Source: Phyllobates terribilis
Lineage: Eukaryota
Direction of reading: 5' to 3'
Assembly (NCBI RefSeq): GCF_046119375.1
Contig: NW_027362771.1
Span: forward strand, 532,952,001-533,016,000
Length of the DNA: 64,000 nucleotides
The translations under genes and the position numbers were made by a program. This document shows, piece by piece, positions 1-64,000 of the stretch; positions within the stretch are counted from its first letter, which is position 1, and every line of letters begins with the position of its first letter. The notes under the pieces were generated by a model that was given only the letters and a program-made list of their open reading frames with translations, made no database searches and had not been told where the DNA came from.

Positions 1-323
1 CACCACCACTATGTGGGCCCATTATACTGTATGGAGGACTATGTGGGGCCCATTATTCTGTAAGGAGGACTATGTGGGGCCCATTATTCTGTATGGAGGA
101 CTATGTGGGGCCCATTATACTGTATGGAGGACTATTTGGGCCCATTATACTGTATGGAGGACTATGTGGGGCCCATTATTCTGTATGGAGGACTATGTGG
201 GGCCCATTATATTGTATGGAGGACTATTTGGGCCCATTATACTGTATGGAGGACTATGTGGGACCCATTATTCTGTATGGAGGACTATGTGGGGCCATTA
301 TACTGTATGGAGGACTATGTGGG
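1..323. repeat. 30/31-bp minisatellite (CTATGTGGGG[C]CCATTAT[A/T]CTGTATGGAGGA), left part of an array split by the Gypsy insertion
   Basis: About 10 tandem copies visible; the same unit resumes at 8273 directly after the LTR. Confidence 0.97.
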
Positions 324-1333
324 TGACGCGCCCCCTGAGCCGTGTGTGCACATGTGTGGGTTACCCGGAGCCAGGTCTCTGGGGGTTGTAGTCTCCGTGG
401 CGGCGACCCGGTCCCGTGGCTCAGGGTGGTCAAACCAGTGGCAGTCTTTTATAGGTTTTAGGTTAATTGTCCGACTACGCCACCCGTGGATTGCGGTCAG
501 GGTGTACCGCCGCTGCGAAGCAGACCGCTGAGGCTGGTGTTGTATGCGCAGCAGAGAATGGGATGACTCCCCACGGGAGGAGTATAGCCTCAGGGCAGTG
601 AATGTGGATGATGGGAGTGATGGTGCACGAGCGCAGCAGGAATGACTCAGAGTCTTTGCAGTGCAGTTCAGGGTCTTTACTGATGATAATAAGGCAGACC
701 CTCCCGGGAGTACTGGCTAGCATAAGAGGCCTGGTCAGCCTGTGAGCAAATAGGAGTTCCCCTGGCCAGGTGGAATTGTAGGCCTCCCCGTCTGTCTGCA
801 CTCTTCCTGGCTACCTTGCTGTAAGCGAGTGGAAGTAGCCCACGTCCCTGAGTGTACCGTGTAGTGCTCACCCGTATGGCTGGTGACTTGGGGCCTTCTG
901 ATAGCCTCCACTCCTCGATGGCGGTGCTGGTCCCTTGCTCGTGACTGAGCCTCCGGGCTTCTATGGCCAGAGGACCTGGAATCCCCTGCCGGCTGGTTTC
1001 TGCTGCTGGACTTAAAGATCCTTGCAGCCTCGGACTCCGGTGTCCGGTTCTTAGATTCTTCTGCCAGGGCGAGCTATGCTCAGCTCCAGCCCCTGGTCTT
1101 CAGCTCCTGCTCCTACAGAGCTCCTTGCTGTTACTTTCCCTGTGTCTGGAACTAACTCCAGGCTCTGACTTTCTAAGCCCGCCCCAGACCCAGTTTATAA
1201 GGGCAGATTCCTCCCCTCCCAGGACTGGGCAGGAGGTGTTGCATGTTTAAGGGCTCCTGACCAGGAAACCTCCCACTTGCTCTCAGACGTAATATTTCTA
1301 TTACTGTGGTAACCAGACCCCTGGGGTGCCACA
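324..1333 (-). repeat. 3' LTR of element A
   Basis: Direct repeat of 7264-8272; adjacent to the PPT; AGTAAA poly(A)-like signal at 676-681 (minus). Confidence 0.96.
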
Positions 1334-1342
1334 TTCCCCCCT
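1334..1342 (-). promoter_or_regulatory. Polypurine tract of element A
   Basis: Minus strand reads AGGGGGGAA immediately before the TGTGGCACCCC LTR start. Confidence 0.9.
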
Positions 1343-1790
1343 AGTGAATTTTAGTACTCCGGGACTAAACACATTTTTTAAGAAAAACACAATTACAAGG
1401 TATAACAATAACATAACATATGTACAAGGACATTTTGTCTTTAAGGTCACGGCGCTTCCGTAAGCGGGTGTCCATATCACCCAAGGTGAAGTTTTAGAGT
1501 AGGGGACCTGTCCAAAGCAAACCCCAAGCGTTGGCCCTGGGCGTGGCTGCAAGGCGAAGCTAACTACTTTGGACCACATAGGGCCACGCCAGACAGGTTT
1601 TCCTTCCGTGGCCGTCTTCGCAAGAGGCACCAAGTGCAACTAGCTACAATGTAGTTCCGGTTATTCAGCGTCCATAACCTGTCAGTCCAAATAAACCTGA
1701 AGGGTAACTAGAGAAACATAATTAATAAACAGGCAACAGACATAAACGATTTTCAACATTAGCAGTTTACAGGTAAATTCACATTACAGT

Positions 1791-4700
1791 TTAGATTCTC
1801 CAGCGAGCGGGCATCTGTCCTCTAGTGTTCCTGGTGGACCTACGTAACCCACTATCTGGTTCTGCACTACAGGGTGTAGGAGGTGTTACGGGCAGGCCTG
1901 GCTGCTTTCTGCGTACTCTTTGGCTTACTAGGGGCACGGCAGGCTCACTACTAGCAGAGGGTTGATTCTCCTGGGCTGCTGGTATGGATTCTTCTGCCTC
2001 CTGGGCCGGCTGCTCTTCTGACACTACCTGTTCTTCTGTAGGCCCTTGAGGGGCTGGCTGGAGAAAGGTGAGGACGGGTACCACGATAGCGTTGTTGATT
2101 TGTGTCCAGGACTGGGGAAAGTCACCGAGTACTGTACTGATCATTTCTTCCCTTTCCTCTGCGGGTTGAGGGTTCTCTTGATCTTCGTCAGTGCTTTGCA
2201 GCTGCTCGGGACACTTTTTCAGGTGGTCTCTGGAGACAATGGCTGTGGTTTCTCCTCCATCCTTACTGATTATGCAGACTTTTGGATTATCATGGCTTGA
2301 GGGCAGTACTGTGTACGGGTCCTTCTTCCACTGGTCCTCCAACTTGTGGAGCCGCCTCTTTCTCTTCAAGACCTGTTCTCCAGGTACCAGGGGGACAGTG
2401 GGAGCATGCTGGTTATAAGTCTTCTCTTGCCTTTCTCTTGCTTGAGACAGACTTCACTCGACGCTCTCCTGTACTTTCCGATACTGCTGCTGCCGTTCTG
2501 TATCCCAGTCTGCCTCTGGCGAGGTGTCCTCAGGTGTCAGGACTCCCATATCCAGGTCAATAGGCAGCTTACCAGGTCTTGCTCTCATTAGGTAAGCCGG
2601 GGTACAGTTGGTGGAACCTACGGGGATGTGATTATACAAGTCCACCAGATCAGGCAGTTTTTCAGGCCACAGACTGCGTTCTTCCAGGGGCAACGTTTTT
2701 AGCAAGTCTATCACCACCTGGTTCATTTTCTCACATAGTCCGTTGGTCTGAGGGTGATAGGGCGTTGTTCTTATCTTCCTGCAGCCATACAGATTGCAGA
2801 ACTCTTGGAAGACCTCCGCTTCGAAGGCTGGCCCTTGGTCAGTCAACACTTGCTCCGGATACCCGTGTGGATGGCAGAAGTGCTGCTGGAAGGCTCTAGC
2901 TGCTGTTTGAGCCATTAAGTCCTTGACAGGGACCACCACCAGGAACCGGAAGTAGTGATCTACGATGGTGAGGGCGTAGACGTACCCAGATTTGCTTGGA
3001 GCCAGTTTCACATGGTCCAGGGCTACCAGTTCCAGTGGCTGCCTGGTGATGATGGGCTGCAGGGGAATCTTCTGGCTGGCGCGGTCCTTCCTTCTTAGGT
3101 TGCACGGGCCACAGTCTCTACAAAACCTCTCGATGGCTCCTCTCATGCCTACCCAGTAGAACCGTCCACGCAACAGGAACTCCAGCTTCTTCCATCCGAA
3201 GAGTCCTGCTCCGTCGTGGTATGCCTCCAGAACCATAGCCGCGTCTCGTCTTGGGACCACTACCTGCCAGGTCAGCTCATGTGTTCTAGAGTTGACCATT
3301 CTCCGGCACAGCTTCTCCTTGTAAAGAAACAGTTTACTTTTCTCCTTCCACAGTTGCTTGGTCTCCTCCGGAGCGTCTGGATCAAGACGGGCATCAGCCT
3401 GTGTCAGCATTTCCTTCACCAGACGGACTGCGGGTTCACTGTCTTGTGTCTCCGCCCAGCTGTAGTGGGGTAAGGGATTGAACGTAGCAGAGCGCCTGTC
3501 CCTTACACGGTGGGAATACAGGGTAATCCCATGACGGTGGAACGCAGGGAGCTCGACTTCTTCCAGTTCTTCTGGATCTTCCCCTACGTCCTGTAAGTTT
3601 TGGATTCTGGACAGGGCATCCGCGTTGGCATTTGAGCGTCCCGCCCGGTATTTGATGGTGAATTCATAGTTGGACAGGCGGGCCATCCATCTCTGCTCCA
3701 GCCTTGCAGTGTCCAGGTGTGTCAACGGGTTGTTATCCGTGTACACGGTGAACTTGGAAGAGGCAAGGTAATGCTTGAAACGTTCGGTCACTGCCCACAC
3801 CACTGCCAGGAACTCTAGCTTGAATGAGCTATAATTCTCAGGGTTTCTCTCTGTGGGCCGTAGTTTTCGGCTGGCGTAAGCGATTACCCGTTCTTTCCCC
3901 TGCTGGATCTGGGACAGTACGGCTCCTAGCCCGATGTTGCTCGCGAACGTGTGAAGGATAACGGGCTGGACGTAGTCAGGGTACACCAGGATTTCATCCC
4001 CCGTGAGGGCCATCTTCAGCTGGCGGAAGGACTCCTCTTCCAGCTTTTCCCACCTGAAGGGCGGCTTCTGGTTTTTGACCTTCCTGGATTGACCTATCAA
4101 GAGGTCCTGCATAGGAGCTGCCATTTTGGTGAAACCGGGAATGAATCTTCGGTAGTAGCCTACCAACCCGAGGAACTGCTGCACTTCCTTTATGCTGGAG
4201 GGTCTTGGCCAGTCTTTAATCACGGTGATCTTATCGGGGTCGGGAGCCACTCCGTCAGCACTCACCACGTGTCCCAGGTACTGTACCTTTGGTTTCAGCA
4301 GGTGACACTTGGAGGGTTTCACCTTTAGGCCGTAGCTTGCCAGGGCGTCAAACACTTCTGCCAGGTGTTTCAGATGGTCCTCGTAGGTTTTGGAATAAAC
4401 GATGACATCGTCCATGTATAACAGGACTGTCTCGAAATTCCGGTATCCCAGACAGCATTCCATCAACCGCTGGAAGGTTCCTGGTGCGTTGCAGAGCCCT
4501 AACGGCATACAGTTGAATTCGCTGAGACCCATCGGGGTGGTGAATGCAGTCTTCTCCTTGTCTGCCTCTGCTACAGGAACCTGCCAGTACCCGCTAGTAA
4601 GATCCAAAGTGGAGAAGAAGTTAGCAGATTTTAATGCAGCTAAAGATTCTTCTATTCTAGGTAATGGGTACGCATCTTTGTGTGTGATACGGTTGACCTT

Positions 4701-5918
4701 TCTGTAGTCTACACACATTCTCATTGTGTTGTCCTTCTTTTTCACTAGAACTAGTGGAGCTGCCCAGGCGCTACAGCTGTCCCTGATTACCCCAGCCTCC
4801 TTCATGTCCCGCAACATCCCCTTTGCATGCTGATAGTGTGCAGGGGGTACAGGTCGGTATCTTTCCTTTATGGGAGGATGGTCTCCTGTGGGGATGTGAT
4901 GTTCTACCCCCTTTACTCACCCGAAGTCTAGCGGGTGTTTACTAAAGACTCTTTCGTACTCCTGAACCACCCGGTAGACTCCCTGTTTTTGGTGTGAGGG
5001 AGTGGAGTCAGTACCCAAATGCAGTTGCTGACACCAGTCCTCCATTTGTTTCTTAGAGCCGTTACCTTCCTCTGGTTGAGATGGAGGCAAGGGTTCCACA
5101 GCCCTTACAGAATTTTGGTTTATGGTGAACAATTTGGCTAGCGTGGCATACCAGGGCAGGTATACTTCTCTCTCCCCGATATTTATGATGCGGACAGGCA
5201 CCCTCCCATGGCGTACATCGACCACCCCCTGTGCTGTCAAAATGGTGGGCCTACTGTCTGAGTAGACGGGCTCTACCATTGCTTGGTAGTCTCTACCCCT
5301 TAGACCAATAGCTGCCCGGCACCAGATCATCATCTCACTTTTCGGGGGCATGGCAATAGGGAACGGGTCACACATTCTCACGCTACCAATCTCACCACCA
5401 GATAGTTCCACTTGTTGCCGTTTCATCAGAGCCCGGATCTCTTTTTGGAGAACACGCTGCTGTCTGGAACTGGCGTTCTTGGCAACCTGCTGTAAAATGA
5501 GAATTATCTCTGCAAGACAATTTTCAATCACGTTAGTTCCCAAGGTTATTTTAGGGTGACTCTCATGACGGTCAATGTCCACAATATTCAGTCCTTGTGC
5601 CGCCAGTTCGACTTTACCGATTTTAATGGTCACCTCTTTGAATCCCACCTGCGGCACGGGCTGACCATTGCTGGCGATGATACTCAGGTCGTCATCTGGG
5701 TAGCGGGTTATGTCCGAGTCATTCCAATACCGCTTAAAGAGCACATAAGGGATGGTAGTTACCTGTGACCCGGTGTCTAGTAGGGCACTCATAGGAATGC
5801 CATCCAGTACCACAGGCAAGACTGGACGTCCCCCTACGTATTTATCACGCCAGTTCGATGGGCCTGATGACCGTATGCCTGGGGGTTTGCCCTCTGCTCC
5901 AGGTTGTGCCCGTTTAAA
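1791..5918 (-). pseudogene. pol: pol polyprotein (aspartic protease, RT, RNase H, integrase) with two in-frame TGA stops
   Basis: ORFs 4917-6038, 2454-4817 and 1791-2369 are one reading frame split by TGA at 4917-4919 and 2454-2456. Motifs: LLDTGSQVT (PR); LDLTSGYWQV, MPLGLCNAPGTFQR, LLYMDDV (RT); YSSFKLEFLAV, VYTDNNPL (RH); ALDHV / TDQGPAFE / NGLCEKMN (IN D,D,E). Confidence 0.95.
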
Positions 5919-6865
5919 TGACAGTACCTTGCCATATGTCCGGGTTGATTGCAGCGGCGGCAGATGGGTTGTCCGTCCTCGTTGTATCTGTCGCTGGGTC
6001 TTCCTCTGGACGATGGGATCCTCCTCTGTCGGCGCCACGGGACGTCCTCCGGTCCGGATGCCAGCTGGATCTTTCCTGGAGGAGAGACCTGTAAAGACTG
6101 CACAGTTCTGGTTAGCGCAGCAACGCTTTTGGTTAGCTCTTGGACCTGATGGTGCAGGTCTGTAGCCGGGTTGTTGTCCAAAGCCTGCGCATCAGCTCCC
6201 ACAGGCCCTGCAGACAAGGGCGCCTTCTCCTTGGGATAAGTGATAGCGGGGCGCCTGTGGGTTACAGTGCCACCTGGTGCCGGTTCTCGGAGCACCCGGA
6301 TGGCTCTGTCCTTGAACTGTGCAAAATCTAAATCAGGGTCCTGTAGGGCCATTGCCCGCAACTGGGTTCGGTGGGCATTGGACAGTAGACCCTCTATGAA
6401 TTGTTCAGTCAACAGCTTTTCTTCATTCCGCACGCTGTCAGGGTCTGCCTGCTTAATGGCTCTCAGGGCCTCCTGCAAGTTCAAAGCATAGTCCCTTATA
6501 CTTTCTTGTGCCCGTTGCTTGCACCCATAAAATCTTAGTTTGATCTCCGCTGAGGTACGGGTATCAAAAGTGTCCTTCAGACGGGCTAAGATCTCCTTCA
6601 CAGTCTCCTTGTCCCTGACTGACCAGGACTTTACTTCACGCTGGGCTGCGCCGGTTAACTGGCCTATCAATATGATCACTTTTTGTCCCTCCGTCAGGGG
6701 GTATACTTTAAATAGGCTGTACAGTCTCTCTTTAAAGTCGCTTAGGGTATGCGACTCCCCTGAGTATTGGGGCAGCCAGGCCGCTCCGGGGATGTATGGC
6801 ATTGTGAACGGCATTACTGTGGCAGTGGCCGCGCTGGTGGTAGAGGGTCCCTCCGTGTCCGACAT
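5834..6865 (-). CDS. gag: Gag (343 aa) with C-terminal CCHC zinc knuckle
   Basis: Open 343-codon ATG ORF downstream of the PBS; capsid-like FYGCKQRAQESIRDYALNLQ; knuckle CRRCNQPGHMARYC. Confidence 0.93.
   Translation of the reverse strand: MSDTEGPSTTSAATATVMPFTMPYIPGAAWLPQYSGESHTLSDFKERLYSLFKVYPLTEGQKVIILIGQLTGAAQREVKSWSVRDKETVKEILARLKDTFDTRTSAEIKLRFYGCKQRAQESIRDYALNLQEALRAIKQADPDSVRNEEKLLTEQFIEGLLSNAHRTQLRAMALQDPDLDFAQFKDRAIRVLREPAPGGTVTHRRPAITYPKEKAPLSAGPVGADAQALDNNPATDLHHQVQELTKSVAALTRTVQSLQVSPPGKIQLASGPEDVPWRRQRRIPSSRGRPSDRYNEDGQPICRRCNQPGHMARYCHLNGHNLEQRANPQAYGHQAHRTGVINT
5875..5918 (-). promoter_or_regulatory. -1 ribosomal frameshift signal gag/pol (U UUA AAC plus downstream stem-loop)
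   Basis: Slippery heptamer TTTAAAC at 5912-5918 in the correct gag phase (CAT TTA AAC); pol is in the -1 frame; CCTGG...GGGCAAACCC...CCAGG stem 8 nt downstream. Confidence 0.8.
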
Positions 6866-7240
6866 CTTCCTCCCCCCTAGTTAAGTGTGGCCTACCTTCC
6901 GTCGATCCTCTTCCGTAGGCCGCGGCTCCGCTGGTGCTGCTCCGGGCGAGGACCTTGCGTCGCGTCCTGGTGACGTCAGGGTCGCTCTCTCTCCTTCCAG
7001 GACCTTGCGTAGGGTCGGTGCGTAGGGCGGGGCTTCAGGTCTCGCGCGGTTTGGACGTCCACGCCCCTCTTCTTCCCGCGCGGCGTCCTGAAGATGGCGT
7101 CCGATGGCGGGAAAACAGCTGAAGACGGCGGGAAGCGACTGAAGATGGTGGGAAACAGCTCCGGATGGCGGGAAACTTCACTCAGGTAAGTACAAAGTCT
7201 TTTTCAGGCACGCAATACCTGTTTGTGGCTGTTTGGTCAC

Positions 7241-7259
7241 AATCCTGCCGACTACGCCA
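7241..7259 (-). promoter_or_regulatory. Primer-binding site complementary to the tRNA-Ser 3' end (element A)
   Basis: Plus strand AATCCTGCCGACTACGCCA equals the 3' 19 nt (with CCA) of vertebrate tRNA-Ser(AGA/TGA); 4 nt from the LTR. Confidence 0.92.
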
Positions 7260-7263
7260 AAGT

Positions 7264-8272
7264 TGACGCACCCCTGAGCCGTGTGTGCACGTGTGTGGGT
7301 TACCCGGAGTCGGGTCTCTGGGGGTTGTAGTCTCCGTGGTGGTGACCCGGTCCCGTGGCTCAGGGTGGTCAAACCAGTGGCAGTCTTTTATAGGTTTTAG
7401 GTTAATTGTCCGACTACGCCACCCGTGGATTGCGGTCAGGGTGTACCGCCGCTACGAGGCAGACCACTGAGGCTGGTGTTGTATGCGCAGCAGAGAATGG
7501 GATGACTCTCCACGGGAGGAGTATAGCCTCAGGGCAGTGAATGTGGATGATGGGAGTGATGGTGCACAAGCGCAGCAGGAACGACTCAGAGTCTTTGCAG
7601 TGCAGTTCAGGGTCTTTACTGATGATAATAAGGCAGACCCTCCCGGGAGTACTGGCTAGCATAAGAGGCCTGGTCAGTCTGTGAGCAAATAGGAGTTCCC
7701 CTGGCCAGGTGGAGCTGTAGGCCTCCCCGTCTGTCTGCACTCTTCCTGGCTACCTTGCTGTAAGCGAGTGGAAGTAGCCCACGTCCCTGAGTGTACCGTG
7801 TAGTGCTCACCCGTATGGCTGGTGACTTGAGGCCTTCTGATAGCCCCCGCTCCTCGATGGCGGTGCTGGTCCCTTGCTTGTGACTGAGCCTCCGGGCTTC
7901 TATGGCCAGAGGACCTGAAATCCCCTGCCGGCTGGTTTCTGCTGCTGGACTTAAAGATCCTTGCAGCCTCGGACTCCGGTGTCCGGTTCTTAGATTCTTC
8001 TGCCAGGGCGAGCTCTGCTTAGCTCCAGCCCCTGGTCTTCAGCTCCTGCTCATACAGAGCTCCTTGCTGTTACTTTCCCTGTGTCTGGAACTAACTCCAG
8101 GCTCTGACTTTCTAACCCCGCCCCAGACCCAGTTTATAAGAGCAGATTCCTCCCCTCCCAGGACTGGGCAGGAGGTGTTGCATGTTTAAGGGCTCATGAC
8201 CAGGAAACCTCCCACTTGCTCCCAGACGTAATATTTCTATTACTGTGGTAACCAGACCCCTGGGGTGCCACA
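7264..8272 (-). repeat. 5' LTR of element A
   Basis: Direct repeat of 324-1333, followed on the minus strand by the PBS; candidate TATAAA at 8133-8138 (minus). Confidence 0.96.
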
Positions 8273-9333
8273 TGGGGCCATTATACTGTATGGAGAACTA
8301 TGTGGGGCCCATTATTCTGTATGAAGGACTATGTGGGGCCATTATACTGTATGGAGGACTATGTGGGGCCATTATACAGTATGGAGGACTATGTGGGGCC
8401 ATTATACTGTATGGAGCACTATGTGGGGCCATTATACTGTATGGAGCACTATGTGGGGCCCATTATTCTGTATGGAGGACTATGTGGGGCCATTATACTG
8501 TATGGAGCACTATGTGGGGCCATTATACTGTATGGAGCACTATGTGGGGCCCATTCTTCTGTATGGAGGACTATGTGGGGCCATTATACTGTATGGAAGA
8601 CTATGTGGGGCCATTATACTGTATGGAGGACTATGTGGGGCCATTATACTGTATGGAGCACTATGTGGGGCCATTATACTGTATGGAGCACTATGTGGGG
8701 CCATTATACTGTATGGAGCACTATGTGGGGCCCATTATTCTGTATGGAGGACTATGTGGGGCCATTATACTGTATGGAGCACTATGTGGGGCCCATTATT
8801 CTGTATGGAGGACTATGTGGGGCCATTATACTGTATGGAAGACTATGTGGGGGCCATTATACTGTATGGAGGACTATGTGGGGCCCACTATTCTGTATGA
8901 AGGACTATGTGGGGCCCATTATTCTGTATGGAGGACTATGTGGGGTCCATTATTCTGTATGGAGAACTATGTGGGGCCCATTATTCTGTATGGAGGACTA
9001 TGTGGGGCTCATTATTCTGTATGGAGGATTATGTGGGGGCCATTATACTGTATGGAGGATTATGTGGGGCCCATTATTCTGTATGGAGGACTATGTGGGG
9101 CCCATTATTCTGTATGGAGGACAATATGGGGCCTATTATTCTGTATGGAGTTGTTGATTGTAAGCTCTTATGAGCATTATTTTTGTTTTAATTATTGTAT
9201 TATCTTTAGCTATGTTACTTATGACTGTTGTATATGAACCTCTGAATTGTAAAGCGCTGCAGAATATGTTGGCTCTATATAAATGAAGATTATTATTCTG
9301 TATGGAGGACTATGTGGGTCCATTATTCTGTAT
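8273..9333. repeat. 30/31-bp minisatellite, right part (interrupted at 9151-9297 by an L2 tail)
   Basis: Same unit as 1-323. Confidence 0.95.
9151..9297 (+). mobile_element. 3' end fragment of an L2-clade LINE (or derived SINE) inserted in the minisatellite
   Basis: Ends TGTAAAGCGCTGCAGAATATGTTGGCTCTATATAAATGAAGATTATTATT; the same tail family occurs at 19211-19317. Confidence 0.7.
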
Positions 9334-9403
9334 AGTGGTTGGCCTGCGGCTTTGTCCAAGTTTTTCATTTTGGCCCTCTGTGTGTTTGAGTTTGGCATCC
9401 CTG
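9334..9403. mobile_element. Right end / TIR of a putative hAT (Charlie-like) non-autonomous transposon carrying the minisatellite
   Basis: Ends GAGTTTGGCATCCCTG (revcomp CAGGGATGCCAAACTC, resembling the CAGGGGTGTCAAACTC hAT terminus); the same ~65-bp flank follows the second array at 24421-24483. Confidence 0.6.
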
Positions 9404-9429
9404 CTATCGGGCTAAGAACTTATTGCCAG

Positions 9430-11040
9430 GTAGTTTTTAACTACCTGCCTGTCCTGTCCTACACCGATGTCTTCTGGCTCAGAGCGGGTCATGGACCACT
9501 ACTTCCAGCAATTCTCCTGCTTCCTGAATACTGAATGTGTGAACGTGTCCTTAGGGTTGTTTCTTGCAATAGGTGGCACTAGAATTCAAGTCCTCTTCCC
9601 CTCTGAAGATGCAATTTGCATTTTTACAAGACAAAGGCAAAGTACAAACAGAGTTTTTTGATGTGGTCAAAGAAGATGAATTTTTTTTAAGCAGACACCA
9701 CATCAAGAAACAATTATTTTCTTTTGGAGAAGTTTTTAATTTCCTGGAGAGTTTCCTGAAATGCTCTTTGAAACCTTTTAATTGCAAAGTGCCTCGTTTA
9801 GAGAAGTTTCCTACAGGATCTTCTAGAAAGAAGTAATATGAACTTTTCAAAGTGTTTTCAAAACCTTTTCAGGAAACAAAAGCTCAACAAACTTCTTAGC
9901 ATTTGTTCACACTTAAAAGAAGTGACATACTCAATCTTCAGGTGCCTAAATTACCTGCTCTGGATACTTGAAGTACCGTTGGGGTATGTACACACAATGT
10001 CTTTATCAGACAGATTCTGCTTGAAATCCGTCTGAAAAATTGCTTTAAAAATGCTAAAAAATTAACATATGCACTGCAATGTCAAAATAACTTGCTGTGA
10101 ACATTTTCAGCCTTTTCGAACTTCTTTTAACTATTTCGGGCTTTGAAAGACATGAAGCGGCTATAAGAAGTGACCTATCCATTCTTTATGCAGCTTCATT
10201 TTGGAAGTCGCTCATTAATAAATATCAAAATGTTCTTAAAAAAGATGAAAAAAAATGTTTTAAATATGCCAGAGAAAGATGTTTCTTGTCAAAAAACGTT
10301 GGTAGGTCCTGCAACGTCTTCCTCTGGCAAAACTCAGCATCTGCTCCAAAAATTCTGCAAAAAAGCACAAACAACAAAAACACCCCAACTCTCAAATCAA
10401 AATTCATGTTTTTTAATCTCTCATGGTCTTTGAAGAGTTTCTGCTCCAGAACACACATCAGAGTCTTTTTGCTGAGTTTTTGGATCAGAAACTAAGCGAA
10501 AATTCAAAGTTTTTGAGGAGTTTTGAGATTTGGAGGAGGATTTGGAAAGCTTCTCCACTAAAAACTCCTTGAAATACTCTGTGTGCACATAGCCCAAGGA
10601 TATGTGCACACAACGTCTTTTATATGCCAGCATTCCCACCGAATTTTCCCAGACAAAGATGCTTTAAGAAAACCCTGGCAGAGTTCTTGAATTCTTTTTG
10701 GACGTCCTTTGCGGTGGCTTCGCCGCAGGGATCTTTTTTCCACTTTCTATATGTAAAATAGTGGTGGCTTCTAAGCAGAAGCCACCAAAAAAAGGACTGG
10801 TCACTTCTCTTGGCCGTTTCAAGGATTTCGAAGCCTGAAGCGGTTAAATGAAGTGACAAAAGATGGAACATATGCACAGCAGAGTCGTTTTGACATTGCT
10901 GTGCATTATGTTCATTCTTTGTAGCATTTTAAGGGTGTGTTTGTGCTTTTTCTGTTTTTCTGTCGCTCTTTGGGCTAAAAACTCATAAAAACAAACAAAC
11001 AAAAAAGCCACTAAAAAAAGCTCAATAGAATGAAAGTAAT
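9430..11040. repeat. Cluster of decayed palindromic MITEs (GGCTATGTGCACAC / GGGTATGTACACAC-type ends, Harbinger-like)
   Basis: Recurrent GTGTGCACATAGCC, GGGTATGTACACAC and AAAAACTC/GAGTTTTT inverted motifs; individual boundaries not resolvable by eye. Confidence 0.45.
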
Positions 11041-11099
11041 CATTTCTATTTAAAAATGACTTGCTGTTCATATGTTCAGGCAAAAGACAAGTGTTTAAC

Positions 11100-11524
11100 A
11101 GTAGTAACTGGGACAAGGGGGCATCCTCTACGTAGAGGAAAGGAGGTTTAATCATAATCACAGACGGCGATTCTTTACTGTAAGAGCAGTGAGACTATGG
11201 ATTCTCTACTGTAAGAGCAGTGAGACTGTGGAAGTCTCTGCCTCATGATGTTGTAATGGTTGATTCACTACTAAAATTCAAGAGGGGTCTGGATGTCTTC
11301 CAAACATATAATATTACAGGATATGTGCACTAGATTCTGTGATGGGACATTGATCCAGGGAACTAGTCTGATTGCTGTATGTGGAGTCGGGAAGAAATTT
11401 TTCTCCTAATATGGAGCTATTAGTGTCTGCCCCATGGGGTTTTTGCCTTCCTCTGGATCAACATGTTAGACTATAGGTTGAACGCGATGGACTTAAGTCT
11501 CTGTACAACCTTAAAACTATGAAA
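11100..11524 (+). mobile_element. CR1 LINE 3' fragment
   Basis: Degenerate ORF2 C-terminus (TRGHPL..RRF..FFTVRAVRLW.SLP..VV...FKRGLD) and CR1-type 3' end GGTTGAAC-CGATGGACTT...AACC; short tandem duplication of TACTGTAAGAGCAGTGAGACT. Confidence 0.75.
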
Positions 11525-12393
11525 GGCACATTCTTCAGTGACTTTTCACTAGGAAGATGCTCGATACTTTACAATACAAATCAATGGGATGACTAAATGC
11601 TCGAAAGACACCAGTGCGAGTTTTTGCACTTTTTTTTCAGTGCTTCCTTTGCAAAAACTGTTAGCAGTCTTTTGATTTCCTCATGGAGATCAGAAAAACG
11701 TCCAGAGATCAAATAAGCTGGGGAATAAAAATGTTAGGGAGACAACAGACAAAAAAAAACTAGCAAAAGACTCGTCAAGTTTACAAAACCTCCATACAAA
11801 AGGAAAGTTTTCCGAAGCGTCTTCTGCTTTTTAAACAGCAGAAAAAGACACAGTGTGAACACACCCTAAAAGTTTGCTTTTTATAGAAAACGCTGCTGCG
11901 TCTCTGGTAACCACCAGGTGGCGGTAGGAAGCCTTACTTATGTGTAATGTTGTTTGTTGCTTATCTTGGGAAGGAGTCACATATACTTTATGACACAGTA
12001 ATTAGAAGGCTGAAACCTAGAGACAGTTGTAGGTAAGCCAGTGGTCTGCTCCAGAACACACCCCAAGGGTATAAGCACGCGGAGTCTTTTTGCTGAGTTT
12101 TCAGAGCAGAAACTGACGGGAAACTCAAAGTTTTTGAAGAGTTTTGAGATTTGGAGAGCTACTCCAGTAGGAGTACACACCCAAAAATGATGCACGACAG
12201 AGCACACGTTCGCTCTGTCGGCACCATTATAGTCTAAGGCCCCGTCGGCACCATTATAGTCTATGGACCCGTCAGCACATACACCCAAATCCCGTTTTGC
12301 AGGGGGGGTTCGGACTCAAGCCCCGAAGGGACCAAGGAACAGGTGGCAAAACACAGTGTGAAAGGGCCCTAAGAGATGCCGTGTGCACATTCC

Positions 12394-12790
12394 TTAAAGA
12401 GGTTGTCCACTACTTTTAAATTGATGGCCCATCCTCAGGATAGGTGATCAATGTCTGATCGGCTGGGGTCCAACACCCGGCAACCCTGCGATCAGCTGTT
12501 AACAGTGTTGGCGGCAGAGGCTACCGTCTGAAAGTGCTCACTTGCCAAGCTGCTCCGTCTTCTCGTAGTGGCCGCCCAGGGTACTGCACATCCGCCTCAT
12601 TGATTTGAATAGAAGTTTGATGTGCAGTACCAAGCCCCGACTACTACAAGGAGACAGAGCAGCTCAACAAACGAGTATCTCCGGCGACACTGGTAACAGC
12701 TGATCGGCGGTGGTGCTGGACCCCGACCAGACATGGATGACCTATCCTAAGGATAGGCCATCAATATAAAAGTAGTGGACAACCTCTTAA
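12394..12790. mobile_element. T2/Kolobok-type MITE (TTAA-flanked)
   Basis: TTAA-AGAGGTTGTCCACTACTTT ... AAAGTAGTGGACAACCTCT-TAA terminal inverted repeats with extended subterminal symmetry. Confidence 0.75.
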
Positions 12791-13849
12791 AGGGCTTTTT
12801 CTCCTGAGCCCTCATACACATGAATTATAATTGGATGAGGGGCGTTGTCTATGATGCTGGCTTATCTCCTCTGCAAAATGATCGGGCATTAAAATTTAAC
12901 ATGCCCAGTCCTCACAATCTGCTAGGGAAGAATCAGGAGACCCCATATACATAGGGCAGTCCCGTTGAGATTGGCAGGACCAGACGACCTTGCACCAATG
13001 TGTATCGGGGCCGTACGTTTTCTTACCCCTTACTAATTAACTAAGACTCATATCTGCTTATTTAGACACCAAACTAATTTAGGGGGGGGGGGGAATCAAC
13101 GCACATAAACCTAATTCTAGATTACTCATAGGATTAAGGGGTTATCGGGACCACAGACATGAATATAGGGTGTGCCCAGAAACACCCTAATATAGTCCAA
13201 CATAAGTCCTGTATGAGCGGAGGTAGCTCATTTCCTGGGTGCACATCATAACCAAACACACCTATGCACACCTATGATCGGGATTATTGTTATGTGACAC
13301 TTCTGTGTTTCTTGCAATTTTATTAGTACCGGGAAAATGTGCACGTCCTCTGTGTACTACTCTCAATGCGGCAGAAAATGGGTAGAAAAATAGACCAAGT
13401 TCATTTAGAGAGTACCCAGTGCAGACGATGCCCCATTTCTAAATAATGAAGTTCCCAATGCTGCAAACCGCTATTATATGTGAGAATGGCTGCTAGGTAG
13501 TAGCACAAGATAAATGAGTCTGGTGTGTGAGCAGCGTGTGCCCAGTGGATGCCCGTCCATCACCGCCAGCTCCATTGCAGATACGCACACTGTACTATAC
13601 AAACAGAAATATTGCATTGTCAGGGGGTAAATGGATGTGTGCACATTACCATAACTCACAGGATGGTGTATACTTCCTGGCACTTTGTGTAAATTACTGA
13701 TATAGATGTTCCTATTGATGCCAGTGAATAATGTCATCTCCCGCTAAGTGTTAGTGAGAGTTATAGGGGCAGCGCCACCTGCAGGATTGATTCCTAATAT
13801 TAAGAAATAAAATACCTGCTCCTGAAAGAAATAAAATGTCCTTCTCTTC

Positions 13850-14433
13850 CATAAATCTAGTTTTAACCCCTATTTGAACTCATCGTGTTTCTTCCCTCTA
13901 GTAACCTACCTAAGCCCAATATTACCATCTCCGTGTGTGATTCTACCATTACTCCTCAGCAGCACGCCTGCTGTGTTGGGGTTATATTTGACTCAGATCT
14001 TTCCTTCACTCCCCACATCCGATCACTCACTCGCTCCTGTCACCTGCACCTGAAACACATCTCTAGAATCCGACCTTTTCTCACCTTTGAAGCTGCAAAA
14101 ACTCTTACTGTCACTCTTATTCATTCTCATCCGGACTACTGCTACCCTCTACTGATCAGTCTCCTCTTACTAAACTCTCCCCTCTCGAATCCGTCCTGAA
14201 TGTGGCAGCCAGGATCATATTCCTGTCCAGCGATTACACTGATGTCTCTACCCTGTGCCAGCCATTGCACAGGTTACCCATCTGCTACAGAGTCCAGTAT
14301 AAACTTATCACTCTCATCCACGGTTCAGCACCATCCTACATCTCCTCCCTCATCTCAATCTACCACCCTACCTGTGCCCTCCATTCCACTAATGACCTAA
14401 GACTAACATCCTCTAGAATCTGAGCCTTCCACT
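13850..14433 (+). mobile_element. Decayed L2-clade LINE fragment (RT C-terminus), left part; host of element B
   Basis: Translates GVIFDSDLSFTPHI...ISRIRPFL...LIHSHPDYC, homologous to the L2 RT at 38431-40107; frameshifted; continues at 19211. Confidence 0.85.
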
Positions 14434-15672
14434 TGACGCGCCCCCTGGGCCGTGTGTGGGCGACTACCCGGAGCCGGGTCTCTGTGTAATGCTGGGGGTT
14501 GTAGTCTCCGTGGCGGCGACCCGGTCACGTGGCTCAGGGTGGTCAAACCAGTGGCGGATCTGTCTACTTGGTTTTTAATGTTGAAATGTCCGACTACGCC
14601 ACCCGTGGATTGCGGTCACTGAGAACCGCCGCTGCGGGGCAGACAGCTGAGGCTGATGTTGTGTGCGCAGCAGAGGGTAGTATAACTCCCCACGGGAGGA
14701 GTATAGCCTCAGGGCAGTGAGTGCAGATGATGGGGGTGATGGTGCGCGGGAGCAACAGTAATGACTCAGAGTCCAGTGATGCAGTCCAGGGTCTTTACTC
14801 ACAGTTTTTACACTCCAAGCCACTTCTGCAGGTAATGGCTGCCCACGTCGTGCTGTGCTCACCAGGTGAGAGGCTCGGCCAACTCCCAGGTACCTTTGGA
14901 ATGCTTTTCAGGACCCCCTTCGTGTGTCCTTCCTCTGGCCCGTCGTACCCCACAATTGACCACACTTCTGTCCAGCTGCCTCGGGCCTTGGCAGGCAAAC
15001 GTATGTTCTGTTTCCCTGGGCCCTATATGGTGCCTTCCTAACGGGTGTAGTGAGGAGCCGTGATACGTACAATGCCACAGCCTCCGGTTACTAGCTGAGG
15101 GTAGTTGCTCTCCTCCACTAGCTGAGGGATCCGGTTCCCTTTCTTGGCCTGACCCCCCTACTCTGGTAGCGGCGGGCGTACGGTGGCGACTGGCCGGTCC
15201 GCACCCCTGGGGTCCCTTCACTCCACTCCTGGAGCCTCCTCCGCTCCTCTCCTCTCTGACTGAACTCAGCAACTCTTCTCTTCTCCAGGCTCAGGCCTTG
15301 AGACTTGGTCTCCCTGCGGAGCAGAGCCCGTACAGAGCCCCTGCTCCCAGTCTTCCTCTCTCTCTTCTCTCTGACTCCAAGATGGTGCCCACCTTATATA
15401 CTCCTCTTTCCAGTGCACCCTGAATCTACTCTCCCCACCCACACACTACCGGGTTCCCCCTTTCTAGGTGTTCCCTCCCCCCACTCCAGCCAGGGACAGG
15501 GGCAGTTGTGCTCACTCTTGGGAGCATTGTCGCCCTGTCCACAGGAAATGTGGTGTAGTGCAAGTGGGTGTTAGGGTCCTGAGCCACACTCCATCCTTAC
15601 CTGGAAGTGAGATATCACACCTCTGGGTGAGATGCAATACCTCTATAGCGACCGAACCCTCGGGGCGCTACA
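14434..15672 (-). repeat. 3' LTR of element B
   Basis: Direct repeat of 17973-19210; AGTAAA at 14794-14799 (minus). Confidence 0.95.
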
Positions 15673-15682
15673 TTCCCCCCCT
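15673..15682 (-). promoter_or_regulatory. Polypurine tract of element B
   Basis: Minus strand AGGGGGGGAA abutting TGTAGCGCCCC; same type as the element A PPT. Confidence 0.9.
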
Positions 15683-16320
15683 GGTAAATCACAGCACGTC
15701 CGCGGGCTGCAACAGAGCAAAAGACAATTGATTTCAAGACATGCAGAATTAAAGTTGTTGTTTTTTTTGTTTGTTTTTTTAACGTTACTTGTTATAAAAC
15801 TTTTCTCTTTTCAAAAATATTATAATACTTTCTTCACATATATAGGACATTATAAAACTCTTTTCACTTGCATAAACACATTTGTCACATATAAAACATT
15901 TTTCTTCATAAACATTCTTCATGTAACACTTCTATCAACTGGTCACAGTGCACTTTGCAACCCGGTGTCCATCTTTCCATAAAGTGCAAATTTGCGAACA
16001 TGAGGGACCCGTCCCAAACCCTCAACGGAGGCCCTGGGGTGGCTGCAGGGCATAGATGATCCAGGTGTTGGACCACGTCTTCGGCCACCTCCAACGGGTT
16101 TTTGTTCTGAGGTCATAGGTTGTATTAATATAAAACCAATAGGGGGCACTTTAATAAGTGCAATTATTTACAAGGAAAGTTTTTTGGGAGATCACCGTCC
16201 TCTTCCCTATTGTCTCTATACCTACACGGGTAACTAATTAAACAGACACAAAACCGGTCAAACTTGCAAAGTTTCCTGCACCCTTTCAAGTAACTTATTT
16301 ACAGTTTCTGCTGCTGCTCT

Positions 16321-17478
16321 CTAGTAGCGGTGTCCCCCTGGTGGACGTTCCTGCTCATCAAATTCTTCAGACCCGTCCGGGTCCTCCGTGTAGCAGGATT
16401 CAGGGTAGCGCTGTTCTTCTACCCGCTGAACGTTGAGGGCGTACCAACCCCGCAGGCCTCGATGTCGGGAGTATGACACCAGATTCCACTGGAACACAAC
16501 CCGTCTCGGGTGACCCTCGGGCAGGCGACTCTCCACATCCCTCCGGTTGACAAAGATGTCTGTGTTCGTCGCCGGGTCCCGAATGAACCCCCACCCCTTC
16601 TTCTGGTGGAACCCGACCACAGTCCCGGTGACTTTGGGACCGCATGCAGCCTGGGGGTCTCGGCTGGCCCGGGTCTTTTCCTCCGCGCTCCGGGCCTGTA
16701 GCTGCTCCTGTTTTTGGCGCCGCGCCTGCCTCTCCTTTTCCAGCTGCGCCAACTCCCGGTGGCGGAATTCTCGCCTGCGGGCTGAGTCCGCCTGCGTCTC
16801 TTGCGAGAACCCCATCAGGACCTCCCCGGTCTGGTCCCACTCAAATTGGACCTCTTCATCCGGGAGCTGGGGGATGGTGATTGGCTGCGGAGCGGGCAGG
16901 AGCGGAGGAAGCGGGGCCTTGGCCTCCGCGTACGGGTCCCTCCGGTGGCAAGGGTGAACCCATCCGCGTAGTAAGGGGACCGGCTCTCCATCAGGATCGG
17001 TAATTTGACTATACAAGTCCGTGCCCAGGGGTGGTAATGTTGGGACCGGGGGCGCTAGTTGGTGGAAGGCGCCTGGGGGCATCAGGCCTTGCAACCAGGC
17101 CTGGAGCGGGTCGCTTCCGGCCGCACCCGGGATCAAGAGGCATGGTGTGGGGCGTGGTCCGGCGGCTGCGCTTGGGGCCTGGGGCCTAGGTGTAGGCGGC
17201 GGGAGTGGAGGAGGTGCAGCGACTCCCGGGACGATCGGCTCCACGGCGGGGTCCAGGGGCAGGCTAATGGCGTCAGGGCTTGTAGCAGGGGCGTCCCTCT
17301 TACCTGCTCCCATAGCAGCGCTGCTCTCGGCCTCTGGCCGTCTCTCTCTGTCCTCGGGGGCAGGCACGCTGTCAGGTGCTGGCAGCGCCGCTTGCTGCTG
17401 GGTCGCGACCCGCCGGTCCATTTCCTCTTTCCACCCCGCGATGGCCTCCCGCTGTGCCTGGACCATCCTCCGGTCCAA
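16321..17478 (-). CDS. Cold-shock-domain protein (coiled-coil / Pro-rich / charged helix / CSD / acidic tail); probably the 3' part of a longer frameshifted ORF starting near 17857
   Basis: 385 open codons; residues from 282 (nt 16420-16635) KVTGTVVGFHQKKGWGFIRDPATNTDIFVNRRDV...GLRGWYALNV align with CSDs (RNP1-like KGWGFI, RNP2-like DIFVN). The listed start is a TTG, so the true start is uncertain. Confidence 0.8.
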   Translation of the reverse strand: MDRRMVQAQREAIAGWKEEMDRRVATQQQAALPAPDSVPAPEDRERRPEAESSAAMGAGKRDAPATSPDAISLPLDPAVEPIVPGVAAPPPLPPPTPRPQAPSAAAGPRPTPCLLIPGAAGSDPLQAWLQGLMPPGAFHQLAPPVPTLPPLGTDLYSQITDPDGEPVPLLRGWVHPCHRRDPYAEAKAPLPPLLPAPQPITIPQLPDEEVQFEWDQTGEVLMGFSQETQADSARRREFRHRELAQLEKERQARRQKQEQLQARSAEEKTRASRDPQAACGPKVTGTVVGFHQKKGWGFIRDPATNTDIFVNRRDVESRLPEGHPRRVVFQWNLVSYSRHRGLRGWYALNVQRVEEQRYPESCYTEDPDGSEEFDEQERPPGGHRY

Positions 17479-17857
17479 ATCCTCCAGCCCGGAGGAATTC
17501 AGGGTCCTCTCTGGGGAGCTGGGCCATCAGCTCCGCGAGGCTGCACAGAGCCGCTTCGGCCTGCAGCAGGCCACTGGTAAGGGTCCTGGGGCTGGCGCTC
17601 CTCGCCATTTCCGGGTGTGGTCTGCCAAGACTGATCCAAACCACACCCTGCCCTTCGGTTTTCTTTCCCTTCCGCCCCTGTTGGGGGTGGTCCCGGGGCA
17701 ACCTGCTGGCAATCACTCTCAGGGGCAGCCCCCCCACGTTGATGGACATCTCTACAGCCGCACTCATGGCCGTTGGGGGTGGGCTCCATCTTTGGCGCCA
17801 TTCTGGGACCTGGCCCACGATGGGAGGTGGCTTCTTGTTGTCTTTTGGCGCGCACAT
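17372..17857 (-). CDS. Upstream ORF of element B, probable N-terminal part of the CSD protein
   Basis: ATG at 17855-17857, about 90 nt after the PBS; helical segment LTSGLLQAEAALCSLAELMAQLPREDPEFLR joins LEDLDRRMVQ of the next frame if one G is skipped at ~17488-17491. Confidence 0.45.
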   Translation of the reverse strand: MCAPKDNKKPPPIVGQVPEWRQRWSPPPTAMSAAVEMSINVGGLPLRVIASRLPRDHPQQGRKGKKTEGQGVVWISLGRPHPEMARSASPRTLTSGLLQAEAALCSLAELMAQLPREDPEFLRAGGFGPEDGPGTAGGHRGVERGNGPAGRDPAASGAAST

Positions 17858-17945
17858 AATGGCGCCCGTTCTTCTGGGGCGGGCGCCACATTCAATACAG
17901 TGAAACAGTCTCTAGGCACACAATACCCGATGATAACGGGTTGGT

Positions 17946-17968
17946 TTCGAATCCTGCCGACTACGCCA
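17946..17968 (-). promoter_or_regulatory. Primer-binding site, tRNA-Ser (element B)
   Basis: TTCGAATCCTGCCGACTACGCCA equals the 3' 23 nt of tRNA-Ser(AGA/TGA)+CCA; same AAGT spacer to the LTR as in element A. Confidence 0.93.
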
Positions 17969-17972
17969 AAGT

Positions 17973-19210
17973 TGACGCGCCCCCTGGGCCGTGTGTGGGG
18001 AATACCCGAGCCGGGTCTCTGTGTAATGTTGGGGGTTGTAGTCTCCGTGGTGGCGACCCGGTCCCGTGGCTCAGGGTGGTGAAACCAGTGGCGGATCTGT
18101 CTACTTGGTTTTTAATGTTGAAATGTCCGACTACGCCACCCGTGGATTGCGGCCACTGAGAACCGCCGCTGCGGGGCCGACCGCTGAGGCTGATGTTGTG
18201 TGCGCAGCAGAGGGTAGTATAACTCCCCACGGGAGGAGTATAGCCTCAGGGCAGTGAGTGCAGATGATGGGGGTGATGGTGCGCGGTGGTGCGTGGGAGC
18301 AACAGTAATGACTCAGAGTCCAGTGATGCAGTCCAGGGTCTTTACTCACAGTTTTTACACTCCAAGCCACTTCTGCAGGTAATGGCTGCCCACGTTGTAC
18401 TATGCTCACCAGGTGAGAGGCTCGGCCAACTCCCAGGTACCTTTGGAATGCTTTTCAGGACCCCCTTCGTGTGTCCTTCCTCTGGCCCGTCGTACCCCAC
18501 AATTGTTCACGTTTCTGTCCAGCTGCCTCGGGCCTTGGTGGGCAAACATATGTTCCGTTTCCCTGGGCCCTATATGGTGCCTTCCTAACGGGTGTAGTGA
18601 GGGGCCGTGACACGTACAATGCCACAGCCTCCGGTTACTAGCTGAGGGTAGTTGCTCTCCTCCACTAGCTGAGGGATCCGGTTCCATTTCTTGGCCTGAC
18701 CCCCCTACTCCGGGCGTACGGTGGCGACTGGCCAGTCCGCACCCCTGGGGTCCCTTCACTCCACTCCTGGAGCCTCCTCCGCTCCTCTCCTCTCTGACTG
18801 AACTCAGCAACTCTTCTCTTCTCCAGGCTCAGGCCTTGAGGCTTGGCCTCCCTGCGGAGCAGAGCCCGTACAGAGCCCCTGCTCCCAGTCTTCCTCTCTC
18901 TCTTTTCTCTGACTCCAAGATGGTGCCCACCTTATATACTCCTCTTTCCAGTGCACCCTGAATCTACTCTCCCCACCCACACACTACTGGGTTCCCGCTT
19001 TCTAGGTGTTGCCTCCCCCCACTCCAGCCAGGGACAGGGGCAGTTTTGCTCACTCTTCGTAGCATTGTCGCCCTGTCCCCCGGAAATGTGGTCTAGTGCA
19101 TGTGGGTGTTAGGGTCCTGAGCCACACTCCATCCTTACCTGGAAGTGAGATATCACACCTCTGGGTGAGATGCAATACCTCTGTAGCGACCGAACCCTCA
19201 GGGCGCTACA
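17973..19210 (-). repeat. 5' LTR of element B
   Basis: Direct repeat; candidate TATATAA at 18932-18938 (minus). Confidence 0.95.
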
Positions 19211-19317
19211 CCACTCCCTATCTCTAAACGTCTCTCGTGCTGCACCACTTCCGTGAAATGTTGAGAACATGTTGGCACTATAGAAATAAAGATTATTAGC
19301 ATTATTTATTATTATTT
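19211..19317 (+). mobile_element. L2 fragment, right part with (ATT)n tail
   Basis: Continues the 13850-14433 sequence across the TSD; ends ATGTTGGCACTATAGAAATAAAGATTATTAGCATTATTTATTATTATT. Confidence 0.8.
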
Positions 19318-19913
19318 TTCTGGAGAGCAGACTTTGGGGAATGGCATGACTGTTTCCAGAGACAATATTTTATTAAGATTGGTGGAGGCTCCTGGGTAAA
19401 AAATGTAGAGTGGGCCTATCCATTAGAACATCATTGCATTGTGCTGGTCTGCTTGGAAAGAAGATGCCCGCTAAGCCATGGGGTTTCATTAGCTTGCAGC
19501 GCCGAGAGTCAAAGGCTCCCTTGGGACCACTAAACCAGATGGGAAGAATCAAGGTAGATAGGGAGTTTGGAGGTGGAAGCCTCAGGGTAACGTGACTTAT
19601 GTGCCCTCCCGCTAAACAGATGCTGCCGGCAGATATCTAATGTTTGTGGCTAACTTTAGCCCCACCTGCAATCAATGGGAGTGACCGGAGCTATGCCCAA
19701 AGCTTCTTAAGTATCTCAGCCACAGTTGTTCAAAAGTACCGGATACCCTCTTAAGGAGAACCTGTTAAGTGACAGCCAATCACTGGGCTCAGCAGTGATG
19801 CCGATGTAGGCAACTCAAGACCACTTAAATCAGTCATTGGCTGCAGTGGTCACATTCGGCAGTTGTGACATCACTGCTACCTTTATGCCAGCCAAGCCCT
19901 GGGCAATGCTGGG

Positions 19914-20523
19914 TGTCACGGGTGTATCAGGTTTTATTGACAGTCGCTCTGGATCCAGCTGTAGAAGGTCGCTGCGCTTGGCCTTGCAGACACCTTCTTG
20001 ATCCTTTCATCTTTGTAGTGTGGTGGTATCCTTTTATCACTGGGTCCCAGTGGTGATCTCCACCTTCTGCTGCTAATTGCCACACGCTTGCTTGATCTTT
20101 CAATGCCCTCAGTGTCTCCAGAGAGTCGCTGGTGATAAGAGTAAATTCCTCTGTTCAAGTCTGGTATACTAGCAGTCGGCTAGATTCGTCTTGGAGTTCC
20201 GTTGAGGATTGTAGTCGTGATCTCTCTGGTGTCTTCTCAAAGCTAAGTGTATCCTCTTGTCTGTTTCCCTTGTTTGTCTTTAGTTGCAGTCGGGGCTGAC
20301 TAGTGCTCACCCCTCTCCCTCCCTAGCAAGGGCCTAGCTCTAAGGACAGCCAATGTTTAAGTATCCTGCTCAGCGATAGGTGAGGGACCTATCTAGGGAC
20401 GATAGGGGAGTCAGGGTGTTGTTATATCTACCTAAGGGTCTCCACTCTCCCTTTCCCTAGTTGCTGGGCTTCCGCCCTTTTCCCTTCGTCGTTCACTGGA
20501 TCCTTCCCATACCTAGCATGACA
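19914..20523. mobile_element. Putative solo LTR (unrelated family)
   Basis: TGTCACG...CATGACA inverted termini spanning 610 bp; no convincing TSD. Confidence 0.45.
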
Positions 20524-21119
20524 GCAGGTAAGTATGCTCATTTTCTTCTCTTTATAAAGAGCAAGCTTGCGGAATACGAAAATCTTTAAGGTCATTTCCC
20601 ACATAGAGGGTTTTATCTTTTAGCCATTTTATACCGTTTTTTGAGACTAAAGACTAACAGCACACTACACACATTTTTTTTTGGCCTTTAGGTGGAGGTT
20701 TTAGGGTCAGTGATGTCTTATATATTAGAACCCATTTTCAAATACCTCATTAGCTGGAGGTCTCCATTTAGGACCCTCATCTTACTCTGTCTCTTACTCT
20801 GGAGAGCCCATGAGAAGAGAGAGTTTATTGAGGTCAATGGGAATGGTGTAATGCTTTATGTCCCCAGTGATGGTGCTGCAAAGGTATTGCACACTTACCA
20901 TTGCGTATGCAATCCCATTGATTTTGGCACAAAAAAAGCGTATATCAGCGTCATCTGGACACTCTACCAAAAAAGAAAATTTGTGCCTTTTGGTGTCTTT
21001 GATGCAGCTCTGAGAAAATGGGTGAAGCTGGGCGGGGATGGGGTGTGGGAACACCCGCTCGTTAAATTCATTATTAAGGAAGAGTCAAACGGCTTTATAA
21101 CTCGGGTGAGGATCACATC

Positions 21120-21228
21120 GCAATCCTCGGACTGGCCGGCGGCTCTCCCGACCCGAGTGTGGCAGCATGTATTTCTTTGCAGCTTTCACGCTCGGGTCAG
21201 GAGAGCCGCCGGCCAGTCCGAGGATTGC
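21120..21228. repeat. GC-rich palindrome / MITE core
   Basis: GCAATCCTCGGACTGGCCGGCGGCTCTCC is perfectly inverted over 29 bp, extending to about 42 bp with mismatches. Confidence 0.9.
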
Positions 21229-24200
21229 CATTATTCTGTATGGAGGACTATGTGGGCCCATTATACTGTATGGAGGACTATGTGGGGCCATTATTCTGTA
21301 TGGAGGATTATGTGGGCCCATTATACTGTATGGAGGACTATGTGGGGCCATTATTCTGTATGGAGGACTATGTGGGGACCATTATTCTGCATGGAGGACT
21401 ATGTGGGGCCCATTATTCTGTATGGAGGACTATGTGGGGCCATTATTCTGTATGGAGGACTATGTGGGGCCATTATTCTGTATGGAGGACTATGTGGGCC
21501 CATTATTCTGTATGGAGGACTATGTGGGGCCCATTATTCTGTATGGAGGACTATGCGGGGCCCATTATACTGTATGGAGGACTATGTGGGGCCATTATAC
21601 TGTGTGGAGGACTATGTGGGGCCCAGTGTACTGTATGGAGGACTATGTGGGGCCATTATACTGTATAGAGGACTATGTGGGGCCATTATACTGTATGGAG
21701 GACTATATGGGGCCATTATACTGTATGGAGGACTATGTGGGGCCCATTATTCTGTATGGAGGACTATGCGGGGCCCATTATACTGTATGGAGGACTATGT
21801 GGGGCCATTATACTGTGTGGAGGACTATGTGGGGCCCAGTGTACTGTATGGAGGACTATATGGGGCCATTATACTGTATGGAGGACTATGTGGGGCCCAT
21901 TATTCTGTATGGAGGACTATGCGGGGCCCATTATACTGTATGGAGGACTATGTGGGGCCATTATACTGTGTGGAGGACTATGTGGGGCCCAGTGTACTGT
22001 ATGGAGGACTATGTGGGGCCATTATACTGTATGGAGGACTATGTGGGGCCATTATACTGTGTGGAGGACTATGTGGGGCCCAGTGTACTGTATGGAGGAC
22101 TATGTGGGGTCCATTATACTGTATGGAGGACTATGTGGGGTCCATTATACTGTATGGAGGACTATGTGGGGGACCATTATTCTGCATGGAGGACTATGTG
22201 GGGCCCATTATTCTGTATGGAGGACTATGTGGGGCCATTATTCTGTATGGAGGACTATGTGGGGCCATTATTCTGTATGGAGGACTATGTGGGCCCATTA
22301 TTCTGTATGGAGGACTATGTGGGGTCCATTATTCTGTATGGAGGACTATGCGGGGCCCATTATACTGTATGGAGGACTATGTGGGGCCATTATACTGTGT
22401 GGAGGACTATGTGGGGCCCAGTGTACTGTATGGAGGACTATGTGGGGCCATTATACTGTATAGAGGACTATGTGGGGCCATTATACTGTATGGAGGACTA
22501 TATGGGGCCATTATACTGTATGGAGGACTATGTGGGGCCCATTATTCTGTATGGAGGACTATGCGGGGCCCATTATACTGTATGGAGGACTATGTGGGGC
22601 CATTATACTGTGTGGAGGACTATGTGGGGCCCAGTGTACTGTATGGAGGACTATGTGGGGCCATTATACTGTGTGGAGGACTATGTGGGGCCCAGTGTAC
22701 TGTATGGAGGACTATGTGGGGTCCATTATACTGTATGGAGGACTATGTGGGGGACCATTATTCTGCATGGAGGACTATGTGGGGTCATTATACTGTATGG
22801 AGGACTATGTGTGGTCCATTATACTGTATGGAGGACTATGTGGGGTCCATTATACTGTATGGAGGACTATGTGGGGTCCATTATACTGTATGGAGGACTA
22901 TGTCAGGGTCATTATACTGTATGGAGGACTATGTGGGGCCATTATACTGTATAGAGGACTATGTGGGGTCATTATACTGTATGGAGGACTATGTGGGGCC
23001 ATTATTCTGTATGGAGGATTATGTGGGCCCATTATACTGTATGGAGGACTATGTGGGGCCATTATTCTCTATGGAGGACTATGTGGGGACCATTATTCTG
23101 CATGGAGGACTATGTGGGGCCCATTATTCTGTATGGAGGACTATGTGGGGCCATTATTCTGTATGGAGGACTATGTGGGGCCATTATTCTGTATGGAGGA
23201 CTATGTGGGCCCATTATTCTGTATGGAGGACTATGTGGGGCCCATTATTCTGTATGGAGGACTATGCGGGGCCCATTATACTGTATGGAAGACTATGTGG
23301 GGCCATTATACTGTATGGAGGACTATGTGGGGCCCAGTGTACTGTATGGAGGACTATGTGGGGCCATTATACTGTATAGAGGACTATGTGGGGCCATTAT
23401 ACTGTATGGAAGACTATATGGGGCCATTATACTGTATGGAGGACTATGTGGGGTCCTTTATACTGTATGGAGGACTATGTGGGGTCATTATTCTGTATGG
23501 AGGACTATGTGGGGTCCATTATACTGTATTGAGGACTATGTGGAGTCCATTATACTGTATGGAGGACTATGTGGGACCCATTATTCTGTATGGAGGACTA
23601 TGTGGGACCCATTATTCTGTATGGTGGACTATGTGGGGCCCATTATTCTGTATGGAGGACTATGTGGGGCCATTATTCTGTATGGAGGACTATGTGGGCC
23701 CATTATTCTGTATGGAGGACTATGTGGGGCCCATTATTCTGTATGGAGGACTATGCGGGGCCCATTATACTGTATGGAGGACTATGTGGGGCCATTATAC
23801 TGTATGGAGGACTATGTGGGGCCCAGTGTACTGTATGGAGGACTATGTGGGGCCATTATACTGTATAGAGGACTATGTGGGGCCATTATACTGTATGGAA
23901 GACTATATGGGGCCATTATACTGTATGGAGGACTATGTGGGGTCCTTTATACTGTATGGAGGACTATGTGGGGTCATTATTCTGTATGGAGGACTATGTG
24001 GGGTCCATTATACTGTATTGAGGACTATGTGGAGTCCATTATACTGTATGGAGGACTATGTGGGACCCATTATTCTGTATGGAGGACTATGTGGGACCCA
24101 TTATTCTGTATGGTGGACTATGTGGGGCCCATTATTCTGTATGGAGGACTATGTGGGCCCATTATTCTGTACGGAGGACTATGTGGGACCCATTATTCTG

Positions 24201-24420
24201 TATGGAGGACTATGTGGGGTCCATTATACTGTATGGAGGACTATGTGGGGTCCATTATACTGTATTGAGGACTATGTGGAGTCCATTATTCTGTACGGAG
24301 GACTATGTGGGGTCCATTATACTGTATGGAGGACTATGTGGGGTCCATTATACTGTATTGAGGACTATGTGGAGTCCATTATACTGTATGGAGGACTATG
24401 TCGGGTCCATTATACTGTAT
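21229..24420. repeat. Second 30/31-bp minisatellite array (about 105 units)
   Basis: Same unit as 1-323 and 8273-9333. Confidence 0.97.
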
Positions 24421-24483
24421 ACTGGTTGGCCGTCGACTTTGTCAAAGTTTTTCATTTTGGCCTCTGTGAGCTTGACATCCCTG
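24421..24483. mobile_element. Right end / TIR of putative hAT non-autonomous element, second copy
   Basis: TGGTTGGCC..GACTTTGTCAAAGTTTTTCATTTTGGCC..GAGCTTGACATCCCTG, homologous to 9334-9403. Confidence 0.6.
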
Positions 24484-24719
24484 GTCTGACTTGGTTCACA
24501 CTCGCTGTCGATGCCATCTGGTAAGAGGCTGCGCTCGGCGCCACAGATCACTGACCAGGTCCTGCGAATCATTTGTACCATCTCTACCTTGTACCTTTTA
24601 ATATTTTGCAGCTTGTGGCTTATTATAACGTGCTATAACCCTATAGATGAATATTACAGCACAACTTTCCCGTCTCTCAGGGAGACAAAGAGTTACAGAG
24701 CCACAACAATCACTTCCAG

Positions 24720-25374
24720 GCGCGAAAGGGTTAGCCCTCTCTCTCTCTCTCTCTCCCAGTGCAGCAGCGATACAATGCCGCCCCATCCCCCTCTCAGGCA
24801 CGTTAGCAGTTCGACGCTCTCGGCGGTTGTCTGCTTTTGTCTGGCGCGGTCTGGAGGAGGGAGAAAGGCGCGCGGTGGGGTGGGGGAAGTGGGCGGCGCT
24901 ATGGTGGGATGAGGGCGTGGCCTAGCCGTGTAGGAGAAGGAGGAAGCTCGTGAATATTAATGAGCAGCATTGTGCAATTGGAGATGAGACGGTGAGGCTG
25001 GAGGAGACGGGGAGAGGAGAGGAGGTGGGTGATCGCACTGCAGCATGGGGCTCAGCATCGCAGCTCAGCTCCTTATTGTCACTTGATTGCTCTGTCTATC
25101 TCTATATCTGGCTGGCACTTCCCTCTGCCCCTCCCCCACTCATCCTCCCTGCACTGCACCCTCTCACTGCATGCACTGCACCTTCCTCACTTCCCTGTGC
25201 ACTGCACGCGAATCTGCACCTTCTCACCTTCTTTGTGCCAGGATTTACCCCCTTCTCCCTCTCCCAGTTCCTGATTTGGGATATTTTGGGGGCAGGACCC
25301 CCTCCCCAGCTCAGATCTCTGAGTAGTATGGGGAGATGAGATTGTATCCCAGCCTGGTACAGCTTCCTGGCCAG
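24720..25374 (+). promoter_or_regulatory. Candidate CpG-rich promoter and non-coding first exon of ZMIZ2
   Basis: Local CpG/GC enrichment; GC boxes GGGCGG (24891) and GGGCGTGGCC (24913); perfect donor CAG|GTAAGT at 25374/25375; same strand as ZMIZ2, whose first coding exon starts with an acceptor. No transcript evidence. Confidence 0.4.
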
Positions 25375-25391
25375 GTAAGTGCCCTCATATT

Positions 25392-25598
25392 GGGCTGTGC
25401 ATGCTCCTGGGTGCGGGCTGTGCATGCTCCTGGGTGCGGGCTGTGCATGCTCCTGGGTGCGGGCTGTGCATGCTCCTGGGTGCGGGCTGTGCATGCTCCT
25501 GGGTGCGGGCTGTGCATGCTCCTGGGTGCGGGCTGTGCATGCTCCTGGGTGCGGGCTGTGCATGCTCCTGGGTGCGGGCTGTGCATGCTCCTGGGTGC
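25392..25598. repeat. 23-bp perfect tandem repeat x9 (GGGCTGTGCATGCTCCTGGGTGC)
   Basis: Directly visible, nine identical units. Confidence 0.97.
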
Positions 25599-27195
25599 TT
25601 GTAGAGACTGGGCATGAGCCGTGTGCTGCTCCATATGTGGGAAATGTGTAGGACGGCGTATGCTGACATGATCTGCATATCGGCCGGCATGCTACGTCCT
25701 AATATTTTGTGCTGTACCTGGCAGCACGAAAGGCCAAGTGGTGTGCGGTCAGCCCGAAGGTCTGGTTATGTCCCTTCCATGGGCAGCTGAAGGGTATGGC
25801 TGAGACAACTGCACTTGTAAGGCGTGTGGCTGAAACGCGTGTGGTGTGTGATCAGTCGAAGGGTGCTTTTGGTTAGGCATGGTCAGATCTAATGGCCGCT
25901 ATAGGTCATGGTCTGTGGGTATGTAGGCTTGGGGTTTCGGACTAAGATTACAGGCAACTGACCCCATTAGTCCACACATTTTAGTCACTTGGCTGTGGTG
26001 TGTGGTTAGCATATAGTTGGTTATGTGTGCATGGTCCTCAGCAGTGACCAATATGGATGGGTCAGTTAGACAAGGGCGATGGAGGCTGCGCTGAAGGATC
26101 AGCTCTCGTAGAGGTGGTTTATGGACGCGTTTTTGTGAATTGACGACTTGGAGAAGTAATTATTGGTTCATGTGTAGGAATTATGAATGATTACGTTTTG
26201 AGCCATTGATATGTTTGGAAATCATTCATGGTGTATTCAATGTGGTGTTTGGCGTAGCCGGAGGGGAAACTGCGTTCTCCAAATGTGTCCATAGGGTTCT
26301 ACGCAACAGATGAGTGCCAGAAGACCTTTTTTTTTTTATTATACCCTTTTTAGCCAAATAGGCCCTATTGACTTATGGGGTATGTCTGGTCTGGCCGAGC
26401 TGCACAAAGCATTGATTTTTGTGATGAAGCATCCAACTTGGATGTGAACGCAACATTAGCGATGCCGAGCCCTCCAGAATGAAAGCTGTTTCTGGCTAGT
26501 AGGGAAGGCGCCCCCTGTATGACGTCTGAACATCCTCATAGTAGAAATGGAAGGGGCTGTCTTAATAGGACGTTGCCATTGATTGATTTGCTCAATTACT
26601 TGGGTGAATAATGTAACGCTCTTGGGTGAAATGTATTGGGATTGCCGATACATCCCTGCACTTCACAAGATGGCTGTAGGGGAAAATGGTCTTTTGGGTG
26701 ACCACTGTATTCTCAATGTGTTAAATGAGTCTCCAGTCTGATATTGTTTTTTCCACACTTATCTCTGAATGAAACAAAAAAATTTGCAGATATTGAACTA
26801 GTCGGGCTGTAGCCCACCACCAGTCGGGCTGTAGCCCACCACCCATTCCATCTCCCGTCTCTTCTATAAAGGCTCATAGATGTGGGGAGAGGGGGGAAAA
26901 TGTTGCCGTAGACGACTCCCACAGTGTATTTATCTCCTGCGGGGAAAAATGACTTGGAATTCTCCAGGTTTTGGCTACATTTGTGTTGCTCTCGTACATC
27001 TAATGTGTGGCCGATTTGAGTGGATACTGCAGAAATCATTGGGGCCTGTAATAAATATTTTGTGTAACTGCCAAGTTTACAAATTTTGGGGACATCATGT
27101 TGGTAAATCATTGTGGGCAACTTTTCTTGGAATGTCTCTTGACCGTACTCTGAAGGTGCATGGACACTGAAAGCTCGTTCACAATAACCTTTTTG

Positions 27196-27364
27196 TCTAC
27201 ACAGGATACCCATCAGGGTGAAACGATCTTTTGTGCAGCACAAATAACCATTGTTCTCGGCAGCATTAGTCCTGTTTACATAGGACAGACGATGTGCTGC
27301 CGAGAACAATGGTTATTTGTGCAGCACAAAAGATCTTTTCACCCTGATGGGTATCCTGTGTAGA
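27196..27364. repeat. About 70-bp near-perfect inverted repeat (MITE core)
   Basis: Arms 27196-27265 and 27295-27364 differ at only a few positions. Confidence 0.9.
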
Positions 27365-29049
27365 GAACAATGGCAGGTTATTACAGATCATTCAGTGCGC
27401 ATTATTTACCGTGCTTGGACTATGAAATGACCGCCGATCAGTAAATATCTACCAGTCATTTAGTGTCTCTGGTCGGTCTGTGATGAATCGAGGCCTATGT
27501 GCTCATGAACGTGGTGGAGGTGGGCGCTCTGTACTGGTGTGGCACCACATTGTGGAGAAATTCTTGCCTGTAGAGCGATGATTTTGGCAGGACCTGTTAA
27601 CCATCTGATGTGTAAGGGGGCAATTTGATTCTGTAGATGTCTGTTTCCAAAAGGTCAGACATTTTGAATTACAATTTTCAACCTTTCTTGTCCTCCCCCA
27701 ACCCCTCCAGAGACTTCTTGCTTCCCTTTTTTCCTTATGGAAAGCGTATGAACCCTCGGCGTTGATAGTGGTGGAAATATAGGCCCATACGTTGTACATA
27801 ACTACCGTACGCACTTGGACCCTGTTAATAGATCAATAGTAATTGATCGGAGACCCCCTGTTCCAGCCTTCTTGCTGTGGTATAGGAGCAGGTTCACGGG
27901 CCCCATAACATCTCAGTGTTGGCTTCTGGTGACATCACTGGTTTTCCTAGCCGCGTAGCCTCCACCGTACGGAGATGGCAGAGCTTGGACTTGTAGCATT
28001 TGTTTGTCAGTGACCTTTGTGATTCTTTTCCTTGTTACCTTTTTGTAAGTAGCTAAGGGGCAGGTCATGACAAACCCTGAGACAAAGCTGATCACTGTAG
28101 GCTTTTGTGAAGTCCGGCGGCGGTAGACATTAGATAGAAATCTGCCTTTGGTTGTGTTGTGCAATCAAATGCCAACTTTCTCAGAGAGCCCCTGAGAAAG
28201 CAGTGTCCTGACTGGTTGCTCTGAGTGACTACTTTTTCTTTGTTGTTACATTTATCAGCATATCTTCCTTTAAAGGGGTTGTCCAGGGTGTAAACATTTT
28301 CTAACAAAAGCTCAAAATTGGTTTAAAAAAAAAACCAAAAACTTTTGAAGCGGAGCTTCAGCTTCTGACTCTGTAACATGACCACTGTGGCCAGTCACTG
28401 GCTGCATAGTTGCCATTTCTCAGGATGCTTAAGTTCCTTTCCTGACCCAAGAGTCCCTGGAAATCCCGGACAGTTGGCAACTACGATGGCTGTAGCGGAT
28501 GTGCATGGTTGATCGCCTGCAGGTGTATGAGCGGGAGCCATCTCTCCTATTTTCTTCCAAGTGTGGCAGACATTTCTGTCGATTTCCTGTTAGTAACTGC
28601 AGAATACTTTAGTCATCTTTGCCCTGGCCTGAAATGGCCGATCACACAGGAAAAAACAAACAAAACAGATTTCATTGACTTTTCCATTAAATGGAAAGTG
28701 AGATTTGAGGTGGAGCTTCCCTCACATTAATTATAGATGGTGGAGCGCCCTTCTGCCCCGTATACTGAACCATCTTCTGTTACCTCATAAACCTTGCACA
28801 ATCCAATCGGTCTCTGTGCCAAACTAGCTGCCAGGGCCACATGAGGACATATCTGACAGTCTGCCACCATGACCTACTTTATCTATAGAACCTCGCTCTG
28901 AAACGCCACAATTAATAGTTATACAGTAGCTATATAAGTAGTCATCTGGGGGCATTTTATTTTGTAGCACCCCTCAGCATTACAAGGGTTTTCAGAGTTC
29001 GACTAGTTTCCTTTAACTTGTCAAAAGTGACTTTCTGATAGTCCTAATT

Positions 29050-29420
29050 TTAAAGGGTTTGTCCAGTAATTTTATACTGACGGCCTATCGTTAGGTCATC
29101 AATATAAAATCGGTGGGGGTGTGACATCCACCACCCCGGTTGATCAGCTGTTGCCTGTCGATGAACAAATGTGATCAGTTGCGGATCTGCACAGCACCTT
29201 TCCACCAATTATATAGTGGTCACGGATGAATGGGAATGGTTCTGCAGTACTCTGCTGTGGCCACTACACAGCTGTGATCTGTGCTGTTCTGCTCTGCAAC
29301 TGGTCAAATCCATCCAGCCCTTGAAAAAGCTGATCAGGTGTCGCACCCCCGCCGATCTGACATTGATGACCTGTCCTAAGGAGAGGCCATCAGTATAAAA
29401 GTACTGGACAACCCCTTCAA
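29050..29420. mobile_element. T2/Kolobok-type MITE
   Basis: TTAAAGGGTTTGTCCAGTA ... TACTGGACAACCCCTT TIRs; internal sequence related to 12394-12790. Confidence 0.7.
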
Positions 29421-32400
29421 GAAAAGGTTTTAGGCCTCATCTAGACATCCATGTATCAGTCTGTGGACGGACCATGTTGCACGTACTTGGCCAAAGGTTT
29501 TCTTACCTGTACTTGACAACGTCATGGATGTCTGAATTCAGTCTTCTATACATTTACATACTTTTTAAATGAGCACCTCACCTTGGATTAGGGTCAGCCA
29601 AACCTTTTGGCTTGACCAGCCAGCATCTAGGGTGTCTCAACTCTCCCTTGATGGAGGAAATGAAGGGCTGGACATGTTGGCATTCAGCATGCCCAGCCTT
29701 TTTTTTTTCCATTGGACAGAAGCCGCTGCTAATGGTGTCTGGCAGTGTCTTGCTCCCCTTGACCAAGCCAAGGTTGTGAGGGAATTTGGGGGGTATAGCA
29801 ATCAGGCGAACGTTTTCTGCTAGATACTTTCTTACCTGTTTGGCTCCATTTTAAAAGCTGACAACTTAAACCCTAGTCTCACTTAACAAACACCTGTCAC
29901 TAGGTTAAGTGTCTAATTTTTGCTCTCTTATTCCCATTGCTTCACTTTTTTTTTTGTTATCCACCATACGGTTCAAGAGGATATGGGGCCTTTTCGATTT
30001 GGTGCAAACTTATAATGTCTTTACCATTCTGGCATTTACGGTGTTGTCCTGACACTATAGAGCGTTACCTATTGTTATACCTGTGTGCGACAAACAAGGA
30101 ACCCCCTAATGGATGTGACGTAGGGCCTGAGGGACGTTTCAGTCCATTAGTTATCTTTCGGAACGTGCTGTGATTCTGAGTGGTCCTCTAGTTCTTCTGC
30201 CTTGTTATATATGATAAGTGTGGCCGGGAGCACGTACGTCTTCTGCTACATTGGATTTAGGAAATATGAGTAAGTCCCGTTTTTTTCTGTCAGGAGCCTA
30301 AAACTGAGCAGCAGACCAGACCTGTCATCATGATTTGGCATTTTCCAGTTCTGTAATGCAGTGTATTGTCGTTGCTGTTTTTTTGGCACTTTTGAGCAGT
30401 GACACAATAGTCCCTCATATAAGTTTAATTTTTGAGTGGTGCCATGTTGGTCAGGCAATGTAACGTAAAAATAGGAGGGGTCCACTGATTCCCCCCCCCC
30501 CCCCCTCCCCAATTGTAACTAGGGCAAAGAGCCATTGAGGCACTTATGGTTCTCGAAAACAAACTGACATCAATTGGAAAACATGGATGCCATTGGAAGC
30601 TCTGGAAATGAGACAATTTGATTGCTGCTTCCCCCAAAAAATAAAGTCTGTGGCCACCAAACACTACTTCTATTGGAAAGGAGCAACATCTCCTTTGAAC
30701 ACCAAGTCCGTTAAATTGGCATTATACAGTAAACTGCAGTAGCCCAAATGCTCTGTCATAGTGACCTTCCCTTGGCAGCCATAAGCATATCCATTCTGTT
30801 TTTAGCCTGGCACTTAGGCCTCAAGTATATGGCCAAATTATAACTCTTTTGTATGAGCTCCATATATGACCTTCATGTCCAATGAGAACATTACAGAGGC
30901 TTTCTTCGATTCTGTATGTGTCCTAACTATAAAAAAATGTGATTTATTGCATTGCTTTTAGGGAAGAATATCTTCATACGTGAGGTCCACAGCTTGGCCG
31001 GTCACAGTTGAGCCCTGCTGTCCAGGATTGGTACACAGGCCTAGTTCTGTGTGATTCAGTTGAAAGTAATGACACTCGTTAACACTCACAAGTAGAACAT
31101 TATTTTTAATTGTCAGACTATGGCCTGACTTACTTTCTGTGAGATTTGTCATAAATTACATGGTGTTCATAGTTTGACTGGTTTGGGTGTTGGTTGTCAA
31201 CTGTATTTCTTGGAAAGCCTTCCACCTTTATTATTAGAGAGGGCACGTCCCAATGTGTACGGTACTCGCTGGTGTCTTATGTACTATCTGGGAAGAGCGA
31301 TATCTCCCTGTAATCTTGGGGTCCAGTAGATTAGTCACTTGATAGGTCCTAATAACATCTGGTCTCTTCCCCTGGAGGATCAGTATGAAGGATCTCTAGA
31401 AATGAACTTTGGCCTGTGCTATGAATGTCTTCAGGTCCTTACCATAATTTCCTGTATTGCCTTTATTGATCTCTTATTAGGTCCGGGCTGGAGAATTCCT
31501 AGGAGCCATTAGTGCTTAGTAATATATTATTAATGTCTGTTTTGAGTTGTCTTCTATTCATTAGTATTCGGTAGAAAATGTCTAATCAAGCATGGGTTGT
31601 ACCTGGCTTCTGAAGTCTTTGCCCAACTTTGGAAGGACTTTATTGGTTGGGTGGTCATTGGATTAGACGAGACTTCCGTCATCGTGATGGTAATGACTAT
31701 CAGATTCTCGTTGTTTTACCAGAGACAGTTTTTTTGGTGACTTGATATGTTGTCCAATGAAGATGGACCTTTACTGATGGTTTTATTATGACTCTATGAT
31801 GGACACATTTTTGTGGTTCTGCATCTAGCATGTCAGAATTTTTAGAGGCTCGTTTGTTCTCCAGATTTCACAAAGTTTTGGCATTCCTTTTTCAAGTTTC
31901 TAAGTTATTCTTTTCTACATGGAAGAGCCACATGTGAATGGATGGAGTGTTCACACATAGTGTTTTTGCAGCTTTTTTTTGTGTGTATAAAAATAAGCTG
32001 CAAAGAAAAAGGAAACTTGTGAACATGCTTAGTTAGGCCACTGGTAATAAAAGAGCACTGCACTTGGCTGATCTGTGGCACTCCCAGAAGAATGAATTCA
32101 CGCAGGGCGGTTCTCCGGAGTGGTGGGAATCCCAGTGGTCAGAACCCCCCCACCCTGCTATTTCCTATCCAACAGATGGGGGATAGCCTCTAAGCTTGAG
32201 AATACTCAAGGCAGGCAGGTACCTGAGATCTTCAACAGACTGACAGCAGGGATAGATGCTTGGTTTCAATGGGTAAAGATCACAAAATCTCTCTTGTTTG
32301 GTGAAGGATTGAGAAATGTCTGTCCAGGTAAATAGTAGCTACTGATTAGGAGCTTCTGAGGGCAAGCCGCCTTCTTGTGCTCACAGATTATTTCTTACAT

Positions 32401-35400
32401 TCTTGTGGGTGGTGTAGATCATAAAAACGTTCCTACAAAAACTGATTTTGAATGAAATCGCAATTACGGCTTGGCCAATTACTAACTTGTCCAGGCATTG
32501 GAACAGTAATTTTTTTTTTTTTTTTTTTTCATTTGGCCCCCATTAGCCCCAAAGAGTCTGTAAACAAACCAAACCATTGTTTTCAATCCTAAGAAGTTTT
32601 CTTCCTCTCTGTCCATGTCAAGATATCTGGACTTTCTCATGGTCATCTTCCTCCTAGTGGGCCAAGAGGTCTAAACAGTTGGTATAATCCATGTTCTAGT
32701 ACATCATGTAATAGCTGGCATAATATTAAAGTGGTTTTCTCCTCTTCAAAAAAAAAATCTTATACTCTCCTCCTGGACTGGCACAGCTACTCCGCACTTC
32801 CCATGGTGTTCCCTATCAGTCTCAACATCTGTAAGAGATGTTATGTGGTCAGAAAGGTGTCTTTATCATCAGCTGCAAGTTTGGGTTTCGAACACATTGG
32901 ACTGGAAACAGTGTGTGAAGGAGGCTGGTTGTCTTAACGCAATTGAAAAATCTCAGCCAGCCCCTTCTATCACAGCCAAGGCAGGAAATTGTGTCTTGCT
33001 TTTGATTGAGGCCCCAGTTGCCCGCTCAAATACATTTTTGTGGGGGGAGGGAGATGAAGCAATGCCTGGAGTTACACATTAAGAAAAAAGACTTGTCCCT
33101 TTTACATTTACAAGACTGCTAAAGTTCAGTGATGGGGACATGCAATTGTCCACAAAGTACCTTGTCTACATGGCCTTTTGGCTACTTGCGTCATCCCAGC
33201 CGTTGAGTCATGACCTCTAGTTACCTTCTTGTTGACTTGCTCTGCAGCAATGTTAATTACTGCTTGTTTGCTGCCAGGTATATGGCTTTATTAGAACGTG
33301 ACATCTTGTATTACAGATGGCTAATTTGTTCTTGGTGGCAGTTTCTATAAGTCCGCGGATGTGCTGGTATGGATCATATTCTTCTATAACATAGCCTCTC
33401 GGGTTTTTGCCAACTTTCCCACTTGTAAATGTTTATCAGATGGCTCCTCTCTCTAAATATTTAATCAGCAATCACTGGCATCCATGCAGGTTTACTCCTC
33501 ACCTCCTTGGGAGGGGAAATGGTTGCTTAATGCCTCCTCCAAGACCCTCTGTGCATAAATGATTATCAGGTAGTCTAATATGTCCCCACTGCCTGTGCTT
33601 TTCCACGCTTAGCCGTGTTGTGCTACAGATTCAGAGTTTATCATGTGTACAGCGTTTATTTCATAGAATCTGCTCCTCAAATATCACTTATATCGTATAG
33701 ATCTTGAAAAATTACCAATATTTTCCTTGAAAAGTTACATGCTGTAGCGCCACCTGGTGTTCATAGTGTATAGCAAAGTGCATGTCAACCACCATATGGG
33801 CGGAGTGCTGGAGGACGCGCATGCTCAATCACCCTCCCCACAGCAAGGTCTCTATGTAGAAATATCACTGCACATGCATACGCCGTCTATAGTGATTTTG
33901 TTTTGTTTTTTAAAGGCCTGCGCACACACTAGATTATTTCCATCCAGACTCGTCAATTTTGACTGTACTTGCAACTAATTTTATGTATATGTGGACCTTT
34001 CAGCAGATGTATGGGGTAGTGAGAATGTAAAACTGTTGGCCAAACAAGCATTATGGACTACACACTTGTACTATTTACTCTCTTTTGGCTTTTTGGCCTC
34101 CCAAGGTTTTTTTTTTTTTTTTCCCAGGATACACGCAAAATATACTTCACAATGATACTGTAAGCTTAGTCTCTCCTACCTTCAGGGGAAGGAAGAATAT
34201 TGTATTGCCAGCTGCCAGAGGGAGAAGGAGACTGATTACGCTCAGAAGCCTTGATCAGCAGCAGCAAAAAATGAGTTATTTTTTTTTATTAATGCTATAA
34301 ACGCTGAGGAGTATTCCAAAACGGGACATTTGGTATCAAAATGATCTATGGGATAACATCTGCAAATGAAGTTCCTCTTGTTATCCTAGTGCTGCAAAAT
34401 TTGGGATTGTAGGTAAAACTGTGTGCCGACCCCTCACATTTAAATTTGTTTATATTCATTTTTGGGGAAGGTATGTGGGATAAATTACTTGTAAACCTTG
34501 CTTAAAAGGATTGTCTTGTTTCCATGCCTAACTACTAGTAAGGATACCCATTAATTAAAAAAAAATAGATATATATTATGGCTCCACTCCTGACAAGTTA
34601 AAAGAATTTAGGTACAATTTTGTAGGGGTCTTCTCAACCCCCAGCACCAAATAAATGGGGCACTAAAAAGTCCTATTACAGGTGGAAAACAAGCCAAGGA
34701 AGGTAATATTTGAAGGTCTGCCCCCTGGCTTCTGCAGTAGGATTTAGGGTATGACTTTTAGGCCTTTTGCACAGATATCCATGGCTGGTTTAGGTGAGCA
34801 GACACGTTATGTTTGCGGATTCGTAGTATTACCACATAGCTTTATAAAGCACACATATTAGACCCGTACTTCAGGCCTTAAAAGGGAAACACTGCTGCTA
34901 GGAATAAAAATAACCTACACTTCGAGCCCCTTCTATATCACGGATAGGACTCATGGATTTTTGTTGTCTTCGGGGAAATAATGTGGGCGGTCATCATTCT
35001 GCAAATAGCTATAGATTCTCAGATAGAAGGAGTCTTTTCATGTGAATTCCACCGGCTTGGAAACGCCATAGCTGCTGCTCTTTATATTTTGCTCCCTATA
35101 TGGATTGACTTTTTGTATTGCAAAGCAGCAGGGTTTTCCCACAGTTTGCCTCTCTGCCCTCTATATAAACCAAGGAATACCCCAGTGTGCCCTCCGCACC
35201 TGATTCCCATACATGCGGAATGTAAAAGTATAAATCTGACGTTCCGTTGCCTTTTTTGGGGACATATTTCCTAAATTGCTTTCCTACTACTATGTTAATG
35301 GTTCTTGGCTATTGAAAAATCACTATTTGTTTTAGTATTACCTTAATTTTTATTCTTTTCACAAAAGAAATTGCCTTTTTTTACGCTTCCAAAAGATGAG

Positions 35401-37528
35401 AGCATGATGTTGAGCAGCTGGCACCGCATTCCAGATTCTTTTAGGAAGTTCTTGAAGGACTACGTGTCCCCCACCAGTGACCATTTTAACATGGAGTTAA
35501 ACCAATGCTGACGCGTTGTCACAAGGGTGAGCACCATGAACTTCCACATTTGTTACGAGAAAGTCCTGTGTTCTCATCACTTGAAATAAAAGGGGATTTC
35601 CAGGCGGAGTGGGTTATTCGAGTCACCGGCGACATTTGGTAAAGTTGCCCATAGACGTTAGATACTTTTTGGCATGATCCTCAGTCTAACGTGCACTGAT
35701 AAATGAAGTGAATACCATTGATTATCTGGTAACAAGAGATGAGCGCTATCGGGCAGCGAGTGAACTATCAGTTTTTGAAGTTGATGTAATGGAAGTAGAA
35801 TCTATGGGCGAGCGGAAAGATGGCCATGCACATGAAGATCACTGTCCGTGTAAACCGTAATGTGAGATACCAGTTGCACCCTCTGTTTTGGGCGGAGGGG
35901 GGGCTATCCCTGACCTTCCTCTCAACACTAGACGTCAGAGGTGGAAGGGTGGTAATGGGATCAGCTATGTTTCCATATGTCCAGCTTTTCGAATCCCAGG
36001 GGTTGTGGAAAGAGGTGCCTGGAAGTCTTATTCCCCCTTTCCTAAGCGTGCATGTTCATTGGAAAAGTATTGGATGAGAGAAATCTTTTGCCGAATGAGT
36101 GTAAGGCTGTCTGGTAGCCAGCTCCTTTAATTCTGCATCTGGAGGCAAACCGGGGCCAATGATGTAGTAGTGACCACAGACTTCTGCCTTGCATATGGGA
36201 GTGGAATATATACCATACCTGTTCTATTCATTCACCCCTATAAAGCCAAAGTATGGTAACAGATTGGGTCAGAATAAGAGTCATTCAAGGAGGGGACCGC
36301 AGGAGAACCAGCAATGGGGTGATGGCCACTCAAGGATTGGAAGCTACAAGAGTTACTGTGTCATAAACTTCCAGAAGCCTACTGGTTTAGGATAGAAAGG
36401 TAGCAGATCACACAGATTGCAGTTCGCTGTTTATGGACCTGCATAGCTGCAGACCAGTAAAACGGACTATGCGGATCCCTATCTATATCTACAATGGCCC
36501 TGTTAACATCACAACTGGGACATAGAGTAATCGAAGAGGTGGCCTGGTTTAATAGTGCATCTAGATGCTGCATGATGACCAAGCCGGTGAAGGCAGTCCG
36601 ATGCTTTGGGCAATGCTCTGTTGGGGCAACCTTGTTTCCTGGCATTCATATGGATGAAACTTTTAAACCTACCTAATTATTGCACAAGCCAAGTACACCT
36701 CTTTATGACCATGCCCTATGTTAGCGGGATAGTGCCCCCTGCCACGTTGTCCTATTTCTCAATCCATTCCTTAACAATTTTGGCTCCAAATTCCCTGGAT
36801 CTTAAAGGTGTTGTCTAAATAGTCTTAAGTGGAACAGGGCCCCATTGAAAATTAGCTAGTACTCTCCTCCCAGGCCGGCGATGTTCCAGTGATATCAGCA
36901 CCACCAGGTCTCCCAAGATTCACGTGACCTAAGTCAACGGCCGCTAATGGACTGCTTCACTAGCACTTCCCTCGGAACAAACTTGAGGACATCTAGGGAA
37001 GGTGCGAGTGCTGCTGAGTATTGACGAGTTCTGGCAGACACAGCACCGACATCTCTGGAATGTCGCCAGTTCAGGAGCAGAGTGTATGCTTTTTTTATTT
37101 TACATGGGGTCCTGTTAAATTTAAAGTTGTCCAAGTAGTGGACAACCCTTATAATTCGGAGATTATCTTATACATTAGTCCTCATAACTTAACGACCTGC
37201 TTCAAATCTATTGGTACCATATGCCCTAAAATCTTCAAATATTACGTGAAGTCATTGATGGGGCAGAATTAGTTTTTGAGGCACAAATGAGGTTGTACAC
37301 AATATTTGGCAGATGTCCTAGCAGATCTTTACTGTTTACCAAAAGGTTAAGATTAAGAACTATTTTACATCAATGGCCAGTATAGTAAAGCTATTGGATT
37401 GCCTAAATCCGCTTTCCAAATATTTTTAAAAGGGGGCACAGAGCAATATTGCATTTATGTAAAATCATTTATGGTCACCAGCAGGGCTGTGGAGAGTCGG
37501 TATAAAATGGACCGACTCCTAAAATACA

Positions 37529-37754
37529 CACTGCTCAAAAAAAATAAAGGGAACACTGAAATAACACATCCTAGATCTGAATGAATGAAATATTCTCATT
37601 GAATACTTTGTTCTGTACAAAGTTGAATGTGCTGACAACAAAATCACACAAAAATCATCAATGGAAATCAAATTTATTAACCAATGGAGGCCTGGATTTG
37701 GAGTCACCCCCAAAATTAAAGTGGAAAAACACACTACAGGCTGATCCAACTTTG
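37529..37754 (+). mobile_element. Tc1/mariner left-end fragment
   Basis: CACTGCTCAAAAAAA(A)TAAAGGGAACACT terminus that I recognise from vertebrate Tc1 elements; no transposase or right TIR follows. Confidence 0.65.
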
Positions 37755-38216
37755 TACTGTTTTTGCCCGCAACTTTGTCCGTGTTTTTCATCTTGGGGCC
37801 CACTGTGTGTTTGAGTGTGACGTCCCCCCCCCCCCTGTCCATGATTTGTGCTTATCTTATGTACAGTATGTGTGTGTTGCCTGATCATTGCTGAAGTGCC
37901 AGCAGGTTTACGACCTGTTATAAAAATCAGATCAGCAGGAAGCCAACTTCTGAGGACCCCCCCTCCCCACAGGTTTTAGAAAGGTGGAGTTCCTGCTACC
38001 CTGCTTTCTGTGGAGTGTGTGTGGTCCCTTTTATGTTAGATTGCCTTTTTTGCATTCCTAATTTTTTTTTTTTTTCACTGTTAATGAAATCACCAGAAAA
38101 TAGAATTCCTTTTCTACCATGATGGTCCTGGGTGGAGCACATTTAGTTGACTTTCTTAGTGGCTGCACAAAATATCTGGGCACTCGGGGCTGTAATTATA
38201 TTTGTTTGTGTGTGAC

Positions 38217-40885
38217 ATTATTATTATTATTTATTATTATAGCGCCATTTATTCCATGGCGCTTTACATGTGAAAAAGGGGGTATAATACAAGAACAATT
38301 TCAATAATCTTGAACACAATGTGACAGCGACTGGTACAGGCGGAGCGAGGACCCTGCCCGCGAGGGCTCACAATCTACGAGGGATGGGTGAGGGTAGAGC
38401 TGGTCGTGCAGCGGTATGGTGGAGCGGTGGTTACTGCAGGTTGTAGGCTTGTCGGAAGAGGTGGGTCTTCAGGTTCCTTTTGAAGGTTTCCACGGTAGGC
38501 GAGAGTCTGATTCGTTGGGGTAGAGAGTTCCAGAGTAGGGCGGAAGCACGGGAGAAATCTTGTATACGGTTGTGGGAGGAGGAGATAAGAGGGGAGTAGA
38601 GCAGGAGATCTTGTGAGGATCGGAGGTTGCGTGCAGGTATGTAACGGGAGACTAGGTCGGAGATATATGGAGGAGACAGGTTGTGAATGGCTTTGTATGT
38701 CATGGTTAGGGTTTTGAACTGGAGTCTCTGAGCAATGGGGAGCCAGCGAAGAGATTGACAGAGAGGAGAGGCCGGGGAATAGCGGGGGGACAGGTTGATT
38801 AGTCGAGCAGCAGAGTTTATGATAGATTGGAGGGGTGCGAGAGTGTTAGAGGGGAGGCCACAGAGCAGGAGGTTGCAGTAGTCAAGGCGGGAGATGATGA
38901 GGGCGTGCACTAGTGTTTTTGCAGATTCATGGTTTAGGAATGTGCGGATCCGGGAGATATTTTTGAGTTGGAGTCGGCAGGAAGTGGAAAGGGCTTGGAT
39001 ATGTGGTTTGAAGGAGAGTTCCGAGTCCAGGGTTACCCCAAGGCAGCGGGCTTGAGGGACTTGGGAGAGTGGGCGGCCATTGACTATGATGGATAGGTCA
39101 GTTGGGAGGGTTGAATGAGATGGCGGAAAGATGATGAATTCTGTTTTGTCCATGTTAAGTTTTAGAAATCTAGCAGAGAAGAAGGATGAAATAGCAGACA
39201 GACATTGTGGGATTTTGGTTAATACGGAGGTGATATCGGGTCCAGAGAGGTAGATCTGTGTGTCATCAGCATAGAGGTGATAATGAAAGCCATGAGACTC
39301 TATGAGCTGTCCCAGGCCTAGGGTGTAGATGGAGAAGAGCAGGGGTCCTAGAACTGAACCTTGGGGGACACCGACAGATAGGGGGCGAGATGAAGAGGTG
39401 GTGTGGGAGACACTGAATGTCCGGTCAGTTAGGTATGAGGAGATCCAGGATAGGGCCAAGTCTGTGATGCCGAGAGATGAGAGAGTCTGTAGTAAGAGGG
39501 AATGGTCCACTGTGTCAAAGGCAGATGACAGGTCTAGGAGGAGGAGGACAGAGTAGTGTCGCTTAGATTTGGCGGTTAGTAGGTCGTTTGTGACTTTAGT
39601 CAGTGCAGTTTCAGTAGAATGGTGCGGTCGGAAACCAGATTGTAGGCGGTCAAAGAGGGAGCAGGAGGACAGGTGGGAGGACAGTTCAGAATGGACATGT
39701 TGTTCCAGTAGTTTTGAGGCATAGGGGAGAAGTGATATGGGGCGATAGCTAGACACAGAGGATGGGTCAAGGGAGGGCTTTTTGAGGATGGGTGTGATTG
39801 AGGCATGTTTGTAACATGAGGGGAAGACACCAGTTGTTAGTGACAGGTTGAAGAGGTGGGCTAGGTTTGGGATGAGGTGGGACGGGATTGGGTCAAGTTT
39901 ACAGGTGGTGAGGTGTGATTTGGAGAGTAAGGAGGAAAGTTGATCTTCAGAAATGGTGGAGAATGTAGTTTTGGAGGAGGAGGGTTGAGTAGGTGTGGGG
40001 AGGGGCTGTGGGGGCTTTAGGCAAAAGCTTTGTCTGATGGTGTCAATCTTCTGCTTGAAGAATGAGGCAAAGTCTTCGGCTGAAATAAGAGGAGAGGGAG
40101 GAGGCACTGGGGGACGGAGGAGAGAATTGAAGGTGTTGAATAGTTTGGGGTTGTGGGACAGGGAGGATATGAGAGATGTGAAGTATGTTTGTTTTGCTGC
40201 AGTGAGTGTGGACTTGAAGGTAGTGAGGGACTGTTTGAATGCGATGAAGTGCTCATGGGAGTGGGACCTTTTCCATCTACGTTCAGCAACCCTGGAGGCC
40301 CGTCGCAGTTCTTTAGTTAGGCTGGTGTGCCAGGGTTGTCTGTTGATTGTGCGAGTCTTGGTATGCGTGAGGGGGGCGACCGAATCGAGAGCTGCAGCTG
40401 TTGTGGTGTTGTATAAAGTGGCAGCAGCATCTGCATCATGTAAGGAACTAATGTCTGTAAGAGGGAGGAGGGATTCAGAGAGAGAGTGTAGGTCAAGGTG
40501 TTTGAGATTTCTACGAGGGTATTCAAGTTTGTGGAGTGGGGATTGCTGCCCCAGGGAGGAGAGAGAAGAGAAAGTGAGTAGGTTGTGGTCAGAGAGAGAG
40601 GTGAGTTAGAGAGGTTAGATAGGGAACAGAGGCGGGTGAAGATGAGGTCCAGCGTGTGGCCGTCTTTGTGGGTGGGTGTGGAAGACCTCTGGGTAAGACC
40701 AAAGGAGGAAGTGAGGGATAGAAGCTTAGAGGCAGCTGAGAGGGAAGTATCAATGGGGATGTTAAAGTCGCCCATGAGGATAGTGGGGATGTCAACAGAG
40801 GAAATGAAGTAGCCAAGTGGTGAAGTGGTCAAAGAAAGTGGTGGCTGATCCTGGGGGGCGGTAGATTACAGCCAGTTGGAGGGGG
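38217..40885 (-). mobile_element. 5'-truncated young L2-clade LINE, antisense in the presumed ZMIZ2 intron
   Basis: Partial APE endonuclease (GDFN, THKDGHTLDLIF, DH), RT, 3' stem-loop AGCGCCAT-GGAATAA-ATGGCGCT (38241-38263), (TAA)n tail, GACATT at both junctions (38214-38219 / 40885-40890). Confidence 0.93.
38431..40590 (-). CDS. L2 ORF2 reverse transcriptase; frame open from ~40590, endonuclease part frameshifted
   Basis: [55 protein letters not shown]; I read no stop between 40590 and the listed GTG start at 40107. Confidence 0.88.
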
Positions 40886-43800
40886 ACATTGTAATGAGCT
40901 TCCATTCTATTTGCTCATCTTCACTCAGTTGTGGTAGAGGCTAACATCTCTGTAACTCAAATGACCCTTCAGCCTTGGTTTCTATTGGAGTCCCTCAGAT
41001 GCCATATTGTCACACATGAAGGGGTTTCCTTAAGATTTTGACTCCGTCACACCAGTATCCACATGTGGACAGTGACTTGGGCCCAAGCATTTAAAGAAAA
41101 CCTATTTTACTCTATTCATGCTGCCCAAACAACGGGAAGCATGAATCCGAAACTGGCTGCACAATTGTAGCAGGTATGGTGTTTGTTTTTTCTCCAAACC
41201 CTCCAGAGGGAGGGGAACATAGTTTGAAGATCTGGCCGGGCACCATGGGGAGAGATAAGACTAGTCCGGCATCGGGCCCCATGTGTGTATTTAACAAGAT
41301 GCCTATCAATCACCTATAGTGATATGGGGATTAGCCAGCCGGGCCCGCCCCAGACTAGTCTAGTCTCTCCCTATTATCGTCCAAACTACATTTTTTTTTT
41401 TTTTTTTTTCTGTTCTGGAACGCTGGAGCAGCATGAATCGAGTGACTGGTTCCCGTTTAAGCACATGCATATTCTGCTTCAATATCCTAAATTTTAAGCA
41501 ATTCTAACTTGTTTGTGGTAATAGGGCTTGTCCGGGACCTTTCCTGTCAATGGAGATGCACTTTGGCGCAGCCTTCGTTTGCCTGGCGTGTCCATATAGT
41601 TCATAGGGTATATACCAGTATACGGTATAGGTTGCAGTGACAAATGACGTGTGATACCTTTGAAGGGGAAGAGCTTCACAAGACTGTATCCCTCAAGGGC
41701 CTTCACTCGGGCCTTAATATGGTACATTGGTCAAAAGTACAAATGTCCGCCCCCCCCCCCCCCCCCCTCCTTGTGTTTTATACAAAATGTTCTGTCACAG
41801 CGGATGGCTCTGCGGCTCGGTGTCGCGGGCTTTGGCTTCCTCCTGTGCCCATGTCACCATGATATGATGGACTACCTCCTTTCCTCATGATACTACATGT
41901 TTGCCCTGTGGCACTGACTGACTACAAAGCTCATCATCCTGCTCCTGTAGTGCCTGTGTGACACAGATAGGGCCGAGACGGGGGAGGTGTGACAGGCTAC
42001 CTCAGGCAAAGGCTTTGCACAGCAGGTTGGACAGGGAGGGGGCAGGGAGAGAATTGGCAGAAGTCTTGTGCATTTAAATAATTGGGAGAATTCCAAGTAT
42101 CTCGTGTGACAAGCAAGAGAATTGTTCAAGGAGGGAAAGATGGGGGAGAAACTGGACTGATGGAGCGGAGAATTCCCTAGTGGAGAGGAGATAAGAACTT
42201 GGCTTGGGTGAGGAGAGTTGTGGGACAAAAGTGTGGCTGTCGGGGGTGGTAGTCTTGCCTTATGTAAGTATAGACATTGGGTTAAAATACAATAAAAAAA
42301 TTGGAATTCCTTGTTTCTAACAAATGTCTAATTTTTCTTTTTCCCCAAATTTTTAGGAATAAAAAAAACTGTATGGGATATTGTACTTCATGTATGTAGT
42401 CATTGGCACATATCTGTTGCATGGCAGCTTTGACTGGTACATGAGTCACACAGCGAAATTTCGCTGTATGTCGCTGGTACATTGCAGCATAATGCAAGTG
42501 AATTGGGCCACATTGTGACCTGCAAGGTATCGAGACAACCAAGTCATAAAGGACAGAACTTTTTTATTTCTTGCTTGTTGCAGCAGCAGTACCTGCCCGA
42601 TCCCATTCACCTGCATTATGTAGCCTCAGCCTAAGGCCACGGCCCCACTATCAGTATTTGGTCAGTATTTTTTTCTCAGGAGTGGGTGATAAATGCAGAA
42701 TTGGTGACTTGTTTCTATTATACCTTTTCTCTGATTGTTCCTCACCTGGTTATGGCTGTCATTTGTCTTCTCCCAAGGGCTATAAATCTATCCTGGGTAT
42801 GTAATGGGCACCCGGGGCTCCTTACATACTGTAGCGATCCGTGCACCCTCGTTATCATCACTTAACCAGGACATTGGACAATGAAAGTCTCAGCAAGCAG
42901 AGATCTTGAAATCACAATGAATTGCCTAAAACTAATTAAAAAAAAATAATTTTTTAAAGATTTTTTTACACAACCCACTGTTTCTCTGTGAATCTGTCAG
43001 CAGACTACAGGCTGCTGCTTATGGTCCATACGCCAGCGTTTCTGAACAGTAATCCATTTGATATGGTGTAGAGAAAATCTTTAACTCCCAAAATTTCCAC
43101 TGCCGGCTCTGTTTCGGACTCTCCTTGCAGCACATGGACTGACATAGGGAGAGTAAAGAGGCACGTGTCCCTAAATATTATCTGTTTATTGACTAGCATA
43201 TATAATGTGCCTATAGACTGTGTGGAGTCCCAAAATGTGGACAGCATTTTCCCGGAGTGTGTTGTAGACAGTCGCCGAGGTCTCCAGGATATAGAATGTG
43301 CCGGTTTGGCTTGTGGATATTGACACCAGAGTTGCTTATGATGTCTGCATATTCATGATTACTGCTTCCAGTTCTCACCCTACCAGTATGGAAGCACAGA
43401 GGGTTTATCTCTGACCCTATGCCAATATGTGGTTTCCTTCCATATTCTGGCTCCTGGCTAATTTGTCCCTAGGGGCTGAGGAGTGTTTGGGCATGAATGT
43501 ATGATGGCGCCACTTACCGGCTCCACTGTGGCCGGCGCTGATGAGGCGAAATTAATATTTACCTAATGGGTTATTTACATCTATCTGCACCATCAAAGAT
43601 GACGTGTTCTCGGAAAGCATGAGCCCACCAGGCACGGGGCAAAATGGTGGATAGCTGTCTAGAATAGAAGTCTATAATCTGAGGGGCATTAGTTTCTAGA
43701 TGTTCTGTCTCAAATGGCACAAAATTGATGTTTCCAATAGATGGAAAACGCCATTCGTACATGGAAAAAGTCACAAGGGGTTGTTCAGTACAGGACACCC

Positions 43801-46800
43801 CCCCTTCGTAATGGACCTGGGCAGGTGGGTGAAATATGTCTACGGAAGTATTTACCTACAAGACCCTCTAAACTCTGAGTTCCCCATCGGTCCCCCTGAT
43901 ATTAACATCCAACGTACGGGCTGCAGTCAAAGGGGATTGTCAATCATTATTCCGTGAATGAAGTATATTCATTGTTTAATGAATTTTTGCCACTTTCTAT
44001 CTATTTTTCACTACTTTGAAGATCTCTGCTTGTTGTCAGTGAATCGAAACTTTCTTCATTACGTCAGATTCACAAAATTAAGGTTTTGTAAGGTGTTTAG
44101 TTTGGGGCATGCTACATTGGTGCAATTAATAATATACTAGAAACACTGACAAAGTGTTTGAGATTTCCGCAGATCTAAAAATTGTGTTCAGACAGGCTTA
44201 TTTCACTGTGCGTATAAAGATTGCAATGCCTGGACTAATTGCGGGTCTCCCGATCTGAACTTTCAGCCTTATAGGCACACAGGAGGTTGTAAGTTTGGAT
44301 CTAGAGACCCCGAGGTCCTACCAGGACCATAATGTCTTGTTTTGGGAATGTGGTGGTCCCAGCGATCCAATCCCTGCTAATGTTTATTGACCGGTCATAC
44401 CTAAGGATCACAAATTACTGTGGTGGGAAAACTTTAGTGGCACGCCCACCCGAGTCGGTCCGTTTTTAGGTATGCTTTCCATTCATTGACAGCAAACATA
44501 AGACTTCTTTCTACAGATGGATGTAGATAACCTTGGATGATATGTGAGCTGTAATAATACAGAATGTATCTAAAGGAATTGTTGGCATCGGACAATCCCT
44601 TTTTTGTCCTCTCCTAAGCTCGTAACAGGATGTCCTGCTGCAGGAAAATCCAGCGGTCAAGTGTTTTATCTCCTACTAGCGCCACCGCAGGGGAAATTAT
44701 GCATTACGCAGTTGTCATTGAATTCATTGGGCTGAGTTTTCAATGGATGAAAATATCTGTTCTCCCGGAACGCGAGATTCCGAACTGAATGTTTAAAAAG
44801 TTCTCTCATTTTGAAAGAGGATTGTGTTGTTTGAATCCCTCTTTTAAAGAGTTTCAACAAAAGCAATGTTTTCTGTAGACCGAAGTGCCCTAATGTATGG
44901 GTGTATATACCAGTAGTCCCTGATCTAGATCCTAGTGGTCTGACGACTGGGAGTGAAGAGGTGGCAGCACTGGTGTAGTGGGACGTATAGGTGGGCTGAT
45001 CCTGCTAACACATACACAAGTCGTTCAGTGCTCGTTTTTTGGCCTTTGACTGGAACAGAACAACGCGGTTGGTAATACTATAGTTCTGTCCCCATACCTC
45101 ATCGTGTCGGCAGTACGTCCTCCATATATCCCGTGCAATGTGTGGCTGAGCCCCAGGTTCTCCAAGGCTACAAAACGAGGCAGCTTTGTCTCTGCAGCAT
45201 CGGAGGAGCCCTGAACCTGGACTTCTTTAGAGCTTCACTTGCAAGCTGTGTACTAAGAGTTTGCACGCATACTCTCCTTGCCAAGGAGTCTAGCCACCGC
45301 TATTAGACTGCAGAGGTGGCTGGTAACATTTGCAACGAGTAGGGAACCATAGAAAATAAAAATCCCTCTGTCCTTGGAAGCAGAGAAATTTTATAATACG
45401 AGGAAAGTAGCTGGTTCTTACACTTTGCAATTTTACCACGTGTATGTATATGTTCACATATGTATACATTTTCTCCTTGTGTGTCTGAGGAGCTGCATGA
45501 ATTATTAATGTATCCATTCTAGGAAGTCGTCATTTTGCGTTGTAGCTACTCCTGGCTCTGAGATCCAGCCCGACACCCACACTAGAAAGTCATGACGCCA
45601 CAACGGGGTCATATGTCCATGAGTCACATGAACTTCAGAACTGGTTGAGTGGTTGTGACAGCGCACAATCTAGGTTGTCACACTATGGTGAGTACAATGC
45701 TATATTGTATTGCGGTCACTTCTCTGTATATTCGGAACTTGATAAAGTCCCAATGCTTTCTCCGTTTGGCTGTACCCATCTTTTTCTGGGTGATCTTTAT
45801 GGCTGTTGTCATCATCACTGCTTCCGAACTTCATTACAGGACTTTGTTTCCTATCATTCTGATCTGCAAGTAAAATTCTCATCATTTTAGTAGTATGGCT
45901 GTATTAGTTAGACGCAAAGAGCGGTATTAATTGTCATCCAGGTCCCCCCCCTCCCCACTTTTCAATCATATTTTTATTGAACATCCGGGTTTTTAATGAG
46001 CGAACCTGGCCCTACACATAAGATGGGTATTGCCCCAACATGTCTGTTTATTTCCATGGGGGGACAGAGAAAAGTGGCTGCTCGCCTACTTGGTAATGAA
46101 TGTTGCTATCCAAGCTAGCTGATTTCGGAGTCAGGTGGAAGACTTCCATATCGTTTTGTGCACATAAAATACACCATTCCATGCAATAGATATATCCGCA
46201 CCTTGGCTGCTAAATCCAGAATTCCTCCATTGACAGTGTCTGGCAGCCATTTGTATTACCACGCTATTGTAAGAGGGACGAGAGGGTTATAATGTCTTAA
46301 CTATACATATACATTTTTTTTTTTTTTTTACATGGTGGCCTCAGGGTTCGAGGACAGGATGAGGTGGTAGCTCTGGGTTTATTCTAGTGTTGCAGAGGTG
46401 ATGTGTAAAACAGATGCCGCTCTGGATGTGTAGGGTATGGCGAGGATGCTGCGGCACAAGAGAGAATACAATGTGGATTGCAGCATTTTTAGTTTTTAAG
46501 CATTTGGTTTATGTGTGAAAAATAGGGAGGGGTTGTGAGGGATGGAGGGGTACTGTGCTTTGAAGGAGAGGGGTGGGGGGTGCTCGTACATTTTTGTGTT
46601 TGGGTTGGACAGAGAGATCCTGGTGAGAGAGAACAAGACAGAACCCGATGTTCCAGGGACATGACGGAGAGGAGGAGGGAGGGGGAGCATCATGAGGATT
46701 TGTGTAGAGATGCCAGCCGTACATACTGCAATACAGCTATTAACCCTGTCTACGTGCCTTTTGTAGACAACTTCCCGACTGGTTCTTTGGACCAAACTTG

Positions 46801-49800
46801 AAGACTCTCTTCTTAGAATTCATTGTTGTCTCCATTTCTAGGAAAAGATGAGCGAATTGTTTCCCCGATCTTGTACCTATTCTTATTCTATAATTTGATC
46901 TGATCTGTCACATGGTATGTCCTTCCGTACGATCCAGAAGTGTCAGTCATGTCGGCTGCATAAGGATCCTGTAGTCTTCTCTGCCTTTAGGAATCCATTG
47001 GGATTTATGTTGGATAAAGAAATCACGTTGACAACCAATATGGCTATCATAGCCACTCCCAAAAAAAGTCATGATGGCTAAAAGGAAAATTTTTCTAGAT
47101 CTGTATCGCAGTTTTGAAAAACTGGGTGATAACCCCTTAAGTAGCGTAAAGGTGGCCATACACGAGATAGCTTTCAGCCGATCCTTTGTTTCTCCCAACA
47201 ATCTATCTCTCCCGAATCACATGAATGCTCGGATTGGCTGAGCGTTCATCTGTTTTCAGCCAGGAATGGGGAGAAAACCACTGCAAAACTCGCCTGATCT
47301 CCCCTGAAAACGCATGGAAAAATGCAGTCCTACTCTAGTGAATAAAGCTGAACTACAATGTTAGACTCAAGCCATGGAGAAAAGTGGCGCTGTTTCTGGA
47401 AAATACTCATATGTGCAAATATTTTATGTGCGGCCATCTCAGGAATTCTAGGTGGTAAGCTCAGACTGACTTGGCATTATAAGACCATTCAGTGCCATCT
47501 ACCGTGGTGTTGCCCTCATGTATGTAGATGCGTCTACCATATGGTCGACAATATTGACCACGGTGGATCCATAAACAAGTGGTTTTCTATGAAGTATCCC
47601 TCAGACGTCCTCTTTACCAGACGCACACTCGTATTTGCTCTGTAATGAGGTAAAAGTGGCCGTTGACCTGAGGAGAATTCTGCTGACCCAATTGAATGTC
47701 AGAAAATATCCCTGCAGGTGTACCAATATTGGATAAATATACCTCAGACGGGAAATGTCTGCGTTGATACCTAGCACACATAAAAAAAAAAAAAAGGAAT
47801 GGCGGGGGGGAAGAGGTAATCCATAAGTGATTGATCTTAGTAGCAGAGCGTTTGTGCACACCAACACTAAGGAAGATGGATCTCAAGGGGAAGATAGAGA
47901 AGTGGAGCATGTCCATCTTCTCCATGAAGGTCTATCTTTATTAATGTCCTTGTCTTGATAGTGATTAGTGATCTATCCATTCCCCGCTGTCAAAAATACT
48001 ATAGAGGGGGAGCGTTAAGGCCTAGAAAGACTCCTTCCCCCCACCCCATCCCTGTTACTACCAGTCATGTTGTAAAGAGGCGGACAGTAGTGTTCTTCAA
48101 AGGGATGACTGGCAGGAAGTCTGGAAAAAGAAGAAAAAAAAAAAAAAAAAAAAAAAGGGCCGCCATAATCACTCAATCCCATGTGTCCATGTGTCTGCAG
48201 TTCTGAGAACCTTACACATGAAGATGTACCTCTGCTTACAAGGCCAAAAACTAAACCTGCACTGACCAGTATGTGACCTGGAATATTATTTGGAATGGGC
48301 AATCCTAATTTTGGGAGGTCTGTGCTCCAGAGATAACCACACGCAGAGTCGTAACTATGGGGGTTTGGGGTTGGAGCCTTGAGGGACCCAATATATTAAA
48401 TTGGCCCATATGAGAAGACCAATACTATACTTTAAAGTCCTGTGATGCTTGGGAACCCTGTTGGACATTTTGCATTTGAGCCGACGTGCTTCAAGTGACG
48501 CCACTTGTCACACTTTGTGGCCAACGCATTTCCAAGATCTGGTATTAAAGAAGTTGCTCCATTAGTCAGGCTGTAAGACCTTTTTTTTTTTTTTTTTTTT
48601 TTGTAAGCTCCTGATGGTGGCCATACACAGCAGACAGCAGCAATAGGGTTATTCCAATTTTCTCCTGATGGCGAATGTTGAGGGGAAGTAGGATTCAATA
48701 CGTCTGATCCCTATGCTTTCTAAGGAGATACACCACTGGCGATGTCCAGCAGTTGCTTATTCCCCTTTTCCTATTTAGAACCTATGGATGATAGGCCAAG
48801 CTGAACGTTGACTGAACAAGCATTGGGCTTGATGGTCATCTAAAGCTTATGGCCAACTTAAAGACCACCATATATGAGCCGATCAACGATCTCAAGCCGC
48901 ATTCACCGATGTAGGAATTTTTGGGATCCGATGATGTGCACCGTGCTCATAATCAACTGAAAAACTGTCAACATGCCCTATCAATGTCTTGAATGATAAG
49001 TGTTTGTCAGCTATTTTGTCGAAATGTGACAAGAAATTGTTATAATTTAACATCAGCCATTTCGGGTCAACTATCTAATGTGTCAAAACACTTTAGGCAC
49101 TGTTTAGTGGGGTAAATGTTTGGGAATTAAAGGACTAGAGATCAAACTTTATTCTTTTGTAAGCTCTTGTATCGGAGATGATTTTAACTTGAGATCCCTT
49201 TTAATGACTAACCTCTTCTTTTTGGACCATGAATGTTGGAAGTGCGTAATGGGAGTTCTGACCAAGATGTCCATACCGGCCACGGGTCTCCTGACCTGAA
49301 TTCATCAGCCTCATATGTGCCTATGAGTCTGCGTTCGAATCAGGAGACCCGCAGTCGGTATGGACATCTATGTCCGTATTCGAAAGTGTGGAATAAAATC
49401 CACCACTTCTGTATTGTATACTTGGGTGGTTGATTAGCACCAGGTTTCAAAATCAGTGGGTGACCACTTTCATTCCCCATATCCCACAGAAGGGTTGGTG
49501 GCAGATATTGATGTAGACTAGAACTTTTTAAAGCCGAATTGTAGTTTTCCGAACGTTCCACGTTGGTTCCTGTAACTCTTTTGTTGTTGCCATCTGTAAC
49601 TTTTGAACTGGTTACAAAATATGTTCACGCCCCTGGTGCATCGCACAAGGACTGATTGGTGATATCTCTTCCTCCATTCACTGGATTAGTCTTGGTGAAA
49701 CTATTTAGACAATAGATAACCGCGTCAGGCCATGACTGATAATAGATGAAGAGAAAGTGACGAAGTTGTGAGATGGAAAAATATTCCCGGAATTACTATG

Positions 49801-50119
49801 GCATCTGTCAATAAAATGATTATATCTGTCTTTGCCCATTTTTTTATTTTTTCTCAGAAAGTTGGTTTATCTGTTATCTTAATGTGGAGACCTATTGACC
49901 ATCATGAACGAGAGATGAAGGTATTTAATGTCACTTTGCTAGTATTGGATTAAATATGGCTGCCTTGGTCTCTTCATGGAGTCATCTGTCTGGTCTTCTG
50001 CAATCAGTTCTGTAAATGTTCATATACTGCCTATATATCTTTCACTGTGGTCCTTACCGTATATATGAAGTATGTGACACAGATGAAGGGTTGAAAAGGA
50101 CCTCTCAATGGAGATAAAT

Positions 50120-50405
50120 ATATAACTTTTTATCTGGTGCAAATGCCGCTGTTCTCCTGAATTCGGCGTGGTCTTTCTTTTGTTCCTGCGCCTCTGTTCC
50201 TGAGATATGGCTCTGTATGGAAATTCTTTTGTAACCAAGTAGGTGTGGTTTTCAGGAATCCAACCATAGTGAAGAGTTGGGAACCAGCCCACTTGGCTAA
50301 AGAAACCTAGATTTAATACATTGACAAAGGGGTCAGTATCTCAGGAACTGAGAGGCACAGGAACAAAAGATAAACATGTCGGATTTGGGAGAACAGCGGC
50401 ATTTA
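50120..50405. repeat. Fold-back MITE core with ~65-bp imperfect arms
   Basis: AAATGCCGCTGTTCTCC...GTTCCTGAGATA versus TATCTCAGGAAC...GGAGAACAGCGGCATTT. Confidence 0.6.
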
Positions 50406-50559
50406 CATGAGGTAAGAAAATTGCATATGTATGGCAAGTAAAAAGTCACAGCTGCTCCTCAAAACGTGACGTTAACTCCCACGGAGTATAAATAGGGTTT
50501 TATGACACTTATTTCACTAATATGTAATGGATTCCACAAAAACTGGTCTGAACAGAGCC

Positions 50560-50957
50560 TTAAAGAGGTTTACTATTGTAGAAAAGTCCCCTAATAAAGA
50601 GAAAAAAAAAAAAAACTGCACATACTCTCCTCCCTGAGCGGCGCGGTTCCAGCAGTATCGGAGCTAACTTCTTGGCTGGTCACGTGACGTAATCGGCGGC
50701 CGGTGATCAGCTGCAGTGTTAACTGTTGTGTCATATGGAACTGTTTCATCTGACTGAAGTATGAAGGCTGCAGGCGATCTTCGGCCCCCGATTGGCTGCA
50801 GAGCTCACCTGACAATGTCACGTGACCACAGAGACACAGCACCAACATTGCAGAAGCTGCGCTGATCCGGGAGGTATGTGGGTTTTTTTTTTTATAGTCT
50901 ATTGGGATCACTTTAGCATTTAAGAAGGTGCGGTCCAGAAATGGACAAACCCTTTAA
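50560..50957. mobile_element. Decayed T2-type MITE
   Basis: TTAAAGAGGTTT ... AAACCCTTTAA ends with internal CACGTGAC symmetry. Confidence 0.45.
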
Positions 50958-52059
50958 AGCTTTGGTTCTCACTAACAGTAAATCACGATTGTCTTCTGTC
51001 CTGGTAGTTGTCCGCTACTTGCGTTCCATCGCAGAGACACGAGGCAGGATATTCCTCATGAGTCACAGATGACACCGATGTCTAGTGAGCTGATATTTCC
51101 AAGAATGTTCTGCCTACAAAATGGCTGCGATGAGTGCACTGTAACCACAAACCGTTATCTCCTACTCACAGACTGACTTCCTCTGGTAGTGAGCAGTGGA
51201 TATTTACTGTTCTCCCTTTCTTTACTCTCAGATTATATTGTTCCTTACGTCCCGTCCACACGGTTCTGATCTTGTCTCATCCACATTGCTAGTACTATAA
51301 ATGCGGCAGATTTTCTGCCCACAAATCCACGGCGGAACATTCCCTGCACAGGATATGTTCACACATGCAGATTTTGCCACAGATTTATGGCAAATCCACC
51401 AAATAATCTGCATGTTTTACGTTTAAAATCTGCACCACAATTACATTTTGCATCATATATGAATGAAGTTTAATCCGCTATCCTCCACTGCTTATTTTTT
51501 GCCCCAAAATCTAAATGGAGATTCTGCACCATATCTGCCTTGTGTTAGCGTAACCCTAAAGGGTTACTCCCATCTTCTGACGTAGGAGTGCGCACCGCTC
51601 CCCAGCCTTCAAGCTGGTTAGTTCGGGGAAAGTGTACTCCTGCTTGATTGACAGTCCGGACTGGCGTATTTGAAGCTGACGGCGCGTTCCAACAATCTGT
51701 GCAGCGCTTATAAACTATTGGAAAACACTTATAAGCATTGCAAATGCTCAGCCACCACTACTACACTGCCGCGGTGGCTGGTAACCTAAGCAACAAGATG
51801 TTGTCCTTGGTGGGATTTGAACCCAGTGCTGCAATGCTAACCACTGAGCCACTGTGCCACCCATGCTGGTTTGGGTCATTTCCGCTGACTGTTCTTTTTG
51901 TAAATTTTATGGGGAATGGCAGACATGGCCATGTTGCACGGCGGGTGGATTGTGCCATTTGATCTGCTGGGTCACCCTGGCATGTTGATGGTTGTATTGT
52001 TCATATGTACGAATGATCTGAGCGGCCATCGATCGGCCACATTCCCACCAATGGTAAAC

Positions 52060-52087
52060 TTGTGTGTGTGTGTGTGTGTGTGTGTGT
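52060..52087. repeat. (TG)n microsatellite
   Basis: About 14 TG repeats. Confidence 0.95.
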
Positions 52088-52939
52088 GGCCCACTATACA
52101 GATGTCCCGTGCACGGTGCGCCGGGCCAAGGGTCGTGCACCTGTCACCTCAGGCTACTTGTCCTCCATGCATGGCTTAGCCATGACTTCCAGCTCTGCAC
52201 TTTGCTGACTCCCACCTGCTATGCGCTGTTTTCCGTTCCCTCCTCTGCTTGCTTCCTTCCTGTCCCCCACCTCCCCGAGAACACCCTGCACTGTCGCCCT
52301 CACCCGGTGCAGCTGGCACCCCACGTTTATTATGCCAGCTGTCTCCACCCACCTCCATTGCCTGGAATTTCCTTTTTGTGGTCGTCGTCTTCTAACACCT
52401 GCACCATGGCGGCTCCAAGCTCATTTATTGGCTTCTAATACACAAATCTCAGAATTTTGCTGCTGACACAAGTTTAATTGCGTCAATTTTTTGTGGTTTC
52501 CATATCTCGTCTTACCAAGGAGGAGACGCCATTGTGGATGGCTGTCCATCTCCTGAGGTCATGTATTTTGTGCTGATGGTCATTGGGTTGGTTGTCCATG
52601 GCAGCACCAGGGTTAACCAAGGGTTGTCTATATAATGAGTGCCAACTGCCGGCATGGTGCCAACCTCCTGTCCTGTGTGCAGAATGCACAGTGATCATGT
52701 GACCAGAGGGAAGGCCGGGGGCAGATGAGCACAATCTTAACCCTTTGCTGCAGGTAGAAAAATGCTTAGCAATGCAACATTCATGTTACGTGCTGCAGAG
52801 ATCTTGGAAATGAAAAGCTGCGAGTCTTGCAGGGCAATTTAAAGGTGCACGGTGACAAGCCTCCGGGGAATGAGACATAATAGATGACTAGGGTTTTCTT
52901 TCTTCTCTCTGCAGCCACTGACAAAACAGTCGCCTGCAA

Positions 52940-52989
52940 ATGAATTCAATGAACCCCATGAAACCATCTCATCCAGGCACAGGACACAG
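52940..52989 (+). CDS. ZMIZ2: ZMIZ2 coding exon 1 (MNSMNPMKPSHPGTGH; exon acceptor at 52915)
   Basis: MNSMNPMKP matches the ZMIZ2 N-terminus; pyrimidine tract plus CAG acceptor; AG|GTAAG donor; in-frame TGA upstream at 52919. Confidence 0.88.
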
Positions 52990-53635
52990 GTAAGCGCCAC
53001 ACAGGCACCACCCCAGCGAATTGCGCATCAGTGTGTCCATCCATAGCCTCTCTGCGGTTTATTTTATTTTTATTATTTTACGGTGTCCCTTTTTTTTTTT
53101 TTTTTTTTTTTTTCTCTTCAATTTCAGTGGTGTACTGTTTTTTTTTTGTTTTGTGTTTTTTTTTTTTTTTTTTTTATATTTACATTTACTACATGCTGTA
53201 ATATTTTCTGAAAAAATAAAGCGTGGAGATCAGTTTTCTCTTTATTGTGTATGTGTTCAAATAATATAAATATATATTTTTTATTATATCTAATATTTTA
53301 TATTAAAATAAAATCAAATCTATATAATTTTATTTTATTTATATATATTTTATTTTACAATAAAATCTAAAAAATATATATAATTTTATTTTTTTGCATA
53401 TTTTAATCTGACAATAATAAAAGGTGCGTTTTGGTTTTGGCATGGCAATCCCTGATTTAATAGGTGAATAGAAATTTTTTTTTTTTTTTTTTTTTTTTCC
53501 CTCCCCGCATCTGTTAAGGTGTAAATGATATCTGCATAATCTCCTGTTTCTGTTCCTCCCGTATCCGATGTATCTAAACATTTCTCATATGGTTCGTGCA
53601 CACGCCGCTAACTCCCGCCTCTGCCCCCTAAACAG

Positions 53636-53750
53636 TGATGGTTCATTTGCATACGACTCTGTTCCCTGGCAACCAAACACCAATCAGCCTGCAGGATCGC
53701 TCTCCGTAGTAACCACCGTCTGGGGTTTGAGCAACACGTCGCAGAGCCAG
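53636..53750 (+). CDS. ZMIZ2: ZMIZ2 coding exon 2 ([38 protein letters not shown])
   Basis: Near-identical to the conserved ZMIZ1/2 motif; AG/GT boundaries; phase consistent. Confidence 0.95.
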
Positions 53751-53942
53751 GTAACGCTCATGACGTCAACCCCCCCCCCCACAACCCCGCTATACACCCG
53801 TCCCTCCGGCATCGCTTCGGTTAACCCTTCCAGCACCCGCCCCTCTTATTCCATCACCTCTGTCTTTTTTTAATATTTGCATTGATTTATTTTGGTCTAA
53901 TACTTAAATTTATTGCCTATATATTTATTTATTTCTCCTTAG

Positions 53943-54148
53943 GAGGGTCTTGGAAATCCCATGGTGCCCAGCGGTGGCCCCACAGGAGGCGGAGTCATGC
54001 CAGGTCTGGCTGGCAACAGTGGAGGAATGGGAAGCCCTCAATTTATTAATCAGCAAGGGTTTCCAGAAAGTGGAGCCGGAAAGGGTTATCTGCCACAAAA
54101 CATGTATGGACGTGGGGGGTATCCAGCAAGCTCTGCCTATACCAACAG
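53943..54148 (+). CDS. ZMIZ2: ZMIZ2 coding exon 3 (EGLGNPM...MYGRGGYPASSAYTN)
   Basis: LGNPM, SPQF and YGRGGYP similarity; TAG acceptor (tandem GAG alternative at 53946); AG|GTAAC donor. Confidence 0.9.
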
Positions 54149-54363
54149 GTAACAGCGCTATGGAAATACAATTAAAGTGGGGGGGGGGTTACAATATCTT
54201 TTCTTGGGGGTAGGGAAGGCTTAAGACCACTAAATCTAGAAAAAAAGAAAGATTTGACATTTTTCTAGTTGGGGGTGGGGGGAGACACTTATCGTGTGTG
54301 TAGTCTGCTTTTGCAACCGTTCAAATTATTATAGTTATTATTATTTATTTTTTTTCTATCTAG

Positions 54364-54550
54364 TTACCCCGGCGGCCCAACAGCTGGCGGTGGAATGGGC
54401 ATGGCTCAGCATACAGGACGCGGTCACACAGACTTCACACAGGCAGCAGCAGCTGCAGCAGTGGCGGCCGCGACAGCAACAGCGACTGCGACAGCGACAG
54501 TGGCTGCACTTCAGGAGAAGCAGACCCAGGAGATGAATCAATACGGTGGG
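54364..54550 (+). CDS. ZMIZ2: ZMIZ2 coding exon 4 (alanine-rich [31 protein letters not shown])
   Basis: Signature ZMIZ Ala/Thr tract; ALQEKQ is ZMIZ2-type; splice sites in phase. Confidence 0.96.
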
Positions 54551-55307
54551 GTGAGTTGTCAGCCTGCGAGTCAAATCGCTTCTAAAATGCAGAAAAACAA
54601 AGAAAATATCATGCAATACCGGTTATGTTTTATTGATCCTTTTAAAGGATTCTTCTCATGTTTTTAATTGCAAAGCACATGTAAAAACCAACAATTCTGC
54701 AATGTACTTGCTATATTGTTTACTGACCGTTGTGTAGGTCACTGGCAACTGCTGCTAGACTGTATGTGCTTTGTTTAATAGAGCCTGTAAGCACTGCTCT
54801 GAAGCTGGCCAGATCGTCGCAATGAGCGCACTTAGTTCCCAATCTTGCCAGTCTGTCCAACTACGCTTCTCCGAAGCTTTGGAGGCAGAGCTGCCTCTGC
54901 TTGTAGCATCAGAGAGCGCACCGTCTAGCCCAGCGACTCCACAATGCCGCTGGTCTGGACAGTAAGTCAACCAGGGGAGCACAGCCCTCTGTAACCAGAA
55001 AGCTGGGAGGAAGGGGAGCAGTGCGCTTCAGAAGACAAGTTGAGACAACCCCTCTAAGGGGTAAAAACTGTCTTGTGTGAGTATATCACATTGGTGAAAC
55101 CCAATTTTCAGAAATTAAAGGCAGCTATAAAGGACTTTGGTGCTGCTCGGAGATTTTAGTAAAAATCTGGGATCATTCAGTCAGTGACCCTTCACTGCAG
55201 AAATCTGTGCAGTACCAAAAGGACTTTTCGATCTATATAGCTCTTTTTTTTTTTAAATCTGGGAATATGTGGTGTTCTATGATATAATTTTATTTTTTTT
55301 TTTATAG

Positions 55308-55571
55308 GTGGGGCCTACTCATAATTTTGGTGGCCAGTTCATGCCTCACTCTGGTCCTCGGGGGCCCTCTATTCAGGGTGGAATGACATCTGCGGGTATG
55401 GGATCAGTCATGGGACCTGCAGGAATGGCTCAGATGAGTATGAATTCAGCCAGAGCCCCAAGTATGAACCCAGTGTATGCTGGTCAAAGGATACCACCTC
55501 ATGGCTACCCTGGACAGCTCCAGGGCCAGCAGATGCCACGTCAAGGAGTAAAAAGGACATACTCCAATGAG
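55308..55571 (+). CDS. ZMIZ2: ZMIZ2 coding exon 5 (VGPTHNF...YAGQRIPPHGYPG...PRQGVKRTYSNE)
   Basis: GPRGPS, YAGQR and PRQGVKRTYS match ZMIZ2; 264 nt, phase 0/0. Confidence 0.95.
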
Positions 55572-55820
55572 GTGAGTTCCCAGCTCTAATGTGTAACGGA
55601 CCCAAAGTCCCTTTTATTGCGAAGGTTTTAATTGTACGTAACCGAAGCACAGACTGTTAGTGCAAAATGTCAGAAACTTGTTCCTACTGATTTTAAAAGT
55701 TTCTTATTATACTAAAAATGTAAACATTTTTATTTTGGGTTTTGCATCTAGTAGATGAATCTGTTATTTGTGCAAAATTTTTGTAAGTATTCCCTTTTTT
55801 TTCTTTGCACCTCTCCATAG

Positions 55821-55994
55821 GGTTATGCACCTCAACAGTACATCCAAAGCGGCCAGTATCCGCCCCATGGGGGTCAGTATGCACCATCCGCACCTCAGCA
55901 ATCCGCCCCGTCCCCTTCCTATCCTGGGCATCGTGTACAGCAGAATATGTCGCAGTACATAACCCAAGCAGGTCCTGGAGGCCATTTTTATAAG
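55821..55994 (+). CDS. ZMIZ2: ZMIZ2 coding exon 6 (GYAPQQYIQSGQY...APSPSYPGHR...HFYK); the gene continues beyond the window
   Basis: APSPSYPGHR and the terminal YK match ZMIZ2; TAG acceptor, AAG|GTGGG donor; 174 nt. Confidence 0.93.
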
Positions 55995-56603
55995 GTGGGT
56001 GATACCCTATTTTTTTTTTTTTTTTTTCTTTTAAATCATTTCTCCATAATCACAGCTGTTTGTTTCCTTATTTTCTATTTTTTTTTCTTCCGCTTTATTT
56101 TTATATTGCAACTAGAAATTTCAGCTTCTTCTATGTCTAGTAAGAAGTCTTAGACTAGTGTCTCGGGTTTGTACCAATATACTGTTAGACGGGATAACAG
56201 GATAAACGATAGTATTGTTACAAATTATATTCTTGGTATTTATTATATTTTTTGACAATTTTTTAGTGGGTGTAAAATATGTATAATTTAATTTTATTTT
56301 TATTTTTTTTTTTTACTAAAAAAGTTTCAGGTCAGTTGTTTTTATTGCTCGGGATCCCCACTTAGTTTTTTTTCTTAAGTGTGGCTATATCTGACTTTCT
56401 GAATACTGCAGTTGGTGTGATAGGCCCAATTAATGTTGGAGGGTGCCTCATTATTGGGCTCAGATCCTGAATTGTGATTTTTCTCCATGACATGTTGGGG
56501 AAAAAAAACACAGAGTTCAAAACCCATAAAACCCTGTGCCATTCTGGAACTTATTAGCTAGTTTGCATTTCATGAGTTTTTTTCCAAATAGAAAACTATA
56601 GTG

Positions 56604-56634
<31 letters not shown>

Positions 56635-57292
56635 GTTTTGATGACACTCAACGATTAGACATATTAGATTGTGGCCATCTTTAAATCCATGCCCATCTCC
56701 ACTCCATATTCTCTGGTTTCTAGTGATGCTCCAATCCGCTTCTGGACCTGGTGATAGTGCTTCACAGCCACTTGTGTGAACCGGTAGTTGCTTTCCCAAT
56801 GTTACCCTCACATTGAGCTTCCTGGTCACCTGGTCCAGAAGAGGATTAGAACATCGATGGAAACGTCATTGCATAAATATTTATAAGGGATTTTAGCTTA
56901 AATATTAGATTTCCCTGTGTAAAATAAAAATAATATGCAAATTGCAGAGTTCTAGTCCTCTTCCTCTCCGAAGAGGCAATTTGCATATTTTAATTTCCCA
57001 GAGAAGCATGCATGGCCTATAAGTCTCCTCACTCTGACATGCCAGGCCTGGCTTGTTACTCTCTACAATGAGAAACATTACTCCTTAAATAAAAATAACA
57101 CCTGCTTCCCTTCCATACCAGTGCCGTTCCAGTGATGTCAGTGCCGGGTCTACTGATGCTTGCATGATTTATGCCATGTAAGCACTGCAGCCAATTAGCA
57201 GGCACTAATGGGTAGCAGTTCTTAACATACTCCGAGGTTCGTCCGAAGGAAGTGCTTTGGGAAACCCACCACCAACCATCACTGGTGGTAGT

Positions 57293-57326
<34 letters not shown>

Positions 57327-58274
57327 CTTGGGAGCATAAAATTTAGAAAGGGGTTGTCACCTTTTTATTGAAAGTCTATAATAAAAAAAACTAGGGCATT
57401 TTGCCAATAGCAACCAATCACGGTGCAGCTTTCATTTTGCCACAGCAGTTTAAGAAATGTAAGCTGAGCTCTGATTTGTCGGTATGTGTGAGAGGGACGG
57501 CATCTCTGTGAAACAGTTTTCCTCAATGAGACCCAAAATATCAACTGTTCCCTGCAATATAACACTTGCATTGATGTAAAATCGTACAAAAAACCATATT
57601 GGAGGAGATTCATGAATGTATCCAGGGAAGGAAAACCAATCAGAACCCAGCTTTCAGTTCTGATATTGTTGTCATAAAATGAAATCTGTGTTGTGATTGG
57701 TTGCTGTGGCCAACAAAGAGAGGAGTTTTTTGACCGTTTACTAAATCTCCACTATTGTTTCTGGTACAATTTAACTTCATAGATGCAGACATATTAAAGG
57801 GGACAGCTTCTAATTTGGGTATCACTGAGCAAAACTGAGGATCAGGGAAGCGGGCCTTGTTGCCTTTAGCAACCAATCACAGCACAGCTTTCTTTTCCTA
57901 TAGTGCTCTTGAGAAATGAAATCTGATCTGTGATTGGTTGCTGTGGCTGACAGCCCGCTTCTGTTTTATTGATTGGCCCCATGTACCTTTCTGTAATCTG
58001 CTGGATGCGGTTATGCAACAGGAGCAGGAGCGTGTTACTCTCTAGTCTCCTTATCAATTCATTCAAGGACATCGGAGCTTTATAGTTGTATGTTGTAAGG
58101 AACAGAACTGGTTAACGAAAAAGGAAGTGGCCCTTGTAACACTGACTTACACATTTATTATTAGTCTTCATGTTTCCTACAGTGGAAAGTTTCTATACGT
58201 AGCTCCTCACAGAAGCCCTTCTCTTGTATGTTCCTTGCTCAGATTGTATGAGGTCTAAACAATGGGGAAGGAGT

Positions 58275-61200
58275 GCTATATAGAGCTGGCCATATACTGG
58301 CGCCTTCATTGTGGTGGGGATATGGCCCTCACAGCACTACATAGAGCTGGCCATATACTGGCGCCTTCATTGTGGTGGGGATATGGCCCCCACAGCGCTA
58401 TATAGAGCTGGCCATATACTGGCGCCTTCATTGTGGTGGGGATATGGCCCTCACAGCGGTATATAGAGCTGGCCATATACTGGCGCCTTCATTGTGGTGG
58501 GGATATGGCCCTCACAGCGCTATATAGAGCTGCCAATATACTGGCGCCTTCATTGTGGTGGGGATATGGCCCCCACAGCACTATATAGAGCTGGCCATAT
58601 ACTGGCGCCTTCATTGTGGTGGGGATATGGCCCTCACAGCGCTATATAGAGCTGGCCATATACTGGCGCCTTCATTGTGGTGGGGATATGGCCCCCACAG
58701 CACTACATAGAGCTGGCCATATACTGGCGTCTTCATTGTGGTGGGGATATGGCCCTCACAGCACTACATAGAGCTGGCCATATACTGGCGCCTTCATTGT
58801 GGTGGGGATATGGCCCTCACAGCGCTATATAGAGCTGGCCATATACTAGCGCCTTCATTGTGGTGGGGATATGGCCCCCACAGCACTACATAGAGCTGGC
58901 CATATACTGGCGCCTTCATTGTGGTGGGGATATGGCCCTCACAGCACTACATAGAGCTGGCCATATACTGGCGCCTTCATTGTGGTGGGGATATGGCCCT
59001 CACAGCGCTACATAGAGCTGCCATATACTGGCGCCTTCATTGTGGTGGGGATATGGCCCCCATATTTCTACATAGAGCTGGCCATATACTGGCGCCTTCA
59101 TTGTGGTGGGGATATGGCCCCCACAGCGCTACATAGAGCTGGCCATATACTGGCGCCTTCATTGTGGTGGGGATATGGCCCCCACAGCGCTACATAGAGC
59201 TGGCCATATACTGGCGCCTTCATTGTGGTGGGGATATGGCCCCCACAGCGCTACATAGAGCTGGCCATATACTGGCGCCTTCATTGTGGTGGGGATATGG
59301 CCCCCACAGCGCTACATAGAGCTGGCCATATACTGGCGACTTCATTGTGGTGGGGATATGGCCCTCACAGCGCTACATAGAGCTGGCCATATACTGGCGC
59401 CTTCATTGTGGTGCGGTTATGGCCCCCACATTTCTACATAGAGCTAGCCATATACTGGCGCCTTCATTGTGGTGGGGATATGGCCCTCACAGCACTACAT
59501 AGAGCTGGCCATATACTGGCGCCTTCATTGTGGTGGGGATATGGCCCCCACAGCGCTACATAGAGCTGGCCATATACTGGCGCCTTCATTGTGGTGGGGC
59601 TATGGCCCTCACAGCACTACATAGAGCTGGCCATATACTGGCGCCTTCATTGTGGTGCGGTTATGGCCCCCACATTTCTACATAGAGCTGGCCATATACT
59701 GGCGCCTTCATTGTGGTGGGGATATGGCCCTCACAGCGCTACATAGAGCTGGCCATATACTGGCACCTTCATTGTGGTGCGGTTATGGCCCCCACATTTC
59801 TACATAGAGCTGGCCATATACTGGCGCCTTCATTGTGGTGGGGATATGGCCCTCACAGCACTGTATAGAGCTGGCCATATACTGGCACCTTCATTGTGGT
59901 GGGGATATGGCCCCCACAGCGCTACATAGAGCTGGCCATATACTGGCGCCTTCATTGTGGTGCGGTTATGGCCCCCACATTTCTACATAGAGCTGGCCAT
60001 ATACTGGCACCTTCATTGTGGTGCGGTTATGGCCCCCACATTTCTACATAGAGCTGGCCATATACTGGCGCCTTCATTGTGGTGGGGATATGGCCCCCAC
60101 AGCGCTATATAGAGCTGGCCATATACTGGCGCCTTCATTGTGGTGGGGATATGGCCCTCAGAGCGCTATATAGAGCTGGCCATATACTGGCGCCTTCATT
60201 GTGGTGGGGATATGGCCCCCACAGCACTACATAGAGCTGGCCATATACTGGCGCCTTCATTGTGGTGGGGATATGGCCCTCACAGCGCTACATAGAGCTG
60301 GCCATATACTGACGCCTTCATTGTGGTGGGGATATGGCCCCCACATTTCTACATAGAGCTGGCCATATACTGGCGCCTTCATTGTGGTGGGGATATGGCC
60401 CTCACAGCACTGTATAGAGCTGGCCATATACTGGCACCTTCATTGTGGTGGGGATATGGCCCCCACAGCGCTACATAGAGCTGGCCATATACTGGCGCCT
60501 TCATTGTGGTGCGGTTATGGCCCCCACATTTCTACATAGAGCTGGCCATATACTGGCGCCTTCATTGTGGTGGGGATATGGCCCTCACAGCGCTACATAG
60601 AGCTGGCCATATACTGGCGACTTCATTGTGGTGGGGATATGGCCCTCACAGCGCTACATAGAGCTGGCCATATACTGGCGCCTTCATTGTGGTGCGGTTA
60701 TGGCCCCCACATTTCTACATAGAGCTGGCCATATACTGGCGCCTTCGTTGTGGTGGGGATATGGCCCTCACAGCACTGTATAGAGCTGGCCATATACTGG
60801 CACCTTCATTGTGGTGGGGATATGGCCCTCACAGCGCTACATAGAGCTGGCCATATACTGGCGCCTTCATTGTGGTGGGGATATGGCCCTCACAGCGCTA
60901 CATAGAGCTGGCCATATACTGGCGCCTTCATTGTGGTGGGGATATGGCCCCCACAGCGCTACATAGAGCTGGCCATATACTGGCGCCTTCATTGTGGTGG
61001 GGATATGGCCCCCACAGCGCTACATAGAGCTGGCCATATACTGGCGCCTTCATTGTGGTGGGGATATGGCCCCCACAGCGCTACATAGAGCTGGCCATAT
61101 ACTGGCGCCTTCATTGTGGTGGGGATATGGCCCTCACAGCGCTACATAGAGCTGGCCATATACTGGCGCCTTCATTGTGGTGCGGTTATGGCCCCCACAT

Positions 61201-64000
61201 TTCTACATAGAGCTAGCCATATACTGGCGCCTTCATTGTGGTGGGGATATGGCCCTCACAGCACTACATAGAGCTGGCCATATACTGGCGCCTTCATTGT
61301 GGTGGGGATATGGCCCCCACAGCGCTACATAGAGCTGGCCATATACTGGCGCCTTCATTGTGGTGGGGCTATGGCCCTCACAGCACTACATAGAGCTGGC
61401 CATATACTGGCGCCTTCATTGTGGTGCGGTTATGGCCCCCACATTTCTACATAGAGCTGGCCATATACTGGCGCCTTCATTGTGGTGGGGATATGGCCCT
61501 CACAGCACTGTATAGAGCTGGCCATATACTGGCACCTTCATTGTGGTGGGGATATGGCCCCCACAGCGCTACATAGAGCTGGCCATATACTGGCGCCTTC
61601 ATTGTGGTGCGGTTATGGCCCCCACATTTCTACATAGAGCTGGCCATATACTGGCGCCTTCATTGTGGTGGGGATATGGCCCCCACAGCACTACATAGAG
61701 CTGGCCATATACTGGCGCCTTCATTGTGGTGGGGATATGGCCCTCACAGCGCTACATAGAGCTGGCCATATACTGGCGCCTTCATTGTGGTGGGGATATG
61801 GCCCTCACAGCACTGTATAGAGCTGGCCATATACTGGCACCTTCATTGTGGTGGGGATATGGCCCCCACAGCGCTACATAGAGCTGGCCATATACTGGTG
61901 CCTTCATTGTGGTGCGGTTATGGCCCCCACATTTCTACATAGAGCTGGCCATATACTGGCACCTTCATTGTGGTGCGGTTATGGCCCCCACATTTCTACA
62001 TAGAGCTGGCCATATACTGGCGCCTTCATTGTGGTGGGGATATGGCCCTCACAGCACTGTATAGAGCTGGCCATATACTGGCGCCTTCATTGTGGTGGGG
62101 ATATGGCCCTCACAGCACTGTATAGAGCTGGCCATATACTGGCACCTTCATTGTGGTGGGGATATGGCCCTCACAGCGCTACATAGAGCTGGCCATATAC
62201 TGGCGCCTTCATTGTGGTGGGGATATGGCCCTCACAGCGCTACATAGAGCTGGCCATATACTGGCGCCTTCATTGTGGTGGGGATATGGCCCCCACAGCG
62301 CTACATAGAGCTGGCCATATACTGGCGCCTTCATTGTGGTGGGGATATGGCCCCCACAGCGCTACATAGAGCTGGCCATATACTGGCGCCTTCATTGTGG
62401 TGGGGATATGGCCCTCACAGCGCTACATAGAGCTGGCCATATACTGGCGTCTTCATTGTGGTGCGGTTATGGCCCCCACATTTCTACATAGAGCTAGCCA
62501 TATACTGGCGCCTTCATTGTGGTGGGGATACGGCCCTCACAGCACTACATAGAGCTGGCCATATACTAGCGCCTTCATTGTGGTGGGGATATGGCCCCCA
62601 CAGCGCTACATAGAGCTGGCCATATACTGGCGCCTTCATTGTGGTGGGGCTATGGCCCTCACAGCACTACATAGAGCTGGCCATATACTGGCGCCTTCAT
62701 TGTGGTGCGGTTATGGCCCCCACATTTCTACATAGAGCTGGCCATATACTGGCGCCTTCATTGTGGTGGGGATATGGCCCTCACAGCACTGTATAGAGCT
62801 GGCCATATACTGGCGCCTTCATTGTGGTGGGGATATGGCCCCCACAGCGCTACATAGAGCTGGCCATATACTGGCGCCTTCATTGTGGTGGGGATATGGC
62901 CCTCACAGCGCTACATAGAGCTGGCCATATACTGGCGCCTTCATTGTGGTGGGGATATGGCCCTCACAGCGCTACATAGAGCTGGCCATATACTGGCACC
63001 TTCATTGTGGTGGGGATATGGCCCTCACAGCGCTACATAGAGCTGGCCATATACTGGCACCTTCATTGTGGTGGGGATATGGCCCCCACAGCACTACATA
63101 GAGCTGGCCATATACTGGCGCCTTCATTGTGGTGGGGATATGGCCCTCACAGCGCTACATAGAGCTGGCCATATACTGGCGCCTTCATTGTGGTGCGGTT
63201 ATGGCCCCCACAGCGCTACATAGAGCTGGCCATATACTGGCGCCTTCATTGTGGTGGGGATATGGCCCTCACAGCGCTACATAGAGCTGGCCATATACTG
63301 GTGCCTTCATTGTGGTGGGGATATGGCCCTCACAGCGCTACATAGAGCTGGCCATATACTGGCGCCTTCATTGTGGTGCGGTTATGGCCCCCACATTTCT
63401 ACATAGAGCTGGCGATATACTGGCGCCTTCATTGTGGTGGGGATATGGCCCCCACATTTCTACATAGAGCTGGCCATATACTGTCACCTTCATTGTGGTG
63501 CGGTTATGGCCCCCACATTTCTACATAGAGCTGGCCATATACTGGCACCTTCATTGTGGTGGGGATATGGCCCCCACATTTCTACATAGAGCTGGCCATA
63601 TACTGTCACCTTCATTGTGGTGCAGTTATGGCCCCCACATTTCTACATAGAGCTGGCCATATACTGGCACCTTCATTGTGGTGGGGATATGGCCCTCACA
63701 GCGCTACATAGAGCTGGCCATATACTGTCACCTTCATTGTGGTGCGGTTATGGCCCCCACATTTCTACATAGAGCTGGCCATATACTGGCACCTTCATTG
63801 TGGTGGGGATATGGCCCCCACATTTCTACATAGAGCTGGCCATATACTGGCGCCTTCATTGTGGTGGGGATATGGCCCCCACATTTCTACATAGAGCTGG
63901 CCATATACTGGCACCTTCATTGTGGTGGGGATATGGCCCTCACAGCGCTACATAGAGCTGGCCATATACTGGCGCCTTCATTGTGGTGGGGATATGGCCC
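58275..64000. repeat. 61-bp tandem satellite (>90 units), presumably intronic in ZMIZ2, running off the window
   Basis: Unit TACATAGAGCTGGCCATATACTGGCGCCTTCATTGTGGTGGGGATATGGCCCTCACAGCAC, period 61. Confidence 0.98.

Follow-up and report, generated by a model that had tools for sequence, protein, structure and literature searches.

Non-autonomous LTR elements, LTR swapping and the helper-passenger principle are already well known and hold no surprise for a specialist. TRIMs are short elements without coding capacity, the long interiors of LARDs are likewise non-coding, and Y-box proteins combine a near-invariant cold-shock domain (CSD) with a long charged C-terminal domain. Du et al. in 2010 reportedly described a soybean family, SNARE, made up of autonomous SARE and non-autonomous SNRE elements that swap LTRs; to our knowledge, SNRE carries no captured RNA-binding domain. 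Intermolecular first-strand transfer yields mosaic LTRs, and cross-packaging of distant families, termed rare in reviews, is a source of new lineages (PMC6894440). Helpers of TRIMs and LARDs have been inferred, in the cited parts of two sources, from PBS-region similarity and TSD length (PMC10886601, PMC4079214), and Barthez-lineage Ty3/Gypsy elements are given as the source of PNMA genes in the portion cited of PMC3670739. The genomes of poison frogs are very large and dominated by Ty3/Gypsy; many of their elements are unclassified and expressed in eggs (PMC11152451, PMC6278860).

Two neighbouring LTR elements

The window, that is, the whole stretch of 64,000 nucleotides of Phyllobates terribilis DNA that was analysed, contains two LTR elements, A and B, with the following parts.

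324..8272, minus strand: element A, Ty3/Gypsy LTR retrotransposon, full length, pol broken
7264..8272, minus: 5' LTR of A, 1009 bp; TATA-like hexamer at 8133-8138
7241..7263, minus: PBS of A for tRNA-Ser, 19 nt, with 4-nt spacer (7260-7263)
5834..6865, minus: gag of A, open; PNMA-type capsid PF14893 (E 8e-8) and CCHC knuckle
1791..6191, minus: pol frame of A, protease-RT-RNase H-integrase; in-frame stops at 4917-4919 and 2454-2456
1343..1790, minus: 3'UTR of A, homologous to that of B
1334..1342, minus: polypurine tract (PPT) of A, 6 G
324..1333, minus: 3' LTR of A, 1010 bp, 2.7% different from its 5' LTR
320..323, other copy 8273-8276: target-site duplication (TSD) of A, 4 bp as read, within the G-run of a 31-bp satellite
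14434..19210, minus: element B, non-autonomous LTR element with a cold-shock-domain ORF
17973..19210, minus: 5' LTR of B, 1238 bp; TATA-like hexamer at 18933-18938
17946..17972, minus: PBS of B for tRNA-Ser, 23 nt, with 4-nt spacer (17969-17972)
15683..16320, minus: 3'UTR of B, of which about 460 nt align to that of A
15673..15682, minus: PPT of B, 7 G
14434..15672, minus: 3' LTR of B, 1239 bp, 3.1% different from its 5' LTR
14429..14433, other copy 19211-19215: TSD of B, clean 5 bp, in a decayed LINE fragment

Element A has paired TG...CA LTRs, a PBS and a PPT, and its gag is followed by protease, RT, RNase H and integrase in Ty3/Gypsy order (Pfam); where gag and pol overlap, a heptamer at 5912-5918 is a candidate slippery site. 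The description of A as autonomous in an earlier note on this DNA is wrong for the present copy, whose pol is interrupted by the two in-frame stops listed. Element B, with its LTR pair, PBS, PPT and TSD, is an LTR retrotransposon of non-autonomous type; a scan of the 2300-bp interior in three frames revealed no gag, RT, RNase H, integrase or protease, the CSD alone being found. Its insertion, with an LTR pair and a 5-bp TSD, is the work of an integrase. A repeat-library entry for the B family may exist.

Both elements lie on the minus strand with TG...CA LTRs, 6161 bp apart, in agreement with the spacing of about 6 kb and common orientation noted earlier; neither position nor orientation needs an explanation in a repeat-rich genome. 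The LTRs differ at 27/1009 positions in A (2.7%) and 38/1228 in B (3.1%), the low end of the 3-5% once estimated by eye, and the insertion ages of the two copies, one per family, do not differ (Fisher p = 0.61). The TSDs read 4 bp in A and 5 bp in B, for one insertion each, that of A within a length-variable G-run (3 G in 15 of 124 other satellite units).

The common tRNA-Ser PBS, spacer and PPT reported before were found again: complementarity to the tRNA-Ser 3' end (sequence from PMC3299991) extends over 19 nt in A and 23 nt in B, the spacer is identical in both copies, and the PPTs differ in having 6 and 7 G. Homologous as well are the leader start (first 60 nt past the PBS; 0/500 shuffles) and the 3'UTRs (57% of columns, 70% of ungapped positions; 0/500 shuffles), from which it follows that B descends from an A-related element. 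The 3'UTR homology had been missed in the earlier sequence-only reading.

The shared LTR block

324..681 (also 7264-7620), minus: A copy of the shared LTR 3' block, starting, in sense, at AGTAAA; presumably U5 with the end of R
14434..14799 (also 17973-18346), minus: B copy of the shared LTR 3' block
471-482, 7410-7421, 14590-14601 and 18127-18138, minus: second PBS-like 12-mer inside the block, in all four LTRs

Homology over some 360 bp at the U5 end, halting at AGTAAA, had been claimed from reading the letters, and both parts of the claim stand. Between 324-681 and 14434-14799, 311 of 347 aligned bases are identical (89.6%; 82.5% with gaps counted), a score reached by none of 200 shuffles; across the four A-B pairs, ungapped identity is 88-90%, K2P 0.11-0.14, with 9-14 indel events. 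Identity per 50 columns falls from 0.60-0.94 within the block to 0.34-0.60 beyond it, with the step at AGTAAA. The remainder of the LTR, described earlier as unrelated apart from the terminus, largely bears this out: the outer end is similar over 30 nt (67%; 0/500 shuffles), and once the first 35 nt are removed similarity is at most marginal (16/400 shuffles; 90/200 under stricter scoring). Comparison of U3/R with the terminus was matched by 1/500 shuffles, and of parts without it by 16, 25, 48 and 102 of 400; deep homology of the two U3/R regions would be marginal.

The block diverges between A and B (K2P 0.11-0.14) about four times as much as either LTR pair (0.03). Its label as U5 is presumptive; a second A/T-rich poly(A) candidate is located near the LTR end (B 18111-18116, A 7387-7392), and a poly(A) site there would put the breakpoint away from the end of R. 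The block plus leader folds no more stably than shuffles (z -1.1 and +1.0), for which reason conserved RNA structure is not claimed for it; Rfam gave no match in 1-20000 of the window.

Among contigs of four sequencing runs, with 16 further listed runs that contain the stretch set aside, other elements were found with B's leader, 3'UTR motif and PBS junction; contigs of 4/4 runs depart from B's leader at 17791, and the PBS spacer of other copies is 4 nt long in several variant sequences. In one contig, B-like leader and 3'UTR flank 1582 other letters, too short for gag-pol, and this element is a pol-less sibling of B. Summed contig depth in DNA run X1, which is not copy number, amounts to 0.99-1.53 million over the shared block, 59-111 thousand over the B-specific LTR middle, 2.0-5.0 thousand in bins of the B ORF and 1.09 million in the bin at the B LTR start (15530-15652); contig cover in X9 (guessed RNA), X10 and X14 (kind unclear) mirrors this profile. 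These depths hint that the block is common to several families, which would make A and B members of one clade that happen to be neighbours, and no dedicated pair. Variant contigs over the ORF and LTR of B are numerous in X1.

The cold-shock ORF of B

16321..17608, minus: cargo ORF of B, about 430 codons, frameshifted near 17485-17495; main frame 16321-17526 open
16423..16629, minus: cold-shock domain, PF00313, E 5.6e-6, 26.6 bits (cut-off 27)

The ORF comprises a helical N-terminus, a proline-rich middle (25% Pro over 180 residues), a 44-residue helix, the CSD and a 31-residue acidic tail. Pfam, a predicted model and a fold search agree on a five-stranded OB fold with RNP1/RNP2-like motifs. 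Compared by sequence with solved structures, the B-family CSD profile matches Y-box proteins best (E 6e-11), their long beta3-beta4 loop aligning with a one-residue gap, and the predicted family CSD superposes on the Y-box fold with an rmsd of 1.7 A; in Foldseek, three bacterial Csp chains score just over YBX1, so that the donor cannot be named from structure alone. The cargo is best described as a Y-box-like CSD, and its protein probably binds RNA. As a Gag the ORF was rejected (no Pfam Gag; profile comparison with A-type Gag, probability 0.5%).

HMMER recovered eight database homologues, all from poison frogs, of four species; they are known without genomic context and so do not establish their own place in LTR elements. 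The homologues fall into separate 50%-identity clusters, with three species having two or three divergent paralogues apiece and the CSD retained across at least four; A-type Gag and B-type ORFs are both present in Phyllobates terribilis and Anomaloglossus baeobatrachus. One homologue (P0155), fused to a Harbinger-type nuclease, is a probable gene-model chimera, and its N-terminal 80 residues gave unnamed short helical matches only. A word-seeded protein search with B residues 255-401 returned 0/218 candidates, a miss of sensitivity given the full HMMER result; in the ESM Atlas the CSD gave only leads below 0.9. Viral and metagenome contigs contributed no loci, and literature searches yielded no report of a retained cold-shock cargo in an LTR element.

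Highly improbable is a further alternative, in which B would be an ordinary Gypsy derivative with its interior replaced and the cold-shock ORF either passive cargo or a host gene family that became domesticated. The frameshift in the present ORF and several CSD residues that deviate from the family motif would fit it, as would the finding that 11 of 13 listed ORF places with another letter in other contigs are first or second codon positions, as decay of this copy predicts. Against it, conservation of the CSD exceeds that of the region next to it in 28/28 homologue pairs, divergent paralogues persist in three species, and X1 holds 10-47 variant contigs per listed ORF site.

Proposed mobilisation of B and comparison with known systems

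The lack of gag and pol, an insertion made by integrase, and att ends, PBS, leader start, 3'UTR and PPT shared with A together point to mobilisation in trans, very probably by Gypsy elements of A's kin. This much of the earlier proposal, that B is moved in trans by the A family, is retained; the choice of A's family itself is weakened by the fourfold divergence of the block and the broken copy, and A's own subfamily is less likely than not to be the helper. The reading that we favour, with some confidence, places B in a poison-frog clade of non-autonomous elements derived from Gypsy, which A-related elements move in trans and with which they probably exchanged the block.

On this reading, the B clade would have arisen from a Ty3/Gypsy element of A's lineage, keeping the cis-acting backbone (att ends, tRNA-Ser PBS, leader start, 3'UTR, PPT) while gag-pol was replaced by a single ORF ending in the Y-box-like CSD. 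B would be transcribed from its own U3/R, plausibly a separate promoter module for the CSD gene with the TATA at 18933-18938, and its RNA packaged, reverse-transcribed and integrated by Gag and Pol of intact A-related elements at other genomic sites; the data examined showed no such helper in intact form. A-type and B-type RNAs would be co-packaged, and minus-strand strong-stop DNA would jump between them at the short shared end of R. Such an exchange, most likely the reason why the LTR 3' block is closer than the remaining A-B backbone, is slightly favoured as what produced the breakpoint. In the textbook form of the transfer, U3 becomes joined to R-U5; the A-B breakpoint would instead require the jump to occur early, at R's 3' end.

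It is rather unlikely that B's true helper is a different autonomous family with B-type U3/R, A being a remoter cousin that shares a clade-wide block or took it from the B side. The block divergence and the unequal TSDs would fit such a helper, and the X1 bin at 15530-15652, as deep as the shared block although A matches there over 30 nt at 67%, gives a hint of one; however, no contig or protein joins a B-type LTR or ORF to pol (in a weak test, 8000 candidates of 283-2000 aa were scored and 4 matched, with no RT or integrase family in any of these 4), and the only sibling seen whole from leader to 3'UTR has no room for gag-pol.

Very unlikely is the dedicated two-component system of the earlier note, with interdependent families in which A gives Gag-Pol and B, from its own promoter, a cold-shock RNA chaperone. 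Retention of the CSD across species and clusters and the overlapping ages of the two copies would suit it, as would the aid of host YB-1 to HIV RNA metabolism and early steps (the cited part of PMC6040738). Against it, A has its own CCHC knuckle and needs no extra chaperone on known grounds, both copies at the locus are broken, the 6 kb spacing is the sole link between the loci, and block, leader, 3'UTR and PBS junction recur in further elements; with the block divergence and TSDs that read 4 and 5 bp, the proposal is not supported.

Under the favoured reading of a clade moved in trans, a pol-less lineage in which a host-type RNA-binding domain is retained under apparent constraint would account for part of the unclassified Ty3/Gypsy fraction and be a natural example of a gene captured by an LTR retrotransposon in vertebrates, and the sharp breakpoint is a testable trace of cross-packaging between distant families. 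More speculatively, and improbably as matters stand, B could be a satellite-like clade that persists through poison-frog evolution by repeatedly regaining its helper's LTR 3' block, its captured Y-box-derived protein influencing the life cycle of the helper or the control of RNA in the germ line, whether by chaperoning or masking element RNA or by competing for it; if true, an accessory gene would here be carried by an LTR genome that is separate and dependent, which would amount to a segmented vertebrate retrotransposon.

Among known systems, YBX1 and YBX2 match the cargo CSD best by sequence and share its fold, but the B-family CSD is about 31% identical, has the strand-1 Trp and RNP2 His replaced, and lies C-terminal to a long helix ahead of the short acidic tail; the product is not classed as a Y-box protein. 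Element A resembles Barthez elements (PNMA-type Gag, one CCHC knuckle, PR-RT-RH-IN order), a likeness by Gag match, and differs in the broken pol of its copy. With TRIMs and LARDs (Helenus, Ajax, Cassandra, Dasheng; cited parts of PMC10886601 and PMC4079214) B shares LTRs, PBS and PPT without autonomy, but it spans 4.8 kb with 1.2-kb LTRs, and assignment to them was rejected as its interior holds a conserved ORF. Zebrafish Bhikhari (Bik-1, Bik-2; PMC12067270) and Xenopus 1a11 / xretpos (PMC4585706) are likewise vertebrate LTR elements with one ORF, no pol and a dependence on partners; in the sections cited, Bik-1, Bik-2 and 1a11 encode Gag or Gag-like proteins and the Bik elements are described as endogenous retroviruses, whereas B derives from Ty3/Gypsy and its single ORF, without Gag similarity or a capsid-like character, ends in a CSD, so that B is not a Gag-only element of this type. 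Like the partners in SNARE, said to share LTR parts through recombination during reverse transcription, A and B pair a family of autonomous type with a non-autonomous one; SNARE is a plant system whose partnership reportedly rests on genome-wide counts, the present comparison covering one copy of each element, and A and B show the trait expected of LTR swapping, an LTR of which one part is much closer than the remainder, with a sharp breakpoint between them.

Anatomy and insertion sites of elements A and B

Element B derives from Gypsy, is non-autonomous and carries as cargo a Y-box-like cold-shock gene that is conserved in poison frogs. It lies 6161 bp from the Ty3/Gypsy gag-pol element A, both on the minus strand.

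Element A: 324-8272, minus strand, LTRs of 1009 and 1010 bp
Element B: 14434-19210, minus strand, LTRs of 1238 and 1239 bp, interior of 2300 bp

In domain searches, the gag of A was of the PNMA type with a CCHC knuckle, its pol frame contained protease, RT, RNase H and integrase, and no gag or pol domain was found in the 2300-bp interior of B. PNMA genes are placed under the Barthez lineage (PMC3670739, in excerpt). The copy of A in the window is not the autonomous element that the earlier note had taken it for, because its pol frame carries two in-frame stops (4917-4919 and 2454-2456). The two LTRs differ at 27 of 1009 positions in A and at 38 of 1228 in B (p = 0.61), in agreement with the similar divergence reported earlier. 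Named homologues of the proteins of both elements all come from poison frogs. The leader of A is CpG-rich (o/e 1.05) and holds a 20-bp tandem repeat of 3.7 copies (7103-7176), with a motif that is presumably YY1-like.

Helper assignment by length of the target-site duplication is practised in PMC10886601 (part of the text). The duplication of B is clean and 5 bp long, and the reading frame of the LINE fragment that B interrupted is kept at the empty site only if the duplication is 5 bp, not 4. The duplication of A reads 4 bp and lies inside a satellite G-run. Among 125 satellite units, this run has four G in 100, three in 16 (the junction itself included), five in 4 and fewer in 5; as its length varies, the duplication of A may have been 5 bp long and have lost a base by slippage. 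The comparison of 4 bp with 5 bp, from one insertion each, leans slightly against a shared integrase. A 31-bp satellite forms three arrays (8-323, 8273-9150 and 21228-24420), with A within one of them. The fragment interrupted by B (13867-14433 and 19211-19300, plus strand) is a decayed relative of a 724-aa LINE RT-like ORF (38431-40605, minus strand), which we take to be of the L2/CR1 type. Elsewhere in the window the following were observed.

12392-12793, 27190-27370, 57409-57942: probable MITE-like elements of short length, each with long inverted arms
about 19914-20523: starts with TGTCA and ends with TGACA, on inspection possibly a solo LTR from another family
54335-54667 and 55821-56153, plus strand: likely host exons with Ala/Thr-rich and Gln/Pro/Tyr-rich stretches, presumably resembling ZMIZ1/ZMIZ2
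58275-64000: 61-bp satellite, at least 94 copies, running past the window end

Homology between the two backbones

The LTR 3' block, which starts at AGTAAA in the sense direction, is identical at 311 of 347 aligned bases between 324-681 of A and 14434-14799 of B, a score reached by 0 of 200 shuffles; over all four A-B pairs (7264-7620 and 17973-18346 being the other copies), K2P is 0.11-0.14 with 9-14 indel events. Identity drops stepwise at AGTAAA, and both the LTR homology and its stop at this signal are thus confirmed, as is the common tRNA-Ser PBS, which matches the tRNA 3' end (taken from PMC3299991, seen in excerpt) for 19 nt in A and for 23 nt in B. At the outer LTR end, A and B are 67% similar across 30 nt, which 0 of 500 shuffles equalled. 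For the rest of the LTR, 1 of 500 shuffles attained the A-B score when the terminus was kept and 16 of 400 when it was removed (separate parts: 25, 48 and 102 of 400), and similarity across this remainder would be at most marginal.

Overlooked in the earlier note was homology in the 3'UTRs, where some 460 nt can be aligned with identity in 57% of columns (70% when gaps are left out; 0 of 500 shuffles), and at the leader start, where the first 60 nt after the PBS match (0 of 500 shuffles); over the whole leader, no similarity beyond chance was found (31 of 500 shuffles). This makes B a descendant of an A-related element, and not just a borrower of LTR ends. Three tiers of similarity are seen in the backbone: about 89% in the LTR 3' block, about 70% in 3'UTR and leader start, and near background in U3/R.

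Twelve nucleotides of the tRNA-Ser PBS recur without mismatch inside each of the LTRs (471-482, 7410-7421, 14590-14601 and 18127-18138), about 160 nt from the LTR end and preceded, as at the true PBS, by CA and four bases. This additional copy may be what is left of an old LTR end, another site for the tRNA, or a target of tRNA fragments. TATA-like hexamers lie at 8133-8138 in A and 18933-18938 in B, followed in both after some 25-30 nt by the octamer AGTCAGAG, a candidate start site; around it, A and B are not significantly similar (25 of 400 shuffles). If real, this start would give an R of 500-600 nt and leaders of about 1.3 kb with several upstream ATGs.

Contigs from 4 of 22 sequencing runs were compared with positions 14300-17972 at 80% likeness. 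Contigs diverging from the B leader at 17791 numbered 74, 11, 6 and 7 in the four runs. In a 1944-nt contig (run X14, record 20), a B-like leader and 3'UTR, matching 16058-16174 and 17791-17940, flank 1582 other letters; this is a sibling pol-less element whose cargo either differs or has changed greatly. Between LTR and PBS, the spacer (17969-17972 in B) is constantly 4 nt long and variable in sequence in the junctions displayed from other copies, so that its identity in A and B says little for a particular bond between the two. Summed contig depth in the DNA run, which is not a copy number, was 0.99-1.53 million for the shared block, 1.09 million for the B LTR start, 59-111 thousand for the B LTR middle and 2-5 thousand for the ORF, a hint only that the shared block and the B LTR start are found in far more elements than have this ORF.

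The cold-shock cargo of B

A cold-shock domain lies at the end of the main frame of B (16321-17526); its match to PF00313 has E 5.6e-6 and 26.6 bits, where the cut-off is 27. A full HMMER search matched 232 proteins at E <= 0.001; among 10 identified by source from the 150 listed, 7 were uncharacterised proteins of the poison frogs Phyllobates terribilis, Ranitomeya variabilis, R. imitator and Anomaloglossus baeobatrachus, and 3, from other sources, were one CspA-family and two multi-CSD proteins. A profile search (4 matches among 8000 scored candidates) added an eighth homologue, the Phyllobates protein P0155, with 61% identity. Scores of these eight run from 129 to 227 bits, and that of the protein ranked after them is 48.5 (163 proteins compared; 7 of the 8 had helped build the profile). 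Presumably the eight lie inside LTR elements. In a second B frame, which starts at 17608, 19 of 29 residues agree with the N-terminus of P0155; this shows that the B ORF has about 430 codons, frameshifted near 17485-17495 in the window copy. The P0155 gene model fuses this ORF with a Harbinger-type nuclease (PF13359, PF04827) and is probably an annotation chimera across nested elements.

In all 28 pairs compared, the cold-shock domain is better conserved than the sequence next to it. The predicted structure (mean pLDDT 77) combines a helix of 44 residues with a barrel of five strands. The best solved-structure matches by sequence were YBX1 and YBX2 (E 6e-11; best bacterial protein 4e-9), and in a fold search bacterial Csp and Y-box chains were interleaved. 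The simplest putative origin is a host Y-box mRNA that was captured, and single-stranded RNA binding is the most likely function. A Gag-like nature of the ORF was rejected by profile comparison (probability 0.5%). Host YB-1 aids HIV RNA metabolism (PMC6040738, in part), but A has a knuckle of its own, and no finding links the B protein to A.

Probable mobilisation in trans and known systems

B must depend on Gag, RT and integrase supplied in trans, a use established for non-autonomous LTR elements (excerpts of PMC10886601 and PMC4079214). Since att ends, PBS, leader start, 3'UTR and PPT are common to both elements, these suppliers very probably come from the lineage of A. Mosaic LTRs arise when the first strand is transferred from one co-packaged RNA to another, and rare cases in which distant families are packaged together are on record (both from part of PMC6894440). 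If A-type and B-type RNAs were co-packaged, the first strand could jump between them and the LTR 3' block would be exchanged; unlike R regions would leave for the jump only a short common stretch behind the poly(A) signal, and the breakpoint would then fall where it is seen. We consider such a jump somewhat favoured as the cause of the AGTAAA breakpoint; in an alternative reading, selection would have slowed change in the block. AGTAAA is itself a candidate poly(A) signal, and a second candidate lies near the LTR end.

Divergence of the shared block between A and B is roughly fourfold that within either LTR pair; any exchange thus predates both insertions, and the subfamily of A is only one candidate helper, whose service to B we regard as possible and rather doubtful. 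The interpretation proposed earlier is partly supported: the common cis signals favour mobilisation in trans via the lineage of A, and a dedicated A helper is not supported. An action of the cold-shock protein on the helper life cycle or on germ-line RNA control, which would make B a satellite with a function, is unlikely. The pairing in the window probably reflects clade kinship and chance proximity.

Helper-passenger LTR pairs and LTR swapping were reportedly described by Du et al. in 2010. The literature searched, partly in excerpt and with Repbase, Dfam, subscription journals and supplements outside its scope, yielded no retrotransposon with a cold-shock domain, and the terms 'cold shock' and 'non-autonomous' are absent from the main text of two poison-frog genome papers (PMC11152451, PMC6278860). 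Bik-1, Bik-2 and 1a11 are, like B, vertebrate pol-less LTR elements with one ORF, which in these three is Gag or Gag-like (PMC12067270 and PMC4585706, in excerpt), whereas that of B is a cold-shock protein. Helper-passenger pairs, LTR swapping and pol-less one-ORF vertebrate elements were thus already known, and what sets B apart in this comparison is the cold-shock cargo.

Follow-up and report, generated by a model that had tools for sequence, protein, structure and literature searches.

The window analysed here, a stretch of 64,000 nucleotides of Phyllobates terribilis DNA, raises the question of what a cold-shock domain (CSD) protein does as the only gene of an LTR retroelement. The element concerned (B) shares the window with a Gypsy element (A), and the following features were assigned:

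324..8272, minus strand: element A, Gypsy, with PNMA-like gag with zinc knuckle, protease, RT, RNase H and integrase, and a 4-bp target site duplication (TSD)
14434-19210, minus strand: element B, with LTR pair, primer site and polypurine tract
14429..14433, unstranded: TSD CCACT, left copy
14434..15672, minus strand: 3' LTR of element B, 95.3% identical to the 5' LTR
15673..15682, minus strand: polypurine tract of the type common to element A and young helpers
16321..17466, minus strand: 3' part of the gene, a 381-aa ORF with Pro/Ala-rich disordered linker, long charged helix, CSD and acidic tail
16423..16629, minus strand: cold-shock domain (PF00313), Y-box type, locally damaged at about 16470-16500 in the window copy
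16657..16800 (approximate limits), minus strand: predicted helix of 45-48 aa directly before the CSD, conserved
17372..17857, minus strand: 5' part of the gene, frame broken near 17490, inside a predicted helix
17914..18346, minus strand: U5, primer site and start of the leader, 78% over 446 columns against 7206-7620 of element A
17951..17968, minus strand: primer-binding site for tRNA-Ser (AGA/TGA), 18 nt, complementary to the tRNA 3' end
17973..19210, minus strand: 5' LTR of element B
19211..19215, unstranded: TSD CCACT, right copy

With its LTR pair (TG...CA ends), primer site, polypurine tract and target duplication, element B, a member of family 1, is the non-autonomous LTR element that it was first taken for: no reverse transcriptase or integrase lies inside, and searches of the 2.3-kb interior with gag, protease and pol of element A gave no match between the LTRs. 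The long ORF did not hold up as a separate gene. Comparison with unbroken copies (6/6) identified the ORFs of 161 and 381 aa as one gene with a frameshift near 17490; the helix in its 5' part has a heptad-like pattern by eye. The stretch RRVVFQWNLVSY is damage of the window copy, and sibling copies hold a conserved L-x-x-G-D-x-V motif there. As the gene is frameshifted and the CSD locally damaged, element B is a decaying member of a larger family.

The primer was assigned from 12 fetched primer-site matches, four of which are tRNA-Ser genes (the other eight had no tRNA call); among four loci scanned for tRNAs, one had a tRNA-Ala call and three had none. A second primer-site-like motif lies at 18122-18134 within U5, about 170 nt upstream of the true site. 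It has the same place in helper and family-1 LTRs, is conserved in 7/7 aligned elements, and might serve in initiation or in pairing with the tRNA. Far from both elements, positions 58167-64000 hold a 61-bp satellite array (at least 91 overlapping windows at 93-98% identity).

In a Pfam profile search, PF00313 matched residues 280-348 of the 381-aa ORF. For the whole ORF the score was just below the curated cut-off of 27 bits (E 5.1e-6, 26.7 bits), the C-terminal 119 aa gave E 5.3e-7 and 29.8 bits, and all five sibling ORFs examined reached 27.9-36.9 bits. A sequence search of the PDB with the window CSD returned YBX1/YBX2 as best matches, at about 30-35% identity. Modelling of the C-terminal part of a young sibling copy predicted a five-strand OB barrel (pLDDT 70-86 over the domain), for which Foldseek listed CspA and YBX1/2 as top matches (TM 0.88 against CspA, by target length). 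The full-protein model was mostly disordered (mean pLDDT 47, domain mostly 59-87), its helices spanning 119-159 and 354-401 and its barrel 410-480; in the ESM Atlas only generic CSD clusters were matched, with scores of 0.76. We also built a profile from 17 element CSDs, which scored 54-55 bits with YBX1/2, at most 41 with bacterial Csp and 22 with Lin28. Because its match to YBX1 is gapless over 71 positions at 55 bits, the longer loop included, a Y-box origin of the domain is most likely. The original prediction of a terminal CSD with roughly 30% identity to Y-box proteins and their loop insertion was thus borne out.

The claim that the RNP aromatic residues are kept was right in part. The RNP1 Phe is present in 16/17 and the RNP2 Phe/Tyr in 17/17 element CSDs, but the beta-1 Trp of YBX is missing from all 17 and the RNP2 His from 16/17; strand 5 has gained an aromatic residue in 17/17. 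We take the RNP1/RNP2 residues, the beta-1 Trp and the RNP2 His to have their usual roles in a CSD. With Trp and His lost, the predicted binding specificity may differ from that of YB-1, and DNA binding may be possible. The domain, preceded by an Ala/Pro-rich segment and accompanied by charged stretches, is a predicted single-stranded nucleic-acid binder that may protect element RNA. Its proposed use as a nucleocapsid substitute was weakened, since the helper Gag has its own zinc knuckle (a weak zf-CCHC match) and the family protein lacks Gag or capsid homology: HHalign against helper Gag gave a probability of 0.1 with shallow alignments, and there was neither a capsid Pfam match nor a predicted capsid-like fold. 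Searches of the family CSD protein for a zinc knuckle found none, and no particle-targeting domain was seen in the predicted protein.

To place element B in its family, we searched the 10.6-Gb genome with the CSD and obtained 36,472 first-look candidates, which are not copy numbers; the 150 that were scored all had at least 71% identity. The LTR-end and primer motif common to the helper and family 1 had 31,774 exact matches (control 0). Among the first 30 of these by position on contig 1, 20 led to a CSD-family gene, 8 to gag and 2 to neither, so that satellites outnumber the helper by about 20 to 8 in this small sample (n=30). Extrapolation from these few loci at one chromosome end suggests some 20,000 family-1 copies as an order of magnitude, with ten thousand probably exceeded; at about 4.8 kb each, this would amount to tens of megabases or more of the genome.

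Twenty copies chosen for long frames have one common ORF of about 510 aa. A younger subfamily (Y) emerged from the Pfam search: here the ORFs measure about 600 aa, the CSD shows about 50% identity with that of element B, and the LTRs are 99.4-100% identical in 17/17 copies and fully identical in seven. Many family copies combine intact frames of 500-600 aa with 99-100% identical LTRs. Contigs of four sequencing runs (two guessed to be RNA, two of uncertain kind) span a whole young element, and carry no weight for or against expression. After 16 of 41 analysed rows that lacked a clean LTR pair, clear ends or a CSD had been dropped, 25 delimited elements remained, 24 of them 4.7-5.2 kb long. Matches to element A proteins, RT and integrase included, were absent from all 25. 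The TSD was 4 bp in 19, 5 bp in two and absent in four; the 5-bp length first described therefore holds for the window copy (CCACT), but the family duplication is 4 bp. The LTR-flanked copies sought across the genome thus proved to be a very large family, most of its delimited members with a TSD.

Short, internally deleted forms (L073, L060, L075; for example L111:7700-10000) consist of LTRs and a CSD-coding remnant only and occur in dozens of copies. In both lineages described here, CSD elements also form head-to-tail arrays with about 3.6-kb spacing that apparently share LTRs (examples at G000:C1:582.555-582.562 Mb, C3:355.46-355.47 Mb and C8:343.49 Mb). At the insertion sites TG or CA often stands directly outside the 4-bp TSD, which suggests a preference for an alternating purine-pyrimidine target. 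Several copies were found inserted in tandem repeats.

The second lineage (family 2), likewise young, carries the domain in a different LTR frame. Its LTRs of about 1,030 bp are unrelated to those of family 1 or A apart from the primer site, and 9/20 fetched loci had a 4-bp TSD and LTR identities of 96.4-99.7%. Counted from the first interior Met, its reading frame measures about 590 aa; the N-terminus of the protein is very basic (net +41 over 150 aa), and the CSD alone is common to the proteins of families 1 and 2. The family-2 LTR-end and primer motif had 470 matches; 30/30 sampled led to a family-2 interior and none to gag, and a search of the genome for a family-2 helper found only older family-2 LTRs. 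Deleted family-2 copies (L195-L197) have spread as well.

Leaders and antisense strands differed between the lineages. CGCCAT(C/T) repeats number 3-8 per 350 nt in helper leaders and 4-6 in young satellites (for example L252:2415-2760), against 0-1 in copies of B type and none in family 2; presumably they resemble YY1 sites or packaging repeats. CATC/CGCCAT repeats were rejected as a general CSD target, as their enrichment covers family-1 and helper leaders and not family 2. Antisense ORFs of 279-465 aa were present in 6/7 family-1 and 0/2 family-2 copies. We took them as by-products rather than genes; a low antisense ratio over the CSD appeared only in the frame that shares third positions.

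The genome also holds older, low-copy CSD lineages. Three diverged copies (L061, L156, L157) form a local cluster at G000:C4:791.48-791.52 Mb with 100, 68 and 48% identity to the first and no other loci at such similarity; unlike other element CSDs, theirs hold the RNP2 His. An apparently single-copy, diverged element-type CSD ORF (L148:4899-5681, G000:C9:374.39 Mb) has no LTR pair nearby and a next best match of 53%. It groups most closely with the N-terminal part of a Ranitomeya imitator protein (P0028; sister rows, 98/87) and may represent either an orthologous insertion of old age or a gene that has been domesticated.

Comparison of substitution rates across copies had been named as a test of whether the gene is more than cargo. 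Pairwise differences over the CSD fall mainly on third codon positions. For copies picked for open frames and good CSD scores, in pairs that share history and are not independent, CSD dN/dS was 0.07-0.38 in 13/15 family-1 pairs (two saturated; all P <=0.0008) and 0.06-0.18 in 6/8 family-2 pairs (two near-identical pairs uninformative). The other two sense frames gave ratios of 1.1-4.1 in 7/7 pairs. Purifying selection on the CSD is thus specific to its frame, in family 1 as in family 2. Within the family protein the N-terminal helix is also constrained, as is the family-1 helix before the CSD (dN/dS 0.07-0.43); the upstream region is under weaker constraint (0.33-0.67) and the family-1 C-terminal tail is often neutral. 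These values speak against neutral evolution of the gene, in line with the long-term, element-encoded factor that had been proposed. LTR elements often carry host fragments and the window copy itself is broken, as one would expect of a captured YBX fragment that hitch-hikes as a neutral passenger. Given selection on one frame in both lineages, and frames that stay open in young copies at such low identity to YBX, we consider this extremely improbable; it is refuted already, unless unbiased sampling of copies erases the dN/dS signal.

A selected CSD protein leaves packaging, reverse transcription and integration to be supplied by another element, and a helper Gypsy had been invoked for this. 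Element A is inserted into a tandem repeat of about 30 bp. Its protease, pol and pol tail (window 1791-6865) lie in separate ORFs, whereas young relatives have a single frame of about 1,400 aa; the window copy of element A is thus also broken. Eight young gag-type copies were fetched: their LTRs are 99.1-100% identical (8/8), pol is present in seven, a 4-bp TSD was seen by eye in 7/8, and a CSD match was found in none. The element A family and family 1 agree in their LTR termini, polypurine tract and primer site, in about 300 nt of U5, and in the leader nearly up to the start codon. Moreover, a segment of about 430 nt in both LTRs of one family-1 copy (L033) has 86-92% identity with the element A LTR and 54-64% with that of B, and is flanked by parts 87-98% identical to B. 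This mosaic, seen in one of three copies profiled, is the pattern expected from template switching between RNAs that would have been co-packaged, and could also stem from ectopic recombination in an ancestral copy. On the basis of the common cis-elements, the matching TSD length and the A-type sequence in both L033 LTRs, A-type Gypsy elements are likely to be the helper of family 1. L243 was discarded as a helper-satellite recombinant: its two LTRs differ, which points to a nested or ectopic junction.

The same loci bear on the origin of the gene. It might have begun as an accessory ORF of an extinct or unsampled autonomous Gypsy lineage, with the present elements as deletion derivatives. One element-type CSD clade is found in two LTR frames that are unrelated to each other, as are the flanking parts of the protein, which would fit such a source, and 2.4 kb upstream of an old copy (L153) there is a pol in the same orientation. 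Yet none of the 25 delimited elements contains pol, all 30 sampled family-2 primer sites lead to a family-2 interior, the eight gag-type copies are without a CSD, and no pol was found within 8 kb upstream of four old family-2 relatives (L168-L170, L173). We therefore rate this origin as very unlikely.

We propose that the family protein acts mainly on its own encoding RNA, as a coat or chaperone, and that packaging, reverse transcription and integration come from A-type helpers; we give this reading an even chance. Family RNA would be transcribed from the LTR and then translated in the germ line, and the product would bind this RNA through its CSD and basic segments. As a coat or chaperone, it would stabilise the bound RNA or keep it stored in an mRNP like those of Y-box proteins, and would favour its delivery to helper Gag particles in the competition for them. 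Inside these particles, tRNA-Ser-primed reverse transcription would take place, and the helper integrase would insert the cDNA with a 4-bp TSD. Co-packaging, germ-line translation, RNA binding, the cis preference and the step that is helped are inferred parts of this scheme. Action in cis is favoured because benefits in trans are open to cheaters and because host YB-1, according to passages of PMC6040738, stabilises HIV RNA and aids particle production of MLV and MMTV. Lasting purifying selection in a passenger would be easiest to keep if its product favours its own template. The spread of deleted derivatives (L073 type and L195-L197) indicates that propagation does not strictly depend on a complete protein in cis, which argues that it can be dispensed with or supplied in trans.

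Spreading derivatives would also be expected if the protein worked in trans against silencing, shielding element and helper RNA from piRNA/siRNA or blocking small-RNA processing in the manner of Lin28, so that the passenger repays its helper with protection. CSD-family and gag-type copies are both young, and Gypsy RNA is high in ova of the strawberry poison frog (passages of PMC6278860). A benefit of this kind, however, is open to cheaters and would fit poorly with dN/dS near 0.1 in two lineages, and the CSD is of Y-box and not of Lin28 type, with no zinc knuckle found in the protein; we regard a role against silencing as unlikely. A function inside helper particles, where the protein would work on single-stranded cDNA and either chaperone strand transfer or aid integration, would agree with the binding of ssDNA by CSDs (PDB titles), with YB-1 being found with retroviral integrases (passages of PMC6040738), and with the LTR mosaics and LTR-sharing tandem arrays of the family. 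This appears quite unlikely to us, as the helper Gag brings its own zinc knuckle, the TSD length equals that of the helper, and the protein shows no particle-targeting domain. A host-derived RNA-binding protein under strong selection, in a lineage that outnumbers its helper in the small sample above, points to an unrecognised step in the element's life cycle, such as RNA protection, storage or particle entry, at which a factor of its own would be of benefit.

Related CSDs extend beyond Phyllobates. A full HMMER search returned, by score, mainly multi-CSD proteins. We looked up 20 of the 150 listed matches, 17 with a single matched stretch and three with two. The frog-named ones belong to Phyllobates terribilis, Ranitomeya imitator (2), R. 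variabilis, Anomaloglossus baeobatrachus (3) and Bufo bufo, with a ninth frog protein from Engystomops pustulosus; the remainder are eight Logan proteins and three ENA proteins with two CSDs. Related CSDs are thus present in proteins of four other frog genera (Ranitomeya, Anomaloglossus, Bufo, Engystomops). These genera span several hyloid families, with splits tens of millions of years old. Word-indexed protein searches had yielded nothing or only two chimeric Phyllobates gene models, blanks that reflect low sensitivity, as the relatives in other frogs were found by the full HMMER search. In a tree of 37 domains (unrooted, with a long-branch caveat), 31 element-type CSDs split from six host-like ones at 100/99; together with the low identity to YBX, this supports the view that the domain is too divergent for a recent YBX retrocopy. 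The proteins of Ranitomeya and Anomaloglossus belong to the clade of family 1 (100/99). One Anomaloglossus protein carries WRSRQD, a translation of the primer site, upstream of its CSD. The cross-anuran comparison that had been suggested therefore found related CSD proteins in all four genera, and the LTR context is supported in Anomaloglossus.

A host YBX gene was sought in the Phyllobates genome and not recovered, so the host side of the trees is represented either by a degenerate YBX-like pseudogene (93/89, unstarred) or by Y-box-like proteins from databases. The top genome matches of PF00313 (L051-L058) were rejected as family members, since we take them to be a CSDE1/Unr retrocopy and exons. 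The intronless CSDE1/Unr-like retrocopy at G000:C1:734.43-734.45 Mb (L051-L056, L100) is partly duplicated and split by non-LTR elements. Four public gene models (P0004, P0005, P0028, P0049) contain pieces of the element ORF fused to foreign coding sequence or are named Y-box proteins; the fusion partners are presumably a Harbinger-like nuclease, an R3H-domain protein and an astacin-like protease. Family ORFs are already mis-annotated as host genes, for example the Bufo 'Y-box-binding protein 2-A-like'.

Taken together, these data lead us to a tentative proposal, held at somewhat less than even confidence: hyloid frogs may harbour an old, undescribed class of satellite retrotransposons in which a Y-box-derived RNA-binding protein replaced gag-pol. 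The module would have been swapped between unrelated LTR frames and helpers, would let satellites outnumber their Gypsy helpers by coating RNA in the way maternal mRNA is masked, and would be a real contributor to genome gigantism in poison frogs. The original prediction knew of no described vertebrate LTR family with such a layout, without ruling one out. In the literature covered (Repbase, Dfam and most subscription papers outside its scope), no non-autonomous LTR lineage with a selected CSD protein as sole gene was found, but capture of a CSD by LTR elements is in itself known from birds (passages of PMC12287698). The main texts of two poison-frog papers on transposable elements (10.1101/2023.11.06.565769, PMC6278860) speak of neither cold shock nor non-autonomous elements, and a term search of PMC6338049 gave no mention of cold-shock domains. 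According to passages of the poison-frog genome paper, 39% of the assembly consists of unclassified repeats (10.1101/2023.11.06.565769), which fits an undescribed family.

Compared with known systems, the frog family combines familiar and unfamiliar traits. Non-autonomous LTR elements are normally non-coding or gag-only; besides the four groups below they include LARD, TR-GAG, BARE-2 and mammalian MaLR, and TR-GAG, BARE-2 and MaLR keep gag-derived ORFs. The frog ORF differs from TR-GAG and MaLR in being non-Gag and host-derived. With TRIM, Cassandra, Helenus and Ajax, as described in passages of PMC10886601, the family has in common the LTR pair, primer site and polypurine tract as well as a partner with similar termini that acts in trans. 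TRIMs are shorter than 1 kb and encode no mobilisation protein, whereas the frog elements measure 4.7-5.2 kb and carry an ORF of 500-600 aa.

With YBX1/YBX2 (FRGY2) the domain shares the gapless match with its longer loop, the Ala/Pro-rich segment before the CSD and the charged flanks (YB-1 layout from passages of PMC6040738). It is set apart by its low identity, the loss of the beta-1 Trp and RNP2 His, the aromatic residue gained in strand 5, and non-homologous flanks with long helices. Functional analogies, with no homology claimed, are offered by hepatitis delta virus, a satellite whose sole product is an RNA-binding protein of its own and which takes its coat from the helper, and by LINE-1 ORF1p, which joins a coiled coil to an RNA-binding domain and shows cis preference.

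Captured host domains such as MBD, DNMT and AlkB are, as far as is known, add-ons to elements that keep gag-pol, whereas the captured domain in frogs replaces gag-pol. MBD is reported from arthropod Copia (PMC6673714), DNMT from retrotransposons (PMC5890265) and AlkB from orchid Ty3/Gypsy elements (PMC9289625), and the likeness is a host domain fixed in an LTR lineage, where it is presumably useful. A close likeness is with birds, in which 46 ERVs, LTR retroelements as well, carry PF00313 in varying positions after several independent captures, and for which the authors suggest an adaptive role (Mol Biol Evol 2025; passages of PMC12287698, in which no selection test is reported). Unlike the bird ERVs, the frog elements are non-autonomous and of Gypsy type, have the CSD as their sole gene, reach a very high copy number and hold a diverged clade of their own under purifying selection. 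The frog family provides a direct test of the reasons for which LTR elements have captured CSDs repeatedly.
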